Shown: positions 1 through 64,000, counted from the first letter of the stretch. The stretch is 64,000 bases of DNA from an uncultured Verrucomicrobiae bacterium (GCA_963837955.1 CAWIPH010000002.1:1280001-1344000); one strand, 5' to 3'. Program-made: numbers and translations. Notes: generated from the letters alone by a model not told the origin.

Positions 1-970
1 CATTGGACTTGGGAAAATGGGCGGGAACATGGCTCGCCGTTTGATGCGGCAGAAGCATGAAGTCGTCGTCTATGATCGGAGCGCCGACGCAACTCACGCG
101 TTGGAAAAGGACGGAGCAACTGGGGCGGTGGATTACACCGATTTAGTCAAGAAATTGACCCCGCCTCGAGCCGTCTGGCTGATGGTTCCTGCGGGCGGTC
201 CGACGGAAGAGTCCGTGCAAGCGCTGAAACCTTTGCTCGAATCCGGCGATACGATCATTGATGGAGGAAACTCCTACTACAAAGATGATGTGCGCCGAAG
301 CCGTTCGGTAAAGGAAAAGGGCATCCATTATCTCGATGCCGGCACCAGCGGCGGTGTTTGGGGAATCGATCGCGGATACTGTTTGATGATTGGAGGAGAT
401 CGCGAAACGGTGGAACGTCTTGAACCGATCTTTGAGACGCTCGCTCCGGGTCAAGGGAATACGCCACCCTCGCCGGGAAGAGAAAAGTATAAGAGCACCG
501 CGGAAAAAGGTTATCTCTATTGCGGACCCGCCGGGGCCGGACATTTCGTTAAGATGATCCACAACGGAATCGAATATGGCCTCATGCAGGCTTACGCCGA
601 AGGCTTCGACATTCTGCGGGAAGCGTCATCGGATGCCTTGCCGGAGGGGCATAGGTATGAATTCAATTTGCCGGATATTGCTGAGCTCTGGCGGCGCGGA
701 AGCGTAGTCGGCTCCTGGCTGCTTGACCTGACCGCGATGGCGTTAGCGGAGGATCCGAACCTCAATCGCTTCACTGGTTTTGTTCAGGATTCCGGGGAAG
801 GACGATGGACGATTCAGGCAGCAATCGACGAAGCGGTCCCTGCCGAGGTGTTGAGCGCTTCGCTCTTTACTCGGTTTCGCTCACGAAAAGAGCACACGTT
901 TGCTGAAAAGGTGCTCTCGGCCATGCGTAACAAGTTTGGCGGTCACGTCGAGTCTTTGCCATTCCAATAA
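1..970 (+). CDS. gnd: 6-phosphogluconate dehydrogenase (decarboxylating), 5' truncated by the window
   Basis: [14 protein letters not shown]ossmann start, [23 protein letters not shown] and DSGEGRW motifs. Confidence 0.95.
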
Positions 971-980
971 AAGTCTTCCA

Positions 981-2528
981 ATGAATCCTTGCCAATCAAC
1001 TCCGCGAGCGGGTGACCCTTGCGCCATCGTCATATTTGGGGCATCCGGAGATCTCACGAAACGGAAATTAATTCCTGCACTCTATAATTTGTCTTCGTAC
1101 GGGCTGCTGCCCAACAGGTTCAGCATCATTGGGGTTGCTCGAACAGCGTGGGATGATGACGGCTTTCGAAACCAACTAGGGAAAGATTTGGCGGAGCTTG
1201 GCACGCAACCGGTCGACCCTAAGATCTGGGCCGAATTTCGGGAGCGAATGATGTATTGCCGAGGCAGCTTTGATGATCCAAAGACCTACGAATGTCTAGA
1301 AGAACGGCTGGCGGAATCGGCAAAGAAATTCGGAACGGCCGGGAACGTTTTGTTCTATTTGTCGGTGCAACCCGATTTCTTTGCGGTCGTCCCGAAAATG
1401 CTGGCCGAGCGGGGGTTGATGCGAGAGGAAGGTTGTTGGCGTCGTATCATCATTGAAAAGCCTTTTGGGCGTGATCTGGCTTCTGCCCGAGAACTGAACG
1501 CTAAGCTTACCGCGGTCCTGCAGGAGCGCCAGATCTATCGGATCGACCATTATCTCGGTAAAGAGACCGCCCAAAATCTGCTGGTTTTCCGTTTGGGCAA
1601 TGCCGTATTCGAACCGATTTGGAACCGTCGTTATATCGACCACGTTCAGTTAACGGTCGCCGAATCGATTGGCGTGGAGCTACGGGGCGCTTTCTACGAG
1701 ACAGCGGGCGCCTTCCGCGACGTGATGCAAAATCACATGTTCATGCTCTTGGCCCTCATAGCGATGGAGCCGCCGACCTCGCTGGAAGGCGAAGCCGTCC
1801 GAAACGAGAAGGTAAAGCTATTGGGGGCAATTCGGCGGTGGAAACCCGAAGATGTATTAATTAATACGGTGCGCGGCCAGTACGGAGCGGGCGAAATCGA
1901 TGGCAAGCCGGTTCCTGCGTATCGAGATGAGCCCAATGTAAATCCGAAATCGACCGTCGAAACGTACGCCGCGGCCAAATTGCTCATCGACAACTGGCGT
2001 TGGGCGGGAGTCCCGTTCTATTTGCGCACAGGAAAGAGATTGGCGCGTCGAACCAGTAAAATCGTCGTCCGATTTAAAACTCCGCCGCTCTCGATTTTTG
2101 GATCTGGCGAGAGCGATCCAATCGCCCCGAACTACTTGATTTTCAATATTCAACCCGAAGAAGGAATCATGTTTCAGGTGAGAGCGAAGGTACCTGGGCC
2201 AACGATCACGACCAAGCCAGTGCATCTTGATTTCGATTACAGCCAATTTGGCGAAAGACCGCCGACGACCGGATACGAAAAACTGTTGTATGACTGCATG
2301 GTGGGCGATTCGACCCTCTTTCATCGTTCCGATATGGTTGAGGCCGCTTGGGAAGCCGCGCAGCCAATCCTAGATGCATGGACGGACAATCCGCCGCAAG
2401 ATTTTCCCAATTACGCCGCAGGAACTTGGGGTCCTGCTGCGGCCGACCAATTGTTAGCGCGGGATAACCACAGATGGTGGTACGCGCCAGACAATCGGAT
2501 ACAGCAAACCGGAGGCGTCCGCCGGTAG
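981..2528 (+). CDS. zwf: glucose-6-phosphate 1-dehydrogenase
   Basis: GASGDLTKRKL, RIDHYLGKE, NWRWAGVPFYLRTGKR; ATG at 981 follows the gnd stop. Confidence 0.95.
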   Translation: MNPCQSTPRAGDPCAIVIFGASGDLTKRKLIPALYNLSSYGLLPNRFSIIGVARTAWDDDGFRNQLGKDLAELGTQPVDPKIWAEFRERMMYCRGSFDDPKTYECLEERLAESAKKFGTAGNVLFYLSVQPDFFAVVPKMLAERGLMREEGCWRRIIIEKPFGRDLASARELNAKLTAVLQERQIYRIDHYLGKETAQNLLVFRLGNAVFEPIWNRRYIDHVQLTVAESIGVELRGAFYETAGAFRDVMQNHMFMLLALIAMEPPTSLEGEAVRNEKVKLLGAIRRWKPEDVLINTVRGQYGAGEIDGKPVPAYRDEPNVNPKSTVETYAAAKLLIDNWRWAGVPFYLRTGKRLARRTSKIVVRFKTPPLSIFGSGESDPIAPNYLIFNIQPEEGIMFQVRAKVPGPTITTKPVHLDFDYSQFGERPPTTGYEKLLYDCMVGDSTLFHRSDMVEAAWEAAQPILDAWTDNPPQDFPNYAAGTWGPAAADQLLARDNHRWWYAPDNRIQQTGGVRR

Positions 2529-2593
2529 ACTGGCGCGGGATTTAGCAACCTGGGAGAGTCAAGCGAAGGGGCAAGTTCGATAACATCGACGCA

Positions 2594-2698
2594 GTAGCCT
2601 GATGCTCCAGCCTCAGGAGCGCACGCGCCACAGCGTAAAAACGCGAGATCAGGGGCCTTATTGCTTCCTGGGTACCTGAGGCTGAAGCATCAGGCTAC
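2594..2698. repeat. GTAG-ended inverted repeat (REP-like)
   Basis: GTAGCCTGATGCTCCAGCCTCAGG ... CCTGAGGCTGAAGCATCAGGCTAC; a single arm recurs at 41586-41609. Confidence 0.8.
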
Positions 2699-2752
2699 TT
2701 TGTCAGCCATTGCAAGCTGGCGAGTCCCTGCTTACCTTCTCCCTCTTCGATT

Positions 2753-3943
2753 ATGCCTGAGAGTATTATTTCAGAAGACCGCTGGTCCACGGTTCAGTTC
2801 AGCAACGACGAGATTGCGCGCTATTCACGGCATCTCATCATGCCGGAAGTGACGCTCGATGGCCAAAAGAGACTAAAGGCTGCTTCAATTTTGTGTATCG
2901 GCGCCGGGGGCCTCGGCTCACCCATCGCGCTTTACTTGGGAGCAGCAGGAATTGGGAGAGTGGGATTGGTGGATCCAGATGTTGTCGATTTCTCCAATCT
3001 GCAGCGCCAGATTCTTCACGGAACCAGTGATGTCGGCCGGAAGAAGCTCAATTCTGCCAAAGATCGAATCAAAGCGGTGAACCCGAACGTTCAGGTCGAC
3101 CTGTACGACTGCATATTTACCAGTGAGAATGCGATGGACCTGGTCAAAGATTATGACTTGGTGATCGACGGAACGGACAATTTTCCAACCCGTTACCTTT
3201 CCAACGACGTTTGCGTTTTGACCAAGAAGCCCAATATCTACGGATCGATTTTTCGGTTTGACGGTCAATGCACGGTTTTTGCCCCACATCTGGGTGGTCC
3301 ATGTTATCGTTGCATGTTTCCGGAGCCCCCTCCGCCCGGAATGGTTCCAAGTTGCGCCGAAGGCGGTGTATTGGGGGTATTGCCCGGAGTGATTGGGGTG
3401 ATGCAGGCGATCGAAGCGATCAAACTGATACTTGGAACTGGCGAATCGCTGATCGGGCGACTGATCAGTTTCGATGCATTGAAAATGCGGTTTCGGGAGT
3501 TCAAAGTGCGTAGAGATCCGAATTGTCCGATCTGCGGCGACCACCCCACCATCCATCAATTGATTGATTACGAGCAGTTTTGTGGTTTGCCTCAGGCCGA
3601 CGCCGAGGCGGAGAAGGAGATGGCGGTTCCTGGGATCACCGCGATCGATCTCAAGGCCAAAATGGATCGTAAAGATGCGTTTGTGTTGGTGGATGTACGC
3701 GAGCCATTTGAGTACGACATATGTAGCATCCCGGCCTCCCGCCTGATTCCGCTGGGAGAATTGCCGAGTCGGCTGAGCGAGTTGGATAGCGCCGATGAAA
3801 TTGTGCTCCAATGTAAGAGTGGGGCGCGCAGTGCCCGTGCCCTCCACATTTTGCAGGAGGCTGGCTTTCGCAAGCTTTACAATCTGGAGGGCGGAATTAC
3901 CGCTTGGTCGGACCAGGTCGACCCAACCGTACCGAAATACTGA
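2753..3943 (+). CDS. moeB: MoeB/MoeZ-type ThiF-family adenylyltransferase with C-terminal rhodanese domain
   Basis: RYSRHL, GAGGLGSP, SNLQRQ, PCYRC/CPIC zinc motifs, rhodanese CKSGARS. Confidence 0.9.
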   Translation: MPESIISEDRWSTVQFSNDEIARYSRHLIMPEVTLDGQKRLKAASILCIGAGGLGSPIALYLGAAGIGRVGLVDPDVVDFSNLQRQILHGTSDVGRKKLNSAKDRIKAVNPNVQVDLYDCIFTSENAMDLVKDYDLVIDGTDNFPTRYLSNDVCVLTKKPNIYGSIFRFDGQCTVFAPHLGGPCYRCMFPEPPPPGMVPSCAEGGVLGVLPGVIGVMQAIEAIKLILGTGESLIGRLISFDALKMRFREFKVRRDPNCPICGDHPTIHQLIDYEQFCGLPQADAEAEKEMAVPGITAIDLKAKMDRKDAFVLVDVREPFEYDICSIPASRLIPLGELPSRLSELDSADEIVLQCKSGARSARALHILQEAGFRKLYNLEGGITAWSDQVDPTVPKY

Positions 3944-4184
3944 GTCCATTTTTGCGGGGCTGACGGCGAGAAAGTAGCCTGATCCCGCCGTCGCTATAGC
4001 GGGGCATGTTGGTGAGAAGTGATTGGTGAATGGTGGATGCCTATCGGCAAATCCTCAGACAAATCTCCCACCGCCCTCTCACTAATCATTAATCACCATC
4101 GCTGCAGCCCTGAGACTGGCCTGTCCGCCGAAGTTATGGGGTTGCGGGAGAACGAAGGAGGAAGCAGCACCTACTTAATACCTT

Positions 4185-5192
4185 ATGGATTCCGAACTTC
4201 TCTCGTTGTTGCGCTGTCCCCGGACAGGAGGGCGGCTTCGCTTTGCCAGCGTAGCCGAGTTGATCTGCATTAACGCCGAGATCCGAGCTAACCAGGACGG
4301 AAATCAGCAACCGGCCGAAGTTAAGGGCGAACTCGAGCAATCTCTCATTTGCGATTCTGCCAAGTTGTGTTATCCGGTTCGCGACGGTCTGCCGGTGTTG
4401 CTACCGAACGAGGCCTTTGATCTGCCAAAATCGTTGGACTCTTCAATGGCCAAAGTCGAAAAATCTTCCCGCAAGACAGTAATCCTCGACGAGCTGGACC
4501 AAAACAGATCGATCGACCAAGAGGAGTACAGAGTAAGGGTTAAAGAGTACCAATTGGAACTTCTGACCCTGCAGCGCGCGTTGAATGAAAGCAAACACAA
4601 CGTCCTGGTGGTGATCGAGGGTCCGGACGCCGCAGGAAAAGGGGGAGCGATTAAGAGGTTGGTGGAGAAACTAGATCCTCGCACCTACCGCGTCTATTCG
4701 ATCGTCAAACCGACGCAGGAAGAATATGCACACCACTACCTTTGGCGTTTTTGGAACAAGCTTCCTGGTTATGGCGAGATGGTTATTTTTGATCGTTCGT
4801 GGTACGGCCGCGTGCTGGTTGAGCGCGTAGAGGGATTTGCCAGCGGCGCTGAATGGAAGCGGGCTTATCGCGAGATCAACGAGTTCGAGCGCGTATTGGT
4901 TGATGACGGCACGCTGATTGTGAAGCTTTATTTGCACATCTCGAAAGAAGAACAGCTAGACCGTTTCAAACACCGGGAAGCCGACCCGCTGAAACATTGG
5001 AAGATCACGGAGGAAGATTGGCGCAATCGTCGGAAATGGGATGAACACAATGAAGCGGCGCAGGATATGTTCGAACAAACCTCGACGCCGTTTGCGCCTT
5101 GGACCGTCGTCGAAGCAAACTTCAAATGGTACGCGCGGCTGAAAGTTTTGAAAACGGCCATCAAAGCGCTCCAGTCGCTTGACTTGCATTAG
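4185..5192 (+). CDS. ppk2: polyphosphate kinase 2 family protein with in-frame N-terminal Trm112/YcaR-like domain
   Basis: EGPDAAGKGG Walker A, FDRSWYGRVLVERV; N-terminal LLRCPRTGGRL...YPVRDGLPVLL Trm112 signature; internal ATG at 4446. Confidence 0.85.
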   Translation: MDSELLSLLRCPRTGGRLRFASVAELICINAEIRANQDGNQQPAEVKGELEQSLICDSAKLCYPVRDGLPVLLPNEAFDLPKSLDSSMAKVEKSSRKTVILDELDQNRSIDQEEYRVRVKEYQLELLTLQRALNESKHNVLVVIEGPDAAGKGGAIKRLVEKLDPRTYRVYSIVKPTQEEYAHHYLWRFWNKLPGYGEMVIFDRSWYGRVLVERVEGFASGAEWKRAYREINEFERVLVDDGTLIVKLYLHISKEEQLDRFKHREADPLKHWKITEEDWRNRRKWDEHNEAAQDMFEQTSTPFAPWTVVEANFKWYARLKVLKTAIKALQSLDLH

Positions 5193-5196
5193 CTAA

Positions 5197-6174
5197 ATGA
5201 CGAACGGAACTCTGCCCAAGCAACCCTCGTCCCCTTTAATCTACGGCTGCATGCTGATCGGAGGGAATTTCGACGATACACCTCTCACGGCAGAGGACCG
5301 TAAAGCCGGGCGGGCTGCTGTCGATGCCGCTTTGGAGAGCGGGTTCAATTTTTTCGATCACGCCGATATCTATTGCCGTGGTAAGTCGGAGGAACTTTTC
5401 GGTGAGTTTTTAGCGGAGCAAGCTGCTTCTCGCGACGATCTGATTATCCAAAGTAAGTGTGGAATCTTTCTCCCGGGCCAGCCGGAAGCAGGGCTGCCCG
5501 CTCGCTTTGATTTCAGCTACGAACACATTCTCGAATCGGTCGACGGGAGCTTACGCCGTCTTCGTACAGCGTATCTGGATATCTTGTTGCTGCACCGGCC
5601 CGACCCGCTGGTCGAACCGGAAGAAGTAGCTGAAGCCTTCGATCTACTCCATCGCACGGGCAAAGTGAGAGCATTCGGGGTGAGCAATCATTCGCCGGCA
5701 CAAATTGATTTGCTCCGCACTTACGTCGATCAACCATTGGTGTTCAACCAGATCGAGTACAGTCCGTTGCATACGATTCAGCATGATGCCGCGATTCATG
5801 CAAATATGCGGGTGCCACATTACGGCAATCCAGGAGAAGGAATCATCGAATATTGCCGTGCCAACGGGATTGCACTCCAAGCGTGGAGTCCGCTTGCCCG
5901 AGGGCTGCTCAGTGGAAAACCGTTACCTAAGAATGCCGAGAAACGAATTGCCGCAGCCGCCGAGATCGTAGCCCAAATCGCAGAGGAGCATGGAACCAGT
6001 CGAGAAGCGATTGTGCTCTCTTGGGTATTGCGACATCCGGCCGGAATCATGCCGGTTGTCGGAACAACCAATCCGGAGCGGATTCGCGCATGCTCCGAAT
6101 CGGTTAAGATCGAGCTTTCCCGGATTGAGTGGTATCAGATCTATACTGCGGCGATGGGCCACTCCGTACCGTAG
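5197..6174 (+). CDS. aldo/keto reductase
   Basis: FDHADIY, SKCG, LLLHRPD, GVSN, AWSPLARG. Confidence 0.9.
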   Translation: MTNGTLPKQPSSPLIYGCMLIGGNFDDTPLTAEDRKAGRAAVDAALESGFNFFDHADIYCRGKSEELFGEFLAEQAASRDDLIIQSKCGIFLPGQPEAGLPARFDFSYEHILESVDGSLRRLRTAYLDILLLHRPDPLVEPEEVAEAFDLLHRTGKVRAFGVSNHSPAQIDLLRTYVDQPLVFNQIEYSPLHTIQHDAAIHANMRVPHYGNPGEGIIEYCRANGIALQAWSPLARGLLSGKPLPKNAEKRIAAAAEIVAQIAEEHGTSREAIVLSWVLRHPAGIMPVVGTTNPERIRACSESVKIELSRIEWYQIYTAAMGHSVP

Positions 6175-6380
6175 AATTGTTCTTATCGAAAATGGAGCCT
6201 GATCATAGGCGCAGAGAACCACACATCTGCCTTATCTTGATGCGCATGACCGGCCGCGGCGGACTCCACGATGCTTCCAAGCCGTAAGATCAATCGCGGA
6301 GTGGGTGATTGGTCCTTTTCGCGAATCTGGCGCAATGGAATCGCCACCGCGAGTAGACTCGCGAGGCGCTGTGCGCCAGT

Positions 6381-6884
6381 TCAAACTCTGGTAGGCAAAG
6401 CGTAAATGACCTGTCTCACGTCCGGGACGGTTAAAGCCAAATTGATGACTGCGATCGCGTCGTCAATCGAGTCGTTCCGAGCGTGAATGGAGACGACTCC
6501 ATTGGTAGAACTCACTTCGAAGCCACTTGCTTTCAGACGCGGCTGGGTTCCGAGCTTATTTAGGACTGTCGAGGTAATGATCGCGTCAGTAGTCAGACCG
6601 ATCGGTTGAAGATTGTCTCTGGCCGAAGTGGCCTGAACGACCAAGGTGCCACTATCCGCACGGAGGAGCTCGCCTCCAACAATTCGCTTGGCGAATTCGC
6701 TTGAAGATACTGCGTTTCCGACCGGCTTTTGCTGTGGGCTGCTTTCCGCGGACCCAGAGGTGTGCTTGACGGTTTCAGGAACTCTCAGACCTCGACTGAA
6801 GGTCGTGCGTTCTGATTTATCATTGGAAGCACAACCGGACAGCAATATGATTAGGCAGAGGAAGATGTTTGCGGATGGGCCCAT
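6381..6884 (-). CDS. BON-domain lipoprotein
   Basis: lipobox LSGC; TDAIIT...V...NGVVSI...VPDVRQV BON-like C-terminus. Confidence 0.6.
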   Translation of the reverse strand: MGPSANIFLCLIILLSGCASNDKSERTTFSRGLRVPETVKHTSGSAESSPQQKPVGNAVSSSEFAKRIVGGELLRADSGTLVVQATSARDNLQPIGLTTDAIITSTVLNKLGTQPRLKASGFEVSSTNGVVSIHARNDSIDDAIAVINLALTVPDVRQVIYALPTRV

Positions 6885-7069
6885 GGTGAATGTGTTAGAT
6901 CAGCAAAAACTGTTGGCTTAGACGTGGCCCACCAACGTTTTGTTTACTTATTTTCTTGTGAATTAGTCAGGTGCCTTAGCGATTTGGTCCAGCGAGGGCT
7001 AACCCGAACAACCAGAGATATCTTCGATCACGTCTTGATTCGGGACAATTCTTTGGCAATTGGATAGGC

Positions 7070-8335
7070 ATGTTCAGAAATATCGGGATCGTTTTTCTAA
7101 TGGGGAGTCTCTGGATCGGCTTGGGCGATCTCGTTTACGGCTCGGAAGGGGGTGCGGATCAGCACACGACGCGGGCCGTTCAGCTAGTCAAGGAAGGGAA
7201 GGACAAGGAAGCTCTAGAGGAGTTCACCAAAGCGATTGAAGCCGATCCAAAGAACCCAATGTTTTATCGAAATCGCGCCGCGCTTTATTCTCGATTGAAG
7301 GATTGGGAACACGTCGCTAGCGATTACAGTCAGGTACTTGCCCTTCAGTCAGACGACCTCGCGGCCTTGTTGAATCGGGGAATCGCTTACACCGAAGCGA
7401 AGAAATTCGATGAAGCAGAAAAGGATTTTGCAGCGGTGCTCGCCAAGAAGCCGGACGATCAACGAGCATTGAAGTATCAGGCTTACGTGTTGGCCGCAAA
7501 AAAGGACACCGGTCAAGCGGCAGAGGAATTAACGAAACTAATCGAGCAGAATCCGACCGACACCAAGCTCTATCTCTCCCGTGCCCAGATTTATGGGGCG
7601 GCAGGCCAATGGCAGCAAGCTATCGCCGACTACAGTAAGGTGTTGGAGATGGATCCCAAAAGCGTTGAGGCGCTGACGGCGCGCGGCAATGCTTACATTA
7701 GGCTGAATGACCACGCCAAAGCGATAGATGACCTCACCGCTGTGTTGGCTATTAAGCCGAATGATCGCGATATCCTTTTGCGTCGAGGCGATCTTTATCG
7801 CGAGGATGGTCAATTCGATAAAGCCATCGCCGATTACTCCGCGATCATCCAGGCCAAACCAAACGATGCCGCTGCCTACTCCGGCAGAGGTTACGCGGAG
7901 TTGAAAAAGAATGATAAGGATGCCGCTCTGGCTGATTTCAACAAGGCCATCTCGCTGGCGCCAAATGAGGGCGAATACTACACTGCCCGTTCTTTTATCT
8001 ACATCGCCGAAAATCAGGCTGGGAAAGCAGTAGATGATTTTACCCGATTGATTTCGCTGAAACCAGACGACATAAATTTGTACATCCGGCGCGGGAATCT
8101 GTACGCGCAACTCAGTAAGCTGGACGAAGCAGCGGCTGATTTTGACCAGGTCTTAGCTAAGGATGCGAATAATCCCGCGGCGCTCGCCGGTAAAGGTTTT
8201 GTAATTGCAAAGAAGGGAGACGTCCGCTCCGGTGCCGCTCAGATCCAGAAGGCTTTGGAACTCTCGAAGGATCCCAAAGAACAGGACGACATGCGAGCGA
8301 AACTTAAGCAGTTGGGAGTTGGGCCACAGTTGTAA
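7070..8335 (+). CDS. exported tetratricopeptide repeat protein
   Basis: N-terminal hydrophobic leader, then many 34-aa repeats (RG..Y......AI.DY/F..A). Confidence 0.9.
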   Translation: MFRNIGIVFLMGSLWIGLGDLVYGSEGGADQHTTRAVQLVKEGKDKEALEEFTKAIEADPKNPMFYRNRAALYSRLKDWEHVASDYSQVLALQSDDLAALLNRGIAYTEAKKFDEAEKDFAAVLAKKPDDQRALKYQAYVLAAKKDTGQAAEELTKLIEQNPTDTKLYLSRAQIYGAAGQWQQAIADYSKVLEMDPKSVEALTARGNAYIRLNDHAKAIDDLTAVLAIKPNDRDILLRRGDLYREDGQFDKAIADYSAIIQAKPNDAAAYSGRGYAELKKNDKDAALADFNKAISLAPNEGEYYTARSFIYIAENQAGKAVDDFTRLISLKPDDINLYIRRGNLYAQLSKLDEAAADFDQVLAKDANNPAALAGKGFVIAKKGDVRSGAAQIQKALELSKDPKEQDDMRAKLKQLGVGPQL

Positions 8336-8403
8336 TGGGCCCACGAGGGCCACGGCTAAATCGGTGGTTGGTAATTGGCGATTGGCAAAGCACACCCAAG
8401 GTC

Positions 8404-8587
8404 GGTAGGGCGAAAGCCTGATACCGTATCAGCGGGATCGGCTTGAGCCGCGCGGGGATCAACCGATGATTCGTTTTTAACAGCAATTCTTAATGCGGTA
8501 CGAAAACTTCAGGAAATCAGCGCGATTGGGCAATTGCAGACGGCTCAAGCCGATCCGGCGCCCGCCGGACCAGGCTTTCGCCCTACC
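8404..8587. repeat. GGTAGGGCGAAA-family palindromic element
   Basis: ends GGTAGGGCGAAA / TTTCGCCCTACC with inner GATCGGCTTGAGCCG / CGGCTCAAGCCGATC; lies between convergent genes. Confidence 0.85.
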
Positions 8588-8628
8588 AATCATGACGATT
8601 ACAGCTCACTGATTAGCGATTACCCGCT

Positions 8629-9207
8629 TTATCCGGCCGGATGGATCCCGAATTGGGCCAGCAGTTTGGGGACCGTCTCCATCGGTAAACCGACGACGTT
8701 TGTGAACGATCCGTCGATCCGTTCGATCACCGTTTCCGAGTCAATTTGTGCTGCATAAGCTCCAGCTTTGTGAAGCGGATCGATGCGGGACAGATATTGG
8801 CCGATAGCATCTGCGCTCAACTCACGAAATCGTACTTCGGAACCGATCACGGCGGAGACAGTCCGTCGATCGGAGAAATTGCTGATGGCGACGCCGGTGA
8901 CGACCTCATGGGTCCTGCCGGACAGCCGCGTCAGCATGCCACGGGCTTCGTCTAAATCGGCGGGTTTCCCAAAAACGCTGTTGCCGAGCGCTACCAGGGT
9001 GTCGGCGCCGAGAACCACCGCATCCGGTTCCATCCGAGCAACTGCAAACGTCTTCCGGCACGCGTTCAGTAAAGCCAATTCCCCGGCAGTTAGGAAATCA
9101 ACCGTTAGCTCCACGATAGGAGCCGTCTGAACGACAAATTCATATCTCGCTTCCCGTAATAGACGACTTCGTTGAGGAGATCCGGAAGCCAGAATGAAAT
9201 TTTTCAC
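8629..9207 (-). CDS. maf: Maf family nucleoside triphosphate pyrophosphatase
   Basis: ILASGSPQR, GADT, GKP, KAGAY, NVVGLP. Confidence 0.9.
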   Translation of the reverse strand: MKNFILASGSPQRSRLLREARYEFVVQTAPIVELTVDFLTAGELALLNACRKTFAVARMEPDAVVLGADTLVALGNSVFGKPADLDEARGMLTRLSGRTHEVVTGVAISNFSDRRTVSAVIGSEVRFRELSADAIGQYLSRIDPLHKAGAYAAQIDSETVIERIDGSFTNVVGLPMETVPKLLAQFGIHPAG

Positions 9208-9887
9208 TGTGGCGACGGTTGCGGACTGCCCTGTGGTTGCGAGCTTGGCCGCAATTCCTGATAGTCGGCTGGAATCACGAAGCTTGCGTCTTCGAGGGTC
9301 GATTCTTCCACTGAATCGAGTGTGGTAACGATTTTCTGCCCGAGCAAGTCGACAGTGGTGCGTATCGGCAATCCTGGATATTTATCCGGGGGAATGGAAA
9401 GCGAATGAAAAAGACTAAGCCCCGGTGCGTCCTGCACCGCGTAAAGCTGCGTCAACAATTCCCGGTATTTCGGAAAGCTTTTTGTTACATCAAGAATGAG
9501 TGGGAGTCCGGCAACTTTCCCAGAATATTCTTCAGTAGCGAACCCATTGATTGTGTCGGTCTTGCCAGTTGCCTGGAAATCGACGTTCTCGCTAGAGTCA
9601 GCTGGAACCGAAAGCAACTTCTTGATCGCTTCAGCCTCAGCATTCAGCTGCTCGGAGCTGACCTTCATGAACATTTTAGGCTGATGCAAAAGAATGACGG
9701 TGCCGGTCTGCGGATCAATCAGCGCGCTCGTATCGGAGCTGGTATCGATCCGGCACTTTGATCCTTTCAGTCTAATAGTTACCTGCTGTCGTTGGCCGAA
9801 ATTCTCAACCGTCTGTTTAATTACGAAGTCGGCCTGCGCAACGGTTGCTAAGCCCAGGAGTAAGGCGGAGAGACAGACGAGTCTCAT
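9204..9887 (-). CDS. exported protein, DUF4412-like
   Basis: signal peptide (AQA-D), ATGKTDTINGF..EEY, GLPIRT, F.IPADY; 4-nt overlap with maf. Confidence 0.6.
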   Translation of the reverse strand: MRLVCLSALLLGLATVAQADFVIKQTVENFGQRQQVTIRLKGSKCRIDTSSDTSALIDPQTGTVILLHQPKMFMKVSSEQLNAEAEAIKKLLSVPADSSENVDFQATGKTDTINGFATEEYSGKVAGLPLILDVTKSFPKYRELLTQLYAVQDAPGLSLFHSLSIPPDKYPGLPIRTTVDLLGQKIVTTLDSVEESTLEDASFVIPADYQELRPSSQPQGSPQPSPQ

Positions 9888-10065
9888 AAGGTAGAACGTA
9901 TGCGAATGGAATGTTCAGTTGCGCTGGTCATAAGTGCTCTCGTTCGACTGCGCGTTGGCAGTTCCTTTCGTGGATCGCGACGAAATTCGGGTATGCGGGC
10001 TGGCTTCGCAACGGAAAATCCCATTCGCTGACCACTAGCACAGTCACGCGATTTTATTCACGGTT

Positions 10066-11190
10066 CCGGTCCCGCTACGGACGTCAGAACGTAGTCCAGC
10101 AATTTATTGCTGGGTAAATTGTAAACAAAGACGGTACCGTCCCGCCAGGGACGACACGAAAGTAGCCCAGCACGAAGTGCTGGGGAGGCGTTCAAAAAAG
10201 TGACCCGTCCCGGACGGGACGATCGAAAGAGGTTCGCATGGAAATGAGTGGTATTAAGCGAAAGATCAACAAAACGTATAAATATAGTGTTGTGATACTG
10301 ACTGATTCATGCGAGAACATGCTCTCATGGCGCATACATTCTACTCACTGAATGTTCATTGCATTTTTAGTACCAAAGATCGTGTTCCATTACTCAGCCC
10401 TGAGGTTAGAGAACGTCTGTGGCCATACTTGGGCGGTATCGCCAAGCAAAACGGCGTTAGGCCAGCATGCGTTGGGGGTGTCGCAGACCATGCACATCTT
10501 CTACTTTCAATACCGACCACCATGGCGATCGCCAAAGCCATCCAATTGATCAAGGCAGGATCGTCGGCCTGGATACACGATACGTTTCGGGAACTACACA
10601 ACTTTGCGTGGCAAGAAGGTTATGGCGCCTTCAGCGTGAGCGTCTCCCAGGTTGCGGAAACCGTCGAATACATCAAGAACCAAGCCGAGCATCACCGAAC
10701 GCGAAGCTTCCAAGAAGAGTACCTTGCGTTTCTAAAAAAACATAACCTGGAGTTTGACCACAAATATCCCTGGAACTGAGAAACACGCTTCGATCGTCCC
10801 GTCCGGGACGGATCGGTCTTTTGAACGCCACCCAGCACTTCGTGCTGGGCTACTTTCATTGAGTCCCTCCGGGACGAGTCTTCTGCGCATGCTTCTAAGC
10901 CTCATGTTGACGCGCATGCGCGGCCGCGGGAGTGGGCTACTTTCATAACGTCCCTGGCGGGACCGGAACCGCCGTTATCTATCGATCCCCGCAATAAATT
11001 GCTGGGCTTCTTTTCATTGAGTCCCTCGGGGGACGACTCCTCTCCGCGCATATCCTTCCTCTTGTGTTGACGCGCATGCGCAGCCGGGGGACCGGGCTAT
11101 TTTCACGATATCCCTGCCCGGATGGAACCGCCATTTGTCGATCCCGCAACGAATTGCTGGGCCACTTTCGTGACTCCTCGAGGATGCGGG
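10066..11190. mobile_element. Y1 transposase locus with nested inverted palindromic arms (IS200-like or REP-associated)
   Basis: arms 10158-10227 and 10789-10857 are reverse complements; further degenerate arm copies on both sides. Confidence 0.75.
10327..10779 (+). CDS. tnpA: IS200/IS605-family HUH (Y1) transposase
   Basis: HCIFSTKDR, DHAH (HUH), WQEGYGAFSV, YIKNQ catalytic Tyr. Confidence 0.9.
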   Translation: MAHTFYSLNVHCIFSTKDRVPLLSPEVRERLWPYLGGIAKQNGVRPACVGGVADHAHLLLSIPTTMAIAKAIQLIKAGSSAWIHDTFRELHNFAWQEGYGAFSVSVSQVAETVEYIKNQAEHHRTRSFQEEYLAFLKKHNLEFDHKYPWN

Positions 11191-12636
11191 CTACTGCTTG
11201 GTGTAGGCGACGAGACTGATGCGTTGTGGCAGCAGGAACATAATTCGTCGGCCAAAAAACGACGCTTTTCGCAATCTCCAGCGAGCAAAATCATACCCCG
11301 TAACGGAGGTTGTTTGCCAGGAAGGATCGATCTCGCCGATCTTCTGATCGGAGGAAACCACACACGCCGCAGGACCGGGTTCATTCATGAAATGATTCAA
11401 TTCGCCCGGCTCCAACCTCTGATGAAAGGGCTTGGTCTTATACCGAAGATACCAGATGAGACTCTGTTCATCGTATCCGATCGAGGCGGTACGGGTTGAG
11501 GGTGAAAGCTGCCCTGCGATCTGCTCGAAAATAGTTTTCGAAGGAAAGGATGGGGCTATCAACTTGAATCCGATGGTAGCAACGAGCAGATAAGCGCCAA
11601 TCGCAAGCACCGCGAGAACCCGGCTCAAACGACTATCATGGATCGTTCGCCCCACCAAAATAGCGATGAGCGGGAAGGCCGGTAGGGTGTAATGCGGCAA
11701 CTTCGTCTGCAGGAGAGTGAATACGAGAAAGACGACACCTATCCCAGAGAGCGCATAGCGCTCGAATGTATCAAGCCCAACCCACAACCGCTGAACGGCT
11801 GCCGGTAGAAATAGGGACCATGGGAAAAAGCTGAAGAAGACAGTAACGAAATAGAACGGCAGGAGCAGAAAGTAGCCGCCCCATCCGGAAGCGCCATGGC
11901 TCTGTAACGGTGCTACCGATCGCATCACCACGTGTTTGCCGATACCAACCTGGAAGAATTCGCCGTGCGTTAGAACAAGCGCGGGTATTCCCCAAATTCC
12001 AATGATCACCAGTACGAGGAAGAACCCGGAGAGCGCGGATTGCAGTCGAAGACGCAACGGTGTTCGCGTCCAAAGATGGAAGAGCAGCAACGCCACGACC
12101 GGCAGAAAGGCGACAGGGCCTTTCGCCAAAAAACCGCCAGCCAATGAAAGGTAGAAACAACTCCAAAGGAGCAGCGATCGTTGCCCCTGGCTCCTTTCCC
12201 ACGCGGCCCAACTTGTCGCGATAAAAAAGAAAATCATCGGCATGTCAGCGACCGCCGCACGGCCATGAATGAAGATTTGGAGACAGGTCCCGAAGATCAA
12301 ACCAGACCAGAAGCCGACTGAAGCACCATACAATCGAGTGGCCCAGGCCGCGGTCAGGACTACAGCCGCAGCTGCAAATAGGGCGGATGGAAACCGGACA
12401 GCAAAATCGCTCTCGCCGAAAATCGTGCTGCTGGCGACCTGGCACCAGTAGATTAATGGCGGCTTATCAAAGCGATATGCTCCGTTCACTCGCGGAATGA
12501 CGAAGTCGCCGCTTTGCCTCATCTCTCGGGAGGCCTCCGCAAATCGCGGTTCGTCTCGGTCGATGAGCGGCAGCGTGTTGTTGCCTAGTGATTCCAGTAG
12601 TAAGACAGGAAGAAAAAGGAATAGAAGCAGGCGCAT
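11191..12636 (-). CDS. ArnT/PMT-family (GT83/GT39) membrane glycosyltransferase
   Basis: DRDEPRFAEASREM, FDKPPLIYW, RFPSA, LAKGPV, TKLPHY; many TM segments; ATG 12636 preferred as start. Confidence 0.85.
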   Translation of the reverse strand: MRLLLFLFLPVLLLESLGNNTLPLIDRDEPRFAEASREMRQSGDFVIPRVNGAYRFDKPPLIYWCQVASSTIFGESDFAVRFPSALFAAAAVVLTAAWATRLYGASVGFWSGLIFGTCLQIFIHGRAAVADMPMIFFFIATSWAAWERSQGQRSLLLWSCFYLSLAGGFLAKGPVAFLPVVALLLFHLWTRTPLRLRLQSALSGFFLVLVIIGIWGIPALVLTHGEFFQVGIGKHVVMRSVAPLQSHGASGWGGYFLLLPFYFVTVFFSFFPWSLFLPAAVQRLWVGLDTFERYALSGIGVVFLVFTLLQTKLPHYTLPAFPLIAILVGRTIHDSRLSRVLAVLAIGAYLLVATIGFKLIAPSFPSKTIFEQIAGQLSPSTRTASIGYDEQSLIWYLRYKTKPFHQRLEPGELNHFMNEPGPAACVVSSDQKIGEIDPSWQTTSVTGYDFARWRLRKASFFGRRIMFLLPQRISLVAYTKQ

Positions 12637-12692
12637 TTCGGTAGCAATGATCGAGTCGACAAGACGCAGCAGAATGGCACAAGGTTGAGACA

Positions 12693-13376
12693 ATGGAAGA
12701 TCGGAAGCTACCGGAAGAGAACAAACGGAGACGTGCTTGGACAAAAGGTATTGTCTGGTTTTTTGTCCTGATCGTTGCTGCTCTGGTCGGATTTTTGCTG
12801 GACCCGCTCATTTTGCAGGCCGCGGCCGAGCATTCCAATAAGTCGCTTAGGAATTTCGCCGGCCTCCTTTCAAAAATTGGAGATTGGCCAGAGTTGATGA
12901 TTTTTGGCTTGGTCGTGTTGTTCTTGGTCCGGAACAATCGACGTTTAGTTAATGCCGTTCTTTGCATGATGATTGCCGCTACTCTGGCGGGAGCCGCGGT
13001 GAACAGTATTCGGCTGTTGTCCGGTCGGGCCCGCCCAAATAACACCGAAGTCGTGCCTGGATGGTACGGCGTCTGGCACGATGGCAAGTGGTTACTCGAC
13101 AAGTATAAGTATCATTCTTTTCCTTCCGGACACACGGGCTCGGCCGTGGCGTTCTTCGGTGTGCTCGGATTCGCGTTTCGGCGATGGTATTGGGCTTTTC
13201 TCCTGATCGGCTTGGCTATCGGCTGGTCCCGAATCTGTCTCAACGCCCATTATTTCTCGGACGTGCTTGTCGGCGCGGTAATCGGACTTTACTTCGCTCA
13301 ATTCACCTGGGAACGGATTGGGCCATGGCTAGAGGAGAGGTGGAGGAAGGAAAGGCAGAGCGGAGTACAGGAGTGA
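12693..13376 (+). CDS. PAP2-family phosphatase
   Basis: GRARP, SFPSGH, SRICLNAHYFSDV. Confidence 0.9.
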   Translation: MEDRKLPEENKRRRAWTKGIVWFFVLIVAALVGFLLDPLILQAAAEHSNKSLRNFAGLLSKIGDWPELMIFGLVVLFLVRNNRRLVNAVLCMMIAATLAGAAVNSIRLLSGRARPNNTEVVPGWYGVWHDGKWLLDKYKYHSFPSGHTGSAVAFFGVLGFAFRRWYWAFLLIGLAIGWSRICLNAHYFSDVLVGAVIGLYFAQFTWERIGPWLEERWRKERQSGVQE

Positions 13377-13394
13377 TGGAGTATTGGAGTAATG
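13362..13394. repeat. GGAGTRAT-type 8-mer array (left arm)
   Basis: GGAGTACA GGAGTGAT GGAGTATT GGAGTAAT; complementary to 13846-13874. Confidence 0.8.
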
Positions 13395-13396
13395 CC

Positions 13397-13849
13397 TTAG
13401 CAGTGGTCGGAGTCAGCGGCCATGTAAATGCTGTTGGATTCGCTGACGATCAGCGTTTCGGTCCAGGTGCCGGAATCTCGTTTGCGTTCTAGAGATTCAA
13501 CAAGACGCAGAAGGCCGTTTTCCAATTTGAATGCTTGGCCATCGAGTATTTCGAAATCCTCATCGCCGAGTTGATTTGCCTTCTGGTAGGCGTGATAGCC
13601 CGAGACGCTCTCTCCGAGCGAAGCGAGTGCAATGTAAAGGTATTGGATGTATTCTCGAATTGACCTGCGACAATAGCCCTCAGCAATATTCCGGTGGATG
13701 GAATCGCTAGAGGCGATCGCCTGAGCAACAACGCGCTTCATTTCGAAGGGGAATGGCTTTAGTAGGCGGCAGGTCTCGACGTACAAAGCGATGGCATCCT
13801 GCCAGACCCGGAGCTTCTGGTAACCACGATTCCTGTTCTTTCTTTCCAT
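13397..13849 (-). CDS. four-helix-bundle protein (23S rRNA IVP-like family)
   Basis: YQKLRVWQDA, SIHRNIAEGY.R, YLYIALASLGE. Confidence 0.85.
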   Translation of the reverse strand: MERKNRNRGYQKLRVWQDAIALYVETCRLLKPFPFEMKRVVAQAIASSDSIHRNIAEGYCRRSIREYIQYLYIALASLGESVSGYHAYQKANQLGDEDFEILDGQAFKLENGLLRLVESLERKRDSGTWTETLIVSESNSIYMAADSDHC

Positions 13850-13874
13850 CACTCCATTACTCCATTACTCCATT
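13846..13874. repeat. CCATYACT-type 8-mer array (right arm)
   Basis: CCATCACT CCATTACT CCATTACT CCATT. Confidence 0.8.
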
Positions 13875-13883
13875 TCTGCTTTC

Positions 13884-15024
13884 TCACACCTCTTCCTCGC
13901 TAGCGCCCTTCTTGTTCGTCAATCCGCGCAATTTACCCTCGATAAAGGCGTCCAAATCGCCGTCCATCACCGCCTGCACATTGCTAGTCTCGATTCCAGT
14001 CCGGTGATCCTTGACTATCTGATAGGGCTGAAACACGTAAGAGCGAATCTGGCTACCCCACGCTATATCCCCCTTCTCGCCATACTGCCGGTCCAGCTCG
14101 GCGCGTTTCTTATCCTGTTCGATCTGATAAAGCTTTGCTTTCAACATGTTCAGCGCCAGTTGACGGTTCCGGCCTTGGCTCCGTTCCGCTTGACATGCCA
14201 CCACAATGCCAGTTGGCAGGTGGGTGAGTCGAACCGCAGTCTCGACCTTGTTCACGTTCTGGCCGCCTTTGCCGCCGCTTCGAAAAGTGTCAATGACGAG
14301 GTCGCTTTCGTTGATCTCGATGTCGACGTTCTCTGCCAATTCCGGAACGACGTCGACGCTGGCAAACGAGGTATGCCTGCGCTTATTTGAATCAAACGGA
14401 GAGATACGCACCAGCCGATGCACTCCACGTTCGGTTTGTAAGTAGCCGTAACCATAGTCACCGGCCACGCGCACCGTGACCGATTTGACGCCGGCTTCGT
14501 CACCTTGCTGGATGTCAACGATTTGGCTGGAGAAACCGCTTCGTTCTATCCAGCGCTGATACATCCGCAGAAGCATGTCTGCCCAATCACACGATTCGGT
14601 ACCGCCGGCGCCCGCGTGGATAGTCAAAAAGGCGTTGTTCTTGTCGAATTCACCGGACAAAAGCATTTTCAACTCGAATTTTTCGAGTTCACCCAGAACA
14701 GCTCCATAGTCCTGCCGAATCTCACGAAACGCAGTCGCTTGAGTGTCCGAATCACTTTCCTCCTCAGCCAGCGAACGTAAGATCTCGAGATCGTCGGTTT
14801 TCTGGATGAGCTCCGCAAGCGGCTGCACCTTGGCTCGGATCAAGCTGGTTTCGTCGATGACTTTTTGTGCTTGCTCTTTGCTGTTCCAGAAATCGGAAGC
14901 AGCCATTTTATCTTCTAATTCTGCCAGACGGGCCTGGAGCTTGGTGTAGTCAAAGATACCTCCGCAGCTCGCCGATGCGCGACTTGAGTTCGTCTGTGCG
15001 AATCGCCTGAAAATCGACTTCCAT
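13884..15024 (-). CDS. prfB: peptide chain release factor 2 with programmed +1 frameshift
   Basis: SPF and GGQ motifs; 24-aa first ORF MEVDFQ...RRYL from ATG 15024 ends in CTT TGA C. Confidence 0.95.
14949..14963 (-). promoter_or_regulatory. RF2 autoregulatory frameshift site
   Basis: minus strand GGAGGT AT CTT TGA C: internal SD-like sequence plus slippery site. Confidence 0.95.
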
Positions 15025-15128
15025 AAGTTTAGAACGGTGGCGTAGGGCGGAAACGAAGTAAAGAGCGACGTAGGTGCTGGGATCGGTGATCGGTTAAAGC
15101 GCGTGACATGTGAAACAAAGCAAATGTT

Positions 15129-15365
15129 GAGACGCACCTTCAGTGCTCCCCGGGGCTTCGCCTGGGCGAAGCCCTCTGGTCACGTCATTCATTGATTCGA
15201 TAATATTCGACGCCGCGGTCAGGCTACGAGATTTGGCGTTCGGTTGATGACGGCCGTTGGGTAGAAGATTTCTTGCGCTCCTTCAGAGCGGACGCGCATT
15301 TTTGGGTTACCCAGGGTTACGCAAAGCCTCCACCCTGGGCTGAGTCCTTTAACGCCTTCGGCGTA
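15129..15365. repeat. degenerate palindromic element(s), CCTTCAG family
   Basis: GAGACGCACCTTCAGTGC shared with 29420-29437; GGGCTTCGCC..GGCGAAGCCC and CCCAGGG..CCCTGGG hairpins. Confidence 0.6.
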
Positions 15366-15398
15366 CCAACCTGTAACTTGCAACTTGTAACCTCTCCT

Positions 15399-15890
15399 TC
15401 ACGACAAATTCGTTTGTCTCAACGCGACGAGATCGGGGTCGGTTTGCGCGCTCACCCTAAAGGCCGGATCGAGCTTGCAGGCTTGCTGCAGATATAATTT
15501 GGCCTCGCTCAGCTGGTCCAACTGAGCATGATAGCAAGCCAAATTGAAGTGGATCGTCGCACAATTCGGAAACGAGAGAATCGCTTCTTCTAACACACTC
15601 AAAGCTGCCGCCAAACTGATTGCGCGCCGAGTTGCAAAAGCCAGTGCGACCGGCCAATTTGGATCCTGAGGCTCGCGACTGGCCAGGCGTTCTGCAACTG
15701 ACATGGCTTCAGACCATTTCTCCCATCCTTGATATAACTCCAGCCAAGCGATTAGGATAGGCGTAGAGTCCCGAACCGATTTGGGCAATTCTTCGAGTTC
15801 GCGGACCGCCTCTTGAAACATCTTTAGATCCGTAAACCCGCTGGAAGCGAGAATGCTCCGTCGAATTTGGGATTCAGTCCACTCTTCCAA
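15399..15890 (-). CDS. TPR-like protein
   Basis: A..ELEEL; IHFNLACYHAQL...A..YL..A..LDP; DPDL C-terminal motif. Confidence 0.7.
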   Translation of the reverse strand: MEEWTESQIRRSILASSGFTDLKMFQEAVRELEELPKSVRDSTPILIAWLELYQGWEKWSEAMSVAERLASREPQDPNWPVALAFATRRAISLAAALSVLEEAILSFPNCATIHFNLACYHAQLDQLSEAKLYLQQACKLDPAFRVSAQTDPDLVALRQTNLS

Positions 15891-15991
15891 ACAAATCCTC
15901 TCGAGGGTTAGAGGTTAGCAGATTCTAGATTCTGCGAGCTGCTTCGATTGAAGGGAAACGGCAAACGGCTAACCGTCAACCAAAAAACAGA

Positions 15992-17793
15992 CTAATATAC
16001 ATCTCGCTGATAGCGTTTATCGCGACGCAACCCAGCCATGTACTCTTCGGTCTGGCCGTCGGATAGATTCCCGGCGGTTTGGCAAATTTGGCGAAGCGCG
16101 TTGTCGACATCTTTCGCCATTCGCTTGGCGTCTCCGCAGACATAGACATGGGACCCGCGCTGGAGCCAATTCCAGACCTCGTTGGCGCGCTCTAACAAGC
16201 GATGTTGGACGTAAATCTTATGGTCCTGGTCCCGCGAAAATGCGGTGTCTAAGCGTGTCAATATTCCCTTTTCCACCATTTGCGACAGTTCGGCCTGATA
16301 GAAGAAATCACTGGTTGCGCGCTGCTCCCCGAAGAATAACCAGTTTGCTCCTGTAGCGCCGGTCGCCTGCCGTTCCTGCAGAAATGCCCGAAATGGAGCT
16401 ACGCCGGTTCCTGGTCCGATCATGATGATCGATAGCGTCGGATCCGTTGGTAGCCGAAAGTTTGGCGAGTGATGAACAAAGACCGGAAGTGAGCCGCCGG
16501 ATTGGATTCGATCTGCCAAAAAGGTGGAGCAGATTCCTTTGCGGCACTGTTGCGCACTTGATACCGAACAATACTGACCGTGAGATGCACCTCTCCCGGT
16601 ACCGCTTTGAGGCTTGATGAAATCGAGTAGAGGCGGGGTTGCAGCTTGCGAAGATGAGGCACCAACTCGGCCGGTCCCAGCGTAAGTCCCGGATATGCAA
16701 GTAAGAGATCAAGGAGATCCCGTTCCTCCAGAAGCGCTTTTTGCGCGCTTGTCTTCGCCGGAGAGAGCAGAGCTTGGAGTTCGGAATCGCCGGTTCTAGC
16801 GGCGACTTCTTTTAAAAATGCTGACTGCAGTCGGTTTACGTCGTAGCATTGGGAGAGGGCAAGACGGAAACTCGTCTCGGAACCGTCTGGAGCTGCCACT
16901 GCTTCCTCTCCATCGCAGCCTAAGGACTGAATTATTTGATCGACGAGCTGAGGGCAATTGGCGGGGAAAATCCCAAGGGCGTCCCCGACTTCGTAAGACG
17001 GGCCGTCTGGACCAAGGGCAATTTCGAAATGCCGTGTTTCCTTCTCAGAGCCTTCCCCATTTAGCAGGCGATTGACCAACAAACGTGCGGGGAAAGGACG
17101 TTCCTTTGTCCCGATTTTTGGCGGAGAAGCGGTACCGGAGGGCGATGCTGCGTTTGGCGGCATTGCTGCGGCAGAGTTGGACGCCTTCACCGATTCGACC
17201 CTTGGTTTCGCTGCTTCGAGCACACTGAAAACACCGTCCATCCAGCCTTGGGCTGGTTTTTCAAAATCTACGTCGCAGTCCATCCGCTCGAATAGACATT
17301 TGGCGCCAAGAAGGCTGAGCTGGTGGTCGAAATCTTTGCCGCACTTGCAAAAATGTTCGTAGTTAGTATCTCCGAGGGCCAACACAGAATATTGCAGATG
17401 ACTAAGCGAGAATCCGGGCGGCGGCTGCATGAGTTCCGCGTGAAAGGTTTTCGCGTTGCCCGGTGGGTCTCCGTCCCCATATGTGCTCGTAACGAATAGC
17501 ACGAACTCCTGAGAAGTAAGCGAGCCGAGATTGACCTTGTCCAAGCAGACTGCCGCGGAGTCGAAACCGTGTTGGACCGCCGCTTTGGAAAGCCGCTTCG
17601 AGAACGCCTCCGCATTGCCAGTTTCGCTCCCATAATAGATCGCAATCTCTTTACGCGGGCTAGCCGGTTGATCTTCAACGTTGCTCTGTGAAAATAGACC
17701 CGCCAGAAACCCGTTGAGCCACGCGCGTTGGGCGGGGGAGAACGGAGCGTTTTCCGGAACGAAAGGTACCGGCTGGGGGTGATGTAAAGTCAT
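15992..17793 (-). CDS. sulfite reductase flavoprotein-like (CysJ-type diflavin reductase), frameshifted near 16545
   Basis: PENAPFSPAQRAWLNGFLAG, YGSETGNAE flavodoxin, RLYSISSS; RKGICSTFL, GPGTGVAPF, YVCGD and RYQRDVY continue in another frame. Confidence 0.85.
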
Positions 17794-17798
17794 TGGAG

Positions 17799-19584
17799 TT
17801 ACTCGTTGGAAAAGATCTCCTGTAGCTGCTTTACCTCGTGCCTCGACACGAACTGGATGAATGATTCGTTCCCTGACCTGCGCTCTAGATAGATTTTCAT
17901 AACTTTCTCCAATAAGCGGCGGCAGCTCCGAGAAAGGGACGTTATGAAATACCTGCTTGCCCAGCAGTTGTTCATACCCAGATCGTCCACCAAAAAAGAC
18001 ATGGTAAGCTTCTCGCTGGTTTTCATTATGTCCGATTTTCACGCCGAGTAAGCCGATGTCGCCTATGTAATGCTGCGCACAGGAATTCGGACAACCGGTC
18101 AAATGGATATTAATCGGTTGATCGAGATGAACTCTCCGCTCCAGATACCGGGCGAGTTCAATCGCCTGGCCTTTCGTGTTCGTCGCGGCGAATTTGCATC
18201 CGGTATTTCCAGTGCACGCGATCACGCCACCGGTGATGCTGGCGGCTTCGTGATGCAGTCCAATTCGAACCAGATTGCGTTTGACTGTCTCCACAAACCC
18301 GTCGGGGATATCCGGCAAGATTAAGTTTTGCCAAACTGTCAGCCGGAGATCTCCTGAACCATAGTTGCGGGCTAGATCGGCGATTCGTCGCATTTGCCGA
18401 ACCCGAAGCCGTCCGACCGGAATGGCAACGCCGATGTAGTTACGATTCTTCTGCGATTGTTTATAAACCCCGAGATGCCCATGCAAAACTGGCGGGTGAG
18501 GAGGGACGCACTTTTCCAGAGGGAAGAAAGTCAGCGGAAAAGAAAGCTTCTTCTCTACCTCTTCGAGAAACTTCGGGATTCCCCAACGATCGATCAGATA
18601 TTTGAGTCGTGCCTTTTTGCGGTTTGTCCGATCGCCGTGTTCTATGAACACCCGGATAATGGCCGCGCCGACCGCAATCGACTGCTCCGGTAGGACGATA
18701 ATCCCCGCGTCGGCGGCAAACTGTTGATGTCCGGTAATCCCCGCGAGATGCACTCGGAAGTAGACGCCGGCGGGCACCGTTTCGCCTTCCTTCACTTTTG
18801 TGGCGACAAACCCGATATCGTTTGTATCGGCGACCACGCTCACGCTGCCGCCGCCATCAAACCCAACATTAAATTTGCGCGGAAGATCATAAAGATCGCG
18901 GTTATTGAGGATGTAATAATGCAGCGCTTTGGCGTACGGCTGCGTATCGAGAATCTCCGAGGGATCGAATCCCGCTGTAGGAGATGCAGTGATGTTTCGG
19001 ACGTTATCTACCCCTGAGCCTCGCGAAGTGAGTCCCAGCTCTTGCAGCTTGAGAAGCACTTTGACGATGTGTTTCGGTGCGATCTCCCGGATCTGCATGT
19101 TCGCTCGCGTCGTGATATCCGCATAACCTTTGCCCCAGTCTTCTGCGATCTCCGAGAGACCCCGGAACTGTTCAGCAGTCAGCTGGCCCGCGGGGACCCG
19201 GCAGCGGAGCATGAAAGCATCCTGGGCAGGAGCGACATAGAAAAGGCCGTGATAACGGAATCGGAACGTATCCGCCTTGTCTGGGAACTTATTCTCTTCA
19301 GCGTGCGCCAAGAGTTTGTCCCAGACGTCCAACCCGTGTTGCTCTAGTTTCCAGGTCTCCTGTTCACAAAGATCAGAGATAGGGGTTCCGAAAACAGTTC
19401 CCTCTTCTGCAGTCGGCTGAGCCGCAAGATTGGCAACCCCTTGTCCGGCTTGCGCCGTAAATTTTCCATTTGGCAGTTGTCCAACAAAAGGGGAAACAGC
19501 CCGAGCTGTTACTCCTGCGAAAAAGCCCTGTAAATATTCTTTCTGCTCTTCGGTGAATTTCTCACCGGCTTGGATGGATTCCAT
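17799..19584 (-). CDS. nirA: ferredoxin-nitrite reductase NirA, frameshifted near 17913
   Basis: TTRANMQIR, DNVRN, LPRKFN, CTGNTGC...GCPNSC siroheme/4Fe-4S ligands; natural C-terminus LLEKVMKIYLERR..ESFIQFV in another frame ending at 17799. Confidence 0.85.
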
Positions 19585-19619
19585 GAACGTGTTAGACGAC
19601 CCACGAGATCAATCTGGAA

Positions 19620-20459
19620 CTAACTGGCAAGATGGGGTTCTACGGCCGGTTCTGGATGCGCAACCGCAGTTGAGCCGGTCTTGTACGTCCAATACAAAGC
19701 AAATCCGGTGAGGAGGGCGCCACTGAGGAAATTGCCGATAGTTACCGGAATCTGATTCCAAAGCCACCAATCCGCGATGGTTACTTTGGCGCCCAGAAGC
19801 ATCCCGGCCGGAATAACGAACATGTTGACAATCGAGTGCTCGAATCCCTGAGCAAAGAAAATAAAGATCGGGAGCCAGGCTGCCGCGATTTTCCCAAGGG
19901 TGGATCGGGAGGTCATCCCCATCACCACGCCAAGCGTAACCATCCAATTACAAAGGATAGCCTTAATAAAAACTGTCGCTAATCCCGCGGCGCCGAACTT
20001 GGCGTAACCGGTCGTTTTTGCTTGAGCTATGGCCACGAGCTTCGCGGCAACTCCAGAAGCGTCCGGAGATTGCCCACACATCGAGAGCGCTGCGGCGAAG
20101 AGGCATGCGTAAAACAGGCTCCCAATCAGATTTCCAAGCAGTACCCAGCCGAAATTGGTTAGCATTGCCGTGACGGAGAGCCTTTTGTCGCTTACGGCTA
20201 GTGGCAGGATAGCAAAGCTCCCGGTAGCTAACTCCAGTCCCAGCAGCACAATAATTACGAAGCCGACCGGGAAAATCAGAGCTCCTACTAGCGGCACATT
20301 CGTTTGGACCGTGGCGGTAACCGCTAGGCTTGTAGCAAAACCGAGCAAGGCGCCCGACAATGCTCCGCGGATAAGGAGATCTTTTACCGGCAACGCACCT
20401 TTGGTGCCACCGGCGACGACCATGGCCTGTACAACCTCGGCAGGTTTAACGTAGTCCAT
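19620..20459 (-). CDS. formate/nitrite transporter (FNT family)
   Basis: FPVGF..LELATG, GNLIG, KAILCNWMV, GFEHSIVNM, GNFLSG. Confidence 0.9.
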   Translation of the reverse strand: MDYVKPAEVVQAMVVAGGTKGALPVKDLLIRGALSGALLGFATSLAVTATVQTNVPLVGALIFPVGFVIIVLLGLELATGSFAILPLAVSDKRLSVTAMLTNFGWVLLGNLIGSLFYACLFAAALSMCGQSPDASGVAAKLVAIAQAKTTGYAKFGAAGLATVFIKAILCNWMVTLGVVMGMTSRSTLGKIAAAWLPIFIFFAQGFEHSIVNMFVIPAGMLLGAKVTIADWWLWNQIPVTIGNFLSGALLTGFALYWTYKTGSTAVAHPEPAVEPHLAS

Positions 20460-20486
20460 AGAATTAAGGGGGTTTGCGACTAGGGC

Positions 20487-20502
20487 AGCGTTAACTGTGC
20501 CA
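20487..20502 (-). promoter_or_regulatory. sigma54 (-24/-12) promoter of the FNT-nirA operon
   Basis: TGGCAC AGTTA ACGCT = GG-N10-GC. Confidence 0.65.
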
Positions 20503-20608
20503 GACTCAATTCTTCGGGGCGTACTGGATTATTTCCGGGTATCGCGCTGGACCAGTGGCGAAATATGAACAGTCAATTGCAACTTTTACGGCGTCAGGGT
20601 GAGAAACG

Positions 20609-20625
20609 TGCATCAGAATTGGGCA
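20609..20625. promoter_or_regulatory. possible NtrC-like enhancer site
   Basis: 17-bp TGCATCAGAATTGGGCA ~110 bp upstream of the sigma54 site. Confidence 0.35.
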
Positions 20626-20647
20626 ATAATTGCCAACGCCAAAGATA

Positions 20648-21835
20648 GGTAGGGCGAAAACCTCGGCGCGCTGGAAACGTTGCTATGTTTGTCACGCTGT
20701 CCGCGCCGGGTTTAAGCCGTTGTGTGGAATGGGCCCCTGATTTGGCTGTTAGTCTTCGGCCATCGACAACATCTTGGATACAGTCACACCGGCTCAAGCC
20801 GATCCCGCCGAGACGGTATCAGGCTTTCGCCCTACCGACCGTGGGTGGTGGCCCAGCGCCGGTAGGGCGAAAACCTCGGCGCGCTGGAAACGTCGCCAGG
20901 TTTGTCACGCGGTCCGCGCCGGGTTTGAGCCGTTGTGTGGAATGGGCCCCTGATTTGGCCTTCCTTGGGGTGGGCCGTTAGTCTTCGGCCATCGACAACA
21001 TCTTGGGTACAGTCACACCGGCTCAAGCCGATCCCGCCGAGACGGTATCAGGCTTTCGCCCTACCGACCGTGGGTGGTGGCCCAGCGCCGGTAGGGCGAA
21101 AACCTCGGCGCGCTGGAAACGTCGCCAGGTTTGTCACGCGGTCCGCGCCGGGTTTGAGCCGTTGTGTGGAATGGGCCCCTGATTTGGCCTTCCTTGGGTG
21201 GGCTATCAGTCTTCAGCCATCGACAACATCTTGGGTACAGTCACAACGGCTCAAGCCGATCCCGCCGAGACGGTATCAGGCTTTCGCCCTACCGACCGTG
21301 GGTGGTGGCCCAGCGCCGGTAGGGCGAAAACCTCGGCGCGCTGGAAACGTTGCCATGTTTGTCACGCGGTCCGCGCCGGGTTTGAGCCGTTGTGTGGAAT
21401 GGGCCCTGATTTGGCCTTCCTTGGGTGGGCCATCAGTCTTCAGCCATCGACAACATCTTGGGTAGAGTCACAACGGCTCAAGCCGATCCCGCCGAGACGG
21501 TATCAGGCTTTCGCCCTACCGACCGTGGGTGGTGGCCCAGCGCCTGTAGGGCGAAAACCTCGGCGCGCTGGAAACGTCGCCACGTTTGTCACGCGGTCCG
21601 CGCCGGTTTTGAGCCGTTGTGTGGAATGGGCCCCGATTTGGCCTTCCTTGGGTGGGCTGTTAGTCTTCGGCCACCGACAACATCTTGGGTACAGTCACAA
21701 CGGCTCAAGCCGATCCCGCCGAGACGGTATCAGGCTTTCGCCCTACCGATCAGGGGTGCTGTTCCAGCGCCGGTAGGGCGAAAATTTATTTGAGCCGGAA
21801 ACCCCTGAGCGGGTCCTGCCAAGCGTTCGCCCTAT
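20648..21835. repeat. tandem array of five ~228 bp palindromic units plus a variant terminal unit
   Basis: units start at 20648, 20861, 21090, 21318, 21545 and 21772; each full unit is bounded by GGTAGGGCGAAA / TTTCGCCCTACC. Confidence 0.95.
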
Positions 21836-22791
21836 TTCTGCAAGAACTCCTCGACCGTTTGAAGAAACATCCCGTTTTGGTCGACAAAGGTCAGGTGGCC
21901 GCTCTTGGGCATGACCGCTAGTTTCGATCCTGGAATCAGCGAATTCATCTCTCGCGACAATGTTGGATCACATTCGTCGTGATCGCCCACCACGATCAGA
22001 GTCGGTATGTGGAGCGTGCCCAAGCGGTCCGCGTACTCAACGGACTTGAGGTTGCCGTCGATGATGAATTCGCCATGCGAGCCCCACATTTCCCGGTAGA
22101 GATCCCAGGCCATGATTCCCTGTTGCACCGGATCGAAATTCGGATCGGGATGGTTTTGATAGAGGTAAGGAAAATAGCCTTCGCCCCAGGCCAGTTTCAT
22201 GTAGGCCTCCGGATAGCGGCCCTTTTCGTAATCTTTTCCTTTGCCATACAATCCTCCTTTCTCCAACGCCTGGATCTTGCGGCGCGTCTCGCCGGGCATC
22301 GCGGCCAGCTGCTTTTGAAATACAGCGTTCATTTTGCTGGTGCTATGGAACGTGCTGCACAGTATCAAGTGGTTGAGATTTTGTTGGTATTTAAGCCCGT
22401 AGGCTTGCGCCAGCACCCCTCCATAGGAATGCCCGAGTAGATTGATCTTGCTGAGTCCAAGCGACACTCGTACACCTTCGACATCCTCCACCATATTCTC
22501 GACCGTGTAGCCGGACGGGTCGTCGATCTTCTGGGACCGGCCCGAGCCTCGTTCGTCGATAAAGATGAGCCGGTTATTTCGGGCGAGTGGCAGCAGGTAC
22601 GGGAGCAAGTATTCGTGGGAGGCACCAGGCCCGCCATGCAAGATGACCAGAGGTTCGCCGGAGCCAACCGCCAGGTAATAGATCATCAAGCCGTTCGCGT
22701 CGGCGAAACCTTCTTCGACCGGGAACTTGTCGGCGGCCGTTAGATTCGCGGTCAAACAGAAAGCGACTAGTGCCAAAAATAGAATGCGCAT
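21832..22791 (-). CDS. exported proline iminopeptidase-family alpha/beta hydrolase
   Basis: signal peptide, HGGPG, GHSYGG nucleophile, terminal SGH; alternative start at 22806. Confidence 0.85.
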   Translation of the reverse strand: MRILFLALVAFCLTANLTAADKFPVEEGFADANGLMIYYLAVGSGEPLVILHGGPGASHEYLLPYLLPLARNNRLIFIDERGSGRSQKIDDPSGYTVENMVEDVEGVRVSLGLSKINLLGHSYGGVLAQAYGLKYQQNLNHLILCSTFHSTSKMNAVFQKQLAAMPGETRRKIQALEKGGLYGKGKDYEKGRYPEAYMKLAWGEGYFPYLYQNHPDPNFDPVQQGIMAWDLYREMWGSHGEFIIDGNLKSVEYADRLGTLHIPTLIVVGDHDECDPTLSREMNSLIPGSKLAVMPKSGHLTFVDQNGMFLQTVEEFLQK

Positions 22792-22867
22792 GGATGGCAC
22801 TTGCATAACGTACGGGCTCTCCGGGGTGCAATCGCAAAACGTGCACTCCTTGACCCGGCCGGCTTCA

Positions 22868-23413
22868 CTAGTTCGGCGACGGCGCAGCCGCAACGCTGGG
22901 CACTTTCTTCCACTCCGCATCGACCGCGGGCGGGAGCTTATCCATCCGCTTGAGGAACATCGCGATCTTCCAAATATCCTCGTTTTGCAGTGTCGTGCTG
23001 AAGCTTGGCATCGCGGTGAATCGGATGCCATGCTTGACAACCCAAAACGACGTTGGCTCCGGATCTTCTTCCATCCCTTCCTTGGCGAGTTGGGGTGCTT
23101 CGATATAGAAACCTTGGGCCGGCTTCGACGGCTTGGCGTCCGACGCGCCGTGGCAAATCGCGCAGTTAGCGGCGTACAAGTGAACGCCGGAGATCAGGTT
23201 GTCGTCGGTTGGCTGCAATGGGTTAGTAAGCCCTTTGGTGTCGCGCTCGATAGCGGCCTGCAGCGCCGTCTGCGAGGCCCACTTCTCGAGTGGGCTGGGC
23301 TCGCCGTCGGCGTTTGCCGGCAATAGGCCGTTATTGACAGCGACGAAGCCAGCGCCGGCCAGCACGGCCACGGTCAGGACGATGCCCATGATGAAGCTAG
23401 CGATTGATCTCAT
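22868..23413 (-). CDS. membrane-anchored monoheme cytochrome c
   Basis: N-terminal TM, CAICH, GIRFTAMP. Confidence 0.85.
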   Translation of the reverse strand: MRSIASFIMGIVLTVAVLAGAGFVAVNNGLLPANADGEPSPLEKWASQTALQAAIERDTKGLTNPLQPTDDNLISGVHLYAANCAICHGASDAKPSKPAQGFYIEAPQLAKEGMEEDPEPTSFWVVKHGIRFTAMPSFSTTLQNEDIWKIAMFLKRMDKLPPAVDAEWKKVPSVAAAPSPN

Positions 23414-23450
23414 CCTTAGTAGCTTTTTGTGTGAGTTTCTATCTAAGATC

Positions 23451-24737
23451 TCAAATCCAGGTGCCGTCCGGAATCGTGGTGTTCTTGGGGATCACCACCA
23501 CGCCGTCACGCATGTAAAAGTGCTCCGCATCGAGGTTTGGAGCCTTGCCGTCCGGAGTTATCACAACTCCTTGTCCAATCCGAGCATTCTTGTCGATGAT
23601 GGCCCGATCAATCACTGCATTTCGACCGATGCCCAATGGTGGAACGTTTCCATCAACCTTGTTTACCTCATCCTCATAAAAGTCGGCGCCCATAATGACG
23701 GAGTTTCGAATCGTTGCACCGGTTTCGATCTTGCTGCGAACACCGATGATAGCTCGCTCGATATGTGCATCTGATATGATGCAACCGTCAGCAATGATGG
23801 CGTGCCGGATAGTCGCTGCATTGATCTTACTCGCCGGTAGGAAGCGTGGATGGGTGTAAATCGGAGCAAATCGATCAAAGAAATTATACGGGGGGAGCGT
23901 ATCCGTGAGGGCGAGATTCGCTTCAAAAAAAGCCCCAATAGTTCCAATATCTTCCCAGTAGCCTTGAAAAATGTAGGCAACCACTTTGTAATTCTGGAGA
24001 GAAGTCGGGATGACATGTTTTCCGAAGTCATCCAAATCATTGTTCAATGCGTCGATGAGAATCTGGCGATTGAACACATAGATACCCATAGACCCCTGAA
24101 AGAACTCTGAGTCTTCGGGCAGCTTAAGTTCCTTCAAGAGCTCCGGCGGAATCCGCAGCTCGTCCAGCAACTTGGGATCTTTGGGTTTTTCTTCGAATCG
24201 GAAAATGCGGCGTTTGGCATCACTGTGCATGATCCCGAAAGCCGAAGCGGCATTACGATCAACCGGGGTCGTTCCGAGAGTGATATCCGCGCCAGACGCA
24301 ACATGTTGCTGCAGCAAATGGAGATAATCCATCCGATAGAGCTGATCACCGCTCAAAATGATGAAATAATCGAACGTTCCTTCCAGGAAATAGCGAAGAT
24401 TCTGACGAACCGCGTCCGCAGTTCCCTGGTACCAACGGGCCCCTTCTGGAGTCTGCTGGGCTGCTAAGATTTCAACGAAGTTGCTGGAGAAATTATCAAA
24501 CTTATAGCTGGCATGGATATGACGGTGGAGAGAGGTGCTATTGAATTGCGTTAAAACGTAGATGCGACGCAAGCCCGAGTTCAGGCAGTTGCTGATTGGG
24601 ATATCGACCAGCCGGTATTTGCCAGCGAGCGGTACCGCTGGCTTCGAACGATCTTTTGTGAGGGGGAATAATCGGGTTCCGGCACCGCCACCCATGATGA
24701 TAGCGAGTGTATTGTTTTGGAGGGCGTGCAAATCCAT
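23451..24737 (-). CDS. glgC: glucose-1-phosphate adenylyltransferase
   Basis: GGGAGTRLFPLT..RSKPAVP, GTADAVR, SGDQLY, EKP, YWEDIGT. Confidence 0.95.
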   Translation of the reverse strand: MDLHALQNNTLAIIMGGGAGTRLFPLTKDRSKPAVPLAGKYRLVDIPISNCLNSGLRRIYVLTQFNSTSLHRHIHASYKFDNFSSNFVEILAAQQTPEGARWYQGTADAVRQNLRYFLEGTFDYFIILSGDQLYRMDYLHLLQQHVASGADITLGTTPVDRNAASAFGIMHSDAKRRIFRFEEKPKDPKLLDELRIPPELLKELKLPEDSEFFQGSMGIYVFNRQILIDALNNDLDDFGKHVIPTSLQNYKVVAYIFQGYWEDIGTIGAFFEANLALTDTLPPYNFFDRFAPIYTHPRFLPASKINAATIRHAIIADGCIISDAHIERAIIGVRSKIETGATIRNSVIMGADFYEDEVNKVDGNVPPLGIGRNAVIDRAIIDKNARIGQGVVITPDGKAPNLDAEHFYMRDGVVVIPKNTTIPDGTWI

Positions 24738-24816
24738 AAGGCGGGGAGTATCCTAACAGAATCGCTCCTCAGCGCCTTGCAAGCATCACAAAACTTTGTC
24801 ACCATGGAATTTCTTT

Positions 24817-26667
24817 ATGTGCGGCATCATCGGCTATATCGGGCAGGCGGAGGCTACTCCGATACTCATGGATGGCTTACGGCGACTGGAGTATCGCGGT
24901 TACGACTCGGCTGGGGTGGCGCTGCTATCCGATGGCAAAATGGAAATTCGGAAATGCGCCGGCCGGATCAATAACTTGGCGCAATTGATTCAGCAAGACG
25001 CGCCGCGCGGCAATATCGGCCTGGGGCATACCCGGTGGGCAACACACGGCGGGGTAACTGACGCTAACGCTCATCCCCATCTCGATCAAAGCGGCAAGCT
25101 CGCGCTCATCCACAACGGCGTGATCGAGAATTTCCAGTCGCTACGCGACCAACTCATTAGCCAGGGCCATCAGTTTCAAACAGAGACCGATACCGAAGTG
25201 TTGGCTCATTTGATCGGGAGAATCTTCGATTCTAAAAAGGGGGAGAAAACGAAGGGCGATCTCCTGGAATCTTTGCGGACAGCTTTGAAGCAGGTGAACG
25301 GCACGTATGGACTCGCGCTTTTGCATCTTGACGTTCCGGACGTGATTCTGGCCGCGCGGCGCGGAAGTCCTCTCATTCTCGGGATCGGTAAGGGACAGAA
25401 TTTCATAGTCAGCGACGTGAGTGCCATTGTTGGGCATACGCGGGACGTGGTTTATCTGGAGGACTACGATCTGGTTACCCTGGAGCGCGATCATTTTGAT
25501 ATCGTTTCGCTCGCCGGCACCGATGCCTCTTTTCACGTAAGTAAAGTCGAATTCACTCATGAAGATGCGGAAAAGGGTGCTTATCCGCACTACATGCTGA
25601 AGGAGATCTTCGAGCAACCGGGAGCGATTCGCGACGCCATGCGCGGCCGGCTTTCAGCCGAAGAAAGCACGGCCAAACTCGGCGGATTAAATATGTCTTC
25701 GCGAGAGCTCCGTGAAGTCGAACGCGTGGTTTTGAGCGGTTGCGGTTCGGCTTTTCACACGGCGCTGGTCGGCGAATACTTGATCGAGAATCTGGCCCAT
25801 CTGCCGACCGAGTGTGAGTTTGCCAGCGAGTTTCGGTACCGCAATATGCCGATGAACAAAGACACGCTGGTCTTTGCTATTAGCCAAAGCGGCGAAACCA
25901 TCGATACGCTGGCCGCCCTGCGGGAAAGCAAACGCAAAGGACACCGCACCCTCGGTATCTGCAATAATGTGGGAAGCACGATTGCCCGAGAAAGCGATGG
26001 TGGGGTTTATATGCACGCCGGACCGGAGATCGGCGTTGCTGCTACGAAGTCGTTTACTTCCCAAATCACCTGTTTGACGCTGTTAGCGCTTTTGCTCGGA
26101 CGTATTCGCCATCTCTCCAGTTCGCAGGGGATCGATGCTATCCAAGCTTTGGAGAGTCTACCTGATAAAGTTCGCCAGGTGTTGGCCGAGTCGGAAACCA
26201 TTCGCGAGCTCGCTGTGAAGTACGCGGACTCCGCCGGATTCCTGTTCTTCGGCCGGCAGTTCAATTATCCGATCGCTCTGGAAGGCGCTCTCAAGCTGAA
26301 AGAGATCAGTTACAAATTTGCGGAGGGTCATCCCAGCGCGGAACTAAAACATGGAGTCATCGCGCTGGTCCGTCCGGAAGTGCCATCGATTCTCATCGCG
26401 CCGGACGATGCGGTCTTGGAAAAAAACATCAACGCGCTCGAACAGATCAAGGCTCGTAACGGGAAAGTAATTGCTATCACCAGCGATGGCTGCAAGGAGA
26501 TTGCGCGACTGGCGGACGACACCATTTTCGTCCCGCGTTGCCCGGATTTTGTTTCGCCTATCCTGACGGTCGTTCCGCTCCAACTATTTGCTTACCATCT
26601 GGCAGTTCATCTCGGTTGCGACGTCGATAAGCCGCGTAATCTCGCCAAGAGCGTTACGGTGGAGTGA
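24817..26667 (+). CDS. glmS: glutamine-fructose-6-phosphate transaminase
   Basis: MCGI N-terminus, GHTRWATHG, SQSGET, PRNLAKSVTVE. Confidence 0.97.
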   Translation: MCGIIGYIGQAEATPILMDGLRRLEYRGYDSAGVALLSDGKMEIRKCAGRINNLAQLIQQDAPRGNIGLGHTRWATHGGVTDANAHPHLDQSGKLALIHNGVIENFQSLRDQLISQGHQFQTETDTEVLAHLIGRIFDSKKGEKTKGDLLESLRTALKQVNGTYGLALLHLDVPDVILAARRGSPLILGIGKGQNFIVSDVSAIVGHTRDVVYLEDYDLVTLERDHFDIVSLAGTDASFHVSKVEFTHEDAEKGAYPHYMLKEIFEQPGAIRDAMRGRLSAEESTAKLGGLNMSSRELREVERVVLSGCGSAFHTALVGEYLIENLAHLPTECEFASEFRYRNMPMNKDTLVFAISQSGETIDTLAALRESKRKGHRTLGICNNVGSTIARESDGGVYMHAGPEIGVAATKSFTSQITCLTLLALLLGRIRHLSSSQGIDAIQALESLPDKVRQVLAESETIRELAVKYADSAGFLFFGRQFNYPIALEGALKLKEISYKFAEGHPSAELKHGVIALVRPEVPSILIAPDDAVLEKNINALEQIKARNGKVIAITSDGCKEIARLADDTIFVPRCPDFVSPILTVVPLQLFAYHLAVHLGCDVDKPRNLAKSVTVE

Positions 26668-26680
26668 TTGCGGATCCTGG

Positions 26681-26807
26681 GCGATGGTAGGGCGAAACAG
26701 ATCCAGCGAAAGCGGGATCTGTGAGCCTTGCTTAGCTGTCCCGTTGTGTTCCCCGCTCCAGGCTCACAGATCCTGCTTTCGCCGGATCTGTTTCGCCCTA
26801 CCATCGC
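26681..26807. repeat. GGTAGGGCGAAA-family palindromic element
   Basis: GCGATGGTAGGGCGAAACAGATCC...GGATCTGTTTCGCCCTACCATCGC between convergent genes. Confidence 0.85.
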
Positions 26808-26837
26808 GCATTGCGCCGATACGCCGACAGGCGTCGT

Positions 26838-29093
26838 TCAGTCTCGGGGCGCTAACTCCGCGAGCAGTTTCTCAAACCGCGGATCCTTTCGCAAAGGCTC
26901 CCAGTACGGATCAAGTTTCAAATTGCCGTAGAAAATTCCGTTCGGTATCTTGGTTAAAGTATTGAGCTGTTCGAAAGCTTGATCCGATTCATTGGTCCAG
27001 GCGTAAACGGCGGCTAGATTCATCAGGATACCTGGACCATCCACTGCGTCCTTGGAGATCGGCAGCATTTCAACGGCGCGTTTGCCTTCAGCAATGGCAT
27101 CCTGTTTTTTCGCAAGTAAGGCATCGACCACCGCTAAATTGCTCAGCAGCTTGGCATTTCCTGGCGATACCTCGATCTTCTGATTCAATTTCGCACGGGT
27201 CGCTGCGAAACTGGGTTTTGCGTCGGGTTGCTCTCCTTGCGATCGAGCAAGTAGAATGGAGTAGCAGTCAACTGGAACTGGCACTGCCGAATAGGTAAAG
27301 TTTCCGTCCTCACCACCGCTCTTCATCTGCTCGATCAATTCTGTGGCTTGCTGCCAATTGCGATCTTGCAAAGCACAACTCAGGCGCCAAGACAGCACGC
27401 CTTGATCCTCTGCCAGAGGCGCTGGGAGCGTTGCCGTGGCGGAGCGCAGCGCAGTATTATCTCCGGTCTTAAAAAAGTTTACATACAGCGCCTTTTGAAC
27501 CTTGAGCATTGGTTGATCCGGCGCCAAGTCGATCGCGCGATTGAACTCCTGCTCAGCCGCGTCTAACTGACGTGTCATGAAGAGCGTGTAAGCCAAATCT
27601 GAAATCGAGCCCGGATTACGGGGATCAACGGTGATCGCCTCATTGAACTCCTGGATGGCCTTATCCAAGTTGCCCTGACGCCGGTCCATGTATGCCTGGA
27701 GCGCCATCGCTTCGGAATTATTCGGCAAGCCGCGCCTGGCGATTGCTAGCTGTATCCGGGCACGTTCGTAATCCCGATAGGCATCGTAAAGATGGTAGGC
27801 GTAGGTCAGACGAACCTCGGGGAGATCAGGTTGCAGACGCAACGCGTTTTCAATTGCTGCGTCGGCCAACGCGCGTCGAGTCGGAGTCGGATCGTAAGCG
27901 GTATAAATCAGGTCCTGAGCTTCCGTTTCTTTGCAGTAGGCGCGCGCGAACTTCGGATCGAGTCGGACTGCTCGATCCAGCAGGGTGATCGCGTCAGCCA
28001 GGGTTTTTTCGAAGTTACCGATAAAAAGAGAAGCCGTCGCGTTAGCGATTAACTTCTTGGCCTGAAGGTACAGATCGTATGCGTCGAGACTGTCGGTCAC
28101 TTTTGCTTCAATATTCTTTTTCTCCTCCGCCGAGAGTGTGGCGGTTAACTTTTGAGCGATCGTCTGAGCCACTTCGCCCTGGATGGTAAAGATGTCTGTC
28201 AGATCGCGATCAAAGCTGTCGGCCCAAACGGTATGATCGTTGCGAGCATCGATTAACTCGGTGCTGACGCGTACGTGCTTCCCGTCTCGACGTACGGTTC
28301 CTTCCAAAACGTTGGCCACACCCAGAGCATTAGCGATCTGACGCAAGTCGCGTTTGGAATCGGCGCGATACTGCATGACCGAAGTGCGGCTGATAACTTT
28401 AAGTTGGGCTATCTTGGCCAAGTTATTGAGGATCTCGTCTTGCACGCCGTCGGCAAAGTAGGTGTCCTCTTTATTTGCGCTGATGTTCTCGAACGGTAGA
28501 ACAGCGATGCTTTTTGCGGGAATCTCCAGGACCGAGCTAGGCGGTTTTCGGGTTAAGAACCAAGATGCGACGGCAATGGTCGCGCCGACCAAAATCGCTC
28601 CGAAGAGCCAGCGAGCTCGTTTACCAAATGCGAAAGAAGACGATTGGATTCTTTTGCTTCCTGTTGTGTCTATCGCAGGGGCTCGCCCGTCGTTAGCCAG
28701 CAACTGTCTCACCCGCTCGGATAACGCGTCGAGGTGCTTTTGCAGGGGCGAAGTGATCGCGTCCAGCCAGTGGACCGTTTCCAAGAAATAGCCCAGGCTG
28801 CTGTTCGGCACCACGTTTTCAACGCGAAAAGGGATAACCGCTAGTCCGAGCGAGAAGGCCTTAGCAACTTCCCGTCGCACATGTTCGGAGACGTTGGCGT
28901 TCCGCGAGAACACCAGGATAAACACCCGACACGAGTCAATTCCGTGAATGATTCCAGCGGTCCACTCAGACCCCGCGTCGATGTCGCGCGGAGCGATCCA
29001 GCATTTGATGCCGGTAGACTCTAGCTGGGTGCAAATCGCGTCGGCAATTGCCTTGTCTTTGCTGGAATGGCTAATAAAGACCTTCGACTGCAT
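26838..29093 (-). CDS. TIR domain - TM - TolB_N/FlgO-like - TPR protein
   Basis: VFISHSSKD...WIAPRDI...VRREV TIR; TM WLFGAILVGATIAVASWFL; SIAVLPFEN..YFADG; TPRs; DPYWEPLRKDPRF tail. Confidence 0.85.
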   Translation of the reverse strand: MQSKVFISHSSKDKAIADAICTQLESTGIKCWIAPRDIDAGSEWTAGIIHGIDSCRVFILVFSRNANVSEHVRREVAKAFSLGLAVIPFRVENVVPNSSLGYFLETVHWLDAITSPLQKHLDALSERVRQLLANDGRAPAIDTTGSKRIQSSSFAFGKRARWLFGAILVGATIAVASWFLTRKPPSSVLEIPAKSIAVLPFENISANKEDTYFADGVQDEILNNLAKIAQLKVISRTSVMQYRADSKRDLRQIANALGVANVLEGTVRRDGKHVRVSTELIDARNDHTVWADSFDRDLTDIFTIQGEVAQTIAQKLTATLSAEEKKNIEAKVTDSLDAYDLYLQAKKLIANATASLFIGNFEKTLADAITLLDRAVRLDPKFARAYCKETEAQDLIYTAYDPTPTRRALADAAIENALRLQPDLPEVRLTYAYHLYDAYRDYERARIQLAIARRGLPNNSEAMALQAYMDRRQGNLDKAIQEFNEAITVDPRNPGSISDLAYTLFMTRQLDAAEQEFNRAIDLAPDQPMLKVQKALYVNFFKTGDNTALRSATATLPAPLAEDQGVLSWRLSCALQDRNWQQATELIEQMKSGGEDGNFTYSAVPVPVDCYSILLARSQGEQPDAKPSFAATRAKLNQKIEVSPGNAKLLSNLAVVDALLAKKQDAIAEGKRAVEMLPISKDAVDGPGILMNLAAVYAWTNESDQAFEQLNTLTKIPNGIFYGNLKLDPYWEPLRKDPRFEKLLAELAPRD

Positions 29094-29150
29094 ACGAGGG
29101 CAGAGGAGGGTTGTAGCCGGTTTGGTCGCTGAAGGCGAGTCTCGGGAATT

Positions 29151-29292
29151 TTTAGAATTTAGAAGCTAGAAGCCAGAAGGCTGCGCCGGCGAAGCGTGAA
29201 CGGTGAACCACAAACGGTCAACCGGGAATAGTAATCGGTAATCAGTAATCAGTGATCGGTAATTCGTGATCGGTGACTGCGGATCAGTGATC
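29151..29292. repeat. cluster of heptamer tandem repeats
   Basis: (TAGAAGC)-like, (GTGAACG)-like and (GTRATCR)n runs. Confidence 0.75.
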
Positions 29293-29301
29293 CGCTTAAG
29301 G

Positions 29302-29516
29302 CGGTTCAAAGCGCCGAAGGCGCGATTTAGGATAGCCTAGAGGGCGAAGCCCCAGGATTGGGATCATTAGAAAAGGTCAGCGCTGAAAGCGCGTGACAAT
29401 GTGAGATTAGGGCAATGGCGAGACGCACCTTCAGTGCGTGACCGCAAGGGGGGGCAGATTTCCTAGGGCTTCACCCTAGAGGCTATCCTAAATCGCGCGT
29501 TCCGCGCTTTGAACCG
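29302..29516. repeat. long imperfect inverted repeat, CCTTCAG family
   Basis: CGGTTCAAAGCGC..GCGCGATTTAGGATAGCCT ... AGGCTATCCTAAATCGCGC..GCGCTTTGAACCG. Confidence 0.85.
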
Positions 29517-29538
29517 GCGAGCCATTTGTGATTGCCGA

Positions 29539-30402
29539 TCAATGGTCGGCGGTCCCCGGCAGCACCGTCTTAAAATAGGCTTGGAGTGCGTCCAGCGTGG
29601 ACGCGTCAAAGGTCGGATGGGGCGGCATCGCCACGTTTGGTTTGAATTTCTGCGGGTTCACGACGTATTGGCGAAAGTAATCTCCGTTGTAAACCGCGTT
29701 GGCCGCCAATACCTGCCATGGTCGCTGAGCCATTTTACCGCCCGCCAGACCGTTGTTGTGACAAGAGACGCAACTGCCGATAGCAATCTTTTGACCCTTG
29801 ACTGCTTCCGGATTGCTCCGATTGGCGGAATCGAATTTTCCGAGTGAAAACGCGTAGCTAGTTAGCTCGACGGAAACAATCCCAAACGGGATACGCGCAG
29901 CTTCCGTGTAGCCGTAAATTACTTCCGATGGTTGAAAGTCTGCGTGGACAACACAGTAAGGACCCATGGCCGAATTGTGTTCGGATTTCGGCCAGTCAGC
30001 GGGGGGCTTCCCGTCGTATTTAAGCAGAAAGATCGGATGATGTTTGTCGTTGTATTCAGGGTCGTAGTACTGCTGATAGCCATCGTAACAATTGGCGCCG
30101 AGTACGGTCTGATCCGATGAGCTTTGCAGCGCCTGAATCAAAGCATTGAGATAGACACCAGTGTAAGTCGCGGGCTGCTTGGTATTAGGATCCTCAGCTG
30201 TCTTTATCGTGACCAGCGGAAGGGTTAGAAGTTGTTCGTACTGGTAGTAAAGTGGAGCTGAAGGTGATCCATCCGGTTTGATACCGATCACTTCCAAATC
30301 CTGTGAACTACTTCGAGTGGGGGATCCCGTGAGGAGGCCGCCGTACGCTGGTAGGAGAGGAACCAGTACGGAGATGATTGCGGCAAAGCAAAAGGGGCGC
30401 AT
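29539..30402 (-). CDS. exported protein with C-terminal cytochrome c and an uncharacterised N-terminal domain
   Basis: signal peptide from ATG 30402; CVSCH and AMPPH; N-domain YTGVYL..L...CYDGY...GPY loosely resembles molybdopterin-oxidoreductase-like domains. Confidence 0.7.
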   Translation of the reverse strand: MRPFCFAAIISVLVPLLPAYGGLLTGSPTRSSSQDLEVIGIKPDGSPSAPLYYQYEQLLTLPLVTIKTAEDPNTKQPATYTGVYLNALIQALQSSSDQTVLGANCYDGYQQYYDPEYNDKHHPIFLLKYDGKPPADWPKSEHNSAMGPYCVVHADFQPSEVIYGYTEAARIPFGIVSVELTSYAFSLGKFDSANRSNPEAVKGQKIAIGSCVSCHNNGLAGGKMAQRPWQVLAANAVYNGDYFRQYVVNPQKFKPNVAMPPHPTFDASTLDALQAYFKTVLPGTADH

Positions 30403-30416
30403 GCACTTCGGAGCGA

Positions 30417-30432
30417 AGCAACATTGGTGCCA
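30417..30432 (-). promoter_or_regulatory. sigma54 promoter
   Basis: TGGCAC CAATG TTGCT, a full consensus match. Confidence 0.8.
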
Positions 30433-30483
30433 CCTGCTCATTGGTCGCCGGTAGGGATGCGCTCCCGCGTCCTAGTCTCATTC

Positions 30484-30692
30484 GGTAGGGCGAAAACCTC
30501 GGCGCGCTGAGATTCGCGCAATCTCACTTATCGTGGCTCGCGCCGGGTTTGAGCCACGCGCGGGATTAATCGCTGATTCGTCTCTAGGGGAGATATCAAC
30601 GCGATAGGAAGATCAGGAAATCGACGCCCTTGGACTCATCACGGACGGCTCAAGCCGATCCCGCTGAGACGGTATCAGGCTTTCGCCCTACC
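30484..30692. repeat. GGTAGGGCGAAA-family element (solo copy of the array arms)
   Basis: same arms as the 20648 units with a different centre. Confidence 0.85.
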
Positions 30693-30714
30693 AATCACGA
30701 TCACCGATCACCGA

Positions 30715-31536
30715 TCACTCCTCAAGCGTGACACTCAGTCGTTCGATCGCTGCATTGTTAAACTCTTCGCGCAGTTCCGCATGGGAGGTGAAGCGGGAAG
30801 GTTGAACAAATCGTGCAGGAAAATGGATGGTTAGGGGACTCTTCGCGAAAGGATAAGGATTAAGCCGGAAATGGCGTTGACCCAAATGTTCGACATTAAT
30901 TGCTTGGCGGGCGCCGTCTTTCACCGGCAGAGCATGCAAGAGATTCCCCTGAAGCTGGTAATCAACACAGGTCAGCAGCGAAAGATTATCGCAGGCTTGT
31001 AGGAGATGGAAATTATCAACGATCCGCTCCTCGGTTAAATCCTCTGGGGAGTGATCATCGATCTCAGCGAGTTCTTTTTTGGTCGTCGCTTGAAACTCTT
31101 GTTGAGCGCGCAAAAAACTCTCCAACAAAGGTAGTTCATCTGCAGCGATCGTCCGATGGTCAGCTCGATTCTGGAGAAGGTCGTAAGTATGCATCGAGAC
31201 GAGCAACCCCGCGTATAGGTTCTTTGCGGCAACTTTCTTTACAGCTGTTTCCCGCACCGCCAAATAATCTCGCAGATCGATCTCTTCAAACGCTGAATAC
31301 TTACCGACTAATTCGGACGAAAAGGCACTGGGTTTGCCTTGTTTGGTGATTTCCGGACTCGAGTCGCGTTGCTCCCAGCCATCGTCGTGGGTACTGATAC
31401 CCTCCAAGACATCGTCGCGCGGTTCCGGTCGAACAAACAGACTATTGCCCCAATGGATGGCGAACATCCCCGCCAGCCGAGCGTGATCAACGTGGCTAAC
31501 CAACCACCATCCCGTATCGGATTCTAATCGAAGCAT
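30715..31536 (-). CDS. DUF3891-like protein
   Basis: DHARLAG..A.HWGN, HDDGW, YAGLLVSMH, LQACDNLSL..C, PYPF. Confidence 0.7.
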   Translation of the reverse strand: MLRLESDTGWWLVSHVDHARLAGMFAIHWGNSLFVRPEPRDDVLEGISTHDDGWEQRDSSPEITKQGKPSAFSSELVGKYSAFEEIDLRDYLAVRETAVKKVAAKNLYAGLLVSMHTYDLLQNRADHRTIAADELPLLESFLRAQQEFQATTKKELAEIDDHSPEDLTEERIVDNFHLLQACDNLSLLTCVDYQLQGNLLHALPVKDGARQAINVEHLGQRHFRLNPYPFAKSPLTIHFPARFVQPSRFTSHAELREEFNNAAIERLSVTLEE

Positions 31537-31538
31537 AA

Positions 31539-32342
31539 TTAATCGTTTTCCTGACTCAACGCAGATTCGTGCCAATGATGTAGAAAATACCACTCGAGAA
31601 AACTGACAAAGAAGAAGAAGGCAAACCCCAGAGCGGTGGCGACGAATACAAGCGCGAAAAGATAGTCCGTTTGCAATTGCGAATTAGCATACATGATAGA
31701 GTAGCCGATTCCGCCTTCACCAACTCGACTGGACCCGGCGAAAAGTTCTCCGGTAATGCCGCCGATCACTGCGATACCGCTCGAAATTCGAAGCCCCACG
31801 AAGAGGGAGGGGACAGCATGAGGCAGCCGGAGTTTCCAGAAAGTTTGGGCTCGAGACGCGTTGTGCATCGCGAAAAGACTCACCAAGTTCTTATCCACAC
31901 TAATGAGTCCCTGGGTGGCGTTAGCGATGATTGGGGCCAGGCAGATAATGAATGTGATTAGGCAGACAGAGACGGTGCCGGGTCCAGCCCACATGACGAT
32001 CAATGGTGAGATCGCAACGATGGGAACAGTTTGCAGCAAGATCGTGTATGGATAGAGCATGCGGCGGATCCAGCGAGATTGAGCGAATACGATCGCGATG
32101 ATCATTCCGGCCACGACGCTGGCCAGTAGCCCGAGAAGCACTGCGCTCGACGTGATCCGCAAAGCGTTGAACAACGATTCGCGTCGATTGCAGACAGCGA
32201 GCACCACTGCCCAGGGAGAAGGAAGGATGAACCACGGGATGCGAAAGACCAAAATGATGCTCTCCCAAATAGCGCAGAGAACGCAAAAGATCAGTACTAC
32301 ACTGAGCAAATCGATCAGCCGATGCTTTAGAGGTAATTTCAT
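31539..32342 (-). CDS. ABC transporter permease (NitT/TauT family)
   Basis: LPSP, QTVPIVAISPL, KLRLP.A.P..F.GLRI. Confidence 0.9.
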   Translation of the reverse strand: MKLPLKHRLIDLLSVVLIFCVLCAIWESIILVFRIPWFILPSPWAVVLAVCNRRESLFNALRITSSAVLLGLLASVVAGMIIAIVFAQSRWIRRMLYPYTILLQTVPIVAISPLIVMWAGPGTVSVCLITFIICLAPIIANATQGLISVDKNLVSLFAMHNASRAQTFWKLRLPHAVPSLFVGLRISSGIAVIGGITGELFAGSSRVGEGGIGYSIMYANSQLQTDYLFALVFVATALGFAFFFFVSFLEWYFLHHWHESALSQEND

Positions 32343-32356
32343 CCGTTGCGCCGGTA

Positions 32357-33175
32357 TTAGGGCTGCTGAAAGACGCTGCGAAGCTTGTGTGAGACTTCCA
32401 ATACCGCTTGTTCGTATTCAGCACAGAGTCGCAGATCGGCATTTCTAGGAGCGTCAAAGCGAATCGGTATTTCGTGCGCGATCCGGCCAGGGTGGGTCGC
32501 CAAAACGATGATGCGATCGGAAAGGAATACTGCTTCGGCGACAGAGTGGGTAACGAATAGAGCCGTCCAACGATTTTCGGCGCGCAAACGCAGAAGCTCT
32601 TCGTTGAGCCGGTCACGAGTCATTTCGTCCAGGGCTGCAAACGGTTCATCCATCAAGAGTACTTCGGGTCGACCGGAGAGAGCGCGGGCGATAGAGACGC
32701 GCATCTTCATTCCTCCGGAAAGTTGCCGAGGAAATTGACCTGCTACGTCGGTAAGTCCGACCAATGCCAAGGCAGACGTCGCCTTTTCTTTGCGCCGGGC
32801 GCGGCTTTCGGCGTGCAATTCGAGGCTCAGTTCGACGTTTCGTTGAACTGTTCTCCAAGGGAGAAGCGTGGCGTCTTGAAACATGAAAGCCATGATCTCG
32901 CGAGCGTTCACCGGTTCCATGCCGTCAATCGAGATTTTCCCAGAGGAAATAGGGCTCAACCCGGCGATCAATTTCAGCAGCGTCGACTTACCGCAGCCAG
33001 AGGGGCCGATGATGCTCACGAACTCCGATGGGTAAACATTCAGGCGGATTCGATCCAAAACATAAGTTCCGTTTGGGTATGTCTTGCTTACCTCCCGGAT
33101 CTCGATCTGGGGACGATTCGCGGCCTGTTCGCCAGTCTGTTGCATCGATTTCACGGCGGGCGTCGGTGATCTCAT
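32357..33175 (-). CDS. ABC transporter ATP-binding protein (NitT/TauT family)
   Basis: GPSGCGKST, LSGGM, LMDEPF, FVTH; start uncertain. Confidence 0.9.
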   Translation of the reverse strand: MRSPTPAVKSMQQTGEQAANRPQIEIREVSKTYPNGTYVLDRIRLNVYPSEFVSIIGPSGCGKSTLLKLIAGLSPISSGKISIDGMEPVNAREIMAFMFQDATLLPWRTVQRNVELSLELHAESRARRKEKATSALALVGLTDVAGQFPRQLSGGMKMRVSIARALSGRPEVLLMDEPFAALDEMTRDRLNEELLRLRAENRWTALFVTHSVAEAVFLSDRIIVLATHPGRIAHEIPIRFDAPRNADLRLCAEYEQAVLEVSHKLRSVFQQP

Positions 33176-33204
33176 TTTGGGCACGATATATCTGTTACCG
33201 CGCA

Positions 33205-34887
33205 CTAGGCAGCGATCGGCAGATCGAGTCGGGAAGGCGCGTTCCGTTCATGGAGAATCCCCTGCGTTGCTTTACGCCAAGTCCAGGGATCCGCTGCCGG
33301 TGGCGGCACCGAGCAACCGGGGTTACGGTCGTACAAGGGAAAGGCGGAACTAGCGATCTCCAGCCGGATGCGCTCGCCGGCTGCGAATACACAAGAGGTG
33401 GGCTCGAATTCAAATTCCCACCGTATCGGCTCATCGGGCAGAAAACCGTCCGGAAACAGCCAATCGGATCGCGCGATGCCGATGCAAACAAATTCGGCAC
33501 GGCCGTCGCACCGCAGACGAACCAGCTTACCAACAAAATCCGTCGATTGTCTCGAGCTAGTTGCAAACAACACTAATTTCGGATGGCCAAACACATGAAG
33601 CGGTTGGTCTAACGGAGCCGAAGTGTAAACAAGGAGGTTGTTCCCTTGTTCCAAGTTGTATTGATCAAAGCAGCCGGGCGCGGCAGTAATTCCTCCAGGA
33701 GCGATGACCGGAACTTCCGGATCGTAGACGTACAAGTCGCGCGGTTCCTCGCGATCTGGGACAGCCGCGCTTAGTTCGCCGTCGCCGTGGGCGGAGTTCG
33801 CTTTGCCGGCGCTGCGAAGGTAAAAACTTCGGTTCTCCCGAGGCCAGCTTTGGGCGGTGTACCATCGATTAGCGCCGAGTGCGAAATGCCGAATGGGCGG
33901 TTCGTTCGCAAATTCCTCGCTGCCCTTTAACCAATGATTAAACCAGCGTAGAAGGACCAGATTCGTGTCCCACGCAGCTGCCTCGCCGAGATCGATATCT
34001 CCAACTCGAGTTCCCCAGGGAATATGAATCCAAGGACCCGCGATGAGGTACTGATTTGGGCAGCCAGCCGATCGGAGAGCAAGAAAACTATCGATACTTC
34101 CCTTGAGATAAAGATCGTACCAGCCTGAGAGGTGAAGAGTCGGAAGCTGTGGCAATCGTCCGCTCAGATCGAACGCACGCCAATAGTCATCAAAGTGACG
34201 ATGATGGATCCAGTCCTTTACATAAGAAGGCGTACCAGGTGTTTCCAAGGCCGGCAACGCGCGGTAAGGCGCATGCCAGGCTTGCTGACGGAGGTTCAAC
34301 CAGGCCTCTTCCAGTGCGCGGTTGGCTTCCTCTAAGCCGTTACGGCGAACGTCTTCCCGCGACATCTGGATTCCCCAACCAAGGGTAGCCGCGAGCCGCA
34401 AGGCACCGTTATGATAAAACCACCCGGGGTAAAGGTCGTGCGTGGTCATCCAAGGTGCGATCGCAACCAATCCCGGAGCTTGCTCTGCCGCAGCCAGAAA
34501 TTGGGTAGCTCCCTGATAAGAGAAACCATACATGCCGATTTTGCCGTTGCAGGCCGGATGCTGAACCAGCCAGGAGAGCGTGTCGAAGCCGTCAACGCCC
34601 TCGTTGCGAAACGGATAGAATGTTCCTTCGGAGTCGCCTCGTCCCCGAACATCCTGAATGACGACATGATAACCAGCTCGGGCAAACCAGACCGGATGCG
34701 CGTACACGACGGTCGAAGCGATCTCGCGTCCGTAGGGTTGCCGCATGAGAAGGGTGGGGGCGGGGACAGATCCAGCGGGATAGTAATGGTCCGAGATCAG
34801 AGTGGTACCGTCACGCATGCGACACGGAACCGAGCGTTCCAGTCGCACCCCATTTCCGCAGTCGATCAAATGGGCAGCGGACTTCAT
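33205..34887 (-). CDS. CocE/NonD family hydrolase
   Basis: MRDG..L, R.PY, QDVRGRGDSEG, GFSYQG, GWYD, GPWIH. Confidence 0.9.
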   Translation of the reverse strand: MKSAAHLIDCGNGVRLERSVPCRMRDGTTLISDHYYPAGSVPAPTLLMRQPYGREIASTVVYAHPVWFARAGYHVVIQDVRGRGDSEGTFYPFRNEGVDGFDTLSWLVQHPACNGKIGMYGFSYQGATQFLAAAEQAPGLVAIAPWMTTHDLYPGWFYHNGALRLAATLGWGIQMSREDVRRNGLEEANRALEEAWLNLRQQAWHAPYRALPALETPGTPSYVKDWIHHRHFDDYWRAFDLSGRLPQLPTLHLSGWYDLYLKGSIDSFLALRSAGCPNQYLIAGPWIHIPWGTRVGDIDLGEAAAWDTNLVLLRWFNHWLKGSEEFANEPPIRHFALGANRWYTAQSWPRENRSFYLRSAGKANSAHGDGELSAAVPDREEPRDLYVYDPEVPVIAPGGITAAPGCFDQYNLEQGNNLLVYTSAPLDQPLHVFGHPKLVLFATSSRQSTDFVGKLVRLRCDGRAEFVCIGIARSDWLFPDGFLPDEPIRWEFEFEPTSCVFAAGERIRLEIASSAFPLYDRNPGCSVPPPAADPWTWRKATQGILHERNAPSRLDLPIAA

Positions 34888-35678
34888 TGGGAGTGAGGGC
34901 CTTTAAACGTCGCCATTGCTATTAAGGCGTCGGCTACCTTTCGCGCCATTGCCGCCAACCATCGCTGTCCCTTTTCCGCGGTTGAAGGTCGGGGATCACC
35001 CAATACACCGGACGCAGCAATATCTTTGGTGAGCCAGGCAAAAGTGGCGGGACCATTCTCCGGTAGCAACGCTTCCGGTTTGGAGAGGTCCGCAATATAA
35101 TTCACGGAGTACTGATCCGTCTTGACTAGCTCTGGGCACCCAGCCAGCAACAGCGAAGTCTCCAGCTCACCGGCGTGATATCCATACGCTTTTTCTTGGG
35201 GATCGAGTCCGACAAATGTGGCGCCCCCCGAAGCGCTTAAGCAGAAGGTCCGCAGCCCAAATTCGGCCCGCAGATCGCGAGCCATGACGTCGACCGCCGA
35301 AGTATTTCCGCCATGAGAATTGTAAAGGACGAGTCGCCGAAAGCCGGCGCTGGCTAAACTAGAACCGATATCGCGAACGACCGCCATGAATGTCGTTGCC
35401 GAAAGAGCCAGGGTACCGGCATAACCAATGTGTTCATTGCTCTTTCCGTAACAGACCGGTGGCAGCGCAAAGATAGAGGCTTCGGGTGGCAACAGCTGAA
35501 GTGCGTGCCCGAGGGCTAGATTGTTAATCAAAGTGTCGGTGGCCAGCGGCAGATGGTAACCATGCTGTTCAATCGCAGCGGTAGGTAGAACGAGGAGAGT
35601 ACTCTCGCGCGGTAAACGGTCTACCTCTTGCCAAGTGAGATAAGCGAACTGGCGATCGTCAGGAATCCAGGTTTTCAC
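34884..35678 (-). CDS. creatininase family amidohydrolase
   Basis: EQHG.HLP..TD, NSHGGN, HAGELET, G..GDP. Confidence 0.9.
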   Translation of the reverse strand: MKTWIPDDRQFAYLTWQEVDRLPRESTLLVLPTAAIEQHGYHLPLATDTLINNLALGHALQLLPPEASIFALPPVCYGKSNEHIGYAGTLALSATTFMAVVRDIGSSLASAGFRRLVLYNSHGGNTSAVDVMARDLRAEFGLRTFCLSASGGATFVGLDPQEKAYGYHAGELETSLLLAGCPELVKTDQYSVNYIADLSKPEALLPENGPATFAWLTKDIAASGVLGDPRPSTAEKGQRWLAAMARKVADALIAMATFKGPHSQ

Positions 35679-37045
35679 GACTGCGCCAAGGTCGGTTCTT
35701 CCTTCCGAAACGTCACCATTTTGCCAGGATTTAGCAGCCCGTTCGGATCAAATAGATACTTAGCTCGGAGCTGCCGATTGTCGGCCCGAAAACGACCGCC
35801 GCCTTCGACTTGGTTCACGTGAGGATTCGCAATGCTCACCCCGATTTCGCGGCAATGATCAATCATTTCGTTGAGATAAGGTTCAGTTCGATAGCGAACG
35901 ATTGGCAGACAGCTGGGGATGACTCGACCGCCTTCATTCTTAACCATTTCCATATGGAGCAAGAAGTCGTTGCCAAAGCGCTTGCGGAGTAACCGGAATT
36001 GTTCGCGTACTCGATCGGGATCAAAGCTGCATTGCAAATAGGTTAACCCGGAATCGACTTTGATGGCCCAAAGCGTGGTGTGATTCCAGGTGTAATCGGT
36101 CAACAGCGGACCGCGCCGAGGCTCCTGGTAGGGCTGGGCAAAGGTGACTTGGCCATCGGCCTGTTCTGCTTGGGTGACGAGTTCGGGAAGCTGCGGATTA
36201 TCTACTTGGCAAAAAATTATCGCCTTTTCTTCCGGACATATTTTCCGAACCGGAAGGAAGTAGCTCGGAATAGGCCATTCGAAAATCGTCACCAACCGTT
36301 TTCGGATTTCTTCGGATTGCGCGAGCGTTTCGCCGAAGTCGTACGCCTCGGTAAACGATGGAAAAGCGATGGCCGCTTGGGCCCAATCCCGACGTGTCCC
36401 CAGTGCCAACCAAATCTTCGTGATGATTCCATTCGTTCCCCATGAGTGTAGGATTTGGTGAACTTCATCCCCAGCAAAACGAAGAAGTCGTGGCGCCTTC
36501 TCCATTGTTAAAATTTCTATCGCGCGAACAGTTTGATTGTCCCGTAATCCGCCGTAAGTGATCGATCCAATCCCGCCGGAGCCGCCGGCCAGAAAACCTC
36601 CAACCGACGCCTTTACATAAGTGCTCGGGTAGCAACGCAGTTCCCAGCCCACTTTGCGTGCTGCCGTCTCGATAGCGGCCAGCCGGGCGCCCGGTTCGCA
36701 GACGGCTACGCCCTCCGGCTCGATAGCGAGGATCTGGTCCATTGACGCCAAATCCAAAACCACACCACCGGCCAACGGAACAGCCTGCCCGTAATTTCCG
36801 GTACCGGAACCACGAACGGTCACCGGTATATTCTCGATAAAACAGTAGGTGAGGATTCTCCTGATCTCTTCAACCGATCGTGGTTGCGCGATTACGTCCG
36901 CCCGTTTGTCGTCGAGGAGAGTCTTGAGGATTGGTGAATACCAATAAAAGTCCTTCGAAAGTCTCTCCACGGCTTGGGGTTCCCGGATTAACGCATTGGT
37001 TCTCCCCAGGCGTGTTTCCAATTCAGCAACGTTGCGTTCGGTCAT
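35675..37045 (-). CDS. FAD-binding oxidoreductase (VAO/PCMH-type)
   Basis: DFYWYSPIL, RGSGTGNYGQ, GGF..GGSGG.GS, DP.GLLNPGK; ATGA overlap with the deaminase stop. Confidence 0.85.
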   Translation of the reverse strand: MTERNVAELETRLGRTNALIREPQAVERLSKDFYWYSPILKTLLDDKRADVIAQPRSVEEIRRILTYCFIENIPVTVRGSGTGNYGQAVPLAGGVVLDLASMDQILAIEPEGVAVCEPGARLAAIETAARKVGWELRCYPSTYVKASVGGFLAGGSGGIGSITYGGLRDNQTVRAIEILTMEKAPRLLRFAGDEVHQILHSWGTNGIITKIWLALGTRRDWAQAAIAFPSFTEAYDFGETLAQSEEIRKRLVTIFEWPIPSYFLPVRKICPEEKAIIFCQVDNPQLPELVTQAEQADGQVTFAQPYQEPRRGPLLTDYTWNHTTLWAIKVDSGLTYLQCSFDPDRVREQFRLLRKRFGNDFLLHMEMVKNEGGRVIPSCLPIVRYRTEPYLNEMIDHCREIGVSIANPHVNQVEGGGRFRADNRQLRAKYLFDPNGLLNPGKMVTFRKEEPTLAQS

Positions 37046-37569
37046 TGGTTGTTTGATCGCCAGATTTTGAATCGCTTGATCATATTCGGATGAGAGAAAA
37101 GCGAGTAACAGAGTTCCGCCTCGACCGGACCAACCACTTCGCAACGCATGTCACTTTTAGACGCGAGCTCACTCGCAGGAACGTAGATTTGGTTACAGTG
37201 GCGAGCGGCGTGTTCGATAGTCGCGCCGTAGACAACGCGATCCAGACCTGCCCAGAGGATGGCTGCCATGCACATCGGACACGGTTCACAGGTTGTATAT
37301 AGAGTGTAACCGCGGAGGAGGTGATTCTTGATCCGTTTGCAGGCAATTCTGATGGCATTCACTTCCGCATGGCAGGTCGGATCCTGTTTTTGGGAGGACT
37401 GATTGACGGCTCGAACCAACATTTTGCGGGACTGAGTATGTATTACCGTGGCCCCGAATGGCACAGGTGTCTCTGTCAGCAATGTTCTTTGGGTGAACCG
37501 AACCAGGCTGACCATTTGCTCCCGATCAAAAGTGGAAAGTCCGGGATCTTTGATTCTTGCGACCGCCAT
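37042..37569 (-). CDS. zinc-dependent nucleobase/nucleoside deaminase (CDA superfamily)
   Basis: PFGA, DPTCHAE, CEPCPMC. Confidence 0.9.
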   Translation of the reverse strand: MAVARIKDPGLSTFDREQMVSLVRFTQRTLLTETPVPFGATVIHTQSRKMLVRAVNQSSQKQDPTCHAEVNAIRIACKRIKNHLLRGYTLYTTCEPCPMCMAAILWAGLDRVVYGATIEHAARHCNQIYVPASELASKSDMRCEVVGPVEAELCYSLFSHPNMIKRFKIWRSNNQ

Positions 37570-37586
37570 CAGTGGGCCGTCATATC

Positions 37587-37602
37587 AGCAGATTTTATTC
37601 CT
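37587..37602 (-). promoter_or_regulatory. possible sigma54 promoter of the deaminase operon
   Basis: AGGAAT AAAAT CTGCT = GG-N10-GC, degenerate. Confidence 0.4.
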
Positions 37603-37903
37603 GAACGCCGAAGCAGCCCATGCCGCCGGAGGGGAGCCGCTTGCGGCTCCCGAGAATAGTCCATGATAGGGCAACGCGAGCGAATCTTTGGACTCGATCC
37701 CTCTGTGCGCGCTGGATTATTTCCGGGCGTCGCACGTGTCCGACGAAGCCTCAGTCGCCTCGTAGGCCATGGCGCACCAAACTTGCGAAGTCGGAAGCAA
37801 CGCCCCTCCGACAGCTCGGCGTCCAGAAATTTCCGGGCATCCAAGTCTGTGGAATTGAACGCTTCTATCCAATTCCGCAGACTTGATGCACTATTGTGTC
37901 CCT

Positions 37904-39214
37904 ATGCGAGGTGGCTCCCCAGACTCCAATCTTACCGAAACCTCTGTGACTGGCTCGCGCCAAAAGATACTGACTAAGGAAATTGGAATTCGGATTCCAA
38001 CCGAGATCGCTAAGAAGCACCGAAATCTTTCTCCGGGTCGCAATACCTATCTCGCAACCAGTGACGAGAACATTAGCCGGCAGCTCGATCAGCTCGATTC
38101 GTCAGATCACGGGGCGCTCGCCGGCATTCCGGTTTCGATCAAAGACTGTTTCGATGTTGCTGGTTATCCGACGAGCGTTGGATCCAGGTTTTATCAGGAA
38201 CAGTCCGGGATTTGTGCGGCTGATTCCGGGGTAGCGCGACGAGTACGTTCGGCTGGCGGGATCATCACGGGGAAGACACACCTCAATCAATTGGCCTATG
38301 GTCTTACCGGCGAAAACCTAGACTTTGGAAACTGTTTGCAGCCAGCGAATCCGGCTCTGCTCACCGGCGGATCCAGCAGCGGAGCTGCCGCCAGCATTTT
38401 AGAAGGCTCGGCCATGTGCGCAATCGGGACCGATACCGGCGGTTCGATACGGTTTCCGGCAAGCCTGTGCGGTTTGTACGGTTTCAGGGCATCTTTGGGA
38501 GTCGGTTCTTGGGAGGGAGGACATCATCTCGCGGAATCGTTCGATACGATTGGATTTCTTTTTCGGCACTTGGAAGACGCACTTCAACTCGGAGAAGCCA
38601 TCTTTGAACTGCCAAGACCAAGAACGGCTCCGCGCTTCAAGACAATCGGAGTCGTCGAGGGAAATTTCCTCCGCGATGCGGAACCGGAGGTATTAGAAGG
38701 AGCACTGGATTGGGGTCGACGCTTGGAGCAGCGCGGATTCTTATTGGAAAAGTTCGCGCCGATTGATTGGGAGGAAGCGTTAGAAGTATTCCGTCCCATT
38801 CAAGCATTCGAAGCAGCCAAGTATCACGCGGGAAATTTCAACCAGTTTGAGCCAGGGATTCGAGCGCGCCTGGAATGGGGAGCGAGTCTTGGGTCAAGTG
38901 AGTTGGAGACGCTACGGGAACGACGTGAATTGTTCGTGCTACGAATGCAGGAACTCTTTGGGCGTTACGATCTTTTACTTTGGCCAGTAGCCCCGATCGC
39001 CAGGCTAGAGAACGGTGCCGATACTCAGCTCGTGCGCGATCGAGTCTTACGTTATACGACGCCCGCGAGCGTTGCCGGATTGCCCTGTTTAGCCTTGCCG
39101 AATCGCGTAGGCGGCGCGCAATTAGCGGCTCCTCACGGGTCAGATCGAGAGCTGCTGCGGGTGGCTTCGCTGCTTGCTGCTACGCGGCAAAGAGAAATGA
39201 CAAATGGGGCGTAA
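37904..39214 (+). CDS. amidase signature family protein
   Basis: SIKDCF, GGSSSG, GTDTGGSIRFPA; start uncertain. Confidence 0.88.
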   Translation: MRGGSPDSNLTETSVTGSRQKILTKEIGIRIPTEIAKKHRNLSPGRNTYLATSDENISRQLDQLDSSDHGALAGIPVSIKDCFDVAGYPTSVGSRFYQEQSGICAADSGVARRVRSAGGIITGKTHLNQLAYGLTGENLDFGNCLQPANPALLTGGSSSGAAASILEGSAMCAIGTDTGGSIRFPASLCGLYGFRASLGVGSWEGGHHLAESFDTIGFLFRHLEDALQLGEAIFELPRPRTAPRFKTIGVVEGNFLRDAEPEVLEGALDWGRRLEQRGFLLEKFAPIDWEEALEVFRPIQAFEAAKYHAGNFNQFEPGIRARLEWGASLGSSELETLRERRELFVLRMQELFGRYDLLLWPVAPIARLENGADTQLVRDRVLRYTTPASVAGLPCLALPNRVGGAQLAAPHGSDRELLRVASLLAATRQREMTNGA

Positions 39215-39222
39215 ACCGACGG

Positions 39223-39353
39223 ACACCCCTGACGACGGAGGGCGAGCCGCTCGCGGCTCCCGGAAGCTATCCATGGCGACCGATCTAGCGTGTTGTTGAT
39301 CGTGGGTAAATCCCGGGAGCCGCAAGCGGCTCGCCCTCCGTCGTCAGGGGTGT
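39223..39353. repeat. inverted repeat element
   Basis: ACACCCCTGACGACGGAGGGCGAGCCGC...GCGGCTCGCCCTCCGTCGTCAGGGGTGT; partial arm at 37628-37652. Confidence 0.85.
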
Positions 39354-39409
39354 TGCTGGTGGACCCATTTGCCAATCTGTCATTTTCCATAGCTGCAACG
39401 CAGCCCGCC

Positions 39410-39425
39410 TGGCACGACTGCTGCT
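39410..39425 (+). promoter_or_regulatory. sigma54 promoter
   Basis: TGGCAC GACTG CTGCT = GG-N10-GC. Confidence 0.7.
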
Positions 39426-39438
39426 ATTTTAGCGGGCG

Positions 39439-40431
39439 ATGATTCGCAGTCTCCTCGCTCTTTGTTGTTCCGGCTCACTGCTGCTGTTAGCCGGATGCAA
39501 CAAAGCCCCAGAACCTCAGAAAACTTCTGAAACGCAGCTTACACCGGTCCGTTTTCTGACCGATTGGTATCCCCAACCAGAACATGGAGGATTCTATAAT
39601 GCCCTGGTCCGCGGCTATTACAAAGAGGCCGGCCTGGATGTAACTATTGAACCAGGTGGCCCAAATATTTATCCGACTCAGCGCGTCCCCGTGGGGGCGG
39701 GAGAGTTTGGTATGGCCTCCTCCGATATTATCCTGAAGACGAATGCGGAAGGTCAAGACCTGGTCGCCGTTGGGGCGACGATGCAGTGGGATCCTCAAGC
39801 GATCATGCTGCACGCGGAAGATCCGGCAAATAGTTTTGCCGATTTGGAAGGTCGAACTATTGCCGCTGTTCCCGGCTCAGTCTGGTTTCTCTATCTGGTG
39901 AAGAAGTTCAATTTTCAGAATGTGAAAGAGATACCCGCGACCTTCACCATAGCGAATTTCTTGCACGACCCTCAGTACATCCAACAGATCTTTGTGACTT
40001 CGGAGCCATTCTTTGTTGAGCAGTCCGGCGGCAGTAAACCGAAAATCCTACTCATCAAGGATACCGGCTACCAGATCTACCGCGTTTTCTTTACGACCCG
40101 AAGCTACATGGAAAAGAATCCGGAAATTGTGCGAAAGTTTGTTGCCGCTTCGGTCAGAGGCTGGCGGGACTATATTCAAGACCCGAGCGCAGCGAATGCC
40201 GAAATCGCCAAACGAAACCCGGAGATGAACGTGGAGCGGATGAAATTTAGCTGGAATGCACTGAAAGAGGGAGGCTTCGTTTACGGTTCGGATCCGAGCG
40301 GAGCCTTAACCGGGAAATTCGACCCACAACGTTGGAACGAAAATTACCAGATTCTGCGAAGCCTGGGAGTTATTACTAAAGATATCGACCCGATGCGAGG
40401 TTACACGCTGGAATTCACGAAGGGCTTATGA
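39439..40431 (+). CDS. ABC substrate-binding lipoprotein, NMT1/THI5-like
   Basis: lipobox LAGC, DWYPQPEHGGFY, GLDVTI.PGGP, SEPF. Confidence 0.88.
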   Translation: MIRSLLALCCSGSLLLLAGCNKAPEPQKTSETQLTPVRFLTDWYPQPEHGGFYNALVRGYYKEAGLDVTIEPGGPNIYPTQRVPVGAGEFGMASSDIILKTNAEGQDLVAVGATMQWDPQAIMLHAEDPANSFADLEGRTIAAVPGSVWFLYLVKKFNFQNVKEIPATFTIANFLHDPQYIQQIFVTSEPFFVEQSGGSKPKILLIKDTGYQIYRVFFTTRSYMEKNPEIVRKFVAASVRGWRDYIQDPSAANAEIAKRNPEMNVERMKFSWNALKEGGFVYGSDPSGALTGKFDPQRWNENYQILRSLGVITKDIDPMRGYTLEFTKGL

Positions 40432-40935
40432 TTTTTCGGAGGTCGATAATTCAGCATCTGGCAGCACCAACAATATCAGGATGATTCCGATGCAGGCGAA
40501 CATCCTGAACGCTGCATCCTGACCATTCCAGATCTTCGATTGCCACATCAGAAACCATTCTCCGCCCACGGACAAGAAAGCGACAAGCCACTGCAAGAGG
40601 CTGAGGGTTAGGCCGATTATTGCCGGGTTCTTGGCCCGTTGAAAAATGGACGAAGGGGATCTTAGATTGCGGAGACTTTTGACAGTTCCCCACCAACAAA
40701 AAGTTGCGGCAACGGCTTCCCAGGCGATGATCGTTGCGTAAAAGAAGGTGTCTTCTAACCCGGAAGTAAGAGCACGCCACTTTCCATGATTTTCAGGGAA
40801 AGTCGTATCCATGCTCAGAACGTGCTCCACGAAATGGTAGTTGGAATCGTAATCGGTCAAGTTGTTGAAAACGACGAGCGTAAGAAAGAAGGCTACGGCG
40901 GCCACGAGAGCTAGCTTGCAGATGCGAAGAGTCAT
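40426..40935 (-). CDS. DUF2165-like membrane protein
   Basis: NNLTDY.SN..FV.HVLSMDT, GGEWF.MWQS..WNGQ. Confidence 0.85.
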   Translation of the reverse strand: MTLRICKLALVAAVAFFLTLVVFNNLTDYDSNYHFVEHVLSMDTTFPENHGKWRALTSGLEDTFFYATIIAWEAVAATFCWWGTVKSLRNLRSPSSIFQRAKNPAIIGLTLSLLQWLVAFLSVGGEWFLMWQSKIWNGQDAAFRMFACIGIILILLVLPDAELSTSEKS

Positions 40936-40950
40936 CGGGTCGGGAGACGA

Positions 40951-40966
40951 AGCATGATATATGCCG
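40951..40966 (-). promoter_or_regulatory. sigma54 promoter
   Basis: CGGCAT ATATC ATGCT = GG-N10-GC. Confidence 0.6.
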
Positions 40967-41090
40967 ATTGTTAGTTAAGTCGCTACAGGCGACGCTGTTG
41001 TCGTTTAGCCATCCTGGCGCTTTTTCGAACGATGTTAAATATATTGCACAGAAATATTCGACCAAATTATCGCGGTTCAAGGAGGTGCCA

Positions 41091-41549
41091 TTGAGTGCAA
41101 TCGAGGCCCGACTCCAGTCGCTCGGATTCGAGCTTCCGGATCCACCTACTCCAGGCGGTAACTACGTCCCGTTCGTCGTCCAGGACCGGTTCGTTTTTTT
41201 GGCCGGAGTCATCTCGATTTCCAACGGTCTGTTGATCGCTGGCACCGTTGGCGCGGACAAAAGTATCCAAGATGGTTACGAAGCGGCGCGGGCGTGTGCT
41301 CTCATTCAGTTGGCGAACCTGAAACTGGCGCTCGGCGATTTAGATCGGCTGCAGCGTATCATATCCCTGAATGGTTATGTGAACGCGGTTCCTGGATTTG
41401 CGGAATCCCCGCAAGTAATAAATGGCGCCTCGGATCTCTTGGTGGAGCTTCTTGGATCGCGCGGGTTGCATGCCCGTGCAGCAATCGGGGTGCCGGCACT
41501 ACCGAAGAACGCCCTGGTCGAAATCCAAATGATTGCGACGATGGAATAA
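41091..41549 (+). CDS. RidA/YjgF family protein
   Basis: LP.PP.P.GNYVP, NGASDLL, HARAAIGV..LP..A.VEI; AAGGAGG SD before TTG 41091. Confidence 0.88.
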   Translation: MSAIEARLQSLGFELPDPPTPGGNYVPFVVQDRFVFLAGVISISNGLLIAGTVGADKSIQDGYEAARACALIQLANLKLALGDLDRLQRIISLNGYVNAVPGFAESPQVINGASDLLVELLGSRGLHARAAIGVPALPKNALVEIQMIATME

Positions 41550-41694
41550 CCCGAAGCATAGCCAGTCACCGAGAACGAACAGCAAGTAGTCTGATGCTCC
41601 GGCCTCAGGGGGACACGTGCGCTGTCGGCTCGATCGTTCATTACTCCAACACCCCATTACTCCATTTGCTATCTGCTATCTGCTATCACCAGCC

Positions 41695-42615
41695 ATGCCT
41701 GAATTTACTTTGACTGCCGCGTCGACACATGACCGTTGGAATCGCGATCTGCCGCCCCAACTGAGGGTTGGCGCCGATGCACTGGTCCATTTTGAATGTT
41801 TGGATTCGAGCGGCGCGCAAGTTGGTCCTGATTCGACTCTGGCCGACTTTCTCCAAATCAATCGAGATAAGATTCACACGCTTACCGGACCGGTCTACGT
41901 CGAAGGAGCACAACCTGGTGACGTTTTGCGAATCGAAATCCTGGAAGTCGCGCATCGTGGATGGGGATGGTCGAGCATCATTCCCAACCTTGGATTCCTA
42001 CACGAACGATTCCCTGAACCATTCTTTTTCATTTGGAAATTGGAAGAAAATATTTCCAAATCGCTCGTTCCAGCGGTCGTACCGTTGCGTCCGTTCTGTG
42101 GAATTATTGGTGTCGCACCCGCAGAAGCGGGCGAATTCCGCACGCGTACCCCCGGAGTTTTTGGGGGCAACATCGATGTGCACGATCTCACTGTTGGATC
42201 AATTCTCTATTTGCCGGTTCAGACCCCTGGAGCTCTTCTCTCTTTGGGTGACGTCCACGCTGCGCAGGGAGATGGAGAGGTTTGCATCAACGGTATTGAG
42301 TGTCCCGCCCAGGTCACGGTGCGGCTAACTCTGGTCAAGAATCAGAAATTGAGCGGACCGTTTGTGGAGAGCCCACGATTGCGGAGAGAGACGGCAGGAG
42401 AGTGGGTGATGGTTGAGTCGGACGCGGACCCGCTCATCGCGGCTCGCCGAGCGACCTTTCGCATGATCGAGTTTCTGGTGGAACGCTGGAATTTATCTCC
42501 GGAGCACGCCTATATACTCTGCAGCGTCGCAATGGATCTACGCCTGGCGCAAGTCGTGAACGTCCCGATAATGACTGTGTGTGCGGGGCTCGAGAAGTCG
42601 ATTTTCGGAGTCTGA
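41695..42615 (+). CDS. acetamidase/formamidase family protein
   Basis: H.LTGPVYVEGA.PGD.L, GGNID, GDVHAAQGDGE. Confidence 0.9.
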   Translation: MPEFTLTAASTHDRWNRDLPPQLRVGADALVHFECLDSSGAQVGPDSTLADFLQINRDKIHTLTGPVYVEGAQPGDVLRIEILEVAHRGWGWSSIIPNLGFLHERFPEPFFFIWKLEENISKSLVPAVVPLRPFCGIIGVAPAEAGEFRTRTPGVFGGNIDVHDLTVGSILYLPVQTPGALLSLGDVHAAQGDGEVCINGIECPAQVTVRLTLVKNQKLSGPFVESPRLRRETAGEWVMVESDADPLIAARRATFRMIEFLVERWNLSPEHAYILCSVAMDLRLAQVVNVPIMTVCAGLEKSIFGV

Positions 42616-42629
42616 CGAATGCATTGTGA

Positions 42630-42820
42630 GTAGGGACGGCGGCTGTCCGTCTTAATTCGGTCCGACGGGAGCCACGCGGCCGCGAGACCCAACGCGGGGA
42701 GGGATCGCGTCTCCGCGATCCGTTGTGGCCGGACCCAAGCGCGTTTGTATACCAAGGGTTAAATTGCGTCCCCAGGTTAGAGATCGTTTTCTCGGCGCGC
42801 GGGGACGCGCGCCCTCCCAG
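42630..42820. repeat. GTAG-started palindromic elements
   Basis: GTAGGGACGG..CCGTC, GGATCGCG..CGCGATCC and GGCGCGCG..CGCGCGCC hairpins. Confidence 0.5.
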
Positions 42821-42921
42821 CGATGGAGCAGGCAAACCATTCTTATGTTGACGCGTATGGACGGGAGCCGGACCTACAGGCGTCTGGCCAGTCTCGCGGC
42901 GGCTCTCCGTATTCCGTATTT

Positions 42922-42937
42922 TGGCATGTTGTGTGCT
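42922..42937 (+). promoter_or_regulatory. possible sigma54 promoter of the LysR gene
   Basis: TGGCAT GTTGT GTGCT = GG-N10-GC. Confidence 0.45.
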
Positions 42938-43002
42938 GGTCATCCAGAGCATGAGTTCGATGGGGAGAGAAGGGTTCGCCAAAATTATCAGCTTATAGGC
43001 CG

Positions 43003-43962
43003 ATGGAACTGCGCCATCTACGTTACTTTGTCGTCGTCGCGGAAGAGCTGAACTTTTGCCGGGCAGCCGAAAGACTGAGGATCGCTCAGCCGCCACTGAG
43101 CGTGCAGATTCGCCATCTCGAAGAAGAGTTAGGCGTTCAGCTTTTCTATCGAATCAAGAGGCGGATAACACTTTCGCCCGCCGGGGAGGTTTTGTTCAGC
43201 CAAGGGCGAAGACTTCTCCGCGAAGCGGAGCAAATCGCGGATCAGGTGCGCGAAGCCGCTTCCGGTAAAACCGGATCGCTTTCGATCGGGTTTGTTGGGA
43301 CGACGATGTACGACATCCTACCAGATGCTTTGCGAATCTTTCGTTCTACCTATCCGAAGATCCAACTAAATCTGGAAGACATTCACAGCGGTCATCAGAT
43401 CCAGGCATTACAACGTCGCAAAATCGACGTCGGCCTTATTCATCCGCCGGTTCAGGAAGTCCTTGTGGAGACGGAAGAAGTTGTGAGTGAAACGCTGATG
43501 GTGGCGTTGCCGGAAAAACATCGGCTTCGGGATCGGACCGCCGTCGCTTTGGCTGACCTGGCCGACGAGCCCTTCTTGATCTGCTCGATCAGCGGTGAAC
43601 CGGGCCTACACAAACTCTGTCTAGGCCTGATTCAGGATGCCGGCTTTCGGCCGCGAGTGGTGCAGGAAGCGACGCACATCCAGACTCAGGTTGGACTGGT
43701 TGCCGCTGGTGTGGGGATTTGTCTGGTGCCATCTTCGGCGACGCGTTTACAGCAGCCGGGCGTGATCTATCGACCCCTGAGCGTTCCCCAGACCAATCTT
43801 ACCAAGCTGATGGTTTGGAGGAAAGGGCCGTGTTCGGCTCATCTTACTGGATTTTTAGGAGCTGTCCGGCAGGCGGCGGCTTTGCTGCGTACCAACGCGG
43901 CAATCAGACGCGCTTGTCGGCCAGCTCCGGAGGTTTGCTTCGCGATGACCGACAGCCCATAG
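43003..43962 (+). CDS. LysR family transcriptional regulator
   Basis: MELRHLRYF..VAEELNF.RAAERL.IAQPPLS HTH. Confidence 0.95.
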   Translation: MELRHLRYFVVVAEELNFCRAAERLRIAQPPLSVQIRHLEEELGVQLFYRIKRRITLSPAGEVLFSQGRRLLREAEQIADQVREAASGKTGSLSIGFVGTTMYDILPDALRIFRSTYPKIQLNLEDIHSGHQIQALQRRKIDVGLIHPPVQEVLVETEEVVSETLMVALPEKHRLRDRTAVALADLADEPFLICSISGEPGLHKLCLGLIQDAGFRPRVVQEATHIQTQVGLVAAGVGICLVPSSATRLQQPGVIYRPLSVPQTNLTKLMVWRKGPCSAHLTGFLGAVRQAAALLRTNAAIRRACRPAPEVCFAMTDSP

Positions 43963-44001
43963 CCAATAGCCAAGATGACAAACGGCGGACGGCTTCCCCG
44001 C

Positions 44002-44973
44002 TTACCACCCAAGTATCCAAGCAAAAATCAACGGCGCCACGATGGTGGCGTCGGATTCTATCACATACTTCGGCGTGTCCAACGAGAGCTTACCCCAAGT
44101 GATTTTCTCGTTCGGCACGGCGCCTGAGTAGGACCCATAGCTGGTCGTCGAATCGCTAATCTGACAAAAGTAGCCCCAGCGCGGAACGTGCTCGCGTTGC
44201 AGATCCTGATGAAGCATTGGCACGACGCAAATCGGGAAATCACCAGCAATACCGCCGGCGATTTGGAAAAAGCCGATCGATGAGCTGGCGGAAGTCGTGG
44301 TATACCAGTCGGCCAATTGGATCATGTACTCGATGCCGGTACGCACGGTGTGAACATTCTTAACGTCTCCGGAGATGCAGTGGCCGGCATACATGTTACC
44401 TAGCGTCGAGTCTTCCCATCCGGGCACAAACATCGGCAGGCCTTTCTGCATCGCGGCATAAAGCCAGCTATCCTTCGGATCGATCTGATAATACTTTTTC
44501 AAGCGATCGTCTTTCAGGATTCGATAGAAGAATTCGTGCGGGAAAAATTGCCGCCCGTTTTTATCAGCATCTACCCACTCCTCCAGTACGGCCTTTTCGA
44601 TCCGTCGCATCGCCTCTGCTTCGGGGATGCAGGTATCGGTAACTCGGTTCAAGTGTTGATCCAGGAGCGCTTGTTCGTCCTCGCCGCTTAGTTCGCGCCA
44701 ATTGGGAATACGCTTGTAATGATGGTGGGCCACCAGGTTAAACACATCCTCTTCCAGATTTGCTCCGGTGCAGCAGATCGCGTGAATCTTATCCTGCCGG
44801 ATCATCTCCGCCAACGAGAGTCCCAACTCCGCGGTGCTCATCGCGCCCGCTACGGTAACCAACATTTTGCCGCCCTGGTCGAGGTGCCGCTGATATCCTT
44901 GCGCGGCATCTTTGAGGGTTGCCGCATTAAAGTGCCGATAGTGGCGGGAGATAAATTCTGTGATCGTGCCCAT
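44002..44973 (-). CDS. deoxyhypusine synthase-like protein
   Basis: GAMSTAELG, TGANLEED, GSYSGA.PNEKITWGK, SDATI. Confidence 0.9.
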   Translation of the reverse strand: MGTITEFISRHYRHFNAATLKDAAQGYQRHLDQGGKMLVTVAGAMSTAELGLSLAEMIRQDKIHAICCTGANLEEDVFNLVAHHHYKRIPNWRELSGEDEQALLDQHLNRVTDTCIPEAEAMRRIEKAVLEEWVDADKNGRQFFPHEFFYRILKDDRLKKYYQIDPKDSWLYAAMQKGLPMFVPGWEDSTLGNMYAGHCISGDVKNVHTVRTGIEYMIQLADWYTTTSASSSIGFFQIAGGIAGDFPICVVPMLHQDLQREHVPRWGYFCQISDSTTSYGSYSGAVPNEKITWGKLSLDTPKYVIESDATIVAPLIFAWILGW

Positions 44974-45137
44974 TTGCTAGGACCTTCCGAATCTACTAAT
45001 TCTGACAAAAGATCAATGGATGAAATAGCGCATCGCAGATAGCAGATACCAGAGGAAAGATGGCAAAATACAAATGATAAGCTTTGGCTCCGGTTTTGTC
45101 GGGGAGACGCAGCTCCCTAAACTAGATCCAGAAAGAC

Positions 45138-45557
45138 ATGATGGATCAGATTCAGCCAGTTGAGCCCACACCACGCATTAACCCAGGGCGATTGCTGCAT
45201 TGGTCATTCTTCATCTGCTATTTGCTATCTGCTATGTGCTATTCGCGGATACTCGCTGCCGGTACGGACACTACCGGAACGGGTGAGAAGATTTTTCAGA
45301 CCCGCTGCTTTGTCTGCCATGGTCGGGATGGGCGAGGCTCTGGACCCGCTTCACCAGGACTTTCGCAGAAGCCCCAAGATTTAACCGACCCGAGTTGGCA
45401 GCGGAGTGTGACCGACGATCAGATTAAAACCGTCATTCGCGAGGGTGGAGCAATTTTGGGAAAGAGCGGGGCGATGCCGCCCAATGCGGATCTGAGCGAC
45501 GACACTATAGAACAATTGGTGAGCTATGTACGCACACTGAACCGGGAAAGACACTGA
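45138..45557 (+). CDS. monoheme cytochrome c
   Basis: CFVCHG..G.G.GP, AMPP; start uncertain. Confidence 0.8.
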   Translation: MMDQIQPVEPTPRINPGRLLHWSFFICYLLSAMCYSRILAAGTDTTGTGEKIFQTRCFVCHGRDGRGSGPASPGLSQKPQDLTDPSWQRSVTDDQIKTVIREGGAILGKSGAMPPNADLSDDTIEQLVSYVRTLNRERH

Positions 45558-45618
45558 TGGATGATTCTTTCGGATCCTGGTAGCGCAACCCGTTGTTGAT
45601 GTTATCGGTTATGCGCGT

Positions 45619-46071
45619 ATGCGAAAAGGTCTCGCTGTTGTTGGCACGCTGTTGTGCGGAATTGGTTCGCTCCTTGCCGACGAACCAAACATCAAAGTGG
45701 AGGGGGCATGGATGCGAGCGGTTCCATCCTCCGTCTCGGCGACGGCCGTCTACCTGACGATTATCAACTCGGGGCCTACTGCTTATCGACTCGTCGGCGC
45801 TAATACTTCGGTCGCGGATTCTGTTGAACCAATGATAACTACAAAATCTGGAACCGGAGCCAACCAACGGCTTGGGATGGAAGCAGTCGATTCGCTAGAA
45901 GTGCCGGCCGGCGGGAAACTGGTCCTCGAACCGGGCGGCAATCATCTGATGGTAATGGGTCTAAAAAAACACCCCGCGGAAGGTGAGAAAGTGAATATAA
46001 CGATTAGATTACAACCCGGTGACCGCGAGATCCGGCTTGAGATACCGGTTTCCCGTAAACCGATTCCATGA
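45619..46071 (+). CDS. PCuAC copper chaperone
   Basis: AWMRA, A.Y..I.N, GM..V....PA, L.PGG.HLM.M. Confidence 0.85.
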   Translation: MRKGLAVVGTLLCGIGSLLADEPNIKVEGAWMRAVPSSVSATAVYLTIINSGPTAYRLVGANTSVADSVEPMITTKSGTGANQRLGMEAVDSLEVPAGGKLVLEPGGNHLMVMGLKKHPAEGEKVNITIRLQPGDREIRLEIPVSRKPIP

Positions 46072-46751
46072 GCACATCCACTCTTCCCAAGCCAGAGATT
46101 CGTCCAAATGCCCCATTTTGGTCTAATTGGCGAATTTGGGCTGCAGCAGTGGCGTTGCTCTTAGCTTTGGGAATTTCGATTCTTTTTGGTTCGAAGCAGG
46201 TAGCGCAGAAAGGTTACTACGGCCAACGCCTATTTCCGCCTAAGGAAGCCTTTGATTTTGCTTTGATCGACCAGGATGCTCAGCCGTTTCAGTTGCATCA
46301 GCTACATGGAAAAGCGGTGCTTTTTCTTTTTGGTTTTATCCACTGCCCGAACATCTGTCCCACGTCGCTGACCAATCTGGCCGCGGTCTTGCAAAAATTG
46401 GATCCCGAACAGCGCAAACAGGTGCAGATCCTGTTTTTGTCGGTCGATGCCAAGAGAGATACCCCGGAGGCTCTAAAAGCTTATATCCCATGGTTTGATC
46501 CCAGCATCATTGGATTGACCGGATCGAAGGAAGCCATCGACCGGACGGTTCAGGAATACGGGGGGAGTTACGAGATAGTGGCTGGTTCCTCCAAGGATCC
46601 CAGTGACTATGGGGTAAATCACTCTGCCTATATTTACTTGATCAATCCAGCCGGCCAGCTCGAACTGTTATACGACAACGAAAAGCTGGCGGATACTGAT
46701 CGGATAGTTGGGGATATCCGCAAAGTTTTGGCGGAAAAGAAAAATCCCTGA
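46068..46751 (+). CDS. SCO family copper chaperone
   Basis: FGF..CPNICP, D..RDT, conserved His in VNHS. Confidence 0.9.
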   Translation: MSTSTLPKPEIRPNAPFWSNWRIWAAAVALLLALGISILFGSKQVAQKGYYGQRLFPPKEAFDFALIDQDAQPFQLHQLHGKAVLFLFGFIHCPNICPTSLTNLAAVLQKLDPEQRKQVQILFLSVDAKRDTPEALKAYIPWFDPSIIGLTGSKEAIDRTVQEYGGSYEIVAGSSKDPSDYGVNHSAYIYLINPAGQLELLYDNEKLADTDRIVGDIRKVLAEKKNP

Positions 46752-46824
46752 CCTGCCTGTCTCGCCGTCGCGTAGCGATGGCGGATAGGGCGAACGCTTT
46801 GCATGAGGGTAGGGCACCTGCGAC

Positions 46825-47499
46825 CTAGAGATCAAACCACCGCGAATGGCGCTGGGTTAAGACCACCGCTAGGAGCAGGCAAAAGGATAACGCGAGCAGA
46901 ACCACTGCGTATTGGTTAGCCACAGCGTAATTCGGTTTTTCGACCTCGTTGTAGAGGGCCACAGATGCCACCTTGGTAACGCCCGGGATGGAGCCTCCGA
47001 TCATCATGACCACTCCAAATTCGCCAATCGTGTGAGCGAACGCTAACGTGGTTCCTACCACAATTCCGCGCAAAGCCAGCGGCAACCGAATATGCCAGAA
47101 GACCTGCAAAGGGTTGGCTTCCAGCGAAGCGGCTTCAGTCAGAGGGCGAGGAACCCCTCGCAGAGCACTTTGAAACGGCTGGATAGCGAACGGCAAGCTA
47201 TACAGCATTGATCCGAGCACTAGTCCAGGAAAGGAGAATGCCAACTGTTGTCCGAAAACACGTTGCCAAGCTGCGCCGAAAAAGTTCTGCGGCGCGAAAA
47301 TGACGAGCAGATAGAATCCCAGCACGGTGGGAGGCAGTACAATGGGAAGCCCAACAATGGTTTCGAGGATTGCACCGAACCGGCTTGGTAGCGAATTCAG
47401 CAACTGAGCGAGCGGCAATCCGCAAAGTAGGAGTAGTCCAGTCGTGATAGTCGCCAGTTGAAGCGTGAGTCCAAGCGGCTGCCAAAGTTCGCTAGCCAT
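46825..47499 (-). CDS. modB: molybdate ABC transporter permease
   Basis: LPPTVLGFYL, SLPFA.QP, FAHTIGEFG...MIGGSIPG. Confidence 0.92.
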   Translation of the reverse strand: MASELWQPLGLTLQLATITTGLLLLCGLPLAQLLNSLPSRFGAILETIVGLPIVLPPTVLGFYLLVIFAPQNFFGAAWQRVFGQQLAFSFPGLVLGSMLYSLPFAIQPFQSALRGVPRPLTEAASLEANPLQVFWHIRLPLALRGIVVGTTLAFAHTIGEFGVVMMIGGSIPGVTKVASVALYNEVEKPNYAVANQYAVVLLALSFCLLLAVVLTQRHSRWFDL

Positions 47500-48313
47500 T
47501 CGGAGTGGGCAAGGTGAAGCCGTATTGATCGAAAATCTTTCTGGCGGCCTGAGACTGGAGAAATTGAAAGTAGTCGCGGGCCGCTTCGCGTTTAGATCCG
47601 GTTGACGTCAATACCATTGCTTGTTCCAATTTCGGATAGAGCTTCGGATCCATCTCGATATAACGCCCGACATTTTTCAGAGTGGGGGACAAGAGCAACG
47701 ACAATGCGACGAATCCGGCGTCGACATTTCCAGTCTGCACAAACTGTGCTGTCTGAGCGATATTTTCACCCTGCACAATTCGATCCTGCACTTCGGACCA
47801 CAGCCCGCTATTATCCAACACAGCTTTGGCCGCCTGGCCGTAAGGTGCGTGCTCGGGGTTGGCAATAGCAATCTTTTTCACGGCACTGCGATCTCGCAAT
47901 ACGTCGATCCCGCGATCGAGATTCACCGTCTCCGGTTTGGTGGTCCAGAGAACGATCCGTCCGATTGCGTAAACGGTTAAGGTCGACTGGTCCACAAAGC
48001 CACCGTTAGCCAGTTCTTTCGGGTACTGGATGTCCGCTGAAAGAAAAACATCGAAAGGCGCGCCGTTTCGAATTTGGGCGCTAAAATTTCCACTCGATCC
48101 GGCGGAGACCTTCAGTTCGGTACCAGGATGGGACTGTTGGTAAGCGCGGTTGAGGTCCTCGATGCAGTAGGTCAGATCGGCGGCAGCCGCAATGGTCACC
48201 GTTTCGGTTTGCGCGGCTCGCACTAGCCCAGGAGCGAAAAACAGTGTGAGAAGGGCAGCCGGCCAAAGCGTAGAAACGCGGCCCACTAAAGACCGGATCG
48301 AGAGTAGTCGCAT
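47492..48313 (-). CDS. modA: molybdate ABC transporter substrate-binding protein
   Basis: AAAADL, GSSG, NGAPFDVFLSA, ANP.HAPYG, GENI.Q. Confidence 0.92.
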   Translation of the reverse strand: MRLLSIRSLVGRVSTLWPAALLTLFFAPGLVRAAQTETVTIAAAADLTYCIEDLNRAYQQSHPGTELKVSAGSSGNFSAQIRNGAPFDVFLSADIQYPKELANGGFVDQSTLTVYAIGRIVLWTTKPETVNLDRGIDVLRDRSAVKKIAIANPEHAPYGQAAKAVLDNSGLWSEVQDRIVQGENIAQTAQFVQTGNVDAGFVALSLLLSPTLKNVGRYIEMDPKLYPKLEQAMVLTSTGSKREAARDYFQFLQSQAARKIFDQYGFTLPTPNG

Positions 48314-48345
48314 AGACTGATTTTTTTTCCAGACAGGGCTGCTGT

Positions 48346-48561
48346 CTACTTGGAGTCACCCTTTTCGATCGATACGTTTGTAGCTTTGATAAGGGCAGAT
48401 ACCGAATCTCCGACTTTAAGCTGCATTTCCCGAACGGATCGGGTTGTAATGACGGCAGCCACCGGTCCAATTGGAGTATCAATGACTACTTCTGAAAGCA
48501 CTTGGTCCGAGGTGATTTCGCGGATGGTGCCTGGAATCTTGTTTCGAATGCTCTGGCTCAT
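48346..48561 (-). CDS. TOBE/Mop molybdate-binding protein
   Basis: SIRN...G, AVITTRSV.EM.LKVGD.V.ALIKAT.V. Confidence 0.88.
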   Translation of the reverse strand: MSQSIRNKIPGTIREITSDQVLSEVVIDTPIGPVAAVITTRSVREMQLKVGDSVSALIKATNVSIEKGDSK

Positions 48562-48767
48562 CTGGCGATCGTCGGGTCAGTGTTGCGGGAATGCAAGTAA
48601 GCAGGAAGTCGGGCGGTTCCCCGGCTATGCCGCGTGCGTTAACAGATAGCTCGCGACCAAGGATTGTACCGAGGTCGCCGAGCAGCGAAGAAAAACGGTC
48701 CCTTCGGCTTACGCGGCTCTGCATTCCCGGTTGCGTGCTTCTTTCGCCAGTTGTAGACAGATGAGCG

Positions 48768-49259
48768 ATGGACGCGAAACGAACTTTCATCTTACTAGTC
48801 ATATTCTTGGCGCCTCTTTCGTTTCTAGTTGCCCAAGACAAAAACAACAAAGGCGCCTCTTCCGTCCAAAGCGAGCTCGAGGCTATCAAAGCAGAACTCA
48901 AAACCCAGCAGGATAAGATCGAACAGCTTTCGCAGGAAATTACTAAGCTGAGCGAGGCAATCAAAGAGTTTACGGCGAGCGAAAAGTCTCCTAGCGCCAC
49001 GCCGCCCAAGGCGGTTGCGGTAAGCCCGACTCCGACACCCGCAACTGTGGGCGTAGAAAATCCTTCACCATCTGAGCCAAGCGGCGTTCGGACGCATGTC
49101 GTCGCTAAGGGAGAGACGTTGATTCAAATTGCAAAACAGTACGGCGTGACGGTCGAAGAGATCGAGAAGGCCAATAACATTCAAGACGCGAAGAAGCTGC
49201 AGATCGGCCAGACCATAAAAATTCCCGGAGGCGCATCTCCTTCGCCCACTCCGGAATGA
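48768..49259 (+). CDS. exported coiled-coil + LysM protein
   Basis: signal peptide; HVVAKGETL..IA..YGV...I..AN...LQIGQ.IKIP. Confidence 0.88.
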   Translation: MDAKRTFILLVIFLAPLSFLVAQDKNNKGASSVQSELEAIKAELKTQQDKIEQLSQEITKLSEAIKEFTASEKSPSATPPKAVAVSPTPTPATVGVENPSPSEPSGVRTHVVAKGETLIQIAKQYGVTVEEIEKANNIQDAKKLQIGQTIKIPGGASPSPTPE

Positions 49260-49360
49260 GATAAGCACTGGGTCTGGCAAGGTTTGAAGAAATCAGTCCC
49301 GGCTTGTCCGCCGTAGCCCAGAGACCACCTTCGCTCTTCGATTTGCGGTGCGAAGGAGGA

Positions 49361-49565
49361 AGGGACGCGCTGAAAGTAGCCCAGCAATTTATTGCTGGGT
49401 AAAGTTACAAAACGTGTCCGTCCCGGACGGGACGATCGAAAGGTTTTGGCTCCTCGTTCGTATGCGGCTTCACCAGCGCAAGCACCCATCGATCGTCCCG
49501 GCCGGGACGGGTCGTTTTTTACGTCACACCCCAGCACTTCGTGCTGGGCTACTTTCATTGAGTCC
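49361..49565. mobile_element. non-autonomous copy of the tnpA-flanking inverted arms
   Basis: GAAAGTAGCCCAGCA..TGCTGGG..CGTCCCGGACGGGACGATCG and its reverse complement around a ~50 bp spacer. Confidence 0.8.
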
Positions 49566-49708
49566 TCTTCCCCCTTCGGGGGATTGATCATCGTCGCTCT
49601 CTGAGGGAGCGGAGACGAGCGTGTAAAAAATTCTTCGGCGACCTAATTTTTTGAGTCCTGCTAGCTGCCATGCGTTGACGTTCGTACCAAGACTGGTAAT
49701 GTCTCGAT

Positions 49709-49885
49709 ATGCCCGAGAGGACGCAGAAACCACCAGCTCCGGCTCCGTGGGAACCGAAACAGGGCGGCGGAGATGGTCCACGCTCGCCTGACGTTTCGAA
49801 GCCGGATACGAAAGATCTTTTAAAGCGGATGCGTAAGGTCGATCCGAATCAATCGAAACGTTATCGACAGCGCACCGGTCAGTGA
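49709..49885 (+). CDS. ubact: UBact prokaryotic ubiquitin-like protein (58 aa, absent from the ORF track)
   Basis: manual translation MPERTQKPPAPAPWEPKQGGGDGPRSPDVSKPDTKDLLKRMRKVDPNQSKRYRQRTGQ*; stop 1 nt before the proteasome beta ATG. Confidence 0.9.
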   Translation: MPERTQKPPAPAPWEPKQGGGDGPRSPDVSKPDTKDLLKRMRKVDPNQSKRYRQRTGQ

Positions 49886-49886
49886 G

Positions 49887-50708
49887 ATGGATGTGCTCTG
49901 GTCTCGCGATCGGTTTCCGGTAATACCAGAAACTCATTCGGTAGAATCGAACGATTTTGTCTCGGTCCTGAGACGACGCGGCGCTTTGGCGCGCGAAATT
50001 TTTGCTACCGGCCCGGCGGCGGTCACCGAGACTCAGGCCACCACCATCCTGGCATTCAAATTCGCAGACGGAGTGTTGGTTGCCGGAGATCGACGAGCAA
50101 CGGCCGGGAACATTGTGATGTACGACCGAGCAGATAAGGTGCTCGAAATTGACCGCCATTCAGTCATGGCTATCGCCGGGTCGCCCGCGACGGCATGGGA
50201 GATGGCTCGTGTTCTTGAGCATTCATTTCAATATTATCGTCGAAGCCAGCTCCAGGAGATGAGCGTTGAAGGAAAGGTGCGAGCCCTCTCGAAGTTGCTT
50301 CGGGATAACTTGGGAATGGTTCTGCAAGGAGTCGGTGTGGTGGTGCCGCTTTTTGCCACTTTCGACGCGAAAGCGGCTGAGCCAGCGAAGGTTTTCTTTT
50401 ATGACGCAATGGGTGCGCAATTTGAAGCCGCCGATTTTGCGGCCAGTGGATCGGGCGGACCTTCAGTTCGCAGTATTCTTTATTACGAAAACACTTGGGG
50501 TGCCAAGCCGCTGAGAGAACTTGATCAGGCGGCCGCCGTTACGGTTGCGTTGCGGGCGTTGGATACTGCAGCCGAGGCAGATACCGCTACTGGCGGCATT
50601 GACCGGCAAGGGAAGATATTCCCCATCGTCAAAATAATCGTCCGGGAAGGTATTCAATCGATTGAGCAGGGCGAGTTGGCCTCCCGTTTTCAGGCAGCTT
50701 TGACATGA
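49887..50708 (+). CDS. prcB: 20S proteasome beta subunit
   Basis: 51-aa propeptide, then TTILA...AGDRRATAG...DKV...SGSG...D.ATGG Ntn-hydrolase motifs. Confidence 0.9.
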   Translation: MDVLWSRDRFPVIPETHSVESNDFVSVLRRRGALAREIFATGPAAVTETQATTILAFKFADGVLVAGDRRATAGNIVMYDRADKVLEIDRHSVMAIAGSPATAWEMARVLEHSFQYYRRSQLQEMSVEGKVRALSKLLRDNLGMVLQGVGVVVPLFATFDAKAAEPAKVFFYDAMGAQFEAADFAASGSGGPSVRSILYYENTWGAKPLRELDQAAAVTVALRALDTAAEADTATGGIDRQGKIFPIVKIIVREGIQSIEQGELASRFQAALT

Positions 50709-51484
50709 TCGACGAACCATATCGTTGGGTGGAAGCAATTGCCAATCGGCGAGAGTACATCGAACACGAGCTGGCCGGCGGCAGTCCTACCATTGCGCTC
50801 AGTTGCGTCGAAGGAGCGTTGCTTTTCACGTTTGGTAAAGAGCGCAAGAAAATCTTCGAAATCTACGATCGCATAGCCATGGGCGGAATAGGACATCCCG
50901 GAGATATCGAGCGGTTGCGGATGCTGGCCATCGAGCTTGCCAGCACGGAGGGATTCACGCGTTCGGCGGCCGATGTTTCGCTCCGGCGGATGGTAAATTA
51001 CTCATTCAGTCCGGCGTTAAAACAGGCGTTTGAGCAAATTTACGGAGCGCCTTACCTCGCGCGTTTGCTCTTTGCGGAGCTCGGCGACGATCCAGATCTC
51101 GATCTTTTTGTCCGGCTTGACTACGATGGCGCGATGCACGCCAACGCAATGGGACCGGGAAAGTTTCGCGATCATTTCGGTGTCATCTCCGGCACGCGTC
51201 GGTCGACCGAAGCCATCGAAACTTATCTGCGAGAGAAAAAAGTAGGCGAGCTGAAAGAATCGCTACCAACTGCGGTTCAGGCCTGGGGGATCGGATTATT
51301 CATGGCCGACGAAGAACACCAGGTGGTGCCGGAAGAGGCCGTTCTGCATGAGTTTCTTCGGGAGAAGCTGCAGCGGTATACGGTGGAAGCGGCTTTCTTG
51401 GAACGAAGTCCGGAAAGGCGCATAGCATTTGTTGAGTTAGGAGAAAAGACTCTGGCCAAAGCCTTGGATCCGTTCCGGAGTTAG
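50705..51484 (+). CDS. prcA: 20S proteasome alpha subunit
   Basis: EPYRW.EA..NRR, KIFEIYDRIA..GIG...D.E.LR, PY....L.AE.G; ATGA overlap with prcB. Confidence 0.88.
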   Translation: MIDEPYRWVEAIANRREYIEHELAGGSPTIALSCVEGALLFTFGKERKKIFEIYDRIAMGGIGHPGDIERLRMLAIELASTEGFTRSAADVSLRRMVNYSFSPALKQAFEQIYGAPYLARLLFAELGDDPDLDLFVRLDYDGAMHANAMGPGKFRDHFGVISGTRRSTEAIETYLREKKVGELKESLPTAVQAWGIGLFMADEEHQVVPEEAVLHEFLREKLQRYTVEAAFLERSPERRIAFVELGEKTLAKALDPFRS

Positions 51485-51489
51485 CGGAG

Positions 51490-52302
51490 ATGCGCCCCAT
51501 GCTAAAAGAGCTGGGCAAGAAGTTTCTCCGAGTTGGTTGCCACGCGCTCGCTTGGGTCGGATTAATCGTCCTGTTCCGGCTCTTTATTCTCGTTCTGCAA
51601 CACTCTCCTCCCGTCTCTCCCGAAAGCCCGCGCGTCGAGCCAAGGATTTTGCCTGGGATTTTTGATACGGTCGTAGTTGATCCAGGCCATGGCGGTACGG
51701 ACGAAGGTGCAGATGGTCACGGTCTGAAGGAAAAAAATATTACTTTGGACCTGGCCCACCGCATAATACCGAAATTGAACGCCCTCGGGTTCACGGCGAT
51801 CTTGACTCGAGAAGCGGACCAATTTGTCTCTCTGCCCGACCGAGTTGCCATCGCCAACGCCGTCCCAGGAGCGATCTTTATCAGCTTGCATTGTAATTTT
51901 TCTGACAACGTCAATGCCCGCGGTATTGAGGTATATCGGTGTGACTCCAAATCAGATGCATTCAACATCCGAGTGTCCCTGACTACCGGCAACGCTGAAG
52001 CGATCGGCGATGTCGAAAGTCGATTGGCTCAGGCGCTGGGTGATTCCGTGATGCAGCGATTGCACTGTGAAACTCGCGGATTAAAGATTGCCAATTTTTA
52101 CGTCGTTCGGAACATTGGCTTTCCCGCCGTATTGGTCGAATGTGGGTTTCTCAGCAACGCGGATGACGCCAAGCAACTAGCCGACGAGACTTATCGAGAG
52201 AAGCTCGCGCAGGCGCTCACCGCCGGAGTCGCTGCTTATCGCTCGCTTATGGGTCCAAATGGAGTAAAATCGGTGAGCATCGATCCAGATACCGGTCGAT
52301 GA
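51490..52302 (+). CDS. N-acetylmuramoyl-L-alanine amidase (Amidase_3) with N-terminal TM
   Basis: DPGHGG, EK, FISLHCN, PAVLVECGF. Confidence 0.9.
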   Translation: MRPMLKELGKKFLRVGCHALAWVGLIVLFRLFILVLQHSPPVSPESPRVEPRILPGIFDTVVVDPGHGGTDEGADGHGLKEKNITLDLAHRIIPKLNALGFTAILTREADQFVSLPDRVAIANAVPGAIFISLHCNFSDNVNARGIEVYRCDSKSDAFNIRVSLTTGNAEAIGDVESRLAQALGDSVMQRLHCETRGLKIANFYVVRNIGFPAVLVECGFLSNADDAKQLADETYREKLAQALTAGVAAYRSLMGPNGVKSVSIDPDTGR

Positions 52303-52312
52303 CTGCCTCCCG

Positions 52313-53125
52313 ATGAAAACGCTTCTGGTGCGCCGTGCCGCTAGAATCAGGTTCCCTCGAGCTGGTACCCTGATTTTGGGTAGTTTTTTTGCGTGGTCTG
52401 TCGTCACCTGGGCAGATGATCTGACTCGGGCTGTTCAAGAGCGGTTGAAAGATCGGGGATTTTATTATGGCCAAGTAGACGGCCAGGGTGGATCGGAGAC
52501 CTCGGCGGCAATTCGCCGCTACCAGATTCGATACGGCTTGAAAGTAAACGGTGATCTCAACCAGGAGACGCTGAATTCGCTTGGCCTATCTGCTACTAAT
52601 CTCCCGCCTGCCTCGTCCGCGACGCCACGTATGCCCGAGTCGAATCAACCGGGGGGAACTAATCGTCCCAATGCGACCCCTCCGCCGGCACAGCGCAATC
52701 GGGTCCCCTCAAACGGTGACGAAGAATATGTCGATCCACGAAACTATCCCTCGGATGGGGAGCCCAGACCGCGCAGCGAAACGATAAATTATCGGGTGAT
52801 GTACGCTGGAACGCTTTACGCCTTTGCTCCGGATCAAGTGCAGCAGAACGTCATGCGCGCAGTGCAAAACGAATTGGCCAGGTGGGGATTTTATCGTGCC
52901 GAGATTGATGGGAATCCCGGTCCGGAAACGATACAAGCGCTTCGCGAGTTCCAGCGACAACGCGGGCTTTGGCCGACCGGAAAATTAGATAACTGGACTT
53001 TGCGAGCGTTGCGAGCGTTTCCCGGACAGCGCAACGGCCCTCGGATCCGGAGACGGCCTATCGATCCTCGTTTTGGTCCGGATCCTTATTCTCGTGGGCC
53101 GCAGCAGGAGACTTGGGTCGACTAG
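52313..53125 (+). CDS. protein with two peptidoglycan-binding (PG_binding_1) domains
   Basis: two VQ..L...GFY...DG..G.ET..A.R.(Y/F)Q...GL...G.L repeats. Confidence 0.85.
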   Translation: MKTLLVRRAARIRFPRAGTLILGSFFAWSVVTWADDLTRAVQERLKDRGFYYGQVDGQGGSETSAAIRRYQIRYGLKVNGDLNQETLNSLGLSATNLPPASSATPRMPESNQPGGTNRPNATPPPAQRNRVPSNGDEEYVDPRNYPSDGEPRPRSETINYRVMYAGTLYAFAPDQVQQNVMRAVQNELARWGFYRAEIDGNPGPETIQALREFQRQRGLWPTGKLDNWTLRALRAFPGQRNGPRIRRRPIDPRFGPDPYSRGPQQETWVD

Positions 53126-53214
53126 CAAGGTGTATCACATGCCCGGGTAGGGCGACTTACCTTCCGACAAAGCCTCGCGGTAGCCGTGCCGCCGTCGGAC
53201 GCTGAGAGGAGTGT

Positions 53215-53442
53215 CGTCCCGCAGGGACGCAATGAAAGTAGCCCAGCACTTAGTGCTGGGTTAACATTGTGTGAAGAGCGGGTCCGTCCCGGTAGGGGAC
53301 GATCGAACCGTTGACCTTCAGCGGGAGTCGATCCCAGTGAACGTGGGCGGCGATCGATCGTCCCTCCGGGACGGACTGCCTTCAAAAAACGCTTACCCAG
53401 CACTTAAGTACTGGGCTACTTTCATCTGCGTCCCTCCGGGAC
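53215..53442. mobile_element. non-autonomous copy of the tnpA-flanking inverted arms
   Basis: TGAAAGTAGCCCAGCACTTAGTGCTGGG ... CCCAGCACTTAAGTACTGGGCTACTTTCA with CGTCCC..GGGAC palindromes. Confidence 0.8.
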
Positions 53443-53572
53443 AATTCCGTCAAGCCGCGCTGGATCTTACGATCTTTACCGCGACCTATTATGTCGGCGC
53501 ACAAGCATGGCCGCAGGCCCGTTTTCGTTTAAGCTTGCGTGGCTGGAGCAAGTGCTCTTCCGTAGCCGCCGA

Positions 53573-54868
53573 ATGGAAGCCACGATAGAGCGTTTGGGCG
53601 AAGGCCAATTTTTGTCTCCTCTTCGCCACGGTCACTTCGACAAATTTAAGTCTGACGACCAGCGCGTGTTGTTGGACGACACCATCAGAGGCACTCCGCA
53701 CGCCGCCTCAGCCAGTGAGGCGCCGCGGAGTTTTGAACTGGCTGGTCCGCGCGAGAAGCTATTTTTTGATCCTCCGAAAACCACCGCGGCAATCGTCACC
53801 TGTGGGGGCTTGTGTCCCGGTCTTAACGACATCACGCGGGGCATTGTGATGGAGCTCTACACGCGGTACGGAGTGACGCGTATCTACGGCATCCGCTACG
53901 GATACGAAGGATTAGTCCCCCGCTATGGCCACGTCCCCTTGACGCTCAAACCCGAATCCGTCTCCACCATTCATACCTTTGGGGGAACGATTCTTGGAAG
54001 TTCGCGCGGACCACAGAATATCGGCGAAATGATCGATCATCTCGAAGAATTGGGAGTCGATATCCTGTTTTTAATTGGCGGCGAAGGAACCTTACGCGGG
54101 GGCGAAGAAATGACCGCAGAGATTCGACGCCGCAATCTGAAGAAAAGCGTGATCGGCATTCCCAAAACCATCGACAACGACATCATGTATATCGACAAGA
54201 GCTTCGGCTTCGAAACCGCGTTTGCCGAGGCGGTGAAGGCGGTTTCTTCGGCTCATGTCGAGGCTCTAGGTGCCGTCAACGGAGTAGGCCTGGTGAAGCT
54301 CATGGGACGCGAATCAGGATTCATCGCCTGTTATGCTGCTTTGGCTGGTCAACACGTCAATTTCTGTCTGATACCGGAGGTGAGGTTTGCTTTGGAGGGC
54401 GAGCGAGGATTCCTGGAAATGCTTCGTCATCGAATCGCTCGAAGAAAGCACGCGGTGATTGTTGTCGCCGAAGGGGCTGGCCAGGATTTGCTGAAGGCAA
54501 GTGCGGAAAGGACCGACGCTTCCGGCAACCGCCGGTTGGGGGATATCGGCCTGGTCCTCAAAGATAGGATCAACGAATTTTTCACGGCCCGTCGAATGGA
54601 AATCAATCTGAAGTATATCGATCCCAGCTACCTTATTCGGAGCGTTCCGGCTTCTGCACAGGACAATGTGTATTGCACCCGATTAGCCCAGGCGGCGGCC
54701 CATGCCGGCATGACCGGGCGCACGAACATGCTGGTTGGGCGATGGCATGGGTCCTTTGTGCATATTCCATTCGGAGCGATCACTAAGGGTCGGCGAAAGG
54801 TAGATATTGATGGCGATCTTTGGTTGTCAGTTCTTGAGGCAACCGGACAACCAGCGCGAATGTTCTGA
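53573..54868 (+). CDS. pfkA: 6-phosphofructokinase (probably ATP-dependent)
   Basis: TCGGLCPGLN, GGTILGSSRG, GGEG, PKTIDND, MGRESG, DPSY.IR. Confidence 0.9.
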   Translation: MEATIERLGEGQFLSPLRHGHFDKFKSDDQRVLLDDTIRGTPHAASASEAPRSFELAGPREKLFFDPPKTTAAIVTCGGLCPGLNDITRGIVMELYTRYGVTRIYGIRYGYEGLVPRYGHVPLTLKPESVSTIHTFGGTILGSSRGPQNIGEMIDHLEELGVDILFLIGGEGTLRGGEEMTAEIRRRNLKKSVIGIPKTIDNDIMYIDKSFGFETAFAEAVKAVSSAHVEALGAVNGVGLVKLMGRESGFIACYAALAGQHVNFCLIPEVRFALEGERGFLEMLRHRIARRKHAVIVVAEGAGQDLLKASAERTDASGNRRLGDIGLVLKDRINEFFTARRMEINLKYIDPSYLIRSVPASAQDNVYCTRLAQAAAHAGMTGRTNMLVGRWHGSFVHIPFGAITKGRRKVDIDGDLWLSVLEATGQPARMF

Positions 54869-54972
54869 GAACAAGAACTCAGGGGTTCGGAAGTTCAAAC
54901 ATTCGCAGAATCAGTGAGTGTCGCAAAGCCGGCATCCTAGTCGTTCTAAGTGCAAGCCGGACAAAGCGTGCT

Positions 54973-55947
54973 CTACTCCTTGGACTCCTCAACTTCCGAA
55001 CTTATGAGCTCCTTGGGATGGGTCTTGAAAAATTGCCAGATCATTTGGGATGCGTTGAAATCAAGGCAGATATTTCCCAAGAAAAACATGTAAAAGGGGC
55101 GGGCGCTTCCTGGCCAAGTATGACCGCCACCAACCACGCGGCAAAGAATCACTTCCGCGTCATGTTTGCCGTCTGTCCATAGAAACTTTTCGGCATAACA
55201 ATCATCGTTTTGATTCGAGTCGGGCATGGGCAACTGAACATAGCGGCTCTTGCAGCTGTCGGCTCGGGACCAATATTCGACCGTCTCTTCGACGCCAATG
55301 ACTTCTCCGCCATCGTCGTTGACCTTCCCGCCCCCATAAGGAACCACCGGATCCGAAGTGCCGTGAATTTCCAGTACGGATACGGCCTCTTTTGGGCGAA
55401 ATTTTTTCGAAAAAGGAAATGCCAGTTGACCCGAGACGGGAGCTATCGCGGAGAAGATCGCCGACCGATTCGCCGCTAAGTAGTGACAAAAGATCGCTCC
55501 GTTCGAGAATCCAGTTGCGTAAATCCGATGCGGGTCGATCGGATAGTCGGCTTCTACCGTTTCCAGAATCCGATCCACGAAGGCGATGTCATCGATATCT
55601 TGCAGATAGGACTGAGCCGTTTCGTTTTCTCGGCCATCGTTCCAGTTCCCGTCAAACGCCTCGGGAAAGATAGCAATAAAATGGTTATCCTCGGCGATTC
55701 GATCAAAGTGAGTCAGATTAATAATGGATGCGGCGCCATGACCGGCCTCTTCAGTACCGTGGAAAACGAAGACGACCGGTACGGATCGCTCGAGATGAGA
55801 GGGCACGAACATCCGGAAAGTACGGTCTTGCCCGGAAAGCACCACTGTCGCGTTTCGAAAGGTGCCGGCAAAGAGGAGGGCCGGCGAAAATAGGGCATAG
55901 GTGAACAAAGCTCCGACACCAGAAAAAGAGGCGATCCTTAGGCCCAT
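54973..55947 (-). CDS. exported PHB depolymerase-like (LpqC-type) esterase
   Basis: FHG, WN, DDIAF, GFSNG, HGTSD, GGGHTWPG. Confidence 0.85.
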   Translation of the reverse strand: MGLRIASFSGVGALFTYALFSPALLFAGTFRNATVVLSGQDRTFRMFVPSHLERSVPVVFVFHGTEEAGHGAASIINLTHFDRIAEDNHFIAIFPEAFDGNWNDGRENETAQSYLQDIDDIAFVDRILETVEADYPIDPHRIYATGFSNGAIFCHYLAANRSAIFSAIAPVSGQLAFPFSKKFRPKEAVSVLEIHGTSDPVVPYGGGKVNDDGGEVIGVEETVEYWSRADSCKSRYVQLPMPDSNQNDDCYAEKFLWTDGKHDAEVILCRVVGGGHTWPGSARPFYMFFLGNICLDFNASQMIWQFFKTHPKELISSEVEESKE

Positions 55948-56089
55948 TAGATTCCCGCGATGCAATGCACAGAGTCCGCTTGAGCGGCGGATGATATTTA
56001 TCGAGCTTTTGGTCGTGAGCAAACGGGAAGGGACGTTTTCTGCATCGCGGGTCCTTTCATTTGTATTACCGTCGCCTGTCCCAAGAGTT

Positions 56090-56153
56090 GGTAGGGCGAA
56101 AATTTATTTGAGCCGGGAACCCTTGAGCGGCTCACGCCGAGCGTTCGCCGTAT
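56090..56153. repeat. short GGTAGGGCGAA element
   Basis: near-identical to 21772-21835. Confidence 0.8.
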
Positions 56154-56228
56154 CCGCCTCCGCTACGGCGAGGCAGGCCGATCAGGGGTAACCGCGATGC
56201 GAACCCCTCGAATCTGCTAACTTTTCAC

Positions 56229-56675
56229 TCACCAAAACACCGCGGGGAAACGAGAATTATTGCTTGCGACGGTGCTCGAAGGAGCGAAAAAGACACCGAT
56301 AACTCCAGAGCCGGGATGGATAGCGTGAGCAAACGCGGTTGCGGATTTGCTGGCCGGCCAAATGCGCCTGCTTCCCTCCTCGGGTGAGTAGGAGAAAAAG
56401 GTTCCATGCAAATCGAAGATCAAGTAATGAGCGAGGACCTCGCCGTCAGAGTTTTGAACTTCGAGTAATCTCTTCCAAACGGTCGGTGGCAACTCATCAT
56501 GGGCCAGCAAGAGGTTCCTGACCGTGTCTTTCACCTGAACCCGTCTATTGGCGTCTTCTGAAGTCGATTTTGTGACCCTGTGGCGAGTACGTTGCGGCGT
56601 CGCGAAGATTCTTGGAGGCTGCGTAAGGAGAGCGATCAGAACGGGAAGACTAAGAAGAACAGGCAGCTGTTTCAT
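56229..56675 (-). CDS. hypothetical exported protein, paralog of its upstream neighbour
   Basis: signal peptide; W.RLL.V...HYL...G.RR similarity to 56681-57067. Confidence 0.6.
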   Translation of the reverse strand: MKQLPVLLSLPVLIALLTQPPRIFATPQRTRHRVTKSTSEDANRRVQVKDTVRNLLLAHDELPPTVWKRLLEVQNSDGEVLAHYLIFDLHGTFFSYSPEEGSRRIWPASKSATAFAHAIHPGSGVIGVFFAPSSTVASNNSRFPAVFW

Positions 56676-56680
56676 ACTTA

Positions 56681-57067
56681 TCAACGCTGTTGCGCAAACA
56701 AAGTGCGGTTCTTGGTGTTCTCCTCGACATACCAACCATAGGTAGCGCGCGGATCAATCAGTTGGGCAAGCGTCGAAGCGGTGCGGGCGCCGGTGTGAAA
56801 GCGTTGAGTCCCGTGGATACTATCGAAACAAAGGATTTCGTCAGCTCCGCCAGCATAGACCAGGTACACATGCTGAAGCTGGTGTGGCCCGTATCGAACG
56901 ACTAACAGACGGCTCCAGATCGCAGTGTCCAATTCAGATTGAGCTTTAGCAGCGACAATAAGGCAATCGTTGATCGCTCCGGATTCCGCGAGCGCCGGTG
57001 GGCCATCGAAGCGGGCCAAATACCCGGCGAAGCATAGGATAAGGGCAACAAGACGTTTCTTAGCCAT
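56681..57067 (-). CDS. hypothetical exported protein with possible Cys-His-Asp triad
   Basis: signal peptide; NDCL...HVYLVY...CFD. Confidence 0.6.
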   Translation of the reverse strand: MAKKRLVALILCFAGYLARFDGPPALAESGAINDCLIVAAKAQSELDTAIWSRLLVVRYGPHQLQHVYLVYAGGADEILCFDSIHGTQRFHTGARTASTLAQLIDPRATYGWYVEENTKNRTLFAQQR

Positions 57068-57427
57068 TTGCGATTTCGAAGGCCCATAATGGATAATAAT
57101 TTCCGGAAAGCCAAGCAGAAAATATCAAATATGGGAATAAGTCTCTACAGTATGGCGATTAGACTCTTAATAATTAGAGTATCTGAGCATTAAATCCTCA
57201 AAAATGCTGCTCTATGACGTATTTCGATGGGCAATCGTAATTCGACTAGATCGAGTTGAATCAACATTGATAATTCTACACGCTTCGTCCAATTGGAGAC
57301 TTTTCGCCGGTGCACCATGTCTTTGGGGCGAAAAGCTCCTGACGCCGATACGCGGTGGAACCGCTTTAGCCGTTTGGCTCGCGATTCCGGGAAATTGCCG
57401 GGACGTACCAGGTGAAGCGAAGCACGG

Positions 57428-58126
57428 CTAGGCGGCCGGCATGATCATTGAGGCCAGTCGCGCGAGAAATCGGAGTAGGTAAACCAAATACCCAATCAAC
57501 CCGCAAAACTGGAGAAGGCCCAGGACGAGATGGAATTGGGCTCTAACGAACAGGTCCGGAAAGCAAATGAGCAGGGCGGCCGCGCCGGCGTGAAAGCAGA
57601 ACAAGAGGGGGACAATCCAGCGAATGTTCTGGTGCTGGTCCCGGTGCAGATAGGCCAACAGATTTTCACCGAGTTCAGCGGATCGACTCGCTCGCGCAAT
57701 GAGCCGAGTATCCACAACGAACAATACCCAGACCACCGCGGAGAAGAGGGCGAGCAAAGCGTACCAGCTGAGGGGGTCGGCGATCCGGGTAAAAGCGACC
57801 GACTCAATGAGAGCTGCACCAAAGTAGAAAAAGTTGTGGCTGAAATCGAGAGGCCAACGGATCACTGTTAGCGTGTGTCCGATCGAGCGCGACCAAAAGA
57901 GAAAAATCAGGAGAAGGGCGTTCAACAGGTAAAGCAGTTGGTCCAAACGGAAGTGAATGAGCGGTTCCGCGGCATTCGCGCACAGGAAGGACAACGCTAC
58001 ACCCTGAATGATACTGGTCAGGGTCAACTCTATGTTGATCACCAAATTGTCTAACCGCTCGCGCTTCGAATCGTGGTCGGAAATCGTTTTCGACAAGAAA
58101 TCAGGCTCTTGGGAGGAGTTTGGCAT
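57428..58126 (-). CDS. hypothetical integral membrane protein
   Basis: about six hydrophobic segments. Confidence 0.7.
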   Translation of the reverse strand: MPNSSQEPDFLSKTISDHDSKRERLDNLVINIELTLTSIIQGVALSFLCANAAEPLIHFRLDQLLYLLNALLLIFLFWSRSIGHTLTVIRWPLDFSHNFFYFGAALIESVAFTRIADPLSWYALLALFSAVVWVLFVVDTRLIARASRSAELGENLLAYLHRDQHQNIRWIVPLLFCFHAGAAALLICFPDLFVRAQFHLVLGLLQFCGLIGYLVYLLRFLARLASMIMPAA

Positions 58127-58289
58127 TGCCTAGTCGTTTAGCTCTCTGCACTTTACCAGTTTGAAATGGCGGGGGAACCTGGTTTTTATGTGTCTTACCC
58201 ATCTAACAATCAGAGGCGACAGCTGTGGTTGTAGATTGTTCAAAGCAACTTAAGGGTAGGAGCTCACTATGAGGACCGATCAATAAAGA

Positions 58290-60119
58290 ATGATCGTTGG
58301 GAAAACCAAAAGGCCGCGTAACGTCGACGCGTTTCGGGCCGCCGCTATCCTCTACGGCGATTGGGGCACTAGCAAAGCCTACGTGCTCGGATTGGCCTTT
58401 GCGGTGGCCGGCTACAGCTCGTTCTGGCTGATCTTGGCCATGTGTGTGCTGATGGCTCTCGTAGGCGTCAACTATATGGCCATCTGCCGGCATTACCCGG
58501 ATGGCGGGGGGGTGTATGCCAGCGTCCGCCATCGATCAGAGGTTATCTCCATTGTTGGCGCCTTTTTATTGATCGCTGATTACATTGTCACCGCGGCGAT
58601 AAGCGCGCTTTCAGCTTTCCAATATCTTGGCTGGCCAAACCCCGAGCTCTTCGCTGGTGCTGCCATCCTGCTCATCGGCGCTTTGAATTTCTTCGGACCG
58701 AAACACTCGGCCGGGCTGGCATTCCTTGTCTCGATACCGACGGTTATCGTTGTTATCGGCCTCGGTTGTTTTGTCGTACCCCATATCGGAGAGGCGATCC
58801 GGAATGTGCAGCCGTTGCACGGTGGATTGCTGAACAATTGGAATGGATTCGTCTCGATCGTACTGGCGCTTTCCGGAGTCGAAGCGATCGCCAATGCGAC
58901 CAGCGTGATGAAGCTGAACAAAGGCAGCACGGAAGAGCATCCCAACGTATCGCAGACGTCGACGCGGGCGATCAGCTGGGTAATGATCGAAGTCTGCATT
59001 TTCACTGCGCTGCTCGGTCTGGGTATGCATGCCTTGAATGGACTGCAGATTCATGGCGATAACGTCGATGCACCGGGAAGCCCTGGCGTCCGCGACTACA
59101 TGCTCAAGTACATGGGGCAGATATTTGTCGGCGGCGCCTGGGGCAATGCGGCAGGGCAAATTGCCGGCTTGTGTGTAAGTGTGGTTTTTGGAGTGTTGTT
59201 GCTCTCCGCCGTGAATACGGCCATCGTCGACCTCATCGCGATCTCGTTCCTGATGTCGCGAGATGGAGAACTGCCAAAACGATTCGAGCGCTTGAACGCC
59301 TTCGGGGTACCGACACTCGGGTTGGTGGTGGCGGCCGTTATCCCAGCTATTTTGGTGGTCGCTGTCAAAGATATGGCCGGCTTAGCAGATCTCTACGCGG
59401 TGGGTGTTGTCGGCGCGATCGCGACCAATCTCGGGGCTTCCTCCACTGATCGGAAACTGGATTTGGCCAGGTGGGAGCGAGTCCTCATGTTCTGCACCTT
59501 CTTGATCATGTCGGCGATCGAGATTTCGTTATTCATTGATAAGCCCAACGCCCGCCTCTTTGCCCTCGCTGTTCTCGCAGTTGGTCTGATCATGCACGGG
59601 TTGGCTGCCGAGCGGGCCACCAAGCGCCGCGCGGTCGAAGCCGGTCAGATTCCTCCACCGGAAAAGAAAGTCGCTACCTTCGCCAATTTCGTGAGTGCTG
59701 CTACTCGGGAAATGTCGGGCACACCGATGCTTTGTGCGGTTCGCGGCATTGGGCGCACCTTGGACTTTGCCATCGAGGAAGCGAAAGAAACAGATCGTCC
59801 GCTTTACCTTCTGTTCGTTCGCGAACAACCGGTAATGGCGCCGGGCGACCGCAAACGAAAATGGCCTGAGGACGAAGAAGCGAGCACGATCTTCAAGTAT
59901 GCAGGCGAGAAAGCGGACGGCCTTCGGATCTTGCCTTGTTATGCGGTAAGTGATTCGGCCGCAGACACGATCGTAGATATTGCGGCGACCGTGGGCGCGT
60001 CCCATCTCATCGTCGGGGCTCCACAGCGGAGCATGTTGGTCAATTTACTGCGAGGCAACATCATTAAAAACATCTCCGATATTTTGCCGGAAGAAATCCA
60101 TCTCCTGGTTTACGCATGA
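58290..60119 (+). CDS. APC-superfamily permease with C-terminal USP-like domain
   Basis: YPDGGGVY, ADY.VT.AIS, LSGVEAIAN, DGELP..F..LN, LYA.GV; soluble tail ending I..G...RS....LLRG. Confidence 0.85.
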   Translation: MIVGKTKRPRNVDAFRAAAILYGDWGTSKAYVLGLAFAVAGYSSFWLILAMCVLMALVGVNYMAICRHYPDGGGVYASVRHRSEVISIVGAFLLIADYIVTAAISALSAFQYLGWPNPELFAGAAILLIGALNFFGPKHSAGLAFLVSIPTVIVVIGLGCFVVPHIGEAIRNVQPLHGGLLNNWNGFVSIVLALSGVEAIANATSVMKLNKGSTEEHPNVSQTSTRAISWVMIEVCIFTALLGLGMHALNGLQIHGDNVDAPGSPGVRDYMLKYMGQIFVGGAWGNAAGQIAGLCVSVVFGVLLLSAVNTAIVDLIAISFLMSRDGELPKRFERLNAFGVPTLGLVVAAVIPAILVVAVKDMAGLADLYAVGVVGAIATNLGASSTDRKLDLARWERVLMFCTFLIMSAIEISLFIDKPNARLFALAVLAVGLIMHGLAAERATKRRAVEAGQIPPPEKKVATFANFVSAATREMSGTPMLCAVRGIGRTLDFAIEEAKETDRPLYLLFVREQPVMAPGDRKRKWPEDEEASTIFKYAGEKADGLRILPCYAVSDSAADTIVDIAATVGASHLIVGAPQRSMLVNLLRGNIIKNISDILPEEIHLLVYA

Positions 60120-60424
60120 TTCTGAACACGGTAGCGGCGACTGTCCCGGCTAGACTCAGCGTTCGAAAGTCCGAGAGCGTTGGCGCGGAGCAACCGTTGT
60201 CGCAAATCACAAAACGCAGTCGCCATCGGTCTCTTTTTTTTAAGACGGGGACAGTAATTGTGAGGGAAGCTTTTTCGGCCTAACAGAGGCTGACCACACT
60301 CTCGATTCGGCGGTCCGGGAGGACACACCCTACCCGCGCTGGGCATGAACTGCCATGTTCCGCATCACCAATCAATGACCAATCACGTCTCACCAATCAC
60401 CTCTCACGTCCATCCTCCCTTTCC

Positions 60425-63400
60425 TCAAGGGTTAGCATTCCCGCCGCTCCCGGCGTTGTCGGCGTTCCCGGCGTTCCCGGCGGTACTTACCGTGAGGATC
60501 GGGACATTGCTCTCGCGCACAAGATTGTTCACCGCTGGTAGATCCATCGTCCGGATCTGTTCCCAGATTTTCAGCTGCTCGTCCAGTTTCTCGCTAAGCA
60601 TCTGAAAAACCGCGTACTGGGGCTGAGTTGGAGCGGTGTCGGCCTGTTCGATCGTATGACTGAAAGTGTCGAATGCCTCGTTCAACATGTTGGGAAACGC
60701 CAGGTTTGCCTCGGATCCCTTCATGTTCACTTGCATCAGCTGCTCCTCGACGGCTGAAATTTTCCCTTTCAAGCTTTCGGTCCGATCTAGGGCGTGGCTT
60801 AGATTTTGATCCCCGGAAAAGCGTTTGTGAAGGCTATCGATTTGAGATTTCAGATCGCGGATTCCATTTACAGCCTGGTGGAGTTGACCGATTCGGTCTC
60901 GCGTTTCCAGCAACAGTGCGAACTGCTTGCGCAATCCTTCTTCGGATCCGTGAACGCGGGGATCACCGATCACGTGAAGCGGAACGGTCTGCGTTTGGCC
61001 GGAGACCGTCAACCGGATTTGATAGTCACCAGGCAACACCAGAGGGCCACGTGGGCCGTTGTCGGAGTAGAAGGCTCCTGGAATTTCTACTGGGTCTTGA
61101 TAGCGCAGATTCCATGCGTAGCGGTTCATCCCGGCCTCTGCCGGTATGGTCTTTACTTCTGGGACCCGGTCGGGCCACTCCTCTGGCTGTTCATTGTGTT
61201 TCTCTTCGCGACTCGACAGGCGGCGGACCAGCTTGCCGCTTCCGTCCAAGATTTCCAGGACCACTTCGTCCTTTGGTTTTTGCTTGAAGTAGTAGTTGAT
61301 AATTGCCCCGTTCGGAGGGTTTTCGCCGACAGGTTCTCGTTTGCTGACTTCGTCTGGAACATGCAAACGAATCGCTGTTTGCGGCCGGTAAAGAATCGTC
61401 TCGGCCTGGGCGGATTTAGGATCAAGCTGTCGTAGAGGTGTTACGTCATCGAGCACCCAAAAAGAACGCCCGTGGGTCCCCACCACCAAATCATCTTCTT
61501 TGACCACGAGGTCATGCACCGGCGAGTTCGGAAGGTTCAGCTGGAGGGATTGCCAGTGGTTGCCATCGTCCAGCGAGAAATAAACACCGGTTTCGGTCCC
61601 CGCATAGAGCAACCCACGGCGCTTCGGATCTTCTCGAACAGCATGCACATACGCACCGTTGGGTATACCTGCGGCAATTACGGTCCAAGTCTTACCGGCG
61701 TCGTGAGTCGCCAGGATCCAAGGCCGAAAATCATCGAGCCTATGTCGGTCGACTGCGACGTACGCTGTCGCGGCATCATGAGGTGAGGGTTCAATCAAGC
61801 TCACCGTGCTCCACTCCGGAAGTTGGGGCGGGGTTACATTCTTCCAGTTTTTACCGTCGTCGGTCGTCAGCTGAACCAATCCATCATCTGTCCCGGCCCA
61901 GAGTAATCCTTTCTGCTGGGGGGATTCGGCGAGCGCAAAAACTGTGTCGTAATACTCGACACTCGTGATATCGCGGGTGAGTGGGCCGCCGCTGGGTTTC
62001 TGCTTGCTGGGATCGTTGCGAGTCAGGTCCGGGCTGATCGTTGTCCAGCTTTGACCGTGATCAGTCGACTTAAAGACGCACTCTGCAGCGGTATATAATG
62101 TATCGGGATCATGCGGGGACAAAAGAAGCGGCGAAACCCATTGAAATCGATGTCTCAGATCAGCTGCGCCGTGGCCCGAAACATCCAGTGGCCAAACGGA
62201 GATGTCTTGCGACTGCTCCGTATGTTTGTCGTACCGCGTGATGTATCCTTCGCTATTTGAATAAATAATCAGTGGATCACGCGGATCAGGAACGACGAAG
62301 CCGCACTCTCCGCCGCCGGCCGCATACCAGTGCTGGCGACCGATTATTCCGTCGTCGGTCCGGCTGGCAATAGCCACGTTCGAGTTATCTTGTTGCGCTC
62401 CGTAAATGTGGTAAGGGAAAGCGTTATCAACAGCGACATGGTAGAACTGCGCCGTGGGCTGGTTGTTTTGGGTCGTCCATGTTTTGCCGCCATCGGTGGA
62501 GATGCTGGCGCCACCGTCGTTCGCGTTGATCAAGCGCCGAGGGTCGGCTGGATCGATCCACAAACCATGATGATCACCATGAGTCGCGGGCAGCAAACTG
62601 AACGTCCGCCCGCCGTCACCCGAACGGTACAGACCCGTGTTCAAGACGTAGACTGTATCGGCCGATTTTGGATCTGCATAGACCTTGCTGAAATACCAGG
62701 CGCGTTGTCGGAAACGGCCGTCGTCGTTCACTCGAATCCAATGATCGCCGCCGTCGTCCGATCGAAAGAGGCCACCTTCCTTGGCCTCGATCAACGCATA
62801 GACTCGATCTGGATCAGAACCGGAAACGGCGACTCCGATTCTCCCGAGGATTCCATCGGGCAAACCGTTGCCTTCGAGTCGTTGCCATGATTCTCCGCCA
62901 TCGATTGAGCGATAAAATCCGCTGCCCGGGCCGCCGCTCGAGAAATACCAGGGCTCCCGCCGCGCTTGCCAGAGTGCCGCAAACAGAATGTTCGGATTGT
63001 GGGGATCGAACACCACATCGATCCCGCCCGTATTTTCATCTTTGAACAAGACGTTCCGCCAGGTCCGACCTCCGTCGGTCGTTTTGAAAATCCCGCGTTC
63101 GGTATTTGGACCGAAGGCATGTCCAAGCGCCGCGACGAACACAATGTCCGGATTGGTCGGGTGGACGATGATCGCGCCGATGTGCCGGCTATCTTTGAGT
63201 CCGATATTTTTCCAATTCTTGCCCCCGTCGATCGATTTATAAACACCGTCTCCAAAAGTGATATCGCCGCGAATGGCGGCTTCGCCTGTGCCCACATAAA
63301 TCACGTTGCGATCCGAGCGTGCGACCGCGATGTCGCCGATTGATGACACGGCTTCCTTCTGAAAGAGGGGAGCCCAGGTTTGGCCGCCGTCCGTTGTTTT

Positions 63401-63634
63401 CCAAACTCCGCCGGCCACCGCGCCAAAGTAATAAACGTTGGGCTCGCCAACCACTCCTTGGACGGCTAGGGCTCGGCCACCCCTGAACGGACCAACCAGA
63501 CGCCACTTCATGCCAGAGTAAAAACTCTCATTAATCGCCGGCTTCTCCGGGGGTTCGGCGGCGCGTCCGGAGAGAATCAGAGGAAACAGGAGAAAAGGAA
63601 AATGAACGAATTTCAGAAAACGGTGAAGGTTCAT
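60425..63634 (-). CDS. exported VPS10/BNR-repeat beta-propeller glycosyl hydrolase-like protein
   Basis: WRLVGPFRGGR, repeated S/T.DGG..W Asp-boxes, THGRSFW. Confidence 0.88.
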   Translation of the reverse strand: MNLHRFLKFVHFPFLLFPLILSGRAAEPPEKPAINESFYSGMKWRLVGPFRGGRALAVQGVVGEPNVYYFGAVAGGVWKTTDGGQTWAPLFQKEAVSSIGDIAVARSDRNVIYVGTGEAAIRGDITFGDGVYKSIDGGKNWKNIGLKDSRHIGAIIVHPTNPDIVFVAALGHAFGPNTERGIFKTTDGGRTWRNVLFKDENTGGIDVVFDPHNPNILFAALWQARREPWYFSSGGPGSGFYRSIDGGESWQRLEGNGLPDGILGRIGVAVSGSDPDRVYALIEAKEGGLFRSDDGGDHWIRVNDDGRFRQRAWYFSKVYADPKSADTVYVLNTGLYRSGDGGRTFSLLPATHGDHHGLWIDPADPRRLINANDGGASISTDGGKTWTTQNNQPTAQFYHVAVDNAFPYHIYGAQQDNSNVAIASRTDDGIIGRQHWYAAGGGECGFVVPDPRDPLIIYSNSEGYITRYDKHTEQSQDISVWPLDVSGHGAADLRHRFQWVSPLLLSPHDPDTLYTAAECVFKSTDHGQSWTTISPDLTRNDPSKQKPSGGPLTRDITSVEYYDTVFALAESPQQKGLLWAGTDDGLVQLTTDDGKNWKNVTPPQLPEWSTVSLIEPSPHDAATAYVAVDRHRLDDFRPWILATHDAGKTWTVIAAGIPNGAYVHAVREDPKRRGLLYAGTETGVYFSLDDGNHWQSLQLNLPNSPVHDLVVKEDDLVVGTHGRSFWVLDDVTPLRQLDPKSAQAETILYRPQTAIRLHVPDEVSKREPVGENPPNGAIINYYFKQKPKDEVVLEILDGSGKLVRRLSSREEKHNEQPEEWPDRVPEVKTIPAEAGMNRYAWNLRYQDPVEIPGAFYSDNGPRGPLVLPGDYQIRLTVSGQTQTVPLHVIGDPRVHGSEEGLRKQFALLLETRDRIGQLHQAVNGIRDLKSQIDSLHKRFSGDQNLSHALDRTESLKGKISAVEEQLMQVNMKGSEANLAFPNMLNEAFDTFSHTIEQADTAPTQPQYAVFQMLSEKLDEQLKIWEQIRTMDLPAVNNLVRESNVPILTVSTAGNAGNADNAGSGGNANP

Positions 63635-63795
63635 AGAGAGGTCTAGCGAACGGCCACGGCTACAGTCTTACGATGGCAAACGCTATCCTAGACGCGGTCG
63701 CGGAAGGATCAAGCGATTCGCCTTCCGAACGCTCACCAATTACTTTGCGACTCCATCGTGCTATGCAATCTGTGCTTTAAGACCAATTAGGATTT

Positions 63796-64000
63796 ATGCC
63801 AGCGACTGCTTTACCCCAATTTCCGAAGGAACAATCTGAGTCAGGCGAGTTTGTGCGTCAGCAGGACGCGTTTCGCCGACGGATCACTTCAGATACTAAC
63901 GCCGAATTTCCGCCGATCTCGAACCGGTACCATCTGTACGTTTCCTGGGCGTGTCCTTGGGCTCACCGCATCATCATCGTTCGACATCTGAAGGGGTTGG
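63796..64000 (+). CDS. glutathionyl-hydroquinone reductase (YqjG-like GST), 3' truncated
   Basis: manual translation GEFVRQ...RYHLYVSWACPWAHR. Confidence 0.85.
   Translation, partial: MPATALPQFPKEQSESGEFVRQQDAFRRRITSDTNAEFPPISNRYHLYVSWACPWAHRIIIVRHLKGL

Follow-up and report, generated by a model that had tools for sequence, protein, structure and literature searches.

The Rut pathway of uracil degradation employs a flavin oxygenase, an amidohydrolase, a RidA-family protein, an alpha/beta hydrolase and a transporter. The gene cluster described here, found in a 64,000-nucleotide stretch of DNA from an uncultured Verrucomicrobiae bacterium (the window), has a similar cast and may likewise open a ring to give reactive enamine or imine intermediates, but its flavoenzyme is of the VAO type whereas that of Rut is a luciferase-like monooxygenase, the two draw on different hydrolase families, and no Rut name was returned for any of the 15 cluster proteins scanned.

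Folic acid degradation in Variovorax sp. F1 is carried out by carboxypeptidase G and a pterin deaminase, and the pterin ring of both folate and pteroate is deaminated (PMC9513972). Downstream of the deaminase gene there is a conserved ‘endoribonuclease’ gene of the RidA type. For the as yet unknown step that follows, the authors suggest an oxidative cleavage that gives lumazine-6-carboxylate (PMC9513972), a role that a flavin oxygenase could fill. The available part of that study identifies neither a flavoenzyme nor a creatininase-family enzyme, and the window cluster differs from the Variovorax system in having no M20 carboxypeptidase G and a different deaminase fold. Cluster I of Cupriavidus sp. 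LA-1, also a soil-bacterial system, starts with the deamination of a pterin to a lumazine and delivers its product to purine catabolism by means of a pterin deaminase, a molybdenum-dependent lumazine dehydrogenase, a 6,7-dihydroxylumazine isomerase and a UbiD-type xanthine-8-carboxylate decarboxylase; in some lineages this type of route is tied to Mo hydroxylases (PMC12391406). It uses purine/pyrimidine-type permeases whereas the window uses an NMT1 ABC importer, and neither creatininase nor ABC transporter occurs in the accessible portion of the paper (PMC12391406). We found no Mo lumazine dehydrogenase, Amidohydro_2 isomerase or dedicated UbiD decarboxylase among the 21 + 38 window ORFs, and the single UbiD homolog that tblastn found in the genome has quinone and molybdenum-cofactor genes, UbiA and Moa among them, as its neighbours. 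In the ORFs scanned, the window cluster thus does not match the Cupriavidus-type lumazine-to-xanthine pathway.

All families named in a preliminary description of this DNA were recovered by a Pfam scan of 21 window ORFs, at the positions given in Table 1, and the 15 cluster proteins were also scanned with NCBIfam models. Read directly from the sequence, the 4-nt overlaps claimed earlier are ATGA (deaminase stop over FAD enzyme start), GTGA (FAD enzyme/creatininase family) and ATGA (creatininase family/CocE). CocE and the ATPase overlap by 1 nt (TAGTG), a 14-nt gap separates ATPase and permease, and a 2-nt spacer follows before DUF3891, whose start was placed at the ATG at 31536 because the ortholog alignment supports it. 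The minus-strand genes are translationally coupled. In the divergent intergenic region, no consensus promoter was called and no Rfam element was found.

Table 1 Features of the cluster, numbered from the first nucleotide of the window
Feature	Position	Strand	Remarks
Cytochrome c-type protein, 300 aa	29539..30441	-	One CxxCH haem motif
DUF3891	30715..31536	-	PF13030, E 3.8e-43; last gene of minus-strand operon
ABC importer permease, NitT/TauT-like	31539..32342	-	BPD_transp_1, E 3.8e-26
ABC importer ATPase	32357..33205	-	ABC_tran, E 4.5e-32
CocE/NonD serine hydrolase (S15)	33205..34887	-	Peptidase_S15 + PepX_C; TIGR00976
Creatininase-family metal amidohydrolase	34884..35678	-	PF02633, E 2.7e-66
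FAD_binding_4 oxidoreductase, VAO fold	35675..37045	-	Pfam; homolog of PDB 6V42
CDA-fold small zinc deaminase	37042..37569	-	dCMP_cyt_deam_1, E 2.9e-23; first gene of operon
Divergent intergenic region	37570..37882	.	Between the two transcription units
Amidase-signature amidase	37883..39214	+	PF01425, E 6.7e-63; divergent from operon
NMT1/THI5-like periplasmic binding protein	39439..40431	+	PF09084, E 4.1e-34
DUF2165 small integral membrane protein	40426..40935	-	PF09933, E 2.4e-62
RidA-like (YjgF_endoribonc)	40968..41549	+	PF14588, E 2.6e-23
FmdA/AmdA, acetamidase/formamidase family	41617..42615	+	PF03069, E 4.6e-56
LysR-type regulator	43003..43962	+	HTH_1 + LysR_substrate

To judge conservation, we compared 80 loci retrieved with the FAD enzyme, labelled in their records as Verrucomicrobiota-type (19), Acidobacteriota-type (59) or other (2). 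Alongside the FAD enzyme, the deaminase is present in 75 of them, the creatininase-family gene in 73, the NMT1 binding protein in 73, the ATPase in 71, CocE in 70, the permease in 68, DUF3891 in 63 and the amidase in 53, all of which are lower bounds because short contigs are frequent. The co-occurrence in other genomes on which the preliminary description had staked its proposal was thus found, and the grouping is far beyond chance, and the arrangement recurs over these loci. This is a real gene cluster, kept in many soil bacteria; Acidobacteriota and Verrucomicrobiota are two of the most abundant soil phyla. Among the organism’s own relatives it is patchy: of the 40 related genomes searched, only two have a full-length FAD-enzyme ortholog. 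It is highly improbable that the genes are unrelated neighbours belonging to no single pathway. The two strands do form separate transcription units, and LysR, RidA, FmdA and DUF2165 occur in a minority of the related loci, but this explanation is contradicted by the co-occurrence counts, with eight partners kept across two phyla, by a four-part core that Proteobacteria also have and by the 1-4 nt overlaps of the operon genes. A second module, consisting of DUF2165, the RidA-like gene, FmdA and the cytochrome c protein, recurs less often. FmdA is present in at least 17 of the 80 loci at ≥50% coverage and at least 30 at ≥30% coverage, the 10-kb flank limit cutting many copies. AtzH-like genes belong to this module in relatives only (22 related loci); in the window there is no AtzH ORF between FmdA and LysR, and the rest of the genome has only weak AtzH-like matches. 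Outer-membrane TonB-type receptors are found in 28 + 9 related loci, and purine/ureide genes stand directly upstream in some Acidobacteriaceae loci: eight have an XDH-FAD/OHCU decarboxylase fusion, seven a bicupin and nine a pair of M20 hydrolases.

Over its full length, the FAD enzyme aligns with PDB 6V42 (phmmer E 2.7e-97, residues 24-446 against 22-445), an entry that also ranks first in Foldseek (TM 0.90/0.88, 38% identity). Next among the solved relatives of the FAD enzyme come D-lactate and D-2-hydroxyacid dehydrogenases (E 1e-18). The 6V42 entry is titled ‘flavin oxygenase with cofactor bound involved in folate catabolism’, and it is this title, for which we found no accompanying paper, that suggests a folate link. 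Because the identity is only 38%, the substrate of the window enzyme may differ from that of 6V42. The pathway had been called uncharacterised, in agreement with our finding no published description of it, but a homologous enzyme already has a deposited structure whose label names folate catabolism.

Proteobacterial loci contain a related module around the 6V42/6V43 flavin oxygenase, on the biochemistry of which we found no publication. We took full gene tables for five loci (Rhizobium (pRL12), Comamonadaceae, Pantoea, Mameliella and Agrobacterium) and compared three (Rhizobium, Klebsiella and Comamonadaceae) by tblastn. By annotation, all five retain the FAD enzyme, a creatininase-family gene and NMT1-type ABC importer genes, as in the window, and as there a deaminase adjoins the FAD enzyme and the RidA family is represented. 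Identities to the window proteins in the three tblastn loci are 40-42% for the FAD enzyme, 35-38% for the creatininase family and 32-38% for the binding protein, with 47-49% for the ATPase and 36% for the permease. The window deaminase, however, is of the small CDA fold, whereas all five proteobacterial loci have an amidohydrolase-type ‘cytosine deaminase’. This type includes a known pterin deaminase: the cytosine-deaminase-like Arad_3529 is described as having pterin deaminase activity and as replacing the pterin deaminase in rhizobial lumazine clusters (PMC12391406). Against a direct equation with Arad_3529, the solved structures related to the proteobacterial enzymes are those of E. coli-type cytosine deaminase and AtzC. 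The window variant also adds CocE/NonD, DUF3891 and the amidase-signature amidase, none of which had a tblastn match in the three proteobacterial loci, and it is without the NAD(P)H-dependent oxidoreductase found in four of the five, while its related loci add the TonB-type receptors. CocE/NonD appears to be specific to the Acidobacteriota/Verrucomicrobiota variant. A Mo hydroxylase adjoins the Rhizobium and Agrobacterium clusters.

The small deaminase of the window has intact HAE and PCPMC catalytic motifs, and among solved structures it comes closest to deoxycytidine, guanosine and guanine deaminases (E ~2e-17 to 6e-17); yeast-type cytosine deaminase follows at E 7e-15. Guanine and guanosine deaminases act on a 2-amino-4-oxopyrimidine ring, which is also present in pterins, and we propose from this resemblance that the enzyme is a deaminase of the pterin ring. 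Deoxycytidine and cytosine deaminases match it almost equally well, which counts against a pterin substrate.

Judged from sequence and structure comparison, we put at about 0.5 the probability that the cluster takes up a pterin-type heterocycle and mineralises it step by step, folate-derived pterins or pteroyl compounds being the likeliest substrates. The substrate had been guessed to be a purine, a pterin or a pyrimidine; pterin is now favoured because 6V42 carries the folate-catabolism label and the proteobacterial loci carry a deaminase of a type known to act on pterins. The guanine and guanosine deaminases among the relatives of the small deaminase support this reading, as do the purine/ureide genes, Mo hydroxylases and outer-membrane receptors adjoining related clusters and the parallel between the Variovorax RidA gene downstream of the pterin deaminase (PMC9513972) and the RidA genes of the clusters. 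The cluster has no carboxypeptidase G or p-aminobenzoate genes, which counts against this reading. Some of the same evidence would suit a non-pterin, purine-derived or 2-amino-4-oxopyrimidine compound, such as a modified or oxidised guanine or 7-deazaguanine, whose products would enter the ureide pathway: the top relatives of the small deaminase include guanine and guanosine deaminases, purine/ureide genes adjoin 7-9 Acidobacteriaceae loci, and the genome’s own purine locus likewise has an NMT1-type ABC importer. We consider this unlikely, since the only close solved relative of the FAD enzyme bears the folate label and a complete canonical purine route, including adenine and adenosine deaminases, is encoded elsewhere in the genome, so that the cluster fills no gap there. 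The canonical purine/ureide locus lies ~540 kb away and contains XDH, uricase, HIU hydrolase, OHCU decarboxylase, two M20 hydrolases and a bicupin; with this set encoded together, the cluster is ruled out as a supplier of missing purine or ureide steps.

The solved relatives of the binding protein are all distant (4nmy, THI5 and ThiY), and the presence of ThiY and THI5 brings in pyrimidines, that is, a Rut-analogous salvage or degradation of cytosine-type bases or of thiamine pyrimidine and its formylamino breakdown product. The similarity of the deaminase to yeast-type cytosine deaminase agrees with this, an acetamidase/formamidase would be in keeping with a 2-methyl or 2-H pyrimidine, and RidA, the alpha/beta hydrolase and the amidase parallel RutC, RutD and RutB, respectively. 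The creatininase family is also reported to include formamide hydrolases (PMC9478397). However, the ThiY/THI5 matches are weak (E 1e-10) and come from few solved NMT1 proteins, the folate label of 6V42 is left unexplained, and neither the window region nor 7 related loci yielded a TPP or any other riboswitch, making a pyrimidine substrate quite unlikely. The same search returned no folate riboswitch, which, together with the absence from the window of the published lumazine-route enzymes, is an observation against the pterin reading.

The creatininase-family protein scores 100.3 bits with TIGR04448 (creatininase, cut-off 235) and 124.6 bits with MftE (cut-off 172), ruling out a creatininase proper. 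Since this family is a universal core member, we considered creatinine or a related five-membered cyclic amidine or hydantoin, which would be deaminated to a hydantoin, oxidised at C5 by the flavoenzyme, opened by the creatininase-like enzyme and finished by amide hydrolysis. Known creatinine deaminases are enzymes of families containing cytosine deaminase, both deaminase types fall in such families, and a flavoenzyme akin to 2-hydroxyacid dehydrogenases would suit 5-hydroxyhydantoin. Against this very unlikely substrate stand the low TIGR04448 score and the absence of creatinase, sarcosine oxidase and N-carbamoylsarcosine amidase among the 15 proteins (NCBIfam) or 21 ORFs (Pfam); it would also leave the PDB folate label, the nearby Mo hydroxylases and the purine genes unexplained. 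CocE/NonD exceeds the TIGR00976 cut-off (414.9 against 66.3 bits) and has an intact GFSYQG motif. The amidase has an intact GGSSSG motif, and its best NCBIfam rows are all under cut-off (AtzE models, 174 bits against 461 and 161 against 426). The cyanuric acid pathway (AtzD/E/G/H/F), for which we looked for an AtzE above cut-off, AtzH and an AtzD-family ring hydrolase, is rejected, with AtzE under cut-off and no AtzH ORF between FmdA and LysR.

For a pterin-type substrate, we propose a flow in which the family assignments and their conservation are observed and each step is inferred. The substrate would be imported by the binding protein, permease and ATPase, with the TonB-type receptor added at the outer membrane in related loci. 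The small zinc deaminase would then strip the 2-amino group, converting a pterin to a lumazine, and the 6V42-like flavoenzyme would oxygenate or oxidatively cleave the deaminated ring system. The creatininase-family enzyme could open the cyclic amide, and the CocE/NonD hydrolase and the amidase could cleave side-chain or ring-derived amides, in folates perhaps by removing glutamate. FmdA would hydrolyse a small amide product, where the AtzH-like protein may act in relatives, and the RidA-like protein would quench reactive enamine or imine intermediates. Ammonia would be released, and the carbon and nitrogen skeletons may enter ureide and purine catabolism. The logic of import, deamination, oxidation, ring opening and ammonia release put forward earlier fits the families present, as does imine quenching.

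We tentatively place DUF3891 in this pathway as a metal-dependent enzyme of the HD type. An alignment of 36 orthologs has invariant H15, D17, H18, H50, D51, H116, D183 and H201, of which H15/H18, H50-D51, H116 and D183 are candidates for the H...HD...H...D metal ligands of HD domains, and the AF2 model has a pLDDT of 95. In a wide structural search, HD-domain proteins were best, at Z of only 5-6.6, below the caution line of 8, and 9 of the top 20 rows name HD, HD-GYP, HDOD or Cas3 (best Z 6.6); Foldseek returned nothing at E ≤ 0.001, and none of the 36 orthologs has a Pfam HD match. In this tentative assignment the HD fold would be divergent and followed by a beta domain at the C-terminus. Taken jointly, the proposals would mean that Acidobacteriota and Verrucomicrobiota carry a complete, undescribed route for the uptake and mineralisation of intact folates or pterins. 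An enzyme of the guanine-deaminase fold would serve in it as pterin deaminase, the lumazine ring would be attacked by a flavin oxygenase of the VAO fold with no need for a molybdenum hydroxylase, and CocE/NonD would stand in for carboxypeptidase G. DUF3891 would add a new metalloenzyme of the HD fold to heterocycle catabolism, and DUF2165 would make up a new membrane redox module with the cytochrome c protein; that all of this holds together is possible but doubtful.

The related loci agree with the preliminary description in giving DUF3891 and DUF2165 a conserved context, and the cytochrome c protein likewise. DUF2165 occurs in 17 of the 80 loci, mostly adjoining the binding-protein or cytochrome c gene, and homologs of the cytochrome c protein (30-36% identity) occur in 8, directly beside DUF2165 in six of these. 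The latter protein is secreted-looking, with a C-terminal cytochrome c domain (single CVSCH at residue 224; Pfam Cytochrome_CBB3 E 2e-5, below cut-off) and no family found for its N-terminal ~200 residues. We regard the two as accessory members that form a membrane/periplasmic pair. The RidA-like gene, present in 15-16 of the 80 loci with orthologs of 151-161 aa, probably starts later than 40968. The LysR gene, described earlier as part of the cluster, is not conserved with it (2 of the 80 related loci) and is a possible local regulator whose membership is weak; the LysR genes next to the Rhizobium, Agrobacterium, Pantoea and Klebsiella clusters are unrelated.

The cluster comprises fourteen genes arranged as two divergent units and two minus-strand singletons, and scans with Pfam and NCBIfam confirmed every family named in the preliminary description. 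The minus-strand operon runs in the order small deaminase, FAD enzyme, creatininase-family enzyme, CocE/NonD hydrolase, ABC ATPase, permease and DUF3891, with successive junctions of ATGA, GTGA, ATGA, a 1-nt overlap, a 14-nt gap and a 2-nt spacer. The plus-strand unit encodes an amidase, an NMT1-type binding protein and two further proteins, one RidA-like and one an FmdA-family amidohydrolase; LysR comes next, and DUF2165 sits on the opposite strand in the interval between the binding-protein and RidA genes. Past DUF3891 is a protein of 300 aa that carries a single haem c motif and whose N-terminal 200 residues match nothing in Pfam, even at E 1. The catalytic motifs of the deaminase, the amidase and CocE are intact. 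No riboswitch was found at E ≤ 1 in window positions 26000-47000, or above gathering scores in seven related loci, and the promoter and terminator scan was uninformative because it returned fewer sites than shuffled sequences did. Among the sequencing runs matched to window positions 33205-38000 there was no RNA run, and the DNA runs were partial (≤ 0.38 of words).

Features of the window and of related loci, with the number of the 80 related loci matched by each protein (tblastn, E ≤ 1e-10, query coverage at least half; lower bounds, because several loci are short contigs)
Feature	Position	Strand	Loci matched (of 80)
IS200-like (Y1 transposase) gene	10309-10779	+	
Reductase fusion, 1054 aa	16420-20459	-	
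Near-perfect palindrome, ~120 nt	26683-26805		
TIR-TPR protein, 751 aa	26838-29093	-	1 (same genus)
Acido-Lenti-1 RNA-like match	29310-29356	-	
Acido-Lenti-1, second copy	29462-29508	+	
Whole cluster	29539-43962		
Cytochrome c protein	29539-30441	-	7
DUF3891	30715-31536	-	63
Permease		-	68
ABC ATPase		-	71
CocE/NonD hydrolase		-	70
Creatininase-family enzyme		-	73
FAD enzyme	35675-37045	-	
Small deaminase	37042-37569	-	75
Amidase		+	53
NMT1-type binding protein	39439-40431	+	73
DUF2165	40426-40935	-	17
RidA-like protein		+	15
FmdA-family amidohydrolase		+	17
LysR			2
Deoxyhypusine-synthase-like gene, cytochrome c, PCuAC and SCO1 copper chaperones	44002-46751		
Molybdate-type ABC binding protein and permease	46825-48313		
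Purine and ureide catabolic locus, same genome (L098, L099)	G000:C2:737500-763000		
PaoABC-like hydroxylase, Rhizobium pRL12	L095 1854-5650		
PaoABC-like hydroxylase, Agrobacterium plasmid	L104 14151-17955		

A full-length ortholog of the FAD enzyme was present in only two of the 40 related genomes searched (88% and 69% identity), the remainder giving partial matches to the FAD-binding domain, and we therefore regard the cluster as an accessory trait. In a collection holding one genome per species (about 186,000 species), 274 relatives were found, and the best 80 of these loci were kept (59 Acidobacteriota-type, 19 Verrucomicrobiota-type and two other records). The operon genes recur together in most of them, and the housekeeping genes flanking the cluster were matched only in the same-genus locus, as were the deoxyhypusine-synthase-like, cytochrome c, PCuAC and SCO1 genes (L013). 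These four genes and the molybdate-type ABC genes after them flank the cluster. The count for FmdA rises to 30 of 80 when the coverage threshold is set to 30%, and many acidobacterial loci have this gene at the extreme end of the 10-kb flank. In six loci a homolog of the cytochrome c protein immediately adjoins DUF2165, so the earlier inclusion of both as cluster members was right. The cluster thus forms one unit, a real and conserved catabolic cluster. Clustering of all ORFs from the 80 loci revealed additional recurrent neighbours: an outer-membrane beta-barrel receptor (28 loci), an AtzH-like protein (22), a TonB-dependent receptor (9) and a UbiD-family gene (7), and, directly upstream in Acidobacteriaceae loci, genes of purine and ureide metabolism, namely M20 hydrolases (9), an XDH-FAD/OHCU decarboxylase fusion (8) and a bicupin (7). 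Two NMT1 ORFs occur in each of two loci (L067 and L082), and a separate NMT1-like group (c33) in five (L040, L067, L088, L089 and L092).

Judged by homology, the FAD enzyme is the decisive lead to the substrate. It has one close relative among solved structures, PDB 6V42/6V43 (E 2.7e-97, full length), and the next matches, to D-lactate and D-2-hydroxyacid dehydrogenases, reach E 1e-18; a PDB search with the predicted fold (pLDDT 80) likewise placed 6V42 first, with a TM score of 0.90. The 6V42 entry is titled 'Crystal structure of the flavin oxygenase with cofactor bound involved in folate catabolism'. We found no paper on this enzyme, folate-catabolism searches included, nothing on creatininase-containing clusters that matches the present one, and no mention of folate or pterin in a paper on riboflavin catabolism (PMC12746152). 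Guanine and guanosine deaminases are among the top solved relatives of the small deaminase, and guanine and pterin have a 2-amino-4-oxopyrimidine ring in common.

One alternative reading is that the four coupled enzymes replace missing steps of purine breakdown (guanine deaminase, uricase, HIU hydrolase and allantoinase). We rejected it, since the genome carries a canonical set of XDH, uricase, HIU hydrolase, OHCU decarboxylase, two M20 hydrolases, a bicupin and purine deaminases about 540 kb away, leaving no gap in purine catabolism for the cluster to fill. That purine and ureide locus is complete; its XDH is a fused 1282-aa protein, its deaminases are those for adenine and adenosine, and it also holds XdhC, an amidohydrolase and its own NMT1-type ABC importer, whose binding protein is 24% identical to that of the cluster. 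The published Cupriavidus route, in which pterins are deaminated to lumazines and carried onward to xanthine (PMC12391406), was also rejected: the window lacks a Mo lumazine dehydrogenase, an Amidohydro_2 isomerase and any dedicated UbiD decarboxylase, and the one UbiD homolog in the genome (tblastn) is read as housekeeping. Two narrower assignments fail as well, the creatininase-family enzyme falling well below the curated cut-off for creatininase proper and the amidase well below that for AtzE-type amidases; no AtzH-like ORF lies between FmdA and LysR, and elsewhere in the genome AtzH-like matches are weak.

Proteobacterial relatives bear on both the substrate and the deaminase. A protein search of plasmid records returned 141 with an FAD-enzyme homolog (37-42% identity), 109 of them from Rhizobium. 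Six proteobacterial loci were inspected. Gene tables are complete for Rhizobium pRL12, a Comamonadaceae plasmid, Pantoea, Mameliella and Agrobacterium, and incomplete for the sixth locus, Klebsiella. By annotation, each of the five fully tabulated loci has genes for the FAD enzyme, a protein of the creatininase family, an ABC importer with its binding protein, a RidA-family protein and a deaminase of the amidohydrolase type (labelled either 'cytosine deaminase' or 'amidohydrolase family'); four also encode an NAD(P)H-dependent oxidoreductase. In tblastn, the creatininase, binding protein, ATPase and permease of the Rhizobium, Klebsiella and Comamonadaceae loci are homologous to those of the window, and the small deaminase, CocE, DUF3891 and the amidase had no match there. 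Together with the gene tables, this indicates that three phyla share a core made up of an importer, a creatininase-family enzyme, the flavoenzyme and a deaminase. In contrast to the proteobacterial versions, the Acidobacteriota/Verrucomicrobiota variant has a different deaminase fold and three extra conserved enzymes; the predicted deaminase step is thus filled by two unrelated folds across the versions. Four Verrucomicrobiota-type loci (L067, L068, L082 and L090) carry an extra 455-aa Amidohydro_1 protein within the cluster variant, and therefore both folds may coexist in some lineages. A Mo hydroxylase, three-subunit and PaoABC-like, adjoins the homologous clusters of Rhizobium and Agrobacterium, accompanied in Rhizobium pRL12 by XdhC and a nucleotidyltransferase. 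A search of the 25 kb upstream of the pRL12 cluster for the published lumazine genes turned up no UbiD. At 25 kb from that cluster is a tandem pair of 'amidohydrolase family' genes.

A cytosine-deaminase-like protein is reported to replace pterin deaminase in Rhizobiales and Rhodobacterales, with pterin deaminase activity cited for one such protein, Arad_3529 (PMC12391406), and the Variovorax pterin deaminase acts on folate and pteroate, has a conserved RidA-type gene downstream, and is followed by a presumably oxidative step that the authors left open (PMC9513972). Taken together, the 6V42 kinship, the proteobacterial deaminases, the pterin papers from the Takaya laboratory, the deaminase relatives and the Mo hydroxylase neighbours give most support to a pterin or folate-derived heterocycle as the candidate substrate, a reading to which we assign a probability of about one half. 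The earlier proposal of a pathway scavenging nitrogen from an N-heterocycle was largely right, and its range of substrates can be narrowed to pterins; a PDB entry hints at clusters of this kind.

The analysis directly established the protein families, their intact motifs, the coupling within the operon, the conservation of the cluster, the swapped deaminase fold and the structural kinship to 6V42; the sequence of steps that follows is inferred as a whole. The compound would be imported by the ABC importer, deaminated on the ring and oxygenated by the flavoenzyme; the creatininase-family enzyme would then open the cyclic amide, CocE, the amidase and FmdA would hydrolyze further amides, RidA would quench an imine, and the product would be handed over to ureide metabolism. 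We speculate that a larger substrate, for example intact folate or pteroate, would suit the three variant-specific genes and the outer-membrane receptors; CocE would then stand in for carboxypeptidase G.

DUF3891 has eight residues invariant across 36 orthologs (H15, D17, H18, H50, D51, H116, D183 and H201) and a confident structure model (pLDDT 95). Its sequence matched no solved structure below E 0.2, Foldseek gave no match at E ≤ 0.001, the protein atlas returned only its own family, no Pfam HD model matched, and a literature search found no papers. In a wide structural search, HD-domain proteins (PgpH, HD-GYP, Cas3 HD and HDOD) dominate, at Z scores of only 5-6.6. We tentatively suggest that DUF3891 is probably a metal enzyme with a divergent HD fold and a beta domain at its C-terminus.

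How pterin-ring vitamins and pigments return to the nitrogen cycle is poorly known, and our literature search turned up descriptions of just one lumazine route and of two enzymes that trim folate. The kind of cluster hinted at by the PDB entry is barely described, and the present lineage holds a new variant of it. If the reading is true, the cluster would represent a second pterin route, widespread with its 274 relatives, would give testable roles to DUF3891 and DUF2165, and would offer a clean case of pterin-ring deamination filled by two unrelated folds.

Several other features of the window were noted. The palindrome separates a glmS-like gene from the TIR-TPR gene. Both of its strands match the MIR862 hairpin model from plants (67.8 and 66.5 bits; gathering score 100), and it probably represents a long hairpin, for example a bidirectional terminator or some repeat element. 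The TIR-TPR protein adjoins the cluster and has five more copies in the genome (37-68% identity, tblastn); as its only match among the related loci is the same-genus one, it probably belongs to a separate, expanded family. The Acido-Lenti-1 RNA-like match just past the cytochrome c gene scores 34.7 bits (gathering score 37), and the second, weaker copy 22 bits. The 1054-aa fusion, which joins nitrite/sulfite reductase, flavodoxin and FAD-reductase domains and adjoins a formate/nitrite transporter, is an unusual single-chain assimilatory reductase.
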